This document shows, one piece after another, positions 1 through 64,000 of a stretch of 64,000 nucleotides of DNA. Below the pieces are notes generated by a model, which was not told where the DNA came from, made no database searches, and saw only the letters and a program-made list of their open reading frames with translations. The DNA comes from Macrostomum lignano. Its lineage: Eukaryota. Position numbers and translations under genes: made by a program. The DNA lies in the NCBI GenBank assembly GCA_002269645.1, contig NIVC01000953.1:62001-126000 (forward strand), read 5' to 3'. Within the stretch, counting starts at the first letter, position 1; each line of letters starts with the position of its first letter.

Positions 1-1722
1 TGATGTGTCTCCTCATATGCCACACCTGATGTGTCTCCTTATATGCCACACCTGATGTGTCTCCTTATATGCCACACCTGATTTGTCTCCTTATATGCCA
101 CACCTGACGTGTCTCCTCATGTGCCACACCTTATGTGTCTCCTTATATGCCACACCTGATTTGTCTCCTTATATGCCACACCTGACGTGTCTCCTCATGT
201 GCCACACCTTATGTGTCTCCTTATATGCCACACCTGATGTGTCTCCTCATGTGCCACACCTTATGTGTCTCCTTATATGCCACACCTGATGTGTCTCCTC
301 ATATGCCACACCTGATGTGTCTGCTCATATGCCACACCTGATGTGTCTCCTCATATGCCACACCTGATGTGTCTCCTTATATGCCACACCTGATGTGTCT
401 CCTTATATGCCTCACCTGATGTGTCTCCTCATATGCCACACCTGATGTGTCTCATATGCCTCACCTGATGTGTCTGCTCATATGCCACACCTGATCTGTC
501 TCCTCATATGCCACACCTGATGTGTCTCCTCATATGCCACACCTGATGTGTCTGCTCATATGCCACACCTGATCTGTCTCCTCATATGCCACACCTGATG
601 TGTCTCCTCATATGCCACACCTGATGTGTCTCCTCATATGCCACACCTGATGTGTCTCCTCATATGCCTCACTTGATGTGTCTCCTCACATGTCTCACCT
701 GATGTGTCTCATATGCCTCACCTGATGTGTCTCGTGTGCCTCACCTAATGTGTCTCATACGACACCTGATGTGTCTCATATGTCTCACCTGATGTGTCTA
801 ATATGTCTCACCTAATGTGTCTAATATGCCTCACCTGATGTGCCTCGTATGTCTCACCTGATGTGTCTCATGCGACACCTGATGTGTCTCCTCATATGCC
901 ACACCTGATGTGTCTCATATGCCTCACCTGATGTGTCTCATATGCCTCACTTGATGTGTCTCGTATGCCTCACCTGATGTGTCTAATATGCCTCACTTGA
1001 TGTGTCTCGGATGTCTCACCTGATGTGTCTCCTCATATGCCTCACCTGCTGTGTCTCGACTCTCATATGTCTCACCTGATGTGTCTCCTCAGATGCCTCA
1101 CCTGCTGTGTCTCATATGCCTCACCTGATGTGTCTCACATGCCTCACCTGATGTGTCTCATATGCCTCACCTGATGTGTCTCATATGCCTCACCTGATGT
1201 GTCTCATATGTCTCACCTAATGTGTCTAATATGTCTCACCTAATGTGTCTAATATGCCTCACCTGATGTGTCTCTTATGCCTCACCTGATGTGTCTCATA
1301 TGTCTCACCTAATGTGTCTAATATGTCTCACCTAATGTGTCTAATATGCCTCGCCTGATGTGTCTCATATGTCTCACCTAATGTGTCTAATATGTCTCAC
1401 CTGATGTGTCTAATATGTCTCACCTAATGTGTCTAATATGCCTCGCCTGATGTGTCTCATATGTCTCACCTAATGTGTCTAATATGTCTCACCTGATGTG
1501 TCTCATGCGACACCTGATGTGTCTCCTCATATGCCACACCTGATGTGTCTCCTCATATGCCACACCTGATGTGTCTCCTCATATGCCACACCTGATGTGT
1601 CTCCTTAGATGCCACACCTGATGTGTCTCCTTAGATGCCACACCTGATGTGTCTCCTCATATGCCACACCCGATGTGTCTCCTTATATGCCACACCTGAT
1701 GTGTCTCCTTATATGCTACACC
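1..1722. repeat. Intronic minisatellite, 26-bp unit TGATGTGTCTCCTCATATGCCACACC with a central block of 23-bp variants
   Basis: Direct tandem repetition; runs off the left window edge; paralogous array at ~7073-7958. Confidence 0.95.
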
Positions 1723-2275
1723 TACCTGATATTTCTAAATATCCCACTGACCTGAAATCCCTGCTGAGATCTCGTACCAGATTCCTCCGCGTGCGTACCC
1801 CACTCGTGTATTTTCATCATAAATCTCGGTTAGCATCCCAGCCTGACTCAGCTTATGCTTGTATTCTACCAGAGCCTCTGCAGCAGAGCAAATAAAAAAG
1901 GATATTTTGCCACTCATCGCTACTGAGCCTCATTCCTCCAGATATTTTTGCATATTTTGAAAAAATAAGCTGCTTGCCTTTGCATCTTTGCTGAGCTAAA
2001 TTGCTTTTATGGCGGGGATGACAAAGCCTGAACTGCTGCCCCAATGCAACTGTGGATAGCGTGACTCGCCCCCACCCCTATGCGCCCTCGAGACCGGCTG
2101 CTTTCATAGCCAATTCCCTCGGAATTAGCATATTCGCTAAACACAGGATTCTCAATCAATTGAAATTGCTCCAACTCTTCTGCGAGATAATTTTACAAGA
2201 AATATTACTTTACCCTTCTCCAGAATTCCGTGACTAATCTACAGTTCACTTCCTTTATCCCCTCCCCCTTCCCAG

Positions 2276-3355
2276 GCGTAGAGAACCTGGACTCGGGCGT
2301 CGGCGTGTACGCCCCGGACGCGGAGGCGTACTCGGTTTTCGCGGACCTGTTCGACCCGATCATCGAGGAGTACCACGGCGGCTTCAAGCGCACCGACCGG
2401 CACCCGCCGTGCACGCTGGGAGACGCCAGCGAGTTCGGAGACGTGGACCCGGAGGGAAAGTACGTGGTGTCCACCAGGATCCGGTGCGGCAGGTCGCTGA
2501 GAAAGTTCCCGTTCAACCCGAACATGACGGAGGGGCACTACAAGGAGATGGAGGATCTGGTGTCGGGCACTCTGAAGGGCATGACGGGAGAGCTGAAGGG
2601 CACGTTCTACCCGCTGACCGGGATGACGAAGGAGGTGCAGCAGCAGCTGATTGACGACCACTTCCTGTTCAAGGAGGGCGACCGGTTCCTGCAGAAGGCG
2701 AACGCGTGCCGCTACTGGCCGACGGGCAGGGGCATCTTCCACAACGACAGCAAGACGTTCCTGGTGTGGGTGGGAGAGGAGGACCACATGCGGATCATCT
2801 CGATGCAGAAGGGCGGCAGCATCAGGGAGGTGTACGGCAGGCTGGTGAAGGCGGTGAACGAGATCGAGAAGCGGATGGAGTTCAGCCACGATGACCGGCT
2901 GGGCTTCCTGACGTTCTGTCCGACGAACCTGGGCACCACGATCCGCGCCTCGGTGCACATCAAGCTGCCGCGGCTGTCGGCGGGAGGCCAGGAGGCCCTG
3001 CAGCGGGTGGCCGACCGGTTCCAGCTGCAGGTGCGCGGGTCCGCAGGCGAGCACTCGGAGGCGGTGGGAGGCCTGTACGACATCTCGAACAAGGAGCGCA
3101 TGGGCCTGACGGAGTTCGAGGCCGTCGGCAAGATGTACCGCGGCATCGGCGAGCTCATCAAGATGGAGAAGGCGCTGGAGCGGGGCGTCGACCCGGAGGT
3201 GGTGAAGTACGTTGAGGACGGGTTCGCCAAGCTGCAGGCCAGCGACTCGTGCCACTCGCTGCTGAAGAAGCACCTCACCAAGGAGGTGGTGGACCGGCTG
3301 AAGAACCTCAGCACGCCGTCCTTCGGCTCCACGCTCAAGGATGTCATTCAGTCAG
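2276..3355 (+). CDS. Arginine kinase repeat exon A (1080 nt, 360 codons)
   Basis: ttcccag|GCGTAGAG acceptor; CAGTCAG|gtgat donor; open frame 2230..3372. Confidence 0.92.
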
Positions 3356-6300
3356 GTGATATTTTACTCTGAATTGGAATTCATATAGTAATTTTTTTTG
3401 TTATTTACCTATGGCAATATGGGATGAGCACAGTAAGAAGTTTGTTGGCATTAACGTAGGAAATGAAAGTTAGCTGAAATTTTCATCATAAGGAAATGTG
3501 CCTCTCCATTGCCAATCAAATCTAACCTAAGATTGGACACCAAGAGCTTACAATTACACTTTTCGTAAATTAGGATTCTATATAATAATTGCTTCAACGC
3601 TTCTTAATCCGAGGTAGTTGTAGTCTAGTGGGTAGAGCATCGGACTCACGACGAAGGTCCGGTGGTTCGATTCTCGACCCACTGGGAACAATTTGTGTGC
3701 TTGAGCAAGACACTTAACTCTACATTGCTTCAGTTCACCCTGCTGTAAAATTGGTGCCAGCATGTGAGAGTCGCCCCTGAAAGTCGCCATACCCAGTGAG
3801 TCGCCCGTTAGAGTCGCCCCACGTCCCCAGTGAGAGTCGCCCCACGTCCCCAGTGATTGTCGTCCCACATCCCCAGTGAGAGTCGTCCCACATTCCCAGT
3901 GATTGTCGTCCCACATCCCCAGTGAGTATCGTCCCACATCCCCAGTGATTGTCGTCCCACATCCCCAGTGAGAGTCGCCCCACATCCCCAGTGATTGTCG
4001 TCCCACATCCCAGTGAGAGTCGTCCCACATCCCCAGTGATTGTCGTCCCACATCCCCAGTGAGAGTCGCCCCACATCCCCAGTGATTGTCGTCCCACATC
4101 CCAGTGAGAGTCGCCCCACATCCCCAGTGATTGTCGTCCCACATCCCCAGTGATTGTCGTCCCACATCCCCAGTGAGAGTCGTCCCACATTCCCAGTGAG
4201 AGTCGCCTCACATTCCCAGTGAGAGTCGTCCCACATTCCCAGTGAGAGTCGCCCCACATCGTCAGTGAGTGTCGCCCCACATCCCCAGTGAGAGTCGCCC
4301 CACATCCCCAGTGAGAGTCGTCCCACATCCCCAGTGAGAGTCGCCCCACATCCCCAGTGAGAGTCGCCCCACATCCCCAGTGAGAGTCGCCCCACATCCC
4401 CAGTGAGAGTCGCCCCACATTCCCAGTGAGAGTCGCCCCACATTCCCAGTGAGAGTCGTCCCACATTCCCAGTGAGAGTCGCCCCACATTCCCAGTGAGA
4501 GTCGAGTCGCCCCACATCCCCAGTGAGAGTCGCCCAAGATCCCGCACTCCCAATGTAGATAAAGCTCTTTAATAGATTGATTCTCTTGAACATAAAGTGA
4601 TATGCTTCAGATGCGGAAACAGTTGGAAGTCACTCGGAGCCATATCTGGTAAATAGGCAGGGTTAGGCAGCTCTTGGAATCCTGCAACTTTCACAGCAGC
4701 AGCCTTCGCGATCCTGCTGGAGTGAGCTGGTGCATTGTCGTGCAGCAGCGCCACACCGCGGGTCAGCATTCCTCGCCGATTTTCCTTGACTGCCTGGCGC
4801 AGACGAGCGATCAAGTCAGCTTAGTAGACCCCTGCGACTGTCTGCTTGTGCAGTAGAAAGTCCAGCAGCAACGGACCCTTTGAATCGTAGAAGACTGTCA
4901 GCATTATCTTGCCAGCAACGCTTGCAGTCCTCGCCTTCAGAGGTGCTGGTGATCCAACTGGCAGATAAATCGTGGATTGGATTCTGGATCGTGGTGGTCT
5001 GGATCCACGACGTCTCATGCCGCGAGCTCCCTGACTTTGATGCGGCGAATGTTTTCAGCCGTGACAGCCGCGTCCACATCGCAGATCGTCTTCGAGCGAT
5101 GTACGACTGCGTTTGAACTGGGCTGCCCAGCATTTGATGCTGCGGTATGAGGGGGCAGCCCCAGCATACATATCAGCCATGTGACTGTGAATTTCTGCAG
5201 GCTTTGAGCCCTCATGCCTGATGTAGACTTTTGGAACAGTTATGTGCTGGAGTTTTGGAGGTTTAATGTTTAGGGATTTTCGTCAGGCTCAGATGAAACT
5301 TTCGTAGTGCCCCTCGTAGTTCTCTCCTTCTCTAGTACAATATTTTTAATTGTCAATGAAACTAGGTGTTTACAGGCCTCTGATTCTAAGGCTTCGTCAA
5401 TCTTCACTGAGCCTTCAAACTCAATCAATGATTCATAGCATTTTTCTCAGCTGCTATTCACTTCCTTTATCCCCTTCCTCTTCCCAGGCGTGGAGAACCT
5501 GGACTCGGGCGTCGGCGTGTACGCCCCGGACGCGGAGGCGTACTCGGTGTTCGCCGACCTGTTCGACCCGATCATCGAGGAGTACCACGGCGGCTTCAAG
5601 CGCACCGACCGGCACCCGCCGTGCACGCTGGGAGACGCCAGCGAGTTCGGAGACGTGGACCCGGAGGGAAAGTACGTGGTGTCCACCAGGATCCGGTGCG
5701 GCAGGTCGCTGAGAAAGTTCCCGTTCAACCCGAACATGACGGAGGGGCACTACAAGGAGATGGAGGATCTGGTGTCGGGCACTCTGAAGGGCATGACGGG
5801 AGAGCTGAAGGGCACGTTCTACCCGCTGACCGGGATGACGAAGGAGGTGCAGCAGCAGCTGATTGACGACCACTTCCTGTTCAAGGAGGGCGACCGGTTC
5901 CTGCAGAAGGCGAACGCGTGCCGCTACTGGCCGACGGGCAGGGGCATCTTCCACAACGACAGCAAGACGTTCCTGGTGTGGGTGGGAGAGGAGGACCACA
6001 TGCGGATCATCTCGATGCAGAAGGGCGGCAGCATCAGGGAGGTGTACGGCAGGCTGGTGAAGGCGGTGAACGAGATCGAGAAGCGGATGGAGTTCAGCCA
6101 CGATGACCGGCTGGGCTTCCTGACGTTCTGCCCGACGAACCTGGGCACCACGATCCGCGCCTCGGTGCACATCAAGCTGCCGCGGCTGTCGGCGGGAGGC
6201 CAGGAGGCCCTGCAGCGGGTGGCCGACCGGTTCCAGCTGCAGGTGCGCGGGTCCGCAGGCGAGCACTCGGAGGCGGTGGGAGGCCTGTACGACATCTCGA

Positions 6301-9300
6301 ACAAGGAGCGCATGGGCCTGACGGAGTTCGAGGCCGTCGGCAAGATGTACCGCGGCATCGGCGAGCTCATCAAGATGGAGAAGGCGCTGGAGCGGGGCGT
6401 CGACCCTGAGGTGGTGAAGTACGTTGAGGACGGGTTCGCCAAGCTGCAGGCCAGCGACTCGTGCCACTCGCTGCTGAAGAAGCACCTCACCAAGGAGGTG
6501 GTGGACAGGCTGAAGAACCTCAGCACGCCGTCCTTCGGCTCCACGCTCAAGGACGTCATTCAGTCAGGTGAGTGGCGCACCTTTCTAGATATCGGCTTCA
6601 AGGATGGGTTTGAAACTCGAGCCCTAGCATTATTTTGAGCCTATTCGTGATTAGGGCTCATAACTTGGGTTTTTCACTCTGTCTAGCTCTGCACGCAATA
6701 GGTCGCTGCACCTGTTCGGCCCCTAATCACTAGCTGGCTGGCTTTTGTGCATAAAAGCCAATGCGTCTCGCTAATTGGCGCCTATTGCACTCGCTCGGCT
6801 GGCGGAACAGCTCAAGATTTTGACTTCGATTTGCGCCGGCATTGTTTTCCTGTCTGTCTGTGCGAGTGCAGTTAGCCTACCTGTTGTATCTTGTCTAATT
6901 GTAGCGTTTCTACCTGTGGGCTAGGTGTATGCAGATTGTGCATGTCTGCGTCACGTGACACTAGCCTTGCATTTTTGCTATTATCTGCGGAAGAATAGAA
7001 ATGCTTTTAAGTATAGCTCTGGAATCAGATTTCATTTTGCATCAAAAGTTGCAATATGTGTGTTATACCTGTCCTGATGGTGTGTCGCCTCATACAGTTT
7101 GTCTCACCTGATGTGTCTCCTGACATGTCTCACCTGATGTGTCTCCTTACATGCCTCACCTGATGTGTCTCATATGCCTCACCTGATGTGTCTCATATGC
7201 CACACCTGATGTGTCTAATATGCCTCACCTGATGTGTCTCCTCACATGTCTCACCTGATGTGTCTCATATGCCTCACCTGATGTGTCTCATATGCCTCAC
7301 CTGATGTGTCTAATATGCCTCACTTGATGTGTCTCCTCACATGTCTCACCTGATGTGTCTCATATGCCTCACCTGATGTGTCTAATATGCCTCACTTGAT
7401 GTGTCTCCTCACATGTCTCACCTGATGTGTCTCATATGCCTCACCTGATGTGTCTAATATGCCTCACTTGATGTGTCTCCTCACATGTCTCACCTGATGT
7501 GTCTCATATGCCTCACCTGATGTGTCTAATATGCCTCACTTGATGTGTCTCCTCACATGTCTCACCTGATGTGTCTCATATGCCTCACCTGATGTGTCTA
7601 ATATGCCTCACTTGATGTGTCTCCTCACATGTCTCACCTGATGTGTCTCATATGCCTCACCTGATGTGTCTAATATGCCTCACTTGATGTGTCTCCTCAC
7701 ATGTCTCACCTGATGTGTCTCATATGCCTCACCTGATGTGTCTAATATGCCTCACTTGATGTGTCTCCTCACATGTCTCACCTGATGTGTCTCATATGCC
7801 TCACCTGATGTGTCTAATATGCCTCACTTGATGTGTCTCCTCATATGCCACACCTGATGTGTCTCCTCATATGCCACACCTGATGTGTCTCCTCATATGC
7901 CACACCTGATGTGTCTCCTCATATGCTACACCTGATGTGTCTCCTCATATGCTACACTCATACATGCGCAACAGTCGGCCGAGTCGGCCGATCCGGCCGA
8001 CTGATTTGGCAGCCAACCAAGGAAGTCGCAAAAATGCCCACCCAAAAATACCCACGCAGTAGTACTAAGTAGCTGACAAGGCATTTTTGCCTGATAAGAC
8101 AGTCATAGTTACTCCCGCCGTTTACCCAAAGTTGCGTTAATTTTGCTTTAGGGTTTTTTACATGTAAGTCGCATTTTTGGCCAAAAACTACGTCGCATTT
8201 TTGTTAAAACTAAGTCGCACGGCCGACCGAATTTTGGACGTTGCGCATGTATGGCTACACTTACCTGATATTTCTAAATATCCCACTGACCTGAAATCCC
8301 TGCTGAGATCTCGTACCAGATTCCTCCGCGTGCGTACCCACTCGTGTATTTTCATCATAAATCTCGGTTAGCATCCCAGCCTGACTCAGCTTATGCTTGT
8401 ATTCTACCAGAGCCTCTGCAGCAGAGCAAATAAAAAAGGATATTTTGCCACTCATCGCTACTGAGCCTCATTCCTCCAGATATTTTTGCATATTTTGAAA
8501 AAATAAGCTGCTTGCCTTTGCATCTTTGCTCAGCTAAATTGCTTTTATGGCGGGGATGACAAAGCCTGAACTGCTGCCCCAATGCAACTGTGGATAGCGT
8601 GACTCGCCCCCACCCCTATGCGCCATCGAGACCGGCTGCTTTCATAGCCAATTCCCTCGGAATTAGCATATTCGCTAAACACAGGATTCTCAATCAATTG
8701 AAATTGCTCCAACTCTTCTGCGAGATAATTTTACAAGAAATATTACTTTACCCTTCTCCAGAATTCCGTGACTAATCTACAGTTCACTTCCTTTATCCCC
8801 TCCCCCTTCCCAGGCGTAGAGAACCTGGACTCGGGCGTCGGCGTGTACGCCCCGGACGCGGAGGCGTACTCGGTTTTCGCGGACCTGTTCGACCCGATCA
8901 TCGAGGAGTACCACGGCGGCTTCAAGCGCACCGACCGGCACCCGCCGTGCACGCTGGGAGACGCCAGCGAGTTCGGAGACGTGGACCCGGAGGGAAAGTA
9001 CGTGGTGTCCACCAGGATCCGGTGCGGCAGGTCGCTGAGAAAGTTCCCGTTCAACCCGAACATGACGGAGGGGCACTACAAGGAGATGGAGGATCTGGTG
9101 TCGGGCACTCTGAAGGGCATGACGGGAGAGCTGAAGGGCACGTTCTACCCGCTGACCGGGATGACGAAGGAGGTGCAGCAGCAGCTGATTGACGACCACT
9201 TCCTGTTCAAGGAGGGCGACCGGTTCCTGCAGAAGGCGAACGCGTGCCGCTACTGGCCGACGGGCAGGGGCATCTTCCACAACGACAGCAAGACGTTCCT

Positions 9301-12300
9301 GGTGTGGGTGGGAGAGGAGGACCACATGCGGATCATCTCGATGCAGAAGGGCGGCAGCATCAGGGAGGTGTACGGCAGGCTGGTGAAGGCGGTGAACGAG
9401 ATCGAGAAGCGGATGGAGTTCAGCCACGATGACCGGCTGGGCTTCCTGACGTTCTGTCCGACGAACCTGGGCACCACGATCCGCGCCTCGGTGCACATCA
9501 AGCTGCCGCGGCTGTCGGCGGGAGGCCAGGAGGCCCTGCAGCGGGTGGCCGACCGGTTCCAGCTGCAGGTGCGCGGGTCCGCAGGCGAGCACTCGGAGGC
9601 GGTGGGAGGCCTGTACGACATCTCGAACAAGGAGCGCATGGGCCTGACGGAGTTCGAGGCCGTCGGCAAGATGTACCGCGGCATCGGCGAGCTCATCAAG
9701 ATGGAGAAGGCGCTGGAGCGGGGCGTCGACCCTGAGGTGGTGAAGTACGTCGAGGACGGGTTCGCCAAGCTGCAGGCCAGCGACTCGTGCCACTCGCTGC
9801 TGAAGAAGCACCTCACCAAGGAGGTGGTGGACAGGCTGAAGAACCTCAGCACGCCGTCCTTCGGCTCCACGCTCAAGGACGTCATCCAGTCAGGTGAGTG
9901 GGCGCATTATCTACCTGAAACTACATGGCATTTAGTCTTGAACTAATTATTAATTTCCTGCATTCTGCTGGCTGTGCCATCCTAACTGCCGCCCTCCGCC
10001 GCAAATTGTCCAGCACCTGGGGCTCTCGAGTTACAGTCGAGCAGACCCTCCCCCTGCGGTGCCTACTCAAGCCGTTCCAACTACTTAGCTAATAGTGTGT
10101 GATGACGCCATTGAGTTTTAGTTTGCTTTGCCCTCTTATCACTTTGTATTCTGTCTGCAGTTCCATACCCCTGGGACTCTCCGTTGTTAAGCGGGTTTTT
10201 TTTTACCTTATATATATTTAACCTAGCACCTGGCTTTTCTTGGATTTCTGTTTATTGCCTTGCCTCACAGTCTCAGCCACTAAAGTGTGCTTCGAAGCTG
10301 TAGTGCAGTTGTGGTAGGATGCTATTTAGCATAATAGAATAATTTTGCTTTGCCAACCTCTCTGCTTCAAAGCTTTAGACTTGAAGAGAATTGAAATGCC
10401 TGCCTGCACCCGCTCAGGCTTAGGCTGGATTGGGTAAGCGATTCACTGAGCAGCAGGCCCTGCAGTGTCGTTGCCTGTTATTTTCCGGTCTCTCTCTCCC
10501 TATCGCACTGCTGTACTCTCTGTCCCGCATGTCTCTCTAGACTCTCCGCCCTTGTTACCATGGCAACCATTTCTATCAGCAGGGAGACTCTGTCTTTGCC
10601 GACCGACTGAGAAATATTCTAGGGCCAGTGGGCGAGTACCCATGCAGGTGTGTCTCATAGACGCTCTGTTTCACAAACTATTAAACTATAAACACTAACA
10701 ATATTGAGTGTCTGAGAATGCTTTACTTGCATTTTAATTTACTTTGTACAGTAATCGGCATTTCGATTAATGCAGAAATGCTCTTGGTTAAATAAAAAAT
10801 GTGACTAGTTCAAATATCATAGTGCTTATCCTATCGAATTCTCTAGTTGAAAATTTATTTACAAATATAGAATGTATCACTGAAAAATCATACTACTGAC
10901 AGTCTTTCACTAGTAATAACTTCCTGATTGTTAGAGATCAATTAATTAAAGGGGTACTGGCAATATTAGTCTTCATGCATGGGGGCATCGCAAAACCGAA
11001 ATATCACAACCCCGAAATATCACAAACCCGAAATATCATAACTCCAAAAGTTGTATTTTGGCTTTGGGATTTACGAATATGATATTTCGGGTTGTGATAT
11101 TTCGGGTTTGTGATATTTCGGGTTGTAATATTTCGGGTTGTGATATTTCGGGGTTGTGATATTTCGGGTTGTGATATTTCGGGTTGTGATATTTCGGGTT
11201 GTGATATTTCGGGTTTGTGATATTTCGGGTTGTGATATTTCGGGTTGTGATATTTCGGGTTTGTGATATTTTGGGTTGTGATATTTCGGGTTGTGATGTT
11301 TTGGGTTGTGATATTTTGGGTTGTGATGTTTTGGGTTGTGATGTTTTGGGTTGTGATATTTCGGGTTTGTGATATTTCGGGTTTGTGATGGTGACCCCAT
11401 TTAAGAGAAACAGACGTAAACGTTTCCATTGAATAATCTGTCTGCACGACTGTCTGTCTGTGTGTCTGTCTGTCTGTCACATCTGTTACAATTAACAATT
11501 CCACAAAATACCCCAGGCGTTGAGAACCTGGACTCGGGCGTCGGCGTGTACGCCCCGGACGCGGAGGCGTACTCGGTGTTCGCCGACCTGTTCGACCCGA
11601 TCATCGAGGAGTACCACGGCGGCTTCAAGCGCACCGACCGGCACCCGCCGTGCACGCTGGGAGACGCCAGCGAGTTCGGAGACGTGGACCCGGAGGGAAA
11701 GTACGTGGTGTCCACCAGGATCCGGTGCGGCAGGTCGCTGAGAAAGTTCCCGTTCAACCCGAACATGACGGAGGGGCACTACAAGGAGATGGAGGATCTG
11801 GTGTCGGGCACTCTGAAGGGCATGACGGGAGAGCTGAAGGGCACGTTCTACCCGCTGACCGGGATGACGAAGGAGGTGCAGCAGCAGCTGATTGACGACC
11901 ACTTCCTGTTCAAGGAGGGCGACCGGTTCCTGCAGAAGGCGAACGCGTGCCGCTACTGGCCGACGGGCAGGGGCATCTTCCACAACGACAGCAAGACGTT
12001 CCTGGTGTGGGTGGGAGAGGAGGACCACATGCGGATCATCTCGATGCAGAAGGGCGGCAGCATCAGGGAGGTGTACGGCAGGCTGGTGAAGGCGGTGAAC
12101 GAGATCGAGAAGCGGATGGAGTTCAGCCACGATGACCGGCTGGGCTTCCTGACGTTCTGTCCGACGAACCTGGGCACCACGATCCGCGCCTCGGTGCACA
12201 TCAAGCTGCCGCGGCTGTCGGCGGGAGGCCAGGAGGCCCTGCAGCGGGTGGCCGACCGGTTCCAGCTGCAGGTGCGCGGGTCCGCAGGCGAGCACTCGGA

Positions 12301-12430
12301 GGCGGTGGGAGGCCTGTACGACATCTCGAACAAGGAGCGCATGGGCCTGACGGAGTTCGAGGCCGTCGGCAAGATGTACCGCGGCATCGGCGAGCTCATC
12401 AAGATGGAGAAAGAACTCGAGGCGAAGTGA
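2276..12430 (+). CDS. Multi-domain arginine kinase (ATP:guanido phosphotransferase), 5'-partial; exons 2276-3355, 5488-6567, 8814-9893, 11517-12430; 1384 aa and at least 4 kinase domains in window
   Basis: AK motifs [46 protein letters not shown] in every unit; each exon is preceded by CCCAG, the first three end TCAG|GT, all introns phase 1 inside the Gly of QSG; only the last exon has a stop (ELEAK*). Confidence 0.9.
3613..4560 (+). mobile_element. tRNA-derived CORE-type SINE with internally expanded minisatellite
   Basis: A box TAGTCTAGTGG (3621-3631), B box GGTTCGATTCT (3664-3674), then TGTGTGCTTGAGCAAGACACTTAACTC..CAGTT..CTGTAAAATTGG (3694-3753) resembling the MIR/CORE domain; 3' limit approximate. 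Confidence 0.7.
3764..4536. repeat. 23-bp minisatellite CAGTGAGAGTCGCCCCACATCCC
   Basis: Direct tandem repetition with GAGAGTCGCC/GATTGTCGTC variants. Confidence 0.95.
4569..5318 (-). mobile_element. Degenerate, 3'-truncated mariner element
   Basis: Frameshifted fragments [12 protein letters not shown] and HDNAPAH...[10 protein letters not shown]; one mariner-type end TA-CGAGGGGCACTACGAAAG on - strand at 5318; no second TIR seen. Confidence 0.85.
5488..6567 (+). CDS. Arginine kinase repeat exon B (1080 nt)
   Basis: ttcccag|GCGTGGAG; CAGTCAG|gtgagt; translation identical to exon A. Confidence 0.93.
7073..7958. repeat. Minisatellite paralogous to 1-1722, with a 72-bp higher-order repeat
   Basis: CACTTGATG marker recurs every 72 bp from 7321 to 7825. 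Confidence 0.92.
7959..8253 (+). mobile_element. hAT-type MITE (295 bp)
   Basis: 14-bp perfect TIR CATACATGCGCAAC / GTTGCGCATGTATG; 8-bp TSD GCTACACT (7951-7958, 8254-8261); empty site in the paralogous intron near 1715. Confidence 0.9.
8814..9893 (+). CDS. Arginine kinase repeat exon C (1080 nt)
   Basis: ttcccag|GCGTAGAG; CAGTCAG|gtgagt; translation identical to exons A and B. Confidence 0.93.
10979..11400. mobile_element. Foldback/MITE-like element with 15-16 bp subrepeats (TGTGATATTTCGGGTT) expanded on the right arm
   Basis: About 3 units CCGAAATATCAC at 10993-11040 face about 20 inverted units at 11078-11390; ends ATGGGG..CATC(G/A)CAAA are roughly inverted. Confidence 0.6.
11517..12430 (+). 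CDS. Arginine kinase terminal exon D
   Basis: ccccag|GCGTTGAG; identical protein to other units up to IKMEK, then ELEAK-TGA. Confidence 0.93.
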
Positions 12431-15377
12431 GCGGCCTGGCTGGATTGAAGTCTTCAAGATTCCAAGATTGACTGCTGTAACGGCTAAATGCGAGCTTTGA
12501 AGACTGAAACTGTTAACACACTGTTCATTTCTCAAATCAAAACATTTCCTTCGTAAGCAAAGTTTTCTGTTAAATTTACACATTCTGAAAAAAAACTATA
12601 GTTAATTCTGGAATTAAATCATTAAAAACTGAGCTGTAGTGGCATTGCTATGCCTAGCCTTTATAGTTTCTCATACACTCTAAATTAAAATTTATACTCA
12701 ACGCACACGCAGATAGAAGTCTTGTTTTTTTCTTGTTTCCTAAAATTCTACTTTAAATAGTGTTGTAGGTTTTTTTGTCCTCTTTATATTAGCAGTGACT
12801 CATTTGAAAGTTTTTTGAAAACGTAGTTTCTGTTTCAGCTAAGTTCATAATCTGTTATAGTAATTAATGTCTCTTTTAGCACAGGTAAATAGAAATGGTT
12901 AGAGTAAATTTCTATTCTCCGCTCTAAGTAAATTATAGCTGCTGCTTAAAGTAATATATAATCATGCGCCTAGCTATTTTTGTTTAAATAATCAAAATAT
13001 ATTGTATAACATCGTAACACAGTTTCACTGTTTTGTTAATTTGATAAAGACGTCGCGAGAAGTTCTGTAACTCTCAAAATTATCGACATGTTGTGGCTTG
13101 CTTTTGGATTTAAGGTTTACTTTAAAGGATTTGGGAAGCGCCGTAACAATTGGCGACAATCGAGCAGCAGACAAGAGAGTGGACCCCTGAGCACGCACAT
13201 GTGTAATGTATAGTGCCTAGATTCTCGAGACATTCTCGTCATCGCATGTTCATGTAATGTACGGATATGTTATTACATGTATATGTATACGCTTTGGGAT
13301 TCATCCTCTGAGCAGAGGTGTTGACTCGCGCTACAAACGCTAGTATAGGTAGAATAAATGCGAACGCACAGTGAAAAGGAAACCAGATAAGTCTGCTGCG
13401 AGAGTTCAAAAGAATTGTATTACTTTTACTTTCTGTGACGGACTGACGGCTCGTCCGTCTGCCCTGTCAATTTATGTACTTTTGGTTTTGATTAATTTTT
13501 ATGATACACTTCTGTTCGTTTGCTCTATGCTAAAAATGAGTTGTCTCCGGGTAAGGTGGGTATCTGTGATTTATTTATTTCAGAAATGATACCATTGTTG
13601 AACCAAGGACTATATAACTAAGTGTTCCTAGTGGTCCTTGTGTTGAACTTTTAGTTCTTTGAGCAAGATAAGATCAATAAAAGCTGGGCAACATATTGTC
13701 TTAAAAAGAGAGCCAAAATAAAGCAGTGCTATTTTTATTTTATGTAGTTTCGTAACAGCTTTACTTACGGCATTTCTGTTTTCAATTGGAAGTAAAAAAG
13801 ATGGCCTTTTATAATATATTTTGTTTATAATATAATGACGCATTTTAAATGCTTGTTTCGTGATTTTGCAAGAAATGCAGCTTTCTATATTGTAAATGCC
13901 TACCCGCTGGGAAAAAACTGACTTACTGCGCCAGGTCGAAGAGCCAAGTAACCTGGCGCATTTGTCACCAACTTGGGCCATGGGTTGTTCGTATGTAAAA
14001 AAACAAAGTTTTAGTGGTATGCTTTTATGAAAGTAATTTAGTGTTCTGTAACAGTTATAAGTAAATAAAGATGTTTATTACATTTTACCTTCCAATAGGT
14101 AAAATCAAATAATTATCCAGTTACTGAGATCGGTGAATTTTTTAAAAAACTTAATCGTGCAAGTGATAATTAACGCGCGCGCGCGATTTGCGATCCGAAT
14201 GATCAATGAATATTTTATAGCTAACTTAAATTAAGCTTTGATTACTTGAAGAGTGTAATTCCATACATAATTTTGTTGTGAAATACGTAATTTGACAATT
14301 CATGAAAACTGAAAAGCACCATTTTTGTCTATACTGTCTACTTTTATATATATATAATACATTATTTATTGTTCACATCATTATCTTATTCGCAAAGCTG
14401 ACTTAAAGACCCTATGCATATAAAATACATCTTAAGTCTGTTAGCTTTGTCTCAAGATGCAAATATAACATTGCATTTAAGTATAATTGCAAAGCTGATT
14501 GTTCCTTATAACCTCTAGACAGAGTAATTTAATTTCATTACTGGGATAGATCATTGGAGCTGTTTATTCTATGTCATGTGTGTGAACCTAATGTATTTGA
14601 TATGCTTTTAAATTTTGAAAATATAAACCAGAGTAGATTTAAAGTGTAGGCCCCAAATGTTTAGATACTCGAATATAATTCAGTGTTGCAAAAAGATAAA
14701 AAGTAATTTGAACCTAAAAAGTGAAAATGAAATGGAAATGAAAAACTATATCGATGATAATTGTGGTATATATACATATATATGTATTATTAGTACTAAT
14801 TTACTACTAATATTAAATTGGGGCCTATTATCATTAGTATTAGTATTTATATATTTGGATTTACTATTATGTAGTGTTGCTGAGAAGTTGCTATTAGATA
14901 TGCAATAATTATGTATTGCATTGCTTATTGTATTGCAAATACTTTAGACACATTAGGACACTTTAATTAAAGCTATACTAGTTTGCCTAATCTTGTTCTT
15001 TGCTATATGTCGATATTTACAACGAAGTGTTGGTATTTATTGATGAATTCAAATTAGCTTTATGAAATTTTTAATACTTTTCTTAATGTATTTTAAATGC
15101 TAAAAGTAATGGCTTAACATGTTTAGAAGTTTAACATGTTTCTGTCTGTCTGATTATATGTTCATTGTCAAGTTGTGCTTCCTCTTTATTTTTTGCAAAA
15201 AATTTTTTGCTAAATATATAATTTAATATAATAAACAAATTCATCAGATGCAAACATTGTACAACCAATTATTTCCTTTAGATGTATACTATTCATTTGC
15301 TATAATTTTATATTGAAACACAAGTTTGATTTATTCACTATATTAATGTATGAATTGTCACATACTACCACCAGATA

Positions 15378-18300
15378 ATGTTTCATGGATGGTCAGTTCC
15401 AACTGACAAGAGAGTCAGCTACTGGACTCAGCGCCGTCGTCGATTGGCTAGTCAAGCTGCCTCTGGTGCTGCTCAGCAAGGTGATTCGGCGGCCCCTGAC
15501 TCCAATGTATTCTCTGAAGCAGCAGGTTCTTCCCGAAAACAATTCCGTAGGATGGAGGATAAGCAAAATTGTGGAACACCTATGTGGCCTGAGTTAGAGG
15601 ATGAGCATGAGTTAGAGCCAGAGCGTGAGCATGGTTTAGAGCCAGAGCGTGAGCATGAGTTAGAGCCAGAGCGTGAGCATGGTTTAGAGCCAGAGCGTGA
15701 GCATGGGTTAGAGCCAGAGCGTGAGCATGGGTTAGAGCCAGAGCGTGAGCATGGGTTAGAGCCAGAGCGTGAGCATGGTTTAGAGCCAGAGCGTGAGCAT
15801 GGGTTAGAGCCAGAGCGTGAGCATGGGTTAGAGCCAGAGCGTGAGCATGGTTTAGAGCCAGAGCGTGAGCATGGGTTAGAGCCAGAGCGTGAGCATAGTT
15901 TAGAGCCAGAGCGTGAGCATGGGTTAGAGCCAGAGCGTGAGCATGGTTTAGAGCCAGAGCGTGAGCATGTGTTAGAGCCAGAGCGTGAGCATGGGTTAGA
16001 GCCAGAGCGTGAGCATGGTTTAGAGCCAGAGCGTGAGCATGGGTTAGAGCCAGAGCGTGAGCATGGGTTAGAGCCAGAGCGTGAGCATGGGTTAGAGCCA
16101 GAGCGTGAGCATGAGTTAGATGGGTTGGAGCAACCGCAGCAGGAGTCTCATGTGGATGGCGAGCTGGAGCCAGAGGACGTGATGGTTGCAGTTTTTGTCT
16201 CGGATGAGTCTTCGACTGCAGACACAGACAGCTTTGTCGAAGAAATGTCAGAGCCAGAACGGACAAACGAGGAGCCACTTGATGATCCGGCAGATGATCC
16301 CGAGCCCGCTGGGATGGGTGCTGCATTGTATCCCGAGTGCCGATCGACTAAATTACAGTGCGCTATCATCTTGGCCGAGTGTTCAGCGAGGTTGGGACTG
16401 TCTCGGGCTGAGACCAGCGATTGGCTCCGAGCCAGCGAATGTCTGCTTCCACCGGGCACAACATCGTTTAAGAGCAGCTACGACCTCTGGCGGCACTTCC
16501 CTCGGCCTCGCATCAGCCAGAAGTTCATTTACTGCAGTGAGTGCAGCAATGAGCTGGAAGAAGGATTAGCCTGTCAATCATGTGACGCGACAACAAAGAT
16601 TGACTTCATGGTCTTTGACAACTGCGTGCTGTTTTACAATCTAATGTTCATGAGTGCATCACGTTCCCCATTGACTGCACTGCCGATGGCTCCCATAGTT
16701 CGATGGCGAACAGTACCATGTACCGTTCACTGATTGATCGATTTGGCAGGGAGCGTCTGGAGCGTAAGACTGACCTGACGTATTCTCTGTCTATGGATGC
16801 GTTCCCATTGTTTTCAACTAGTCCCTTCAGCATCACACCTGTGTATCTCACCATAAATGAAATGCCACGTGACTTGCAGCTTACCAATTCAGTACTTGTG
16901 GGGCTGTGGTACGGCAACGGCAAAAAGGCCAATTGCAATTTGTTCCTGCCAAAGGTAATTGATGCACTGAATTCGATTGCAGAAGTTGGCTTCATTGTGG
17001 TACGCGAGGGAATTGAGCAACGTATGTATATGCACCCATTGAAGTTTCTGATGGACGCCCCTCAGCGTGCGGATGCTTTAAAGCTGCAGCAGTTCAATGG
17101 GATGCATGGGTGCGACAACTGCTACCATCAGTCTTTCCCTATTCCAGGACGAGAGGCAGCTCGATATTACCCTGTGCACTGCCCTGTCGAAGCAGAGATT
17201 TGCTCAACGCTTCTTGACTATGGATGCCAACCGCAAGAGAATTTGCTACGCTCTGCATCGGACACCTTCCAGTTGGCCGAGTCTGTGAGTGAGCAGCGCA
17301 TGCGGCAGCCGCTCCTCGGCGTGAAGGGATTATCTTGCTTGAGCCAATTACGAGGCTTCGATTTTATTGTACAAACCCCGCCCTGTTCGTTGCACGCGCT
17401 TTATCTGGGTCTGCAGCGCTGGCTCATGCGCGTGCTGTTCCTGCCATCAACAGACAAAGAGCGCCCTAAGTTGCAGCGCTTTGACAGCCCAAATTTGCAC
17501 CACATCCTCACAGAGGTAGACGTTGCTGTCAAAGCCGTCGTGCTGCCGAGTGCTGCGGTCCAACGCACCCCGGCGCGTTCGCTGTGTGACCTTAAGCATT
17601 TCAGGGGTCACGAGTACCAAGTCTGGCTGTTAGTTCTTGGACCACTGGTTCTTCGTCTCTATGTTGACGACATTCTGTACGACGCCGTCGTGATGCTCTC
17701 CAGTGCCTGTTATTGGCTCACACTGCCTGGAGCTCCACAGATGGAAGTGGAACGCGCGCAACATTCCCTAAGTGTTGCACAGGATCTGTTCAAGCGTCAC
17801 TTCGGCGAGTCGTTTCTCACGTACAACTCTCATCAAGTTTTCCACCATCTAGTTGCCGCTGTGATCAACTTCGGGCCACTGGGGGATCTGAGCGCAGGAA
17901 TTTACGAAACATGCCACCAGAGGCTGCGATCGATGATTCATGGATGCCAAAAAATGGACGTAGAAATTCGAAACAGAATCAGTCGGCGACTAGGCATGCT
18001 GCAGCTGAAAGAGACACTACCTGCAGAGATGAGGCTGCAAATCCGTGAAGCGCAACGGCGCCCGGTACGGAAGACTGCGGCAGGAATTGAATTTTCCGGT
18101 GCGAACCCTGCCAAACTGGTTAAAGCTATCATTCCAACTTCAATGGGGCGCTTGCAAGTCCAATGCTTCCGTAGGGATCGTAGAATCCGGCCATCAAATG
18201 CATTCTTGCAATTCAAACACCCAGTTAACGGTGGCAATGCCTACGGTCGAGTTGAATGCATCAGCCTACAGAACGACGAAATTATTCTGACGCTCAAGGT

Positions 18301-18529
18301 CCTTCCGACAGTTGCACTTGCTGACTGTGACCCATCGCAGAAGTACGACGCTGAACATCAGGGCTGCACTGTTGGACATATTCGTGACTTCCATGCCGAT
18401 GTGAACCCATTTGATGCAGAGGGTGAAGGGGAAGTCGTGCTCATTGCTGCCACTGCCATTACGGCTCATTGCGCTGTCACTCGTCGGCAGCTGGCTATTC
18501 TGCCCTGTATTCAGTCTGCATCATCGTAA
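15378..18529 (+). CDS. EnSpm/CACTA transposase (about 1050 aa) split by one frameshift near 16617-16620 (ORFs 15378-16733 and 16703-18529)
   Basis: CxxC..CxxC (YCSEC..ACQSC); SMDAFPLF..INEMP..GLWYG; LMDAPQR..QFNGMHGCDNC; LHALYLG; FRGHE; SAGIYE match the Transposase_21/EnSpm pattern. Confidence 0.85.
15603..16106 (+). repeat. Coding 24-bp minisatellite, (EHGLEPER)x21, inside the transposase N-terminal ORF
   Basis: 504 bp = 21 x 24 bp, in frame. Confidence 0.95.
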
Positions 18530-19330
18530 AAGTATGCCAATCTGTGCCCGCTGGCTTTTCACCTCTATTGTGAAAAGAGATGAAATGGCCTACCACTCTC
18601 CATCTTAACCCATCCAACAAAACGTAGCTGGCGGATGACGTTAATGGTTGCTTGGCGACGGTGGTTAAGGACAGATCATGGCCTTCGAGACCACGGGTGT
18701 GATAGCTTATTGAAAAACTATTTGAGCGAACTTTCTTGACAACCAATTTGGACAGATGCACAGACCCTACGGCTTTACTTCCAAACCCCTGTCATCGCGG
18801 TTCCCCCCGGGCCCCGCTCCCAAATCCCAGACGCCCCCCCAAGTCACCCGAAGCTCTACTTTTCAACCGAGTCTATTCCCCTGATAGCTCATCGCTACAG
18901 TACCTGGTTGCCGCAGCACACGCCACCCGCACGCGTTTGAGGTCGCCAGCACCATAGACCGTCGCCAGCTATGCAACACATTTCATTTATTTGCTCTATT
19001 CAGTTGTTTACTCATCTGTGTTAACTGCTTTGCTCACCCTTTGCTTATCGATTCGATTATTATTTATTTTCTTTTATTTCCTTGCATGCTAAAATAAAAT
19101 CGTGCGTGTGCTAACCATGTGCAACTTTCAACCAAATTCTACGTTTGTTCATCCTTTATAAAGCACAATGTAGCTAGCTATATTAATGCGACAGCTGCAG
19201 GCGAAAATATGAAACTGAGGCTGGGGAAGTGTAGTCAATTATAGGAACTTTCGGGCAAATTAGTCGATATTTGGGCAGAGAAATCAATTACCCAGCTCAA
19301 TCAATTATTCTCGGGATTTCCTTATTGCAG

Positions 19331-20818
19331 AAAGTGTACAATGGAAAGCGCATTTGTTATCCAGCTGACACAAGGGTCGAAAGAAATTATGGCTGCCGCG
19401 ATATCCTGCATAATCGTAGAGTCAACTGCAGCCACGAAAGTCTGCTATGGAACGAAAGCCTCCGTACAGCTTGGAGACAAACTGCACCAGTGCATGGTGC
19501 TTACCGAGGCGCTTCCGACAACTGAGTTGGCAAGCTCCGTGGCCAGCACTATAAGCAAGGTGAGAAGCTTCTGTTAAATGATGTTGACATTACAATGCAT
19601 GTATTCATATATGGATATTATAATTGCATTATATAATTATAATATGCAATGCTCCTACGTTCATATAATCAGGTTTGCAGAACGAGCAGCAATGCCGGCC
19701 AGCCTACAAGACAGGTGCCTCTGCCACAACAGTGCAGGAGGTGCCAAGTGTTGGACGCGGAGGTGAAGCAGCTACGGACCGAACTCGACGAGTGCCACAG
19801 AGAGATGCGCAGGGAGCTCAGCGTGCTCGAAGAAATAAGCAGGCACAATCTCCTGGGCAAGGTCGATGACATCTGGAACGCTGTCAGATCAGGCTCGTCA
19901 GCTCAGGCTACAATATCAGGTGCCATTGACCTGCAACGTAGCCCATTGGACGGCAACAGAAACGACGCCGTGAACGAGGCTGTATGCACCACCGAGGCCA
20001 ACACCATTGCTTTAAGCGACCATCTCCCGGCGATCAGAATTCAGTGCAGTCTACTGACCGCGGCAACTGCAAAAGTCGTCGGGATGCCGGTTGCTAAGGC
20101 GTTAGACGCATTGACGCGATCGCTTTTAGATGCTCTTGTCCCAGTAGAAGAGCGCCAGACTAAGTCATTGCTTCCTGTTTGTAAAGTTAAGTGTCAAACG
20201 ATATATTCAACAAAAAAGTTTACGAGCGTACATGCACATTTTTTATTTCACACTGCAATTCCTACAACCATCCTTGCCAAAATTATCATCCCACCTTTCC
20301 CTAGAAACCAAACAAAGAAATGCATTTCATAAACTTAAAATCAACCTTCAGGTGGAAACCCCGGCAGGAGTCCGCGCCTCGAGGATGTCATCGCTGACAG
20401 GGCATACGACCCTAGAGCTACGGCGATTGCTGCATTCGTTATCAAGCAGCTGGATGGGGTCACCCTGGCCGACGGATTCAGGGCGGTGAGAAAAGTTCTC
20501 CGATACGATCGCAAGGCGAGAAGTCGAACGATACGGCTGCAGGCAGTTTCTGCTATACCTACATCCTCAGCTTCTGCTGCAGCTGCATCCTCAGCTTCTG
20601 CTGCAGCTGCATCGTCAGCTTCTGCTGCAGCTGCATCGTCAGCTTCTGCTGCAGCATCCTCGATGGCCCAGGCCAACTACTGCGAGTCGACAAAGCCCAA
20701 ACATCCTCGACTGCTGCATACACAAATGGGCAACATTTCCCCAACGCCAACAAACGACAGCTTCACGACGTGCTTCAGCCAAGTCGATGGAGAACTTATC
20801 AATATGATAGAATTGTGA
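19331..20818 (+). CDS. Transposon accessory protein, coiled coil plus BEN-like domain; exons 19331-19559, 19673-20180, 20352-20818; start uncertain
   Basis: Phase-compatible junctions AAG|gtgag..cag|GTT (phase 0) and T|gtaaag..cag|GT (phase 1); ALTRSLLDALVPVEE..SLL..G..G..RL..AIAAFV resembles BEN domains. Confidence 0.6.
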
Positions 20819-22287
20819 GACAATTGATTTTTTACTAACAACTTTTTGCCTCTTATCGTTAAGTTATCACGAATTTAGTGCTGTTTGCAGCCACGCACTA
20901 ATTGCTTTTTTGTTTTGTTTTTTTCTGTTTTTTCTTTTGTTCTTCATTTTTGCTTCTTTACATATACATAACTGCTGTTCACATGGTGACCGCGGTCAGT
21001 GAAAGTCTGTGAAAGTAAAAAGCAATAGAAAAAATGGGGAAGCCAGATAAACTGAGAGCACAATCAGGGATTTTTTCTTGCGTTTCACACATTTTGTGAA
21101 TGTTGCGTTTACTGCCATTCTCATACATGTAGAGTTATATTGCAATAGTTACGTCAATGTTTATTGAATTTTAAAAATCCTCTTCACAAGTGGCCACTGT
21201 TTCTAGAGTCACCCTCCACAAGGTTTTCAGCTGATTAAGCAAAGCGCGTATCCATTGTGAAAGTATACTAGCTGTAGATCCAGAAAATTTTTTCACATTG
21301 TCTTGAAATTACAAGTTCGCATGTATCTCCTCTTTGCAATCAATGTATGCTCGTGTATACTTTTTGAAAAGGTTTTAAGATGTGCGTAATTTACATGCGC
21401 ACCACAAAAATATAAAACGATTGCTTTTGCCGTTACATAACAAAAAATTACGCAAAATTATGAAAATGCTACTGCTATTTTATTAACAGTGATCTTGCAT
21501 TGCATTGTTTGTCTTTTTAGACGGAAGGAGACGTTAATTATCTCTAATTTATAGCGCCTGCCTATGTACATGATGCAAATTATAAACTGAGCACGTAATC
21601 AAGTCGTGTTTGTGTACACATACAAGGGAAAATCATTTAGTTTGGAAAAAAATCTATGCAACTAAATTTATAGTAGTACAAATTTCATACTTGCTACTGA
21701 CGTTCAGTAGTTTGAATAGTATGCTGAACTGCTTTCTGTGCGCGTGCAAAATTCTGGGTCACTTTATGCCACGTCGGCGCCGCGTTGCCAAGTTGGTGCC
21801 AAGTTCTTAACGGCTTCCGATTGGTTTGTCGTCGTGGCGCTAACCTGGCGCAGACTGAGCCGCTCAACCCGGCGCATCCACCAACATTTTTCCCAGCGGG
21901 TAGCGCCGTGACGCTTTTAGTTGTATGATTGTATCCTATATGAATGAGAGATTATTTTTATGGTTATTATTTTGCAAATAATTCTACCCAAGAAATTCAT
22001 ATATTGACTCTTGACTGGAAAGTCAAGCCTACTACTACTAGTTGGCAGTTGCCTTCCTTCAGCGTTCAGCTTCAGCCTAAGCTTAGACTCAGAGCTCTGC
22101 TGAGTCAGACTGTAGTGTAGGCCTAGTCGTGTGTGTAGGCACTGACTGCCTATAGCAAATCTGTCATAACTCTCAGTGCTTTCACTAGCTAGGATAAGCG
22201 GCCTATGCAAAGGAATTTTTGTTAACCTAACCTTTATTGGTGAGAAATTAAATTCTAGCTTGTTTACTTTAATGTAAGCAATTTAAT

Positions 22288-23990
22288 ATGGGACGCTTAA
22301 AGGATTTCTTTGAAGGCTGCAAGACAGGAAACATTTCTATTGTCACAGAGCTCATCAGCACCCATAAACAGAAGAATCCACTACTGTGAGTCAGCCTAGG
22401 CCTAACATAGCCTTAAGTCCTATAATTGATCATTTAAATTATTATATTTCATTTTAATTATCATTAATTTTATAATATACAATTACAACTATTGAGATTA
22501 TTTGGATTTTAAGATTCCTAAGCCTATCAATTATGAAATTCAAATAATCTATTAAACATAGTCTATATAACTATATAGGCCACTTCTATTAGTATGGGTC
22601 ATACTCATAGTAGTAGGGACTTCAGTGAGATTTTGAAAGTATATTTTTTGTATTTTTGATGTATATACATTTGATAGAGAAAAGTGTTATAATTCTAAAA
22701 TGGCCTCATTTCGACATTTGACCAATTTGATCAAAGAATAAAAAGTTATAACATTTTTGTGTGAAAAAATGATGCTTTTTAAATAGGAAAAATACACTAA
22801 GGGTTGATACCTTTTGAAGGGTGATGGTCACTTTGTCAACTGGCATTTCGTCAACTCAGTTGATGAAGTGACCAAAGTGTTGGGGCAACTTTACTGCTGG
22901 TTGACAAAGTGACCAATGCTAGGTCCTTCCTATTTGCTTGTTGACAAAGTGACCAAAATTTTCATTATATGAATGATATACCAAGCGCGCGCATTGAAAT
23001 GTTACACTTACTGTTTTTTGTTTTTTTTTGTTTTTGGGGCCTATAAATTCTGACACAAGTGACTTTAGAAAGTCTAAAGTTTGTATACAAAATTTGATTC
23101 CATTTGATCTTAAAATGGCCAAGTATGAGGAGATTCAAAAAAAGATAGTTGAAAAGCTTCGTGCAGATGAGAAGCCAGCATCAATTGCAAGACAGCTTCA
23201 ATTTCTAGAATGCGAGTCTACCAAACCAAAAAGCTCCTTAACAAGACTAGGGACACAAAAGCTTGGCATGGCAATGGGCGCTCTTGCACATCTCGCACTG
23301 CTACCACGATTCGAGCCATTAAACAACGGATTTGTCAAAATCCCAAGAGGAGCATTTGGCAACTGGCACGTAACTTTAGCATGGCTGAGTCCACAATGAG
23401 GAAACTCATCAAAGATGACCTAGGCATGCACAGTAGGGCTATTGTTGCCTGGCACGTGTGTCTGCCAACCAGAAGTGCTGTCATGCAAAGAGGGCCAGAG
23501 GTCTGCTAGACTAGGTGAAATCCCATGGTGGACTTGTGCATGTCTTCTTAGACAAGAAGCTGTTCACCATTGATGTTGTTGTCAACAAGAGAAATGATTG
23601 CTGCATCGTCTCTGGGCCAGTGTTATAGATCCCAAGCAATGTTTGAGTGATTCAACATTACAAGCACCTTGCCTCGGTGATGGTTCCGGGCGTCATAACG
23701 TCTGATGGCCAAAAGTGCCCACCAATCTTCATCAAGGCTGGTGTGAAAATTAACTCGGCAACGTACCAGGAGCTGCTGAGGACACGAGTCTTGCCCTGGT
23801 TGTTTTTAATAATTTTAATAATTTTAATTTTTAATAATTTGTTTTTGTTTATTTGTAAAAAGGTTACCAAATCATGCTTGGGTGCAACCTAGGGATTCAC
23901 CTAGCCATTTCTATTGGAAATATACACATATAAGTTGCTATTGGACAGAATAATAGTCACGTGACTACTCTCAACCAATAGCAACTTACA

Positions 23991-24034
<44 letters not shown>

Positions 24035-27000
24035 GCCAATAGAAAATGGCCAAGGTATTTCCAAGGTTGCGCATGTATCTACCAAATGGTATTACTATAG
24101 TGAGGAAAGTGGCTTAGGGTATCCAGTCAATCCAGCAACAAGATTACCCAGCAATTGTCAATTTGGTGATAGGCCTAGTCAATCTGGCAACAAGGTATAG
24201 TATAAGTAAAAGCTATTTAATCAACTTAGCATTTATAAAGATTATTAGAGCTATACTATTCTTATTTTGGCATTCTTTCAGTTTATAATCATCTCAGAGT
24301 GACCATCAACATTTAAAATAATTGTAAGACAAAAACCAATTATGGTTTCAAATGAAAAGAAATCAAAAGTTGGCAAACTAACTTTATTTATTTCAAAAGA
24401 TAATAAGATTGTTGTAGCTTATATATCATATTCAGGTTATAATAATCCAAATATTTATTTTTTAATAAATTGATTATAGACCAAAGCTGGCTGCAAAACA
24501 TGTGTCAAATATGACAAATCGTCATAGAAAACTGCTGCTCATTCTAGATCAAAGGCATCAAAATCCCCCCTCACCTTTGCACCCCTTACCCTTCCCTCAA
24601 CTTCAGTTTATAATCATTTCCACACATGCACTCCACTAAAATGATTATGAACCAAAGCTGGGTTAAAATTAATATTGTATGTAATGCACATACTAGAGGC
24701 CAAACGAGTACTTGACCAAGAATAGTACTCGACATGTCAAGTAATTGACTATTTTTTCAACTACTTGACTGTCAAGAAATTTTACTCAAGTCAAATAGAG
24801 AAATTTGAGTATTTTTTTATTATGTATATATAGATAATATGGGATAAATATGCCTTTTATTATAGGAAATATCAGTATGGCAATGAAATTATAGCATTAT
24901 AGAAATTGTTAAATGCCTTGCACATTTAAATGATTCTATACCAAAGCTAATATTCAAGCATCATCTAACAAACTGTAACTTTCCCATTAAATTTTGGGTA
25001 TTTTTTTGTCAGCCAGTTTTGAACACTCCATTTTGCACTGCAATGAGCAAAATATAAGGTGATAGTAAACTAAAACTGGCAAGGTAGAAGGTGATTATAA
25101 ATTAAAGGATTACCCTTATTTTTAGTAATATTAAATTTTGCTATATGTTTGTCTAGGCAAAATTTGTTAAACTAAATAGAATAGTTACAATTATATGTTG
25201 TATTCTATATTTTGCAGACTATATGCATGAAAGCTGCAATGCAACTAGCAATTTTTAAGTTTTCGCTTCTCAAATATTATTAAAAGGAAAAAGACTCTCA
25301 ACCATTAATTGCTTAAAAGCTTTTATATATTTATACACTTCACATGTAGCAACAAATAAATGTATTAGGTACAATTCATATAAGGCATATTATAGACATA
25401 GGTATTTGTATTACATATTAAACAGCTTTAAGTTTAAATTAGTAGTAAAATTTAATTACATTACAACAGTAACTTTAATTAGATTACGTTCTGGGGTTTT
25501 TTTTGTCCATAACTTGGGTGCAATTTCGCACCCTGTGCTAGATTTCAGGGTGCAATTTTCAAGACCAGGATGTGCTGCACTGCTGCAGACAAAAACTGGT
25601 CTAACATAACACTACTCGATGTCCATATCACTAAATTGTGAAATCCGCATCACATCCTTGCAAAAGATTCTGGTGCGCTTTTTGCATCGTGAGTCAAATT
25701 TCAGGGTGCAATTTTTAAAACCAGGATGCTATTCTCACCCATTTGCACAAATAACCCAGATTAAGTTACATTAGGAGTAAATTCAAATTATAACCAATAA
25801 ATTTTGCATTATAATGATATAGAAACATAATATTGTAACAATAAAACAACAAGAAAACTAGAGATTGGATAAATACCTTTATTGTGCACAAGCATAACAT
25901 TTTGTGATTTCATTTTTGTTATACATGAATATAATTGTGATCATGAAAATGATTTTCATATTATATACATATATTACATTATATACAAAATATACACATT
26001 AAAACAAAATAAAGTAAAAATATGTGAATGTGCTCTTAGACTTGGATAAAGAGTTCAAACTTGCAAGATTATTTGTTCTATTCTAACTCTTGGAATATAT
26101 ATTAAGACATATTTATTTGGTTTTTAGCTTTTACAAATCATATATTATGGCATAACTATTCAAATGTCAAGGCTAAAATTACAAGTATGATTACATTTAA
26201 TTATATATCATAGAGTTTGTTTGGGATACTTCGAAGTATAAGTCATATTTGTAGTTTTATGAAAAAAATTACACAACTTCTTTTAAGAAAACTAGGACCA
26301 TTTCCACAGTATAATAAGTCACATGAAAATCACAGTCATGGCTAAAAAATGATTAAACTAGATGCTCTGTCAAGTTATCATTACAAATTGTAAGCTTTAT
26401 CTTAGGCCTGAAATGTTCCTATTGATCGTAGCTTTAAAATATAATTTATAATAGAACATACCCGACATCATTTTAGGCAGAAATTATCTGGCAACATCTT
26501 AGACTCAGCGGAGGATGGAAAGAGAACTGGCTTACTACTGGCTGCCAGGCACAATCACCTGTGAGTATTATTGGGTTTTTTATCCTTCTGTTAAAACATT
26601 CCTAAATCGCTATGCTCTCCACCCTACCGCATCGCGCATGCAGCATCTGCGTCAAAGCTCTGGTGGACGCCGGCGCTAATCTGTACTCACGTGACGAGAC
26701 CGGTTGCACAGCGCTGCACTACGCCGTTTGGAATGCCAACTCCGAGATGGTGGCCTACCTGCTCACCGAGGACTCAAAGCAGAAGTCTCAGCTGGTGTCT
26801 ATGGCCGCTACTAGCGAGTCTAATAATGGCGCCACTCCTCTGCACGTTGCCTGCCAGCGAAATCTGTCAGATATTGCCGCCTATCTGCTTCGGTGCAATG
26901 TGAGTGAGGCTTGGAGATGGGGAAGAGACTAGGGAGAGGATTAGGAGATGGGGAAGAGACTAGGGGGAGGATTAGGAGATGGGGAAGAGACTAGGGGGAG

Positions 27001-30000
27001 GATTAGGAGATGGGGAAGAGACTAGGGGGAGGATTAAGAGATGAGGAAGAGACTAGGGGAGGATTAGGAGATGGGGAAGAGACTAGGGGGAGGATTAGGA
27101 GATGGGGAAGAGACTAGGGGGAGGATTAGGAGATGGGGAAGAGACTAGGGGAGGATTAGGAGATGGGGAAGAGACTAGGGGGAGGATTAGGAGATGGGGA
27201 AGAGACTAGGGGAGGATAAAGAGATGAGGAAGAGACTAGGGGGAGGATTAGGAGATGGGGAAGAGACTAGGGGGAGGATTAGGAGATGGGGAAGAGACTA
27301 GGGGGAGGATTAGGAGATGGGGAAGAGACTAGGGGGAGGATTAGGAGATGGGAAGAGACTAGGGGAGGATTAGGAGATGGGGAAGAGACTAGGGGGAGGA
27401 TTAGGAGATGGGGAAGAGACTAGGGGGAGGATAAAGAGATGAGGAAGAGACTGTGGAGAGGATTAGGAGATGGGAAGAGACTATTGAGAGGATTAGGAGA
27501 TGGGGAAGAGACTAGGGGGAGGATTAAGAGATGAGGAAGAGACTAGGGGGAGGATTAGGAGATGGGGAAGAGACTAGGGGGAGGATTAGGAGATGGGGAA
27601 GAGACTAGGGGGAGGATAAAGAGATGAGGAAGAGACTAGGGGGAGGATTAGGAGATGGGGAAGAGACTAGGGGGAGGATAAAGAGATGAGGAAGAGACTA
27701 GGGAGAGGATTAGGAGATAAAGAAGAGACTAGGGAGAGGATTAGGAGATGGGGAAGAGTCAATAGACAATGGAGAGGATTAGGAGATGGGAAGAGAATAT
27801 GGATAGGATTAAGAGATGGGGAAGAGACTAGGGGGGAGAGGATTATGAGATTGGGAAGAGACTAGGGGAGAGGATTAAGAGATGAAGAAGAGACTATGGA
27901 GAGGATTAAGAGATGAAGAAGAGACTGTGGAGAGGATTAGGAGATGGGAAGAGACTATTGAGAGGATTAAGAGATGAAGAAGAGACTATGGAGAGGATTA
28001 AGAGATGAAGAAGAGACTATGGAGAGGATTAAGAGATGAAGAAGAGACTATGGAGAGGATTAAGAGATGAAGAAGAGACTATGGAGAGGATTAAGAGATG
28101 AAGAAGAGACTGTGGAGAGGATTAGGAGATGGGAAGAGACTATTGAGAGGATTAAGAGATGAAGAAGAGACTATGGAGAGGATTAAGAGATGAAGAAGAG
28201 ACTGTGGAGAGGATTAAGAGATAAAGAAGAGACTATGGAGAGGATTAGGAGATGAAGAAGAGACTATGGAGAGGATTAAGAGATAAAGAAGAGACTATGG
28301 AGAGGATTAAGAGATAAAGAAGAGACTATGGAGAGGATTAGGAGATGGGAAGAGACTGTTGATATTAGAAAGGGGATTCTAAAGAGAGGTAGGGGTTAGA
28401 CTTGAAAAACGAAATGGAAGATACTTAAGCCTGCAAATCCAGTTACAGCAGATTAGAGATTATCTCGATCTGCCAATTCCAGGCCAGCCCACTGGTTACC
28501 AACGCTGCCGGTCAGACCGCCTTTGACCTGGCCTGCTCAGGCGGTCACTCGGACACAGTGGCCGTTCTGCTGCCGGCCTGTCGCGGCTTCCTAACCGAAG
28601 TGGTCAGCTTCACCGATTGCTCACCTCTGGAGGAGGCCGCACGCGGCGGTCACGCCAATGTTGTACAGCAGCTACTTGAGGCCGGATTTCGCGTCAACGC
28701 TAGGAGCGGCTGCGGCGACGGCAGTGCGTCGGTAGGCGGCACGGCGCTGCACGCGGCTTGCGCTGGACTTCGGCATTCCACTGTACAGTTGCTGCTGTCG
28801 GCCGGAGCCAACCCAGCTGCCAGGGACTGCTCAGGCAGGACCGTTGTGGAACTGCTGCAGTCGTTTGGCTCCCCTGAGCACCTGCGCCTAGCCGAAGATG
28901 TCGCCTGTCGGGCCGAACTAAACAGCAGTCGTCGAGACTCGAAAGCCACCGCCACCACCGGCGCTCAGCAGCAGCCACCGCCGCCGCGACCTCCGCCGCC
29001 TCGGTCTCTACTGGTGGGCGACGACAGCGAAGAAGGTCGTTCGGCATCGCCAACACCTACTCCAAGGCCAAGATTATCCGCCCAGTTGCAGCAGCAGCAG
29101 GCAGCGCCTGTACCAAAACGACGCTCGATGCTTGGCGCTAACAGCTTGCATGGTCCAGCTGATTCAACAACTTCGGCTGCCGGTCAAATGCAGCCTTCAG
29201 CTCGGCCTCGCCAGCAGCGCGCCACTATCATGCTGTTGCCGCCGTCAAAGGCGTCAACTGGTGTTCAGCCTCCGAAGCGCCCTCCGCCGCCTCCGCATCT
29301 TCGCGGATTGACATTCAACGAAGAGCAGCAGGCGTCTGGGCAACAGCAGCAGCCTGAGGTTTGATAGTTTTCTATTTTCCGAAATGGCGCCCCTCAACAA
29401 AAAATTCGCCCTTTAAATAAAATGGCGCCTCTCTTAAACGAAATGGCGCCTCTCTTAAACGAAATGGCGCCTCTCTCAAACGAAATGGCGCCTCTCTCAA
29501 ACGAAATGGCGCCTCTCCTAAACAAAATGGCGCCTCTCTTAAACGAAATGGCGCCTTTCTCAAATGAAATGGAACCTCTCTCAAACGAAACGGCGCCTCT
29601 CTTAAACGAAATGGCGCCTCTCTTAAACGAAATGGCGCCTCTCTTAAACGAAATGGCGCCTCTCTTAAACGAAATGGCGCCTCTCTCAAACGAAATGGCG
29701 CCTCTCTCAAACGAAATGGCGCCTCTCTCAAATGAAACGGCGCCTCTCTCAAACGAAATGGCGCCTCTTTCAAATGAAACGGCGCCTCTCTCAAACGAAA
29801 TGGCGCCTCTCTCAAACGAAATGGCGCCTCTCTGAAATGAAATGGCACCTCTCTAATAATGAAGTGGCGCCTCTCTCAAATGAAGTGGCGCCTCTCTCAA
29901 ATGAAATGGCGCCTCTTTCAAATGAAACGGCGCCTCTCTCAAACGAAATGGCGCCTCTCTCAAACGAAATGGCGCCTCTCTGAAATGAAATGGCACCTCT

Positions 30001-31554
30001 CTAATAATGAAGTGGCGCCTCTCTCAAATGAAGTGGCGCCTCTCTCAAATGAAATGGCGCCTCTCTCAAATGAAATGGCGCCTCTTTTAAACGAAATGGC
30101 GCCTCTCTTAAATCAAATGGCGCCTGTCTCAAATTAAATGGCGCTCCTTCAAATAAAGTGGCGTCTACTCAACTGTCAAAAATTATTTTTTTAATAAATT
30201 TAATACCAATATTTCTAAATTTTTTACACAGGCTGCTGAAGAATATTCTGAACCCGAGCTGTTAATATCAATTGATGCCGATGGCAGTCTTGCTCCAATT
30301 ACTCCTTCGACATCAAGTGCCCGATCCTCTTCTAGAACGAATATTGACCTATTGACGATGTCCCTCGCTGGTGTGGAGAATCTTCCAGAGACTGCAGAGC
30401 CGTCCCCAGCAGCCAGGCAATCAGTTGCGTGTGGTGACCTACTAGATCTAACCAACTTCGACAATAGTACAAGGGCTCAATCCGCTGGGCAGGATTGGGA
30501 ACCAATCAGAATTGACCCGATTTCGCAGCCAATCGCCGAGGAGCTGGATAGTGGTAGCTGCCAGCCAATCAGCGACGACCATTTGGGGAGTAGCTCTCGG
30601 CTAAGCGCGGAGGAGATTGCGGGCCAGGAGTCCCACATAGTCTCAGATGAGACCAAAGAGGACTCTCAGCCAATCTCAGATGAGACCAAAGAGGACTCTC
30701 AGCCAATCTCAGATGAGACCAAAGAGGACTCTCAGCCAATATCAGAAGAGAACAAAGAGGACTCTCAGCCAATCTCAGATGAGACCAAAGAGGACTCTCA
30801 GCCAATCTCAGATGAGACCAAAGAGGACTCTCAGCCAATATCAGAAGAGAACAAAGAGGACTCTCAGCCAATCTCAGATGAGACCAAAGAGGACTCTCAG
30901 CCAATCTCAGATGAGACCAAAGAGGACTCTCAGCCAATGTCAGAAGAGAACAAGCAGGACTCTCAGCCAATCTCAGATGAGACTAAAGAGGACTCTCAGC
31001 CAATCCCAGATAAGCCCAAAGAGGACTCTCAACCAATCTCAGATGAGACTAAAGAGGACTCTCAGCCAATCTCCGATGAGACTAAAGAGGACTCTCAAAC
31101 CTCCAGCGGCACTCTCAATGCAGCATTAGAACCAATTTACGATGAACCAAGACGACATTCAAAGCCGCTCTCGGCCGAGCTGCAGTCTTTGTTAAGCCGA
31201 ACTTCTGTCGTGTCAACTTTGACCCCGGAGCCTGAGCCGGAGGCACCCTTGCCTAGTCCGAGGGGTCAGCGCGCCTCAACAGAGATGCTACTTGACTTGT
31301 CCTCACCTGAACAGGCGCCAACGACAACTGCTGAATCAACTTCTTCTCCTCCTCTGGAAGATTCTCCCCTGACAGACTGGAAGCCGCTGTCAATTGTTGT
31401 GCAGCCGCGTATAAGTCGGCAGAGCCGGTTTTCTGGCGCCGCTACGGCCTCGGTTGTGAGCTTGCCGCTGGTGCAGGAGACTAACAGGCTGGGCTCCCAG
31501 CCTGACTGCTGGCCCGCCCCAGTGACTGTTGGCGATTCCACTTTCTATTTGTGA
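22288..31554 (+). CDS. Ankyrin-repeat protein (ANKS1/CASKIN-like N-terminus, low-complexity C-terminus), 878 aa; exons 22288-22385, 26477-26560, 26644-26899, 28483-29358, 30232-31554
   Basis: All introns GT-AG with matching phases (2,2,0,0), total 2637 nt; ankyrin motifs TALHYA, TPLHVA, SPLEEAARGGH, TALHAA. Confidence 0.8.
22826..22954. repeat. Small degenerate foldback/MITE remnant
   Basis: GGTCACTTTGTCAAC (22826-22840) with inverted copies GTTGACAAAGTGACC at 22900 and 22940. Confidence 0.45.
23115..23803 (+). mobile_element. Degenerate Tc1/mariner (maT-like) transposase remnant in ankyrin-gene intron 1
   Basis: HTH-like MAKYEEIQKKIVEKL..IARQL, NPKRSIWQLARNF, DKKLFTID, ASVMVPGVITSDG..PPIFI..GVKINSATY across frameshifts; truncated before the second catalytic Asp. 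Confidence 0.75.
23995..24033. repeat. (TG)n microsatellite
   Basis: Direct. Confidence 0.95.
26909..28355. repeat. Purine-rich minisatellite, about 30 bp (GGAGATGGGGAAGAGACTAGGGGGAGGATTA), filling ankyrin intron 3
   Basis: Direct tandem repetition with a gradient of variants. Confidence 0.95.
29381..30165. repeat. 21-bp minisatellite AAACGAAATGGCGCCTCTCTC filling ankyrin intron 4
   Basis: Direct tandem repetition. Confidence 0.95.
30658..31098 (+). repeat. Coding 33-bp repeat (EDSQPISDETK) x13 plus partial unit in ankyrin-gene exon 5
   Basis: In-frame units with a DETK/DETK/EENK three-unit periodicity. Confidence 0.95.
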
Positions 31555-31720
31555 GAATGCGATCGATCCTCATCAACTTGTACTGAATAAATAATCTTGC
31601 ACTTTTTGCATCTTGCGCACAATTAGCTCACCTACTCTTGATGTTTTTGATGCTTTTGAAGGCTTAGATTAAAAAACCATGTGTTTTGCTTCCTTAGTTA
31701 GAACTGCTCATTCGGACAAA

Positions 31721-33275
31721 CCCGTTGAAAACGGTACAGGCTAAAGAGTCATTGCAAACAACTCACTCAAGTGACTCTACGCCGACTCTAGCAGCTCTGT
31801 GGCGACTCTAGTGACTCTAAGGCGATTAGCACTTAGCAGCTCTGGGGCGACTGTAGTGACTCTAGGGCGACTGTAGTGACTCTAGGGAGATTAGCACTTA
31901 GCAGCTCTAGTGACTCTAGGGCGATTAGCACTTAGCAGCTCTAGGGTGACTCTAGTGACTCTAGGGCGACTGTAGTGACTCTAGGGCGACTGTAGTGACT
32001 CTAGGGCGACTGTAGTGACTCTAGGGCGACTGTAGTGACTCTAGGGCGACTGTAGTGACTCTAGGGCGACTGTAGTGACTCTAGGGCGACTGTAGTGACT
32101 CTAGGGCGACTGTAGTGACTCTGGGGCGACTCTAGTGACTCTGGGGCGACTGTAGTGACTCTAGGGCGACTGTAGTGACTCTAGGGCGACTGTAGTGACT
32201 CTATTGCGACTGTAGTGACTCTAGGGCGACTGTAGTGACTCTAGGTCGATTAGCACTTAGCAGCTCTAGGGTGACTCTAGTGACTCTAGGTCGTCTGTAG
32301 TGACTCTAGGGCGACTGTAGTGACTCTAGGGCGACTGTAGTGACTCTAGGGCGACTGTAGTGACTCTAGGTCGACTGTAGTGACTCTAGGTCGACTGTAG
32401 TGACTCTAGGGCGACTGTAGTGACTCTAGGGCGACTGTAGTGACTCTAGGGCGACTGTAGTGACTCTAGGGCGACTGTAGTGACTCTAGGGCGACTGTAG
32501 TGACTCTAGGGCGACTGTAGTGACTCTAGGTCGACTGTAGTGACTCTAGGTCGACTGTAGTGACTCTAGGTCGACTGTAGTGACTCTAGGGCGACTGTAG
32601 TGACTCTAGGTCGATTAGCACTTAGCAGCTCTAGGGTGACTCTAGTGACTCTATGGCAACTCTAGTGACTCTATGGCAACTCTAGTGACTCTATGGCAAC
32701 TCTAGTGACTCCATGGCAACTCTAGTGACTCTATGGCAACTCTAGTGACTCTATGGCAACTCTAGTGACTCTATGGCAACTCTAGTGACTCTAGGGCGAC
32801 TCTAGTGACTCTAGGGCGACTCTAGCAACTCTGGGATGACTCTAGCAACTCTGGGGAAACTCTAGCAACTCTGGGGCGACTAGCAACTCTGGGCGACTAG
32901 CAACTCTGGGGCGATTCTAGTGAGTCTATGGCAACTCTAGTGAATCTAGGGCAACTCTAGTGACTCTATGGCAACTCTAATGACTCTAGGGCAACTCTAG
33001 TGACTCTAGGGCAACTCTAGTGACTTTTTAACGACTCAAACGACTGTAATGCAACAGAGAAGCGACTGCTAACTCACTACTAGCGCATCACGTGAGTTGC
33101 AGAATCGGTAAAAAGAGTTACAAAAAAGTCGCCCAAGGGCCGTTGTGTTAACGCTTTAATTTCTACTAACTTTTTACGGTGACATCTCATCGTTTTAGAG
33201 TTGTCCATAGTCACTTGTTTCCTATTTTACCTGTGTTACCTGCAACGACTCTAAAGCTCTACCGTTTTCATCGGG
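31721..33275. mobile_element. Non-autonomous CACTA/EnSpm-type element carrying a 20-bp minisatellite
   Basis: Imperfect TIR CCCGTTGAAAACGGTA / TACCGTTTTCATCGGG, AA on both flanks (2-bp TSD), no ORF. Confidence 0.7.
31770..33025. repeat. 20-bp minisatellite CTAGGGCGACTGTAGTGACT
   Basis: Direct tandem repetition. Confidence 0.95.
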
Positions 33276-34185
33276 AAAATTGTAAAACAAAAATTGGCTT
33301 TTAAAAGAAAAAAAATACTGTCAATATAATCTCTTATTTGCGTTGAGACATAGCTTGTCGCTTTTTAGTGTTTTTGTTTCTTGTTAATTCAAGATTTGTA
33401 GCATGCTTTTGTTGAAGTAATATTTATTCCAGGGAAACTTGTATTTCAAATGTTTAAATGGTTTTTTATTCTACCACGTAACTTTTGCCAATTTTTTTTA
33501 TAAACTTTTAAAAAAGTACCTAGATTTTATTGCCTTTGTAAAAAAACCATGAAAAACCTCTTGTGCCTACTCATTTTTCTCAGTAGCCTTAAAGGGTTTT
33601 TTCACTATTTTATTCTGCACTTTTTCACACTTTGATTGAACACATTAATAATCACGAAAACAGTATTGAATTCTTTGAATTGTATTCTATATACAAATGA
33701 TTGCCAATATATCATATTTCCTTCATTTTTTGCCAATTCTAAATTCCACTCCGAAGTTCACAATCACATTATTAACTGTGTATATCTTTGATTTTTCATT
33801 CACAATATTTTCTTTTTTTAACTTGTCTTTTATTCCGATTTTTGCATGTTTTATTGCGAGACATATTGAGTAGATTTGTATTAGTTTTTTGTACTTTTTA
33901 AGGGTCACACTCGCTGACTAACTACTGTTAGTAGATGAAGTAATAAATCTGAATTTTGCGATATAGTTTTTTGTTGTAACTTTTAAAGCTGAATCGAACA
34001 ATTTTTTCTCAGTTTCCGTTGTTTTCCACTTGGTTTATACTACTACAAGTACTATTCTAGCTAATGATAATATTTGAAACAATTGTGAGGATTTTTAATC
34101 TGTTTTTGGAGTAAAACTTTATTTTGTTTACGATCAATATTGCAGTCTCTTTTTGCATTGGATTTCATTTAAGTACATGTCTGCC

Positions 34186-34405
34186 CTTTATCCCTTTCTA
34201 CTCTCCCCCTTTATCCCTTTCTACTCTTCCCCATTTATCCCTTTCTACTCTTCCCCTTTATCCCTTTCTACTCTCCCCCTTTATCCCTTTCTACTCTTCC
34301 CCATTTATCCCTTTCTACTCTCCGCCTTTATCCTTTTCTACTCTCCCCCTTTATCCCTTTCTACTCTTCCCCATTTATCTCTTTCTACTCTCCCCCTTTA
34401 TCCGC
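34186..34405. repeat. 23-bp minisatellite TTTATCCCTTTCTACTCTCCCCC
   Basis: Direct tandem repetition just upstream of RABL6. Confidence 0.9.
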
Positions 34406-34562
34406 TTTATACCAGGATAAGCCAATACAGTTTCCGGTTATATAGTGTTGTTTACATCTGTTATAATTTAATTTAAACCAATATTTCAGCATCATGCAAG
34501 CAATGAACCCTTCATCAATAATAGCCTGAAAAAAGCTACAATCCAAAATCCCAAACAGCTCA

Positions 34563-37500
34563 ATGTCGTTCATCAGTCGCTTATTAAACAAATCCTCCAA
34601 TGCCAATTCGGAGTTCGGGTCGGCTACGCCGTCTTTGACTCCGGCGCCGCCTGCAGGCGTGTCCCCGGCGCCTTTCCAGCCAATGAACCAGCACCTGCAG
34701 CGCCGCTTTGCTCGCGGAGTCCAGTACAATATGAAAATCGTCATCCGTGGTGATTCCAATGTTGGTAAAAGTTGCCTGTTAGCCAGACTGCAGGGCAAAG
34801 ATTTTATTGAAGGCTATACACCGTCTGATGAGATTAAAGTCGTGTCGGTGCATTGGAATTATAAAACTACGGATGACGTTATTAAGGTTTGGCTTTTTTA
34901 AAAGACTTCCCCATATCATTCCCAGAATTCCCCATATCATTCCCAGAATTCCCCATATCATTCCCCATATAATTCCCAGAATTCCCAATATAATTTCCAG
35001 AATTCCCAGTATAATTCCCAGAATTCCCAATATAATTCCCAAATTCCCCATATAATTCCCATAATTCCTAATGTAATTCCCATAATTCCCAGAATTCCCA
35101 ATATAATTCCCAGAATTCCCAGTAGAATTCCCAGAATTCCCCATATAATTCCCAGAATTCCCCGTATAATTAATTATCAGAATTCCCAATATAATTCCCA
35201 GAATTCCCAGTAGAATTCCCAGGATTCCTAATATAATTCCCAGAATTCCCAGTATAATTCCCAGAATTCCCAATATAATTCCCAGAATTCCCAGTAGAAT
35301 TCCCAGAATTCCTAATATAATTCCCAGAATTCCCAGTATAATTCCCAGAATTCCCAATATAATTCCCAGAATTCCCAGTATAATTCCCAGAATTCCCAGT
35401 ATAATTCCCAGAATTCCCAATATAATTCCCAGAATTCCCAGTAGAATTCCCAGAATTCCCAGTATAATTCCCAGAATTCCCAATATAATTCCCAGAATTC
35501 CTAGTAGAATTCCCAGAATTCCTAGTAGAATTCCCAGAATTCCCCGTATAATTCCCAGAATTCCCAATATAATTCCCAGAATTCCTAGTAGAATTCCCAG
35601 AATTCCCAGTATAATTCCCAGAATTCCCCATATAATTCCCAGAATTCCCCTGTATCACAGAACCCCCTTCAACCCCCCCCCCACTTCGCAGGTAGAAGTG
35701 TGGGACGTAGTGGACAAAAGCCGCCGACCGAAAGGCCGACCCACGGAGCCGGTGCTGGACGCCGAGTGGGTGGACGTGTACAAAGGCTGTCACGGCGTCA
35801 TCCTAGTGCTGGACATGACCAAGGCTTGGACTTTGGCCTACGTTGAACGCGAACTGCCTCAGGTGCCTGCAAGTCTGCCAGTGCTCGTGCTGGCCAATCA
35901 CAGGGACATGGGCGCCCACCGGAGTGTCACGGAGGCCCAGGCCCGGTCTGTCATAATGCAGAGCGGCCGGCCGCTAGAATCCACTCGCTATGCCGAATCT
36001 TCCATGCGAAACGGCTACGGATTAAAGTATATTCATCGGTTTTTAAATCTGCCATTCCTGCACCTGCAGAGGCTCAGTCTGATGGCCCAGTTGAAAACTA
36101 ACGAGGAGGATATGGAGGCGGTGATTCTGGAGCTGGATTTGGAAGAGGAGAGCGAGGAGAGTAGCTATGATAGGTGAGTATTGCTCTTTTTTTTACTTCT
36201 TTTCGTTAATATTCTATGTGCACTACTAATCCATCATCTATCAGTAGCATCCGAAGTGTTTTTCTTAGTTTTTATGGCTTATTAAAAAAGTTCATTACGC
36301 CAGGAATTGCCTTGAAGCGACAGATTAAAGTGTTGGATTAAGAACCGAAGTGCCTGAATTGGGGGCAGGAGTGCCAGAATTGGGGGCAGGAGTGCCAGAA
36401 TTGGGGGCAGGAGTGCCAGAATTGGGAGCAGGAGTACCAGAATTGGGGGCAGGAGTACCAGAATTGGGGGCAGGAGTGCCAGAATGGGGGGCAGGAGTAC
36501 CAGAATTGGGGGCAGGAGTACCAGAATTGGGGGCAGGAGTGCCAGAATTGGGGGCAGGAGTACCAGAATGGGGGGCAGGAGTGCCAGAATGGGGGGCAGG
36601 AGTGCCAGAATTGGGGGCAGGAGTGCCAGAATTGGGAGCAGGAGTACCAGAATTGGGGGCAGGAGTACCAGAATTGGGGGCAGGAGTGCCAGAATGGGGG
36701 GCAGGAGTACCAGAATTGGGGGCAGGAGTGCCAGAATGGGGGGCAGGAGTACCAGAATTAGGGGCAGGAGTGCCAGAATTGGGGGCAGGAGTACCAGAAT
36801 GGGGTCTGAATTGCCACAATGAGAACAGGAGTGCCACAATGAGAACAGGAGTGCCACAATGAGAACAGGAGTGCCACAATGAGAACAGGAGTGCCACAAT
36901 GAGAACAGAGTGCCACAATGAGAACAGGAGTGCCACAATGAGAACAGGAGTGCCACAATGAGAACAGGAGTGCCACAATGAGAACAGGAGTGCCACAATG
37001 AGAACAGGAGTGCCACAATAAGAACAGGAGTGCCACAATGAGAACAGGGGTGCCAAATAAATCACAAAAGTTCTAACTTTGTTTTGCATGTCCTGTGAAA
37101 TGCTTTAGGAATAATTATTGCATCTATTACATATTTCTATGTACTTAAAGTACTGTTTTATCTGCTTTCAGTCTGGCTCTGTACCGAAGCAGGTAAACAA
37201 GTTGTGCAGAATTTCTTAGAAAAAACACGCGCACAAAAGTTGCTTGAGTAAGTTTTTGTTACACGTGGTTTTTAACAAGCTGACACAGTTAGTTAGTCAA
37301 TAATACAGCTGGTCTAACACTTCGCACCAAAATATCCAGTCTTGTACTATTATGTTACTTTAATTTCAGACATGTTTAAAGTCTTTAAAGCGTGTTTTTA
37401 TACCAATATTCGTTTTCGACTACTAGTGTTTTATTTGACAGTAGTGCCATTAGCGCACATGTGCTGTTTTTTAACTTGTTTTTCTAATAAAAAATCTTGA

Positions 37501-39186
37501 TCTAATTTTGCTGCTCTTATTGTATTGTTTGATTGTTAATCCAATTTTCTCTAATATCATTGTCTATTTTTTCCATTGCAGCTGCATTAAAGCCAAAAGA
37601 TCCGATGAAGTCAGCCGAGTTTCTGAGTAGGCATCATTTTGTAGCATTTATATAAAAAAATATTTTTAATTCTGAGGCTTAGTTTATTTTGATTGATAAA
37701 ACTATTTAAATAGTGCAACAATCACTTTTTTGTGTGTTGTGAATTTAGTTGCAAAAATTGCGCTTTACTTATATATTTAATAGACTATGCTTGCATGTTG
37801 TGATTTTGTTATATTTAGCAAATCTTACTACTGCTGACTACTTTGTTGGTAAGTAGTGCAAAATTTCAGCAAATCTAATGCAAACCCATTTAGTAAACTT
37901 CTTTTTCGCCTAATATAGAAATTAGCTAATAGAATTAATTAGATTTTATAAATTATCATTTGTAACATTTTAAAAACCTGTTGTTGAATTAATTAGAAAT
38001 GTTAGTTAGTTGTTAGTCTGGTTTATAACAGCTTTTTAAAGTAGATTTTCGATACATATCGGCAGTTTTCATTTTTTTTATTTTATCTAAGATTGCGCTA
38101 ATCTAAAGCTGAAACTGAAGCGCTTTTTAAAATAAAACCGAGATTCTGCTTTTAGAAAAATTTATTTAGAAAAAATACATGTGAAATAGAAAAAAATTTG
38201 TCAGAAGTGGGATTCGAACCCACGCCCTCAGAAGAGGACTGCGACCTGAACGCAGCGCCTTAGACCACTCGGCCATCCTGACTTGACAGTTAGGCAACGA
38301 TTTCGTTCTAGTGTGTCTATATGGCCATAGCCAGTTATGATTTATTAGTCATTTTTACTAACAAGACAGAGACAGAACAACTATTTGATTCGAATTAAAC
38401 AGGTATCAACAGCAGCTTCGAGCTCGAGCTGAAAGTGGACAATTGGCTGCTCAGAATTCTGTTCCGCAGCAGCCGCTATCGGAGCAGCAACAACAGCAAC
38501 GAACTGCTGTTGTCAAGGACGCCTCTCCGTCTCCAAGCAGCCCAGTAGTCGAAGATCAACAGCAGCAGAGACCGGCGGCGCCGCCTCCCCGCCTGATCCC
38601 CGGCAGTGAGCGGCTGCTGATAGAGCTGCAGCGAGCCCAGACTCGCCCAGAACCGGCCGGGGCTCCGGCCTCGTCAGCAGCGGCAGGTGCTGCAAGTACA
38701 GCGCCAGCTTCTACTTTAACTTCCATTGATAATTTTGTACCCCCAGTGGATGACCGAACTGACAATGATGGCAGCGGTTTGGGACGCTTAGATCGATTCC
38801 TAGATGAGGAGGAGGATGCTGCTGCTGATGCTGCGGCAGCTGGCAACGGGCTGGCTAATCAAGAAGACAGCAGCGACGATGACCAACCGTCAGGCAACCC
38901 CATGGTGGCCGCGTTTGCCGAAGACATCGACTCTGAGGACGAGTCAGCAGTTGCTGCCGCTGTCCATCTGTCTGAGCAGCCCGTCTTCGATCACCGACGT
39001 TCCCAAGTGGTCGAAACTTCCTCTAGCAGCGAGTCCGAGCCTGAACAGCCACCGCCCCCGACTTCGCAGGCTGAACCCGTTGAACCTGCAGCGCCAGAGA
39101 CAGCAACAACAGTAGTTACCGAAGCAACACAAGAGACTGGCCAAGCAGATGAAGACGATTTGGAGAAATTCTTGAACGATGATTGA
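34563..39186 (+). CDS. RABL6: Rab-like protein 6 (RBEL1/PARF), 529 aa; exons 34563-34886, 35692-36173, 38403-39186
   Basis: [36 protein letters not shown]|[32 protein letters not shown] match RABL6; GT-AG introns phase 0 and 2; total 1590 nt. Confidence 0.92.
34908..35652. repeat. 21-bp minisatellite ATAATTCCCAGAATTCCCA(A/G)T filling RABL6 intron 1
   Basis: Direct tandem repetition. Confidence 0.95.
36354..37055. repeat. Bipartite minisatellite: 21-bp GAATTGGGGGCAGGAGTGCCA then 20-bp CAATGAGAACAGGAGTGCCA
   Basis: Direct; switch at about 36810. Confidence 0.95.
38199..38282 (-). tRNA. tRNA-Leu(CAG), intronic and antisense to RABL6
   Basis: GTCAGGATGGCCGAGTGGTCTAAGGCGCTGCGTTCAGGTCGCAG..GGGTTCGAATCCCACTTCTGACA; paired acceptor and anticodon stems, long variable arm, downstream T-run terminator. 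Confidence 0.96.
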
Positions 39187-39244
39187 ATTTCTATCTTTAG
39201 TTTTTCTTACTGGTTTCAGTTGTGTTATAGACTGGTTCAGATTG

Positions 39245-39772
39245 GTTTAGGCGTTTAAGTTGGCACCAAACTGGTCGGGCGTTTAAATTAGCGCCAAACT
39301 TATGGGGTGTTTAAATTGGCGCCAAACTTATGGGGTGTTTAAATTAGCGCCAAACTTATAAGGGGTTTAAATTGGCGCCAAACTTCTAGGGTGTTTAAAT
39401 TGGCGCCAAACTTATGGGGTGTTTAAATTGGCACCAAACTGGTCGGGCGTTTAAATTGGCGCCAAACTGATGAGGCGTAAAAATTGGCGCCAAACTTATG
39501 GGGTGTTTCAATTGGCGCCAAACTTATGGGGTGTTTAAATTTGCGCCAAACTGGTCGGCTATTTAAATTCGCGCCAAACTTATGGGGTGTTTAAATTTGC
39601 GCCAAACTGATGAGGCGTTTAAATTGGCGCTAAATTGTTTGGTCATTTAAATTAGTGCCAAACTTATGGGGTGTTTAAATTTGCGCCAAACTGGTCGGCA
39701 ATTTAAATTCGCGCCAAACTTATGGAGTCTTTAAATTGGCGCCAAACTAGTTGAGCGTTGAAATTGGCGCTA
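39245..39772. repeat. 27-bp minisatellite TTTAAATTGGCGCCAAACTTATGGGGTG in the RABL6 3' region
   Basis: Direct tandem repetition. Confidence 0.9.
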
Positions 39773-40204
39773 GAGAGGGTAGGAAATTTTCCTCTTACAG
39801 GGGTCATGACCCCAAATATCTTTTAGAGAGGGTCTCCTGACCCATTCTAGATCAGCTTATGATACGTTTATTAATTTCTTGGCTTCCAATGCTTGTTTAT
39901 TACAAAAGCAAACTGTGTTTCCAGTTTGGCATTGATTCTTCGAATAGATTGTAAATAATAGTCACTCTCGTTAGTTTCTTCTAATATGTTTTTGTCCACT
40001 ATAAACACTATTCGTTTTTCCTCGTGTGAAACTCATCCTGATAATTCACAATAACGATTTATTGTTTATGCTTACTGTTTCGCTTATGTTTAAAAACAAT
40101 TGTGCCTTGAATTATGTTGTTGTAACGTTTCTAGTGGCACCCAATTCCTTTCACTCTAGATAGTGGTAATTGGGATAGTGGTACTGGACATAAAAATAGG
40201 TGAG

Positions 40205-40575
40205 TGGTAGAGTGACAGTGTTTAGGAACAGAGTGACAGGGGTAGAGTGACAGTGTTAGGAACGAGTGACAGTGTTAGGAACAGAGTGACAGTGTTAGGA
40301 ATAGAGTGACACTGTTTGGGATAGAGTGACAGGTGTAGAGTGACAGTGTTAAGAATAGAGTGACAGGGGTAGAGTGACAGTGTTAGGAACAGAGTGACAG
40401 TGTTAGGAACGAGTGACAGGGGTAAAGTGACAGTGTTAGGAACAGAGTGACAGTGTTAGAATAGAGTGACAGTGTTTGGGATAGAGTGACAGGTGTAGAG
40501 TGACAATGTTAGGAATAGAGTGACAGGGGTGGAGTGACAGTGTTTGGGATAGAGTGACATGTTTAGAGTGACAGG
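40205..40575. repeat. AGAGTGACAG-based minisatellite
   Basis: Direct, irregular units of about 18-22 bp. Confidence 0.85.
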
Positions 40576-41357
40576 GAGAGTTGAAGCAATGAGACAGTTA
40601 AAGTGTGATAGTGAAAGGTATTTCACCCCAGTCATGCTCGTACAAAGAATTATAAGAAAGCGATTCATTTCTGTTAAAAAATTGTTATTTTCTGAGTCAA
40701 AGGCATATTAAAATGCAAGCACAAGCATATTTTCCATACGCACAATAACGTCTATTATGGTGATTTATTAATGATGCCTAAACAATTAACAATGGATTGC
40801 AGTTTATTGAAACAAAACCATTTTACCGTTTTTTCATTTTTTTGTTTGAATCTTTTAATTTAAGTCCCTACTACAGAACCATTATAGGGAGAAGGGGATC
40901 GTTAGAAAATGGGAAGTGTCTGTACAGGACTAAATCCAAACAGTCATTCACTCTCTCTCTCTCCTCTCTCTCCCAACATTTCTTTCCCCGAGTGTACAGC
41001 CTTCACAACCCCCTCCTCTCCTCTCTTCCCTCACCCCCCCCCCAGTTCGGTACAAATAAGAGAGGGATAGGAACTACAGAATTTCCATCGGCGTTTTTCT
41101 TCTTCTAAAAGAGAACAAGCAGTAAGCAGGGAAATGAAGCCTGGCAGTTTTGGTCAAGTAAATCGTCGGCTTTGCATAATTTGCACAGCACTTTTAACTG
41201 TCTGGCTGATCTGCCTGGCTTATTTAGTTAGCCTGGAGCATGGGGCCGTTCGAGCTAGGCCTACTCTCAAACACGTGCTTAAGCAGCTGATGCCTGAGTC
41301 CTGAGCCAACAACTGTCTCTGTATCTGATTGTTTCAGCAAATTGAAGCTCAACAACA

Positions 41358-44300
41358 ATGAAGCTGTACTCTCTGCAAGTGCTGTACAAGTCTGAGACTT
41401 CGGATCAGGCCACGCCTCTGATTGTAGCTCACGATCTCAACTCGTTTGGATTCTTCGAGAAGAAGGCGTAAGTTATTTTTGGTGTCTGCGTCCTCTTCAC
41501 TTCATCTCTAACACTGCATCTCATTCACTCTCCATCTCATTCACTCTCCCCATCTCATTCACTCTACATCTCATTCACTCTCCCCATCTCATTCACTCTC
41601 TCCCCATCTCATTCACTCTCTCCCCATCTCATTCACTCTCCATCTCATTCACTCTCCCCATCTCATTCACTCTCCCCATCTCATTCACTCTACATCTCAT
41701 TCACTCTCCATCTCATTCACTCTCCATCTCATTCACTCTCTAACTCATTCACTCTACCTCTCATTCACTCTCTCCCCATCTCATTCACTCTCCATCTCAT
41801 TCACTCTCCATCTCATTCACTCTCTAACTCATTCACTCTCTCCCCATCTCATTCACTCTCCATCTCATTCACTCTCTCCCCATCTCCTTCACTCTCCATC
41901 TCATTCACTCTCCATCTCATTCACTCTCTAACTCATTCACTCTACATCTCATTCACTCTCTCCCCATCTCATTCACTCTCCATCTCATTCACTCTCCATC
42001 TCATTCACTCTCTCCATCTCATTCACTCTCTCCATCTCATTCACTCTCTCCATCTCATTCACTCTCCATCTCATTCACTCTCCATCTCATTCACTCTCTA
42101 ACTCATTCACTCTACATCTCATTCACTCTCTCCCCATCTCCTTCACTCTCCATCTCATTCACTCTTCATCTCATTCACTCTCCATCTCATTCACTCTCCA
42201 TCTCATTCACTCTCTCCCCATCTCCTTCACTCTCCATCTCATTCACTCTCCATCTCATTCACTCTCCATCTCATTCACTCTCTCCCCATCTCCTTCACTC
42301 TCCATCTCATTCACTCTTCATCTCATTCACTCTCCATCTCATTCACTCTCCATCTCATTCACTCTCTCCCCATCTCCTTCACTCTCCATCTCATTCACTC
42401 TTCATCTCATTCACTCTCCATCTCATTCACTCTCCATCTCATTCACTCTCTCCCCATCTCCTTCACTCTCCATCTCATTCACTCTCTCCATCTCATTCAC
42501 TCTCTCCATCTCATTCACTCTCTCCATCTCACCCACTCTCTCCATCTCAATCTCCCCCTTTCAATCTCTCAATCTCACCTATTCATCTCCCCCCCTCGGC
42601 CCATCGCAGGGTGAAGGAGTTCATGGACTTCACAGGCAAGCTGATTGTGGAACGTTCGCAGCGCTGCAATCGCAGCAAAGTTCGCGAGCAGGCCTACATC
42701 TGTCACTGCTACATCAGGGGCGATTATCTAGCCGGCATCTGCATCTCAGATGACGAATATCCCGATAGGGTCGCTCAGACCCTGCTTAACAACGTTCGTT
42801 TATTCTACCTGAATTAGCTTGTACTATGTTAATTTTAGACCCTGAAACTGCTGCAATATTTACTTTAAAAACTTGATTTCAGATTCTGGACGAATTCACC
42901 AAGGAATATCCTGCTTCCAGCTGGTCGAGCTTGCAGCCTGGGTTAGTGAACAATGGTTTCCATCTTTGTCTATTAGGAAGGACTAAAACGGCCCTTTTAA
43001 GGGCCATCCCCTCATCATCAGTTTTGTAAGAGAGTTCTTTTTTTCATCATTTTTACTACGAGTATCATCTCGTTCCTCCTCACGGCTTGTACTTTGGAAA
43101 TAACTCAAAACGGCCCTTTTCAGGACACCTTTTTCATAGACCTATGTGCAAAATTGGTGTTTTTAGCATATTTTGAAAGCTAACCTGAAGTCTAAATTTT
43201 TACTAAAGCAGGGGTCGGGAAACTTTTTTACGTCAAGCGCCAGATAAAGAATCCAACTCAAGTGGAAAGGATAGGGAATGAAAAATTAGAGATGAAAAAA
43301 GAGAGGAGATGCAGGAGATGTGATGAGAGAATCACATCTGATGAGAATCACATCAGATAAGAGAGAGAAGTGGAGAGGAGCGAGGAAATGGGAGCGGAGG
43401 GAGGAGTTGAAAGAGGAAATGGGAGAGGAGAGAGGAGAGAGGAGTGGGAAGAGATGAAACGGGAGAGAAGAGGAAAGAGGATAGAGAGGAAAGAAGATGA
43501 AAGAGGGGAGAAGAGGAGAGAGGGGAGAGAGGAGAAAAGAGGAGAGAGGAGAGAGGGGAAAGAGGAGAGAAAAGAAAAGAGGAGAGAGGAGAGAGGGGAA
43601 AGAGGGGAGAGAGGAGAGAAGAGGAGAGAGGAAAGAGGGGAGAGAGGAGAGAAGAGGAGAGAGGAAAGAGGGGAGAGAGGAGAGAAGAGGAGAGAGGAAA
43701 GAGGGGAGAGAGGAGAGAAGAGGAGAGAGGAAAGAGGGGAGAGAGGAGAGAAGAGGAGAGAGGAAAGAGGGGAGAGAGGAGAGAAGAGGAGAGAGGAAAG
43801 AGGGGAGAGAGGAGAGAAGAGGAGAGAGGAAAGAGGGGAGAGAGGAGAGAAGATGAAAGAGGAGAGAAGAGGAGAGAGGAGAGAAGAGGAAAGAGGGGAG
43901 AGAGGAGAAAAGAGGAGAGAGGAAAGAGGAGAGAAGAGGAGAGAGGAAAGAGGAGAGAAGAGGAGAGAGGAGAGAAGAGGAAAGAGGGGAGAGAGGAGAG
44001 AAAAGGAAAGAGGGGACAGAGGAGAAAAGAGGAGAGAGGAGAGAAGAGGAAAGAGGGGAGAGAGGAGAGAGGAGAGAAGAGGAGAGAGGAGAGAAGAGGA
44101 AAGAGGGGGAGAGAAGACTGAGAGAGCTGAGAAGAGACAAACCTTGAGCGACCGGATTGCTATTGTGAAGTTTTAAAGGCCCTGAGGGCCGAATAGAGTG
44201 GTTTCGCGGGCCGGCGTTTGTCGAAACTAAAATTCTCGGAGGGAGGAGTTGAAAGAGGAAATGGGAGAGGAGAGAGGAGAGAGGAGTGGGAAGAGATGAA

Positions 44301-45412
44301 ACGGGAGAGAAGAGGAAAGAGGATAGAGAGGAAAGAAGATGAAAGAGGGGAGAAGAGGAGAGAGGGGAGAGAGGAGAAAAGAGGAGAGAGGAGAGAGGGG
44401 AAAGAGGAGAGAAAAGAAAAGAGGAGAGAGGAGAGAGGGGAAAGAGGGGAGAGAGGAGAGAAGAGGAAAGAGGGGAGAGAGGAGAGAAGAGGAGAGAGGA
44501 AAGAGGGGAGAGAGGAGAGAAGAGGAGAGAGGAAAGAGGGGAGAGAGGAGAGAAGAGGAGAGAGGAAAGAGGGGAGAGAGGAGAGAAGAGGAGAGAGGAA
44601 AGAGGGGAGAGAGGAGAGAAGAGGAGAGAGGAAAGAGGGGAGAGAGGAGAGAAGAGGAGAGAGGAAAGAGGGGAGAGAGGAGAGAAGAGGAGAGAGGAAA
44701 GAGGGGAGAGAGGAGAGAAGATGAAAGAGGAGAGAAGAGGAGAGAGGAGAGAAGAGGAAAGAGGGGAGAGAGGAGAAAAGAGGAGAGAGGAAAGAGGAGA
44801 GAAGAGGAAAGAGGGGAGAGAGGAGAGAAAAGGAAAGAGGGGACAGAGGAGAAAAGAGGAGAGAGGAGAGAAGAGGAAAGAGGGGAGAGAGGAGAGAGGA
44901 GAGAAGAGGAGAGAGGAGAGAAGAGGAGAGAGGAGAGAAGAGGAAAGAGGGGGAGAGAAGACTGAGAGAGCTGAGAAGAGACAAACCTTGAGCGACCGGA
45001 TTGCTATTGTGAAGTTTTAAAGGCCCTGAGGGCCGAATAGAGTGGTTTCGCGGGCCGGCGTTTGTCGAAACTAAAATTCTCGTCTAAAACGGCTCTTTTA
45101 GGGACCGATTCTCCCATTGGCAATCGTGTCTCTAATCCCGCTTGTGTCGCACTCACCCGCAGGCAGGTACAGTTCAAGCAGCTGGAGTCAGATCTGGCCC
45201 GCTACCAAGATCCAAAACAAGCGGACGCTATGATGCGAATCCAAAGTGAAATCGACGAGACTAAAGGCATCCTGAGCCAGACTATGGACAGCCTGTTGCA
45301 GCGCGGCGAGAAACTGGACGATCTGGTGGCCAGATCTGACGCGCTTAGCGCCCAGAGCAAGGCCTTCTATCAGACGGCTAAGAAGACTAACCGATGCTGC
45401 ACTTTGCTGTAA
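41358..45412 (+). CDS. YKT6: Longin R-SNARE Ykt6, 200 aa; exons 41358-41467, 42610-42793, 42883-42941, 45163-45412
   Basis: MKLYSLQVLYK start, EFMDFTGKLIVERS, DDEYPDRVA, RYQDP..ADAM..IQSEIDETK, RGEKLDDLV..SKAFY, C-terminal CCTLL; total 603 nt with matching phases. Confidence 0.93.
41515..42545. repeat. Pyrimidine-rich minisatellite CATCTCATTCACTCTC(n) filling YKT6 intron 1
   Basis: Direct tandem repetition. Confidence 0.95.
43290..45080. repeat. GA-rich satellite inside an approximately 843-bp tandem duplication in YKT6 intron 3
   Basis: Copies 43395-44236 and 44237-45080 share both the satellite and a unique tail of about 120 bp; hAT-like end CAGGGGTCGGGAAAC at 43209. Confidence 0.85.
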
Positions 45413-46860
45413 CGCTCACCCGGTTTTCTTGACTTGCCCAGTCAGAGAGCAACTTGGCAATCTCAAATTCTCTGATTCCGATTTTCAATTGTTTCCAACG
45501 TCACACATGGGTTCACGTTTCCAATAATTAACCAGTTATTGATAAGAAAAATCTGTTTTCTTTTAAGTTGCGATAGAATAGATTACATATTTCTTATAGT
45601 CTACTGATAATGAAGATTGCAGTAGGCAAGTAGCGAGTTTTGATACTATTATTTATTTTGGTAATAAAAGGACAGTTTAAAAAGTGTCAAAATAACTGAC
45701 ACACTTGTTGCACGCATTCCTGCGGTATTGGTCTGGTTAAAATGAATCCCTTTTATGACTTTTCCATGGCTGGTTTGAAACAACATATTATCAATTGAAA
45801 GTCTAGGTTCATTAAGTTAATTACACAACATATCGGCAGTGAACCCAAAGTTTTGGGTTAAATTAGGCGAACAAGCGAAGCGCGCTTTCTCACTTAGGCT
45901 AATCTGTGTTACTGCAACACGGAACATTTTTTTCGATTCGATTCTGTTTATTTATGCCTGAATGAAAATACTTACTATAATCATAATTTTACTTTATATT
46001 TGTCTTAAATGTTGTCTCAGCTCTTGGCCTATCCAATCCCTAATTTAACTAATTTATTATCATACTAATTTAACAATCCTTGCTACTGTCGGACGTATAT
46101 TGAGATTGATTCGGTAGAAAATTATTTTTCAACTTTTAAAATAAAAGACACGCTCGAGATGACGCCTCTTAATTCTTTTATTTGTAGTTTACGTAATTGG
46201 TGTCAGTTTCGCCCCGAGATAAATTTAATTTGTTCCAAAAAAAGCAATAAAACTTTGTTTGTTTGTATTTTTGTTGCTTCCATGCTCCGTGTCTGCTTGT
46301 TTTGAATTGCATCAGTCTGTCAATCTGCCCCGCCACCCCCCTTTAAATTGTTTTATTGTCCTTATATTACTGGATTATGTTTACAAAAACATCACTGAAA
46401 TTCTAATAATGTTTCTAATAAAAAAAATATTTTATTTATATAGTTTAAAAAGATTATTAGTTCAGGAAATTGTTTAACTAAACAGATTTCTCTTCCCTAC
46501 GCAGTGAAGCGAAGCCCCCTGATTCCTAACTATTGTGCAGTCGTGGTTATTCTGTATGATATGCTCTCTGTCTTTATTATTTAGCTAGTGACAGCCGGCA
46601 GTTGTTGTAAAATTCTGTCCTCTGTCTTAGGAACAGAACAGATCGCTTTGCTGACACATTATTATATACATAAATGAAAATTAAAGTTGAATCGAGACCA
46701 ATGTTTCGATAAAATATTAATTATTATAAGCCTGTTGTGTCGGCAAACTTGTGTTCAATGCTTAAATTATTTCTTAGGCTTACAAACTTAGAAGTTTGAT
46801 ATGCATGTTCATACATTGTACATGTTTCGCGTCTGGGGTTAGGGAAACCGTAGGGAGAAG

Positions 46861-47143
46861 CATACATGCGCAACCTCCAAAATTCGGTCGGCCGTGCGAC
46901 TTAGTTTTAACAAAAATGCGACGTAGTTTTTGGCCAAAAATGCGACTTACATGTAAAAAAACCCTAAAGCAAAATGAAACGCAACTTTGGGTAAACAGTA
47001 GGAGTAACTATGACTGTCCTATTAAGGCAAAATGCCTCGTCATCTACTTAGTACTACGTAATTTTCGGGTCAGCATTTTTGCGACTTACCTTGGTTGGCC
47101 GCCAAATCGGTCGGCCGGATCGGCCGACTGTTGTGCATGTATG
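46861..47143 (-). mobile_element. hAT-type MITE, second copy (283 bp), inverted relative to 7959-8253
   Basis: TIR CATACATGCGCAAC / GTTGTGCATGTATG; TSD GGGAGAAG / GGGAGAAA (7 of 8); interior aligns to the first copy. Confidence 0.88.
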
Positions 47144-47254
47144 GGGAGAAAAAATGCTAGTTAAACCGACGTACTCGTAGAACAGCTGCATACCAAAATA
47201 CTCGTGGCAGTGTCATAAGGTCTTGATAAATGATAAGGTAAATAAATATACACT

Positions 47255-48795
47255 ATCAACTTATAAGGTCTAGATAGCGAAGTACATTGCCAGATAAGGT
47301 CTTAGATAAGCAAAAGTAATTAACTACCATATCTGACGGTGTAACAAACTAGTTTTAGTAGTCCCTGATAAGGTCTTAGATAAGCAAAGTACACTGCCAG
47401 ATAATTCATGGTCTAGATAGCAAAGTACACTGCCAGATAATTGATCTAGATAGCAAAGTACACTGTCAGATAATTGCTCTATATAGCAAAGTACACTGCC
47501 AGATAATTCATGGTCTAGATAGCAAAGTACACTGTCAGATAATTGGTCTAGATAGCAAAGTACACTGCCAGATAATTGGTCTAGATAGCAAAGTACACTG
47601 CCAGATAATTCATGGTCTAGATAGCAAAGTACACTGCCAGATAATTGATCTAGATAGCAAAGTACACTGCCAGATAATTGGTCTAGATAGCAAAGTACGA
47701 GGGCTATCCCAAAAGTAAGTTTCGCTATGCTATAAAAGACAAACTAGTGACCCAACAATCAACAAAACTTTGCAACTGCAAAATGAACTCATAGTTACTC
47801 TACAAATTTGCCGCCCAGGTCAACGCACTTCTGCCAGCGGCGCACCCACGCCTCAAAGGCAGGGCTGCAACCGCCGATGGCCAGATGCCGGAGAGCTGAT
47901 GAAGCACTGTTATTAATCTGTTCCACCGAGGCAAAGCGTTGACCACGAAGACTCCTTCATCCTTGGGAAAACGTAGAAGTCCGCCGGAGCCAAGTCAGGC
48001 GAATAGCGCGGCTGAGGCAGAACTTCCCAGTCCCAGGACTCCAGGAGCTCTTCCACTCTTCTGGCGCGGTGCACAGGCGCGTTGTCGTGATGAAAAATGA
48101 CGCCTCTCTCCAGCAAGCCAGGTGATCCAGGTCGCTTCTTTCTGATCGCCGGTCGCAGTTTCTCCTGCAGAATCCATTTGTAATATTCGGCGTTCACCTT
48201 GGTACCGACTGGCACAGGCCAGTCCACCAGAATGCCATGGACGTCGAAGAAGATGATGTGCATCACCTTCGTTGAACTCTGCTTGCGCTGTACCTTCTCC
48301 GGGCTTGCTGATCCCTTGGAAGCCACTGTGCTGACTGGCGCTTCAGCTCAAGATCCCATTCGTAGACCCAAGTCTCATCTCTTGTCACAATCCTGCTGAG
48401 GAAGTCGTTGCCTTCTCGATGAAATCGACGAAGGTGCTCTCTGGACAGCCTCACCCGCTCCTCCATCTGCTCTTTATCTTCCATGCACAGCCTCCCTCCC
48501 TGGACCTCACGAATCCACTTGCGCACTGTCTGAATTGATGGAGTTCCTCTCTCAAAAGGTCTATTTGATTTAAGTGATGCTCTGCAGCTTGTGAGCATGA
48601 CAGCACTCTGAAACTTGTCATTCTTCTAAATTCTTCTTAATAAATTTTATACAATAGCGAAACTTACTTTTGGGATAGCCCTCGTACACTGCCAGATAAT
48701 TCATGGTCTAGATAGCAAAGTACACTGCCAGATAATTGGTCTAGATAGTAAAGTATACATTCTCCCAGATAATTGGTCTAGATAGCAAAGTATAA
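47255..48795. repeat. 31-35 bp minisatellite TAGATAGCAAAGTACACTGCCAGATAATTGGTC interrupted by a mariner insertion
   Basis: Array continues in register on both sides of 47698-48684. Confidence 0.9.
47698..48684 (-). mobile_element. Internally deleted mariner (DD34D) element, 987 bp
   Basis: Perfect 31-bp TIR CGAGGGCTATCCCAAAAGTAAGTTTCGCTAT, TA TSD; frameshifted transposase IVTRDETWV, HDNAPVH-(34)-YSPDLAPADF. Confidence 0.93.
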
Positions 48796-49369
48796 CTCCC
48801 AAATAAGACAACAAAGCAGTAATCCGGTCGAAAAAGGTCGATAATACTACTAGTATAGTAGTTTAGTTTGGTAATTATATTTGTCGCTTCAATGATACAC
48901 TAGCTGTAACGAATGGCCCATTGTGGATGTTTTAATTATGAATGCGTTTTGAATGATAAACTTGTGATCGTACAGCCTCGGACAAGCCACGTACATGTAC
49001 ATGTATTTTGCTAAATTCTCAACTTTCAAAGGCATTTTGAAATGCTTTTTGTAAGCGAAAACTGGCGGGGCTATCGGTGCAGCTATGAGCACGTGCCAGC
49101 CATCATTGAATACCCCGGGAGGTCCCCGCGCGGTCATCCGGCCTTCCCGCTCTCTCCGTTGTGTTATGATAAATTGCTGCTTGTCGTCATCGCCTGAGGG
49201 GCCAGATTCTGTCTCACGGTATGCGGGTCCGCATGACCCCATGATTAAGTGATGCTCCCCCCCATCATTCACCGCGAGGTGTCCGCTCGAGCAGCGCTGA
49301 TCGGCACAGGTAGGTGACGCCATTCTGACAAGTTCGCCTTGTTGAGCTGGTTGGTTTTTTAACACTTTT

Positions 49370-50080
49370 GAATCCTGTCTGTCTGTATTTGTCTGTAATT
49401 GTCCATTTTGTCTGTAGTTGTCTGTACATGTATGTGTCTGTGTTTCCTGGTTGTCTTTTTAGTTGTCTGTTTGTCTGTAATCGTCTGTATATTGTCTGAA
49501 ATTTCCTGTTTAAATGTCTGTAATTGGCTGTATGCATCTGTACTTGTTTGCTTGTTTATTAGGCCTTTTTGTCTGTATATAGTTGTCTATATGTGTCTGT
49601 AATAGCCTGTTTGTCTGTCATTTTCTGTCTGCCTGTAATTGCCTGTTTGTCTGTAATTTTCTGTCTGTGCCTGTAATAGCCTGTTTGTCTGTCATTTTCT
49701 GTCTGCCTGTAATTGCCTGTTTGTCTGTAATTTTCTGTCTGTGCCTGTAATTGCCTGTTTGTCTGTAATTTTCTGTCTGTGCCTGTAATTGCCTGTTTGT
49801 CTGTCACTTTCTGTCTGCCTGTAATTGCCTGTTTGTCTGTAATTTTCTGTATGTGCCTGTATTTGCCTGTTTGTCTGTAATTTTCTGTATGTTCCTGTAA
49901 TTGCCTGTTTGTCTGTAATTTTCTGTATGTTCCTGTAATTGCCTGTTTGTCTGTAATTTTCTGTATGTTCCTGTAATTGCCTGTTTGTCTGTCATTTTCT
50001 GTATGTTCCTGTAATTGCCTGTTTGTCTGTCATTTTCTGTATGCGTCTGAATTGCCTGTAGGCATCTGTAATTGCCTGTT
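49370..50080. repeat. About 36-38 bp TCTG-rich minisatellite
   Basis: Direct tandem repetition (TGTCTGTAATTTTCTGT..CCTGTAATTGCCTGTT). Confidence 0.9.
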
Positions 50081-50504
50081 TGAAAATTTCTCATCTGCAG
50101 TCTTGCTCATTTCAGTTATAAAAGGTATAAATAGTGGAAAGGCAGGTTTTGTTTTTCTTTGGCAAAAAAGGGAATCTGTAGAGAAGGAAGACTTGATGGA
50201 GATTATTTACAAAGAATGAAGGCAAGCCACCTGCCCGGTTATAAAAAGGCCAAACAGTATTAAAGACAATTTAATTAATTTTATGCACCGACTCGACCCC
50301 AGATTAAGTCGCTGATGTTTAAGAAGCTGAGACACCTGTTTTCTGTTTGGGATGGCGAACGAGTAAATATGATTTGATGTTTTTTCATTACTACGGCTTT
50401 GAGAGTGAAATTGAGGATAAAATAATTGGGATATAAAAGCACTTATGCAATCTATACAAATATAAGAGATTAGAAAAGTTAGTTTTGTGACTCAGGTTGA
50501 TAGA

Positions 50505-51745
50505 GACACCGGAGAGAGATAGGGTGAGACAGACAGAGAAAGAGAGTGAGACAGTGAGAGATAGAGGGTGAGACAGTGAGAGATAGAGGGTAGGACAGGG
50601 AGAGATAGAGGGTGAGACAGGGAGTGATAGAGAGTGAGACAGGGAGAGAGAAAGGGTGAGACAGGCAAAGAGGGGGTGAGACAGGCAAAGAGGGGGTGAG
50701 ACAGGGAGAGAGAGGGTGAGACAGGGAGAAAGAGGGTGAGACAGGCAGAGAGAAGGTGAGACAGGCAGAGAGAGGGTGAGACAGGCAGAGAGAGGGTGAG
50801 ACAGGCAGAGAGAGGGTGAGACAGGGAGAAAGAGGGTGAGACAGGGAGAAAGAGGGTGAGACAGGGAGAAAGAGGGTGAGACAGGCAGAGAGAAGGTGAG
50901 ACAGGCAGAGAGAGGGTGAGACAGGCAGAGAGAGGGTGAGACAGGCAGAGAGAGGGTGAGACAGGGAGAAAGAGGGTGAGACAGGGAGAAAGAGGGTGAG
51001 ACAGGCAGAGAGAAGGTGAGACAGGCAGAGAGAAGGTGAGACAGGCAGAGAGAGGGTGAGACAGGCAGAGAGAAGGTGAGACAGGCAGAGAGAGGGTGAG
51101 ACAGGGAGAAAGAGGGTGAGACAGGGAGAAAGAGGGTGAGACAGGGAGAAAGAGGGTGAGACAGGCAGAGAGAAGGTGAGACAGGCAGAGAGAGGGTGAG
51201 ACAGGCAAAGAGAGGGTGAGACAGGCAAAGAGAGGGTGAGACAGGCAAAGAGAGGGTGAGACAGGCAAAGAGAGGGTGAGACAGGCAAAGAGAGGGTGAG
51301 ACAGGCAAAGAGAGGGTGAGACAGGCAAAGAGAGGGTAAGACAGGCAAAGAGAGGGTGAGACAGGCAAAGAGAGGGTGAGACAGGCAAAGAGAGGGTAAG
51401 ACAGGCAAAGAGAGGGTGAGACAGGCAAAGAGAGGGTGAGACAGGCAAAGAGAGGGTAAGACAGGCAAAGAGAGGGTGAGACAGGCAAAGAGAGGATAAC
51501 ACACAGAGAGAGAGGGTGAGACAGGCAAAGAGAGGGTGAGACAGGCAAAGAGAGGGTGAGACAGGCAAAGAGAGGGTGAGACAGGCAAAGAGAGGGTGAG
51601 ACAGGTAAAGAGAGGGTAAGACAGGCAAAGAGAGGGTGAGACAGGCAAAGAGAGGGTGAGACGGGCAGAGAGAGGGTGAGACGGGCAGAGAGAGGGTGAG
51701 ACAGGCAAACAGAGGATAACACACAGAGAGAGAGAGGGTAAGACA
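50505..51745. repeat. 20-bp minisatellite GAGACAGGCAAAGAGAGGGT
   Basis: Direct tandem repetition. Confidence 0.95.
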
Positions 51746-52207
51746 GCAGAAGAATCAAAGCCGCCTCCAATCAAAAAGCAATAAGTTGCGAATCCTGACT
51801 GCCCCCCAGATGCAACAGTGAGTAAGCTTGAACTGACCTAAGCACATGTTTTATTACCAGCAAGTATAAGAGATGATTGCCCCTATTTCGAGCTAATCGA
51901 AGCAATAAATAAATCGTGAGAACTGGCCATGGCTATCGGCGAAATTAAGAAGCAGTTTCATGATGCTTACTGTCAGAATATCTCTATTAATGCTTACTGG
52001 AGATTACTTGCTTCATATGCCCCTTTTATGCTATAGTGCCTGCATAAATGCCTCATCAAAACTTCTCGCGGAACCCGTGAGTCAGTCTGCCTCCATATTT
52101 TATGACAGCATTAAACTTTTATGAATGAACTTCCCTGCAAGCTGAAGATGGTCTCAGACTTTTCTTTTTAGCACCTTTCTGATTCACTTCTAACGGTTTG
52201 TCTCCTT

Positions 52208-52825
52208 CTGGCGCCCCCATCAGTGTCTTTGTGGCGCCCCTGTCAGTGTCTTTGTAGCGCGCCTGTCAGTGTCTTTGTAGCGCCCCTGTCAGTGTCTTTG
52301 TGGTGCCCCTGTCAGTGTCTTTGTGGCGCGCCTGTCAGTGTCTTTGTGGTGCCCCTGTCAGTGCCTTTGTGGCGCCCCTGTCAGTGTCTTTGTGGCGCCC
52401 CTGTCAGTGTCTTTCTGGCGCCCCCTGTCAGTGTCTTTCTGGCGCCCCTGTCAGTGTCTTTCTGGCGCCCCTGTCAGCGTCTTTGTGGCGCCCCCTGTCA
52501 GTGTCTTTGTGGCGCTCCTGTCAGCGTCTTTGTGGCGCCCCTGTCAGCGTCTTTGTGGCGCCCCTGTCAGTGTCTTTGTGGCGACCCTGTCAGTGTCTTT
52601 GTGGCGCCCCTGTCAGTGTCTTTGTGGCGCCCCTGTCAGTGTCTTTGTGGCGCCCCTGTCAGTGTCTTTGTGGCGCCCCTGTCAGTGTCTTTCTGGCGCC
52701 CCCTGTCAGTGTCTTTCTGGCGCCCCCTGTCAGTGTCTTTCTGGCGCCCCCTGTCAGTGTCTTTCTGGCGCCCCCTGTCAGTGTCTTTCTGGCGCCCCCT
52801 GTCAGTGTCTTTCTGGCGCCCCTTG
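52208..52825. repeat. 23-24 bp minisatellite GTGGCGCCCCTGTCAGTGTCTTT
   Basis: Direct tandem repetition. Confidence 0.95.
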
Positions 52826-53502
52826 GCACTATGTTTCAAAGCATTCAACTTCATAAAATTTTCACCAAAGACGCAACTCTCTAAGGCAGAGCCCCCCCCC
52901 CGCTCTCCCGATAACAGTCCCCACACTCGAAAACAAAGTCATGGGAAAGCGGCCAGCCCAGCGTCATCTGCAATTATCTCTGCTGGAGGGAAACTGATCC
53001 CAACCCTTATCTCCCCGTCTCCGCGAGGTCCGCGAGGTCGGGTTTGAGAGGTAAATGACACCTTTGTCGCCGGTGACTCTCATGCGGGCATGTGGCTAAA
53101 GACTCGTATTAATAACCGCTCAGAAATCAATCAGTCATTCTTTCACAATTTCGATTCGACCGCCTAACAAATTGGATGCCGCTTGAGTTCTTCCATTCTT
53201 TGTCTCTCGGGGCAGTTGAGTTGAGAATTTTCTGCTGCACTGAACTTGACAGAATGGGAATGCAATGCATTGGCATTGGTGTTGGCAAGTAGATATTTGT
53301 AAGCTTGAAACCCTGCGGGTCATTAAGGCAAGCATTGTGCTTGGGCTGACCCTGTGACACATGTAATTACCTTGTCATGAAAGTCATTGACATTGTTATC
53401 TCTGGTGTCCAGGGATATCTGAAAATATTCTGCAACTTTAATATGGCCCAGGTTTTTTTCGGAGTCAAGTTTTCATGAAAAACGGTTGCAAAACGTTTGG
53501 CT

Positions 53503-54382
53503 CCCTTCATCTGTGTCTCCCTTCATCCCTGTCTCATTTTATCTGTCTCCTTTCATCTGTCTCCCTTCATCTCTGTCTCCTTTCATCTCTGTCTCCTTTC
53601 ATCCCTGTCTCCCTTCATCCCTGTCTCCCTTCATCTCTGTCTCCTTTCATCTGTCTCCCTTCATCCCTGTCTCCCTTCATCCCTGTCTCCCTTCATCCCT
53701 GTCTCCCTTCATCCCTGTCTCCCTTCATCCCTGTCTCCCTTCATCCCTGTCTCCCTTCATCCCTGTCTCCCTTCATCCCTGTCTCCCTTCATCCCTGTCT
53801 CCCTTCATCCCTGTCTCCCTTCATCCCTGTCTCCCTTCATCCCTGTCTCCCTTCATCCCTGTCTCCCTTCATCCCTGTCTCCCTTCATCCCTGTCTCCCT
53901 TCATCCCTGTCTCCCTTCATCCCTGTCTCCCTTCATCCCTGTCTCCCTTCATCCCTGTCTCCCTTCATCCCTGTCTCCCTTCATCCCTGTCTCCCTTCAT
54001 CCCTGTCTCCCTTCATCCCTGTCTCCCTTCATCCCTGTCTCCCTTCATCCCTGTCTCCCTTCATCCCTGTCTCCCTTCATCCCTGTCTCCCTTCATCCCT
54101 GTCTCCCTTCATCCCTGTCTCCCTTCATCCCTGTCTCCCTTCATCCCTGTCTCCCTTCATCCCTGTCTCCCTTCATCCCTGTCTCCCTTCATCCCTGTCT
54201 CCCTTCATCCCTGTCTCCCTTCATCCCTGTCTCCCTTCATCCCTGTCTCCCTTCATCCCTGTCTCCCTTCATCCCTGTCTCCTTTCATCTGTCTCCCTTC
54301 ATCCCTGTCTCCCTTCATCCCTGTCTCCCTTCATCCCTGTCTCCTTTCATCTGTCTCCCTTCATCCCTGTCTCCCTTCATCA
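53503..54382. repeat. 16-bp minisatellite CTTCATCCCTGTCTCC, near-perfect
   Basis: Direct tandem repetition. Confidence 0.95.
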
Positions 54383-55096
54383 TCGCCTATTTTTATCTGC
54401 ATTTTCAAGCAGCTCACCAATATCTCCACACTGGGGGACTTTCAAACGATTTTAGATGACTCATGCTCAGCTCTACTCGCTCATCTCCATGATGAGTTTT
54501 GTCAATCTGTTGATTAATTACTCGCAGTGCTACAACTGGGAAGGTGACGACAACTCGCCACCAAGGCCACTCATGAGGCTGGCTAGTACGTGCTTCAGCA
54601 TAATTTTTTCGTCAGAACATCTGAAACTTCTGGGCAATCCTTGATCAGGTACAGGTGTCTCTCAGAGTGTGCCAGCAGCAAGCTGAGGGTGTTACATTTA
54701 TCTGTCTTGCATTTTAATCGGGTTTTAATCATTAATCCTGCTAGTCGAAGGGGGCTCTTGAGTTTGTCGGCGAATTTCTGATGAACAAAGAATAATGAGA
54801 GAGGAGAGGTGAGAGATGAGAGGTGTGAGAGGAGAGAGGAGAGAGGAGAGAGGGGGAGAAGAGATTAGAAAATAGGACTATACTTTAGGATGACATGACA
54901 ACTCCTCAAATGTAGCACATTAATCGACTAAAATTGTCAACTCGCTGGTTATCGAATATCATGTCTTACAAGTTGAGGAGCCTGAGACAATCTGATGATG
55001 ACCCTATGATCCCCCTCACCCAACCCCATCCCAGACACGCCCAGCACATGTCTTTATGCCCTGCTTAACATCTGTGCAATTGGCCTGCTCCATGTC

Positions 55097-55426
55097 TATA
55101 GCTGGATAAAAACTGTTCCCCATCCCATTGTGCTGCTTTTTCTTGTTACCCCGCCCTCCTACTCTGCCGGGCCCGCTTGCACTAAAAAAACTTCAAAACA
55201 CGTCTGTGATTGATGCTGCATCTGCCAAGCCATCTGCTCCCGGGGCAGACTCATGTGAGTCTTCCCCGATCCTCAGACGCTTAGAAGCCGTGTCTAAATC
55301 TAGCTGTTTGAATCCCAGAAAATCCCTTTTCTGACCATTGGGATTCCATGAAATCCCGTCTCTAACAACTCTGATCCCATGAAATCCCGTCTCTAACAAC
55401 TCTGATCCCATGAAATCCCATCTGTA
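55097..55426 (+). repeat. Left copy of 330-bp direct duplication flanking the LINE
   Basis: Matches 57360-57689 (offset 2263) with no difference seen. Confidence 0.92.
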
Positions 55427-57359
55427 CTTACTTACTTACTACTGACGGGGGGCGCAGGCGCCGCGAATAGGCCGCGAGGCCCCTATCGCAACCCCAAGGT
55501 AAAAGAGCACAAGGATTAGCCTTGGGGGTGCGCCCAGTCCCCGCCAGTAGTCGGCAGGTCCGCAGTGGAGGCATCGGCGACCCTCATCCGGCCGGAGTCC
55601 CGGACGAAGGCGCGGAGGTCTCGGATATTGTCCGCGGTGGTCAGCTCGTCCATCCGCTGGGGGTGGCCGAGGTATTTGTGCCGCGCCTTGTTGAAGTAAG
55701 GGCAGAAGGTGACGTGATGCTCCGCGGTCTCCTCTCCTATGCCACAGAAGGGACAGGTGGGAGGGCAACCGGTTTGCAACGATATATGTCTCTGGAAGAA
55801 TCCGTGGCCGGTTAGGACCATGCACATCTCCCTGAGGTCGGTTCTGTTAAGCGAAATCAGATAATCAGAGACTTTCCTGTTCAGGTTAGGCATGGCAGAG
55901 CGGCTCTGCCTGTACTCGGTGCAGCTGTTCCAGTGGAGCTGGTGCTGCTGATGGAGCCACCTGTTGATATGGCGGGTGACTTGCGACCTGGGGGTGGGTA
56001 GCCTCATCAGACGGTGGTTGCCGTCTGGGTTGCTGCCCTCCTTGGCGAGAGAGTCCGCGAGCTCGTTGCCCAGGATGTTGCTGTGACCAGGTGTCCAGAT
56101 AATTCTAATCCTGTTAAGGACTGAGAGAGATTGCACACTGCGGTGGCATTGAGATACTGTAGCAGCGGAGATATTCTCAGTGGTTAAGGCCTTAATAGCA
56201 GCTTGGCTATCAGTGTAGAAATTAATGTCAAAATTATTAATGTTCGCCTGAAACAGTTGCTGGGCACACTGCTCAATGGCGCAAATTTCAGCTTGGAAAA
56301 CTGAGGTGTTCTCACCGAGGTGCAGACTTTCCTGGAGAAGCATCTTACCCTCGTGGAAAATGGCAATACCCGCTCCAGCGCGGCCGTTGAACAGCGAGCC
56401 GTCGGTGAAGCAGTGAATGCCCTGGCTGCGCCGGTTCACACCGACATCCAGCGGAATGTTGTCTCGGCCAGGGATGGCGGTCTTGAAGCCCCTCCTGATG
56501 TTGAGGGCGGGAGGTCGACTATCCACATTGCCCAGGTCCATGTGGATGTTGTTAAGGTCGCGGCGGACAAAGTCCATATGCGGGATTAATGTTTTCATTG
56601 GCATAAAGCCAGAGGGCGCGTTATTTAACGTTTTATCTCTGATAAGCCGGGAGGCAGACTTCATAGCCTCCGCCCTAATAAATAGGTGAAGCGGAGGTAG
56701 GTTAAGGATAGTGTTCAGCCCCTCGTAAGGGGTGGACGGGTACGCACCTGTGATGGCACGGCAAATGCTGCCCTGAAGCTGGTACAGCCGCTGACGGGCG
56801 GCCTTCTGCTCCAGCACGCTAGTCCAGATGAGACTCGCGTATGTGATACTGGGCCGGATGATGCCGGTATAAATCCAACGGACCGTTCTAGGCGAGAGGC
56901 CCCAAGTCGGCCCGATGGCTCTGCGCAGCTGGGCAAAGCAGCGTTTTGCCCGACCGATGACGTTATTAAGGTGCTTCGTCCAGCGCAGGTCATGCGTTAG
57001 CGTCACACCGAGGTATTTGACCTCCTTCTTGAAGGGGATGTTTCTGCCATAGACAGTGAGGTTTTTCATCTCCCACTTACGGCGCTTGGTGAAAACGACA
57101 GCGACAGTCTTAGTGACGCTGATTTTTAGGCCATGCTGTGTAGCCCAGTCGGCCGCCTTGTCGGCGAATTGCTGCATCAGGTTGCGCAGAGTGGCGGGGT
57201 CGGGTCCGCTGACGACCGCGGCAACGTCATCGGCGTAGCCCGCCCTGGTGATACTGCTGGGAATGTCAGCGGTTAGAAGTTCGTCCATGACGAGATTCCA
57301 GAGAAGTGGAGTTAGCACGCCACCTTGCGGGCCGCCTTTCATCACCGCCCGGGTGAGGG
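55427..57359 (-). mobile_element. 5'-truncated non-LTR retrotransposon (I group, LOA-like) with RT C-terminus and RNase H
   Basis: Uninterrupted ORF 55516-57345: [34 protein letters not shown]; RNase H TDGS, QAE, TDSQ, GNELAD; CPFC..EHHVTFC; (TAAG)n tail at 55427-55440. Confidence 0.92.
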
Positions 57360-57689
57360 TATAGCTGGATAAAAACTGTTCCCCATCCCATTGTGCTGCT
57401 TTTTCTTGTTACCCCGCCCTCCTACTCTGCCGGGCCCGCTTGCACTAAAAAAACTTCAAAACACGTCTGTGATTGATGCTGCATCTGCCAAGCCATCTGC
57501 TCCCGGGGCAGACTCATGTGAGTCTTCCCCGATCCTCAGACGCTTAGAAGCCGTGTCTAAATCTAGCTGTTTGAATCCCAGAAAATCCCTTTTCTGACCA
57601 TTGGGATTCCATGAAATCCCGTCTCTAACAACTCTGATCCCATGAAATCCCGTCTCTAACAACTCTGATCCCATGAAATCCCATCTGTA
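57360..57689 (+). repeat. Right copy of 330-bp direct duplication
   Basis: Matches 55097-55426. Confidence 0.92.
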
Positions 57690-58305
57690 ACAACTCTGAT
57701 TCCATGAAATCCCACCCCTAACAACTCTGATCCCATGAAATCCCACCCCTAACAACTCTGATCCCATGAAATCCCACCCCTAACAACTCTGATCCCATAA
57801 AATCCCACCCCTAACAACTCTGATCCCATGAAATCCCACCCCTAACAACTCTGATCCCATGAAATCCCACCCCTAACAACTCTGATCCCATAAAATCCCA
57901 CCCCTAACAACTCTGATTCCATGAAATCCCACCCCTAACAACTCTGATTCCATGAAATCCCACCCCTAACAACTCTGATTCCATGAAATCCCATCTCTAA
58001 CAACTCTGATCCCATGAAATCCCACCCCTAACAACTCTGATCCCATGAAATCCCGTCTCTAACAACTCTGATCCCATAAAATCCCACCCCTAACAACTCT
58101 GATCCCATGAAATCCCACCCCTAACAACTCTGATCCCATGAAATCCCACCCCTAACAACTCTGATCCCATGAAATCCCACCCCTAACAACTCTGATCCCA
58201 TGAAATCCCACCCCTAACAACTCTGATCCCATGAAATCCCACCCCTAACAACTCTGATCCCATGAAATCCCACCCCTAACAACTCTGATCCCATGAACTC
58301 CCATC
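57612..58305. repeat. 31-bp minisatellite AACAACTCTGATCCCATGAAATCCCACCCCT
   Basis: Direct tandem repetition; its first units are also in the left duplication copy. Confidence 0.95.
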
Positions 58306-58734
58306 TCGTTGAATACATGAGATCCCAAATAATAAATTAATAGTTATAGAAACTCCATCCTATAAAAATGTTGCTCAAATTTCTCAGCAATAAAAGTAAC
58401 TGAGTGCGTGACTCCCAGCTAACACCGAGGTAGCAAACCGAGATTTTCCGCAAAAACAACAATATAGTAATTTCCGGAATCATTGAAGTCAATTTTTTGC
58501 ACGTTTTCCTGAGTCAATACCAGGTCATTTGGTCAATTGAAGACAACTCAAAAGCAAGAGACAAGAACTACGGCAGAAATTTTGCTACAATTCTCTTCAG
58601 ATCAGCTTTCTCAGTGGGTACCGACAGCTCTGCTTAAGTGTATCATTCGTCAACATAAATGAGGCAAACTTTAGAGGCATTTTCTGCGTTGCAGTTGTTG
58701 GCTGCTCAATCTTGCCCCCTGCTCTTGTCTTTTT

Positions 58735-59370
58735 TCTCTCTCATCTCTCACGTGTCATCTCATCCCTCCGAGGTTTAATCTCATGTCTCCTCTCTCATCT
58801 CATGTCTCCTCTCTAATGTCATCTATCCTCTCTCATCTCATGTATCCTCTCTCATCTCATCTCTCCTCTCTCATCTCATCTCTCCTCTCTCATCTCATCT
58901 CGCCTCTCTCATCTCATGTCTCCTCACTCATCTCATCTCTCCTCTCTCATCTCATGTCTCCTCTCTCATCTCATCTCTCCTCTCTCATCTCATCTCTCCT
59001 CTCTCATCTGATGTCTCCTCTGTCATCTCATCTCTCCTCTCTCATCTCATCTCTCCTCTCTCATCTGATGTCTCCTCTCTCATCTCATGTCTCTTCACTC
59101 ATCTCATGTCTCCTCACTCATCTCATCTCTCCTCTCTCATCTCATGTCTCCTCTGTCATCTCATCTCTCCTCTCTCATCTCATGTCTCCTCACTCATCTC
59201 ATGTCTCCTCTCTCATCTCATCTCTCCTCTCTCATCTCTCATGTCATCTTATCTCTCCTCTCTCTTGTCATCCCATCTCTCCTCTCTCATTTCATCTTAT
59301 CTCTTTTCTTCCGTGGGATATCTCTTTTCTTCCGTGCCATCTCATCTCTCTTTCCATCTCATTTCTCATC
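58735..59370. repeat. CT-rich low-complexity minisatellite (TCTCATC/TCTCC units)
   Basis: Direct. Confidence 0.9.
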
Positions 59371-59763
59371 AGTCATCTCCAAATAAAGCTCTATTTTTGC
59401 TTCCTTTTCTCATATTGCCCGGTTTCTGCTTTACGCAACGGCACAAGTTATAGCTGCAGACCTGACTCAGTTTACCTTGCCTATAGGCACAAACATTTCA
59501 TACTCTCATTTGACACACACAATTTTTTGTGCGTTTGCTTGTCGTTTTCGTCTTGAATGCTCAACTAATATTCTCGTAAAAAGTGGCTTGCAAAACTGTG
59601 TCAATTTCTGTCCAATTTCCAACTGACAGAGCACATCAAACACATCTTTTCCGACTGAATATTAATCTGCCTCTCTGAAAGTAAACAGCCTCATTAACCC
59701 TGAAGGCTTGTTCTGTTAACATCTACCGGTAATGACCAGCCTTGCAAAGATATTATGAAATCA

Positions 59764-60371
<608 letters not shown>

Positions 60372-60597
60372 AAACGCAGAGGCCATGAAGTCTTATTAAG
60401 CTGTTATTATTACCGCAGGGGATTAATAACTGGCGGGTTTTTGCCAGTTTCTTTGAGTCGATGGGATTCTATTCCAATAATTTTTCTATGGGCAAATTTT
60501 CAAACAAAACCAATATTATTATCTAAAGGCAGAAGTTGCAGCTTTCTTTGACTTAAATACCTTCCTACACATGAAGTCTCTGCATCTGTCTGCCCGC

Positions 60598-60890
60598 TCC
60601 TTCCATCCGCCCCCTTCAATCCGCCCTCTCCATCATTATATTCCATCCGCCCCTCCATCCGCCCCTTTAATCCGCCCTCTCCATCACTCCATTCCATCCG
60701 CCCCTCCATCCGCCCCCTTCAATTTCCCCCTCTCCATCACTCCATTCCATCCGCCCCTCCATCCGCCCCCTTCAATTTCCCCCTCTCCATCACTCCATTC
60801 CATCCGCCCCTCCATCCGCCCCCTTCAATTTCCCCCTCTCCATCACTCCATTCCATCCGCCCCTTCAATCCGCCCTCTCCATCACCGCCC
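60598..60890. repeat. CCATCCGCCCC-based composite minisatellite
   Basis: Direct. Confidence 0.85.
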
Positions 60891-61494
60891 TGCATCACCC
60901 CAAATTATCCCGAACAAGCGAACTCCCTGTGCAAGCGGTGGTCAGACAAGACTGATAAGAGATCACAGGGGCTTAAAGAGACTCGGACAGACAGCCATTC
61001 GCGATGACATCCCCAAGAAATATGCAGAAAAACAAATCCCTCACACGCACACACAAATGCCAATAAGTGCTGTGTATGCATGACTTCTTATTGGCCTTTC
61101 AAATCCCCCCTACATTATATATAATTCTCCCACAAATATTATCATTACCCTTCCTTGGCCCGTGGGAATCTATAGCTCCCATTCCCAATGCCTGCAATTA
61201 TGAACTGAAGTGATTTTTGGGATTAAGTTGGGGCGGGGTTTAAAATCCCTATAACTGAGGGGGGTATGCAGTTGCGGTATGCAGGCCTTGTACAAATAAG
61301 CAATTGCCGAACCTTGCTGATGGCTCAGGGTGCACGGATTTTTCTGCTTGTATTTCAGCCGCCTCCCATGGTACGACAGAACAGATAAACTTCATCTGTA
61401 AATGCCCCCCTGACTGCTGCCCTGATGCGCCCGAGTTTCATATGGTCGCTCCTCTCTGTCCTCTTCTCGTCTATCTACTGCTCTCTTTGCTCTT

Positions 61495-61511
61495 GACTCT
61501 CTCTCTCTCTA

Positions 61512-61542
<31 letters not shown>

Positions 61543-62150
61543 TTCCCTCTCTCTCTCTCTTGACTCTCGCTATCTCACCTTTGACTCTCTCGCCATCTCT
61601 CTCCGGACTCTCTCGCTATCTCACCTTTGACTCTCTCGCCATCTCTCTCCGGATTCTCTCGCTATCTCACCTTTGACTCTCTCGCCATCTCTCTCCGGAT
61701 TCTCTTGCTATCTCATCTTTGACTCTCTCACCATCTCACCTTTGACTCTCTCGCCATCTCACCCTTTGATTCTCCCGCCATCTCACCCTTGTCTACCTCG
61801 CCATCTCACCTTTGACTCTCTCGCCATCTCACCCTTTGATTCTCCCGCCATCTCACCCTTGACTACCTCGCCATCTCACCTTTGACTCTCTCGCAATCTC
61901 ACCTCTGACTCTCTCACCATCTCACCTTTGACTCTCTCACCATCTCACCTTTTGACTCTCTCACCATCTCACCTTTGACTCTCTCACCATCTCACCCTTT
62001 GACTCTCTCACCATCTCACCTTTTGACTCTCTCACCATCTCACCTTTGACTATCTCACCATCTCACCCTTTGACTCTCTCACCATCTCACCTTTTGACTC
62101 TCTCACCATCTCACCCTTTGATTCTCCCGCCATCTCACCTTTGACTACCT
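61495..62150. repeat. (CT)n run followed by 21-22 bp minisatellite CTCTCGCCATCTCACCTTTGA
   Basis: Direct. Confidence 0.9.
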
Positions 62151-62917
62151 CGCCCAGTCTCAATATTCCCTATCTTAAAGACCAAACTTTAAAAAAGCGT
62201 CAAAAAAGTCCCGTATTGATAACAATCCATGGTTGTAATTCGCAGTTATTGGTGATAAGGCAGTGAAATTATCGGTCGCACACTTATAGTATTTAGATTC
62301 AATCTGTACTGTCTGTACGCTATAATTTGGTCTCCATGCCAATTGACCGGCGTCTTGATCTTTTTTTTAGCTTCAGGGGGGGGGGGGTAGTATGAAGCCA
62401 TGCGGCTGGTGACACAGCGTGAGGCCTGTTTAATTCCCCTTGGTTCCCGCTCTGTGCTATCGGGCGCATAATTTCTTAGATTCGGTGAAAGTTTTTCTAT
62501 ACATAGAAGAATAAATTAGCCCAATTCTTGTCTCAAGTATAGATAGATTATAGATAGACAGACTGCTCACTGTGAGTAGTCAATTATCGACTTAGGGGGG
62601 GGGGGCGGGGGGTTTGGTGTGGGTAAATGCATGGAGAGCAACAGCCTCAGTGCCTCAAGGCGATGTTGGATGCTGTGCGAGAGGCCTGAGGGAAACAGGG
62701 AAACGAGAGCTGAAGTCTCTGAGAAGACCTTGGCAACCATGGATCCATGCAGCAGCTCAGTGTGAAGTCTCTAAATAGAGATTTTTTGAGAGGCAGTCTG
62801 TTAGTTTAATTGTATATTTTTAATTGTTTTTTTTTGTCTTTCGAGTGAATTGATTGGAGTGAAGTTTGTACTCTGCTGAGATGCTCTATTAGGGGCATTG
62901 CTCTGGCTTGGGTATTT

Positions 62918-63360
62918 TTAATAACTATGGGTATTTCTATATCTATGAATATTTTCAATGGGTATTTCTGTATCTATGGGTATTTCTATATCTATGGGTA
63001 TTCCTGTATCTATGGGTATTTTTGTATCTATGGGTATTTTTGTATCTATGGGATTTCTGTATCTATGGGTATTTCTGTATCTATATGGGTTTTTGTACAT
63101 CTATGGGTATTTCTGTATCTATGGGTATTTCCGTATCTATGGGTATTTCTGTATCTATGGGTATTTCTGTATCTATGGGATTTCTGTATCTATGGGTATT
63201 TCTGTATCTATGGGTATTTCCGTATCTATGGGTATTTCTGTATCTATGGGTATTTCTGTATCTATGGGATTTCTGTATCTATGGGTATTTCTGTATCTAT
63301 GAGTATTTCTGGGTATTCTTATCTACCAAATTTTCGTTGTGGGTATTCGGGTATTTCTAT
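62918..63360. repeat. 18-bp minisatellite ATCTATGGGTATTTCTGT
   Basis: Direct tandem repetition. Confidence 0.93.
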
Positions 63361-64000
63361 GTGCACACGATATCTCAGGTAAAATTGAATATGAAACAGA
63401 GTAATAGCTCGGGCTATTATAGAATTCAGTTAAAACAAATTTGAATCTTTTTAAACTTGCGGATTTATCATAATATACAAACGCAGCCTAGCTAAAACTA
63501 TTTAAGATATAATTTGATAAGTATAAATTAGCTCCAAAATGAGACAGAAAGCTTCATTTATGCCAAACAGTACTGCAAACGGAGATGCTATGCATGCTTC
63601 TGCGTGTGGCGCAGATTTCTTATACATAGGCCCTGTCTGACAACTCTTAGTCTTCTCACATTTGATAACATATTGTTAGGTGACAGGTGATGATTGCACA
63701 ACAACTGCTGCTTGCCCTCGGGGCGTGAATAAAATGTGCCACGCGGTTGCCTGCTTTGATGCTGATGGGGGGGAGTAGTCTAACCCTGATTTGGCCTATA
63801 CCTGGAAGTCCTAAGGTAACATGCTTACATGGTAAACTAGCTACTATAGAAGAATTAAACAGGTAGATGTTAGGGAGGCCATACAAGCGCTGCTCTCTTG
63901 GCTCTGCTTTTAGAAGAAGCAAAGCAGAAGAAGCAGCAAAATTTCTCTAGTCTTTAGTTTAGTATTTTTTCTACAATGTAACAAGGAAATATATTAAGAA

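Follow-up and report, generated by a model that had tools for sequence, protein, structure and literature searches.

A Macrostomum locus that probably encodes a contiguous arginine kinase of at least four protein-identical units

Introduction

Multi-domain phosphagen kinases offer a textbook example of duplication followed by fusion in energy metabolism, with the characterised forms comprising two or three domains only, diverged from one another. The arginine kinase of two domains from the sea anemone Anthopleura japonica (PDB 4RF6-4RF9) comprises complete arginine kinase units that a short connection links head to tail, with an active site in each. Clams also have two-domain arginine kinases, and in the genes encoding the two-domain enzymes of Anthopleura and Pseudocardium, a 'bridge intron' reportedly separates the domains. 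In the flatworm Schistosoma mansoni, the two-domain taurocyamine kinase (PDB 4WO8) is likewise contiguous and derived from an arginine kinase, yet it uses another substrate, presents a divergent guanidino-specificity region and comprises two diverged domains. Sea-urchin sperm possess a flagellar creatine kinase that acts as the terminus of a phosphagen shuttle and reportedly repeats three complete units in one polypeptide; it is of the creatine kinase lineage, and its three domains have diverged.

No description of an arginine kinase with three or more domains was found in the literature searched, and the sole Macrostomum paper found to mention arginine kinase is a subtraction-library (gene-expression) screen from 2007. 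Here, an array of arginine kinase-encoding exons is described in a 64,000-nucleotide stretch of DNA (the window) and compared with these systems.

Results

The window opens within an intron, that is, inside a gene. Four coding blocks were identified on the + strand, each directly preceded by CCCAG, namely, internal exons 1 (2276-3355), 2 (5488-6567) and 3 (8814-9893), all of 1080 nt and phase 1/1, and a terminal coding exon (11517-12430; 914 nt) that encodes the catalytic part of the last unit and ends with MEKELEAK and a TGA stop codon at 12428-12430. Each block opens on the second and third bases of a Gly codon (G/GC), and the internal blocks close on the first base of such a codon (CAG TCA G/gt). 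The donor is GTGAGT in internal exons 2 and 3 and GTGATA in internal exon 1, with the latter departing from the M. lignano consensus of GT[G/A]AG. Each internal exon, uninterrupted by a stop codon, reads from PF00217 through an 8-residue tail/linker into the PF02807 region of the following unit. Internal exon 1 encodes the catalytic part of unit n (2276-3171), then ALERG as the linker (3172-3186) and finally, at 3187-3355, the N-terminal domain of unit n+1, while the linker codons of internal exons 2 and 3 lie at 6384-6398 and 9710-9724, respectively. When the four blocks were spliced in silico, a single open frame of 1384 codons and a stop was obtained, with at least two complete kinase units falling in one uninterrupted reading frame. 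Four in-phase blocks encoding the same protein represent a pattern beyond chance.

A tblastn search of the introns and the rest of the window revealed no other copies of the N- or C-part, such that the blocks have no private first exons there. Beyond the stop codon, a probable 3' UTR (12431-12700, + strand) contains ATTAAA at 12613, 12621 and 12684, assigned by consensus match only; the hexamer at 12613 is the first of poly(A) type on the + strand past the stop. No + strand poly(A) hexamer was found within 300 nt past any internal donor. An extension of a tblastn match into intron B (5370-5487, 'LQASDS') was considered as a relic N-terminal exon and rejected as a chance event, given the absence of nucleotide homology and the different codons used.

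The intron preceding internal exon 1 (intron A, 1-2275) is partial and filled with 23- and 26-nt minisatellites. Intron B (3356-5487; 2132 nt) harbours a minisatellite of 23 nt and has no relation to introns A, C and D, save for a polypyrimidine tract of about 35 nt at the acceptor. Intron C (6568-8813; 2246 nt) is homologous to intron A, carries related minisatellites and shares 99% identity with it across the 3' 565 nt. Finally, intron D (9894-11516; 1623 nt), containing a 15/16-nt minisatellite, is unrelated to introns A, B and C, and its acceptor tract (...aaaataccccag) is weaker than those of the others. The exon-to-exon spacings are unequal, at 3212, 3326 and 2703 nt. In the gene encoding P0003, a single-domain M. 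lignano paralogue, the sole intron interrupts the same Gly codon in the same phase.

Over their shared length, the four copies encode identical protein, with nucleotide identity among them being 99.35-99.78%. All nine variable nucleotide sites are synonymous (eight third-position changes and one CGG/AGG difference), an outcome with a chance probability of about 2e-6, or 7e-5 were the changes all transitions. Variants are common to different exons in a mosaic pattern, and GC3 of the exons is 94%. Every copy is thus under purifying selection. As the five of these sites that fall within the linker/N-part segment of the internal exons are all synonymous, this segment appears to be translated in the kinase frame.

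These results bear on a first-pass annotation of the same DNA, which had described four blocks, three of 1080 nt, with AG/GT borders, phase 1 within a Gly codon and a stop only in the last; the match was exact, the sequence at the internal junction included. The internal exons had been said to encode the C-part of one unit and the N-part of the next, and the frame indeed runs through in all three. Likewise, the four domains described as identical in sequence have matching translations and differ at synonymous sites only. With the first base of the window falling in partial intron A, the gene begins before the window, as had been proposed. The broader claim, that of one gene with at least four head-to-tail arginine kinase units and one exon per repeat, is supported by the frame, the phases, the tblastn search and the synonymous-only differences.

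The fold of the kinase units is beyond doubt. PF00217 and PF02807 alternate along the array, and a spliced two-unit piece matched these families with 502 and 155 bits, respectively, in two stretches each. The unit shares 69-73% identity with arthropod arginine kinases and 81% with single-domain P0003, with E-values of 1e-160 to 1e-170 being obtained against the crystallised arthropod enzymes. In an alignment with 11 arginine kinases, D62, S63, G64, Y68, R124, R126, R193, E224/E225, R229, C271, R280, H284, R310 and E315 are invariant, as is the reactive cysteine motif CPTNLGT. We take these positions to be the arginine kinase substrate and catalytic residues, with the catalytic glutamates in Limulus numbering presumably being E225 and E314 and the phosphate-binding arginines R124/R126, R229, R280 and R309. 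The guanidino-specificity region is of the arginine type and without deletion (NLDSGVGVY at 60-68), with D62 paired with R193 of EGDRF. Judged by sequence, the units belong to the arginine kinase type of the phosphagen (guanidino) kinase family (EC 2.7.3.3), and arginine, the substrate first suggested, is also that predicted by the identity to arginine kinases, the E-values and the invariant residues.

Among PDB entries, the Anthopleura enzyme was the top structural match (4RF6; E 2e-214), with about 340 residues aligned in both domains, followed by the Schistosoma enzyme (4WO8; E 7e-198) and then by single-domain arthropod arginine kinases. The two domains of the Anthopleura enzyme are not alike, whereas at least four identical ones are encoded here, and the inter-domain connection between equivalent aligned positions is 18 residues long, as compared to 10 in 4RF6. 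Unlike in the bridge-intron genes, the C-part of one unit and the N-part of the next share one exon, with no intron at the unit junction; as a difference in gene architecture, this is not a criterion for protein class.

Three-domain kinases are predicted in two other animals, namely, Lineus longissimus (XP_064653124.1; 1060 aa) and Macrobrachium nipponense (XP_064105360.1; 2589 aa), with the latter combining ankyrin repeats, three arginine kinase units and a Dpy-30 motif. Both share 51-52% identity with the unit described here and comprise three N+C units, yet these units have diverged. The Lineus gene contains the same phase-1 intron, after KSG, but each of its units is split by several introns, and bridge introns lie precisely at both domain junctions (after MERELG and LEKECG). 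ORFs with four PF02807+PF00217 units were found in protist transcriptomes, including those of Polykrikos kofoidii (EP00927_P011276; 1816 aa) and Mallomonas annulata (EP01041_P005882; 1803 aa, with a PH domain), with four-domain MMETSP, JGI and Logan entries being of 1687-2144 aa. These non-animal kinases, all transcript predictions only, share 28-36% identity with the unit of the window and have diverged domains. As such, the earlier view that the array goes beyond known forms holds relative to characterised enzymes but not relative to predictions, namely, the three-domain animal and four-domain protist kinases. On these comparisons, an animal gene with at least four identical arginine kinase-type domains and no bridge introns looks new.

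The gene product was missing from the protein collections searched, with no transcript or protein match being obtained. Exact look-ups of the ORFs over internal exon 2 and the terminal exon returned no match, nor did those of ten guessed products, collapsed single-domain forms included. A search of metagenome contigs with the 38-nt fusion junction yielded 0 matches.

Discussion

The exons described here probably correspond to the 3' part of a single cis-spliced gene of M. lignano, or of a near relative, encoding a contiguous arginine kinase of at least four units that arose through tandem fusion. Cis-splicing would join the exons head to tail at the phase-1 intron conserved within the Gly of DVIQS-G-VENLD, giving a product with four or more complete units, each of about 40.3 kDa, or at least 161 kDa in total. 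An N-terminal helical domain, a catalytic domain and all of the residues for substrate binding and catalysis would be present in each unit, which would thus be expected to transfer phosphate reversibly between ATP and arginine. The predicted product is most likely a giant (at least 160 kDa), multi-headed energy-buffering enzyme, with the domain number of the mature form being one that we infer from the exons. Such an enzyme, for which a role in cilia, sperm or muscle had been suggested in the first-pass annotation, would increase the number of catalytic sites on each molecule and for each mRNA; it may also diffuse more slowly, be anchored or show cooperativity between domains, as in the sea-anemone enzyme with two domains.

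Such a gene could have originated in the seamless fusion of tandem two-exon arginine kinase genes, with the stop codon, the intergenic spacer and the initiator Met being lost. As a result of these losses, the tail MEK-ALER-G would continue directly into VDPEVV, which comes after Met in canonical arginine kinases. The fused C+N exon may then have been multiplied by unequal crossing-over in the minisatellite-rich introns, with gene conversion confined to the exons holding the copies uniform. At 1080 nt, the repeated exons are long for internal exons, a point that counts against a giant enzyme. Moreover, very high identity between adjacent domains reportedly promotes misfolding and is disfavoured in natural multidomain proteins, such that a chain of 100% identical neighbours would be unusual.

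This general disfavour is one reason to consider that, although the fused exons are real, the main mRNAs skip internal exons or start inside the array, via an internal promoter or a spliced-leader acceptor, to yield kinases of one to n domains, with the 40 kDa form possibly predominating. Since the internal exons are all phase 1/1 and encode the same protein, any subset would stay in frame; the exon 1 donor is, moreover, non-consensus. An in-frame ATG is also present that, were a transcript to begin in exon 3, would specify an N-terminus closely resembling the one of P0003 (MSKCPLAVTG-VDP). Arginine kinase mRNA is trans-spliced to the spliced leader in this lineage (the 3' 22 nt of the leader of M. 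lignano stand at the start of L001), as are the transcripts of 30% of M. lignano genes. Still, the internal copies are all free of non-synonymous change, which routine skipping could hardly explain. In addition, polypyrimidine tracts are stronger at the internal acceptors than at that of the terminal exon, and the linker region lacks a pyrimidine-rich tract before any in-frame AG. We thus consider such a range of products to be unlikely, albeit with a real chance of being correct. Trans-splicing could also act on a tandem array or operon of single-domain genes, with each block entering its own mRNA through a private first exon or the spliced leader, given that M. lignano has many operons resolved in this manner and that a good acceptor precedes each block. 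Blocks 1-3, however, lack a stop codon, and the 57 N-terminal residues are encoded nowhere but at the 3' end of the preceding block. The spliced leader, which ends in ATG, would be joined to the block acceptors out of the kinase frame (AT G/GC GTA), reading ATG GCG TAG in blocks 1 and 3. Furthermore, without N-part and stop a kinase could not function, whereas purifying selection acts on the N-part codons, rendering separate genes highly improbable.

It is also very unlikely that mis-assembled repeats in a hidden-polyploid genome inflated what is really a gene of one or two domains. The near-identity of introns A and C over 565 nt would fit such an artefact, as would the highly repetitive and polyploid nature of the M. 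lignano genome, as described in one report (PMC10468722). At the same time, the spacings differ, and a single internal exon already proves the C-to-N fusion. Because introns B and D are unrelated to the others and synonymous variants specific to individual copies form a mosaic across the exons, the copies should represent distinct loci rather than a collapsed or inflated repeat. As to the fate of the protein, the chain could be a precursor cut at the linkers into 40 kDa monomers: identical head-to-tail coding repeats with synonymous-only differences resemble polyubiquitin genes, and cleavage would sidestep the misfolding problem. The characterised two- and three-domain kinases are, however, intact (4RF6 and 4WO8 being intact two-domain chains), ALERG/VDP contains no recognisable protease site, and we know of no such proteolytic processing in phosphagen kinases. 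Cleavage is accordingly scarcely credible. A contiguous, multi-domain arginine kinase thus remains the preferred reading.

The likeness to polyubiquitin, an analogy without homology, extends to concerted evolution of repeats that are identical in protein; the repeats of polyubiquitin, however, measure 76 aa, are not separated by introns and are released as monomers by cleavage. More speculatively, the locus may be an enzyme counterpart of polyubiquitin, that is, an open-ended array of identical 40 kDa arginine kinases kept uniform by concerted evolution and GC-biased gene conversion and either read out as a giant poly-enzyme or tuned in length by skipping of its phase-symmetric exons, a possibility we consider less likely than not. 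Four modules lie in the window, with possibly many more upstream. Were this so, the usual rule that neighbouring domains diverge to fold safely would be broken.

A contiguous kinase of this kind would be the first animal case with at least four units, and is the only case found with protein-identical units and fusion without a bridge intron. The locus would capture duplication, fusion and amplification early on, with the copies still homogenised, and would do so in M. lignano, a laboratory model amenable to RNAi, in situ hybridisation and transgenesis. The independent folding and action of identical tandem catalytic domains, the relation of chain length to retention in cilia, sperm or muscle, and the contribution of gene conversion and minisatellite-rich introns to intragenic amplification would all become testable. 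Such loci are prone to mis-annotation or collapse in short-read transcriptomes.

Two further candidates were rejected. A dinoflagellate-type tandem array was ruled out by the canonical GT-AG introns, the animal arginine kinases being nearest and the presence of an M. lignano-like transposon; a retrotransposon RT/RNase H ORF in the window shares 95-100% identity with many Macrostomum lignano proteins. Antisense ORFs of 343-363 aa, present over every exon, were dismissed as genes, being by-products of a GC3 of 94%.

Organization of the poly-AK gene

A survey of ORFs and repeats, together with direct inspection, revealed a tandem arginine kinase (AK) gene on the forward strand, here termed poly-AK, comprising three internal exons of 1080 nt (exon 1, 2276-3355; exon 2, 5488-6567; exon 3, 8814-9893) and a terminal exon of 914 nt with TGA at its end (exon 4, 11517-12430), with block coordinates and border details being just as described in the first-pass annotation. 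Each of the four blocks follows a CAG acceptor, preceded in exons 1-3 by a strong polypyrimidine tract. The donor is GTGAGT in exons 2 and 3 and a non-consensus GTGATA in exon 1. All borders are in phase 1 and fall within one Gly codon (CAG TCA G/gt ... ag/GC GTN GAG), such that every internal exon is phase-symmetric. Joined, the four blocks yield one uninterrupted reading frame (1384 codons and a stop), along which Pfam domains PF00217 (catalytic; C-part) and PF02807 (N-terminal helical; N-part) alternate. Each internal exon encodes about 300 catalytic-domain residues and the tail MEK-ALERG, after which comes the next unit's N-part of 57 residues (VDPEVVKY...DVIQS(G)).

A 360-aa test unit, consisting of N-part and C-part in natural order, matched crystallised AKs with E-values of 1e-160 to 1e-170 and was 69-73% identical to arthropod AKs upon alignment. 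The best PDB matches were two contiguous two-domain enzymes, namely the AK of Anthopleura (4RF6) and the taurocyamine kinase of Schistosoma (4WO8). Across an alignment that included 11 AKs, NLDSGVGVY (D62-Y68), R124/R126, R193, E224/E225 and R229 were invariant, as were C271 in CPTNLGT, R280, H284, R310 and E315; these are AK substrate and catalytic residues, with NLDSGVGVY being the arginine-type specificity loop. The active-site residues are complete in each unit. Given these matches, identities and invariant residues, arginine, already proposed as substrate in the first-pass annotation, is a well-founded prediction at the level of sequence.

Single-domain relatives

The closest named AK is a single-domain M. 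lignano protein (P0003; 81% identity), encoded at a separate locus adjoining tetraspanin genes. Its gene contains one intron of 78 nt, found at the identical Gly codon and phase as the poly-AK introns. A related single-domain AK (protein P0004, transcript L001; Logan SRR7428099) is 83% identical. Poly-AK is a paralogue of these; its product was not found in the protein collections searched. Positions 1-22 of L001 (CGAAGACTCAATTTATTGCATG) correspond to the 3'-terminal 22 nt of the M. lignano spliced leader as published (SL; PMC8629364), followed by a 20-nt 5' UTR and then ATG GTC GAC. Because L001 begins with the SL 3' end, AK mRNAs of this lineage are SL trans-spliced.

One fused gene or separate genes

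The kinase blocks could instead be transcribed as separate single-domain mRNAs, through separate first exons or trans-splicing, as the first-pass annotation had considered. A tblastn search of the whole window with the unit returned only four C-parts and three fused N-parts; since the N-part occurs nowhere else in the window, the blocks lack private first exons there. A 'LQASDS' match in intron B (3356-5487) was rejected as an N-part remnant, being without nucleotide homology. SL trans-splicing onto each block does not work either. With ATG at its 3' end, the M. lignano SL (PMC8629364) is out of frame when joined to the kinase-block acceptors (AT G/GC ...), and the SL's own frame reads ATG GCG TAG in blocks 1 and 3. 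Moreover, all three internal exons read from C-part into subsequent N-part with no intervening stop. The four copies vary at only nine nucleotide sites, five of them in the linker/N-part segment, and all nine differences are synonymous, as are 23% of random single-base changes in the kinase sequence (probability of 9/9 about 2e-6, or 7e-5 if all are transitions). Purifying selection in this frame therefore acts on each copy, fused N-part included. In a consensus scan, no forward-strand poly(A) hexamer was detected within 300 nt past the internal donors, and three ATTAAA hexamers lie downstream of the stop codon (12613-12689), a distribution that slightly favours one fused gene. Thus, several independent features, namely open junctions, the lack of private N-parts, synonymous-only variation, the SL frame mismatch and hexamer positions, say that the kinase blocks are one fused gene.

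Mis-assembly of the array, likewise raised earlier, is unlikely, as judged from the assembled sequence. Start-to-start spacings of the exons differ (3212, 3326 and 2703 nt). Introns A (1-2275, partial) and C (6568-8813) are 99% identical across their last 565 nt, yet introns B and D (9894-11516) share nothing with these or with each other, except for some 35 nt at the acceptor. The synonymous variants, too, are mosaic, with exons 1 and 3 matching at 5' sites 5, 62 and 68, exons 2 and 4 at sites 62 and 68, and exons 2 and 3 at 3' sites 920, 1020 and 1067, a pattern that typifies gene conversion, or else unequal exchange, among real copies.

The kinase exons have a GC3 of 94%, as compared to 72% for the P0003 gene, 78% for transcript L001 and 50-69% for the window's other ORFs, consistent with either GC-biased gene conversion between the repeats or a very strong codon bias. 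Antisense stop-free ORFs of 343-363 aa over every kinase exon result from this GC3 and were dismissed as artefacts.

Origin and predicted product

Canonical AKs begin M-VD... and finish ...EK(S/E)L... in the alignment. In poly-AK, the internal tail MEK-ALER-G directly abuts VDPEVV and is equal in length to the terminal tail, MEK-ELEAK-stop. As such, all that fusion would have removed is the stop codon, the spacer and the downstream tandem copy's initiator Met. The fused C+N exon may then have been amplified between ancestral-intron copies, giving A-[C+N]n-C. Between equivalent aligned positions, the inter-unit connection is 18 residues, versus 10 in the crystallised two-domain AK.

Cis-splicing probably yields a product with at least four domains. 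The simplest expectation would be a polypeptide of 161 kDa or more (4 x 40.3 kDa, computed), containing at least four independently folding AK modules that would buffer ATP via phosphoarginine. With the window beginning inside an intron, additional units may lie upstream, as the first-pass annotation had anticipated. That shorter isoforms predominate seems rather improbable. Still, because the internal exons are phase-symmetric, exon skipping or internal starts could generate 1- to n-domain forms, and the non-consensus exon 1 donor would be in line with this. Identical neighbouring domains promote misfolding, which also counsels caution regarding the full chain.

Comparison with known multi-domain kinases

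An exhaustive HMMER search covering 1.84 billion representative proteins, combined with Pfam counts and source names, shows multi-domain phosphagen kinases to be commoner than the literature implies; the best 120 matches were considered, and short poly-AK fragments in transcript assemblies, ranking lower, could escape the search. Among these matches, predicted three-unit kinases come from Lineus longissimus and Macrobrachium nipponense, and the Pfam domain count proposed earlier uncovered four-unit kinases (1687-2144 aa) in transcriptomes of protists, including Polykrikos and Mallomonas. All are distant from poly-AK (28-52% identity). No published AK with more than two domains was found in the literature searched. 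The earlier view that poly-AK surpasses known forms thus holds for characterised enzymes only, given the three-unit animal and four-unit protist predictions. What appears to be new at this locus is a unit count exceeding that of any other animal AK among the matches considered, together with units identical in protein, a single exon for each repeat and the absence of a bridge intron. By contrast, the Lineus three-domain gene has several introns per unit, with a bridge intron located precisely at each of its two domain junctions; Anthopleura and clam AK genes contain bridge introns as well.

The M. nipponense protein (XP_064105360.1; P0121), predicted to be 2589 aa, carries its three AK units along with ankyrin repeats and a Dpy-30 motif. 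Since Dpy-30 motifs are found in proteins of cilia and flagella, this one would be a hint that crustaceans have multi-domain AKs anchored to the axoneme. An ankyrin-repeat exon with a Pro/Gln-rich tail is found in the present window (28558-29364, forward strand), yet a link to the kinase is not indicated, as the kinase stop codon lies 16 kb upstream. Three JGI/Logan environmental transcripts (P0007, P0011 and P0023) encode close relatives of the kinase (71-74% identity) fused to an N-terminal peroxiredoxin domain (PF00578, PF10417), an architecture of which we know no published description.

Other features of the window

The kinase introns are largely minisatellite arrays (12-1785, 3732-4584, 7025-7983 and 11060-11395) with periods of 23 and 26 nt; in the last intron, the period is 15/16 nt. 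Elsewhere, arrays of this kind occupy much of the window (e.g., 29372-29848, 34779-35793, 36282-37089, 43286-44984, 50391-51774, 52223-54517 and 58783-60399).

On the forward strand, two long overlapping ORFs (15378-18529) encode 451 aa, including a Cys-rich motif and a 24-nt coding repeat (EPEREHGL) present in about 30 copies, and 608 aa with no Pfam match; together, these are possibly one frameshifted transposon-like gene. Also on this strand are an ORF with 11-residue DETKEDSQPIS repeats (30352-31554), which follows the ankyrin-repeat exon, and a Ras-like GTPase exon (35698-36177), followed downstream by an acidic low-complexity ORF (38443-39186). The GTPase exon, with only a weak Ras-family Pfam match, is taken to be RABL6-like on the basis of sequence; its best named match is an uncharacterised Helobdella protein (53%), and no M. 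lignano match was seen in the collection searched. On the reverse strand, an intact ORF of 609 aa (55516-57345) encodes the end of a reverse transcriptase domain and RNase H of the non-LTR retrotransposon type, and matches dozens of M. lignano proteins at 95-100% identity, which places the window in M. lignano or a very close relative. Several of these proteins resemble chimeric gene models into which a copy of the element was incorporated. The same strand carries a mariner/DDE_3-type transposase fragment (47913-48326; PF01359, PF13358).
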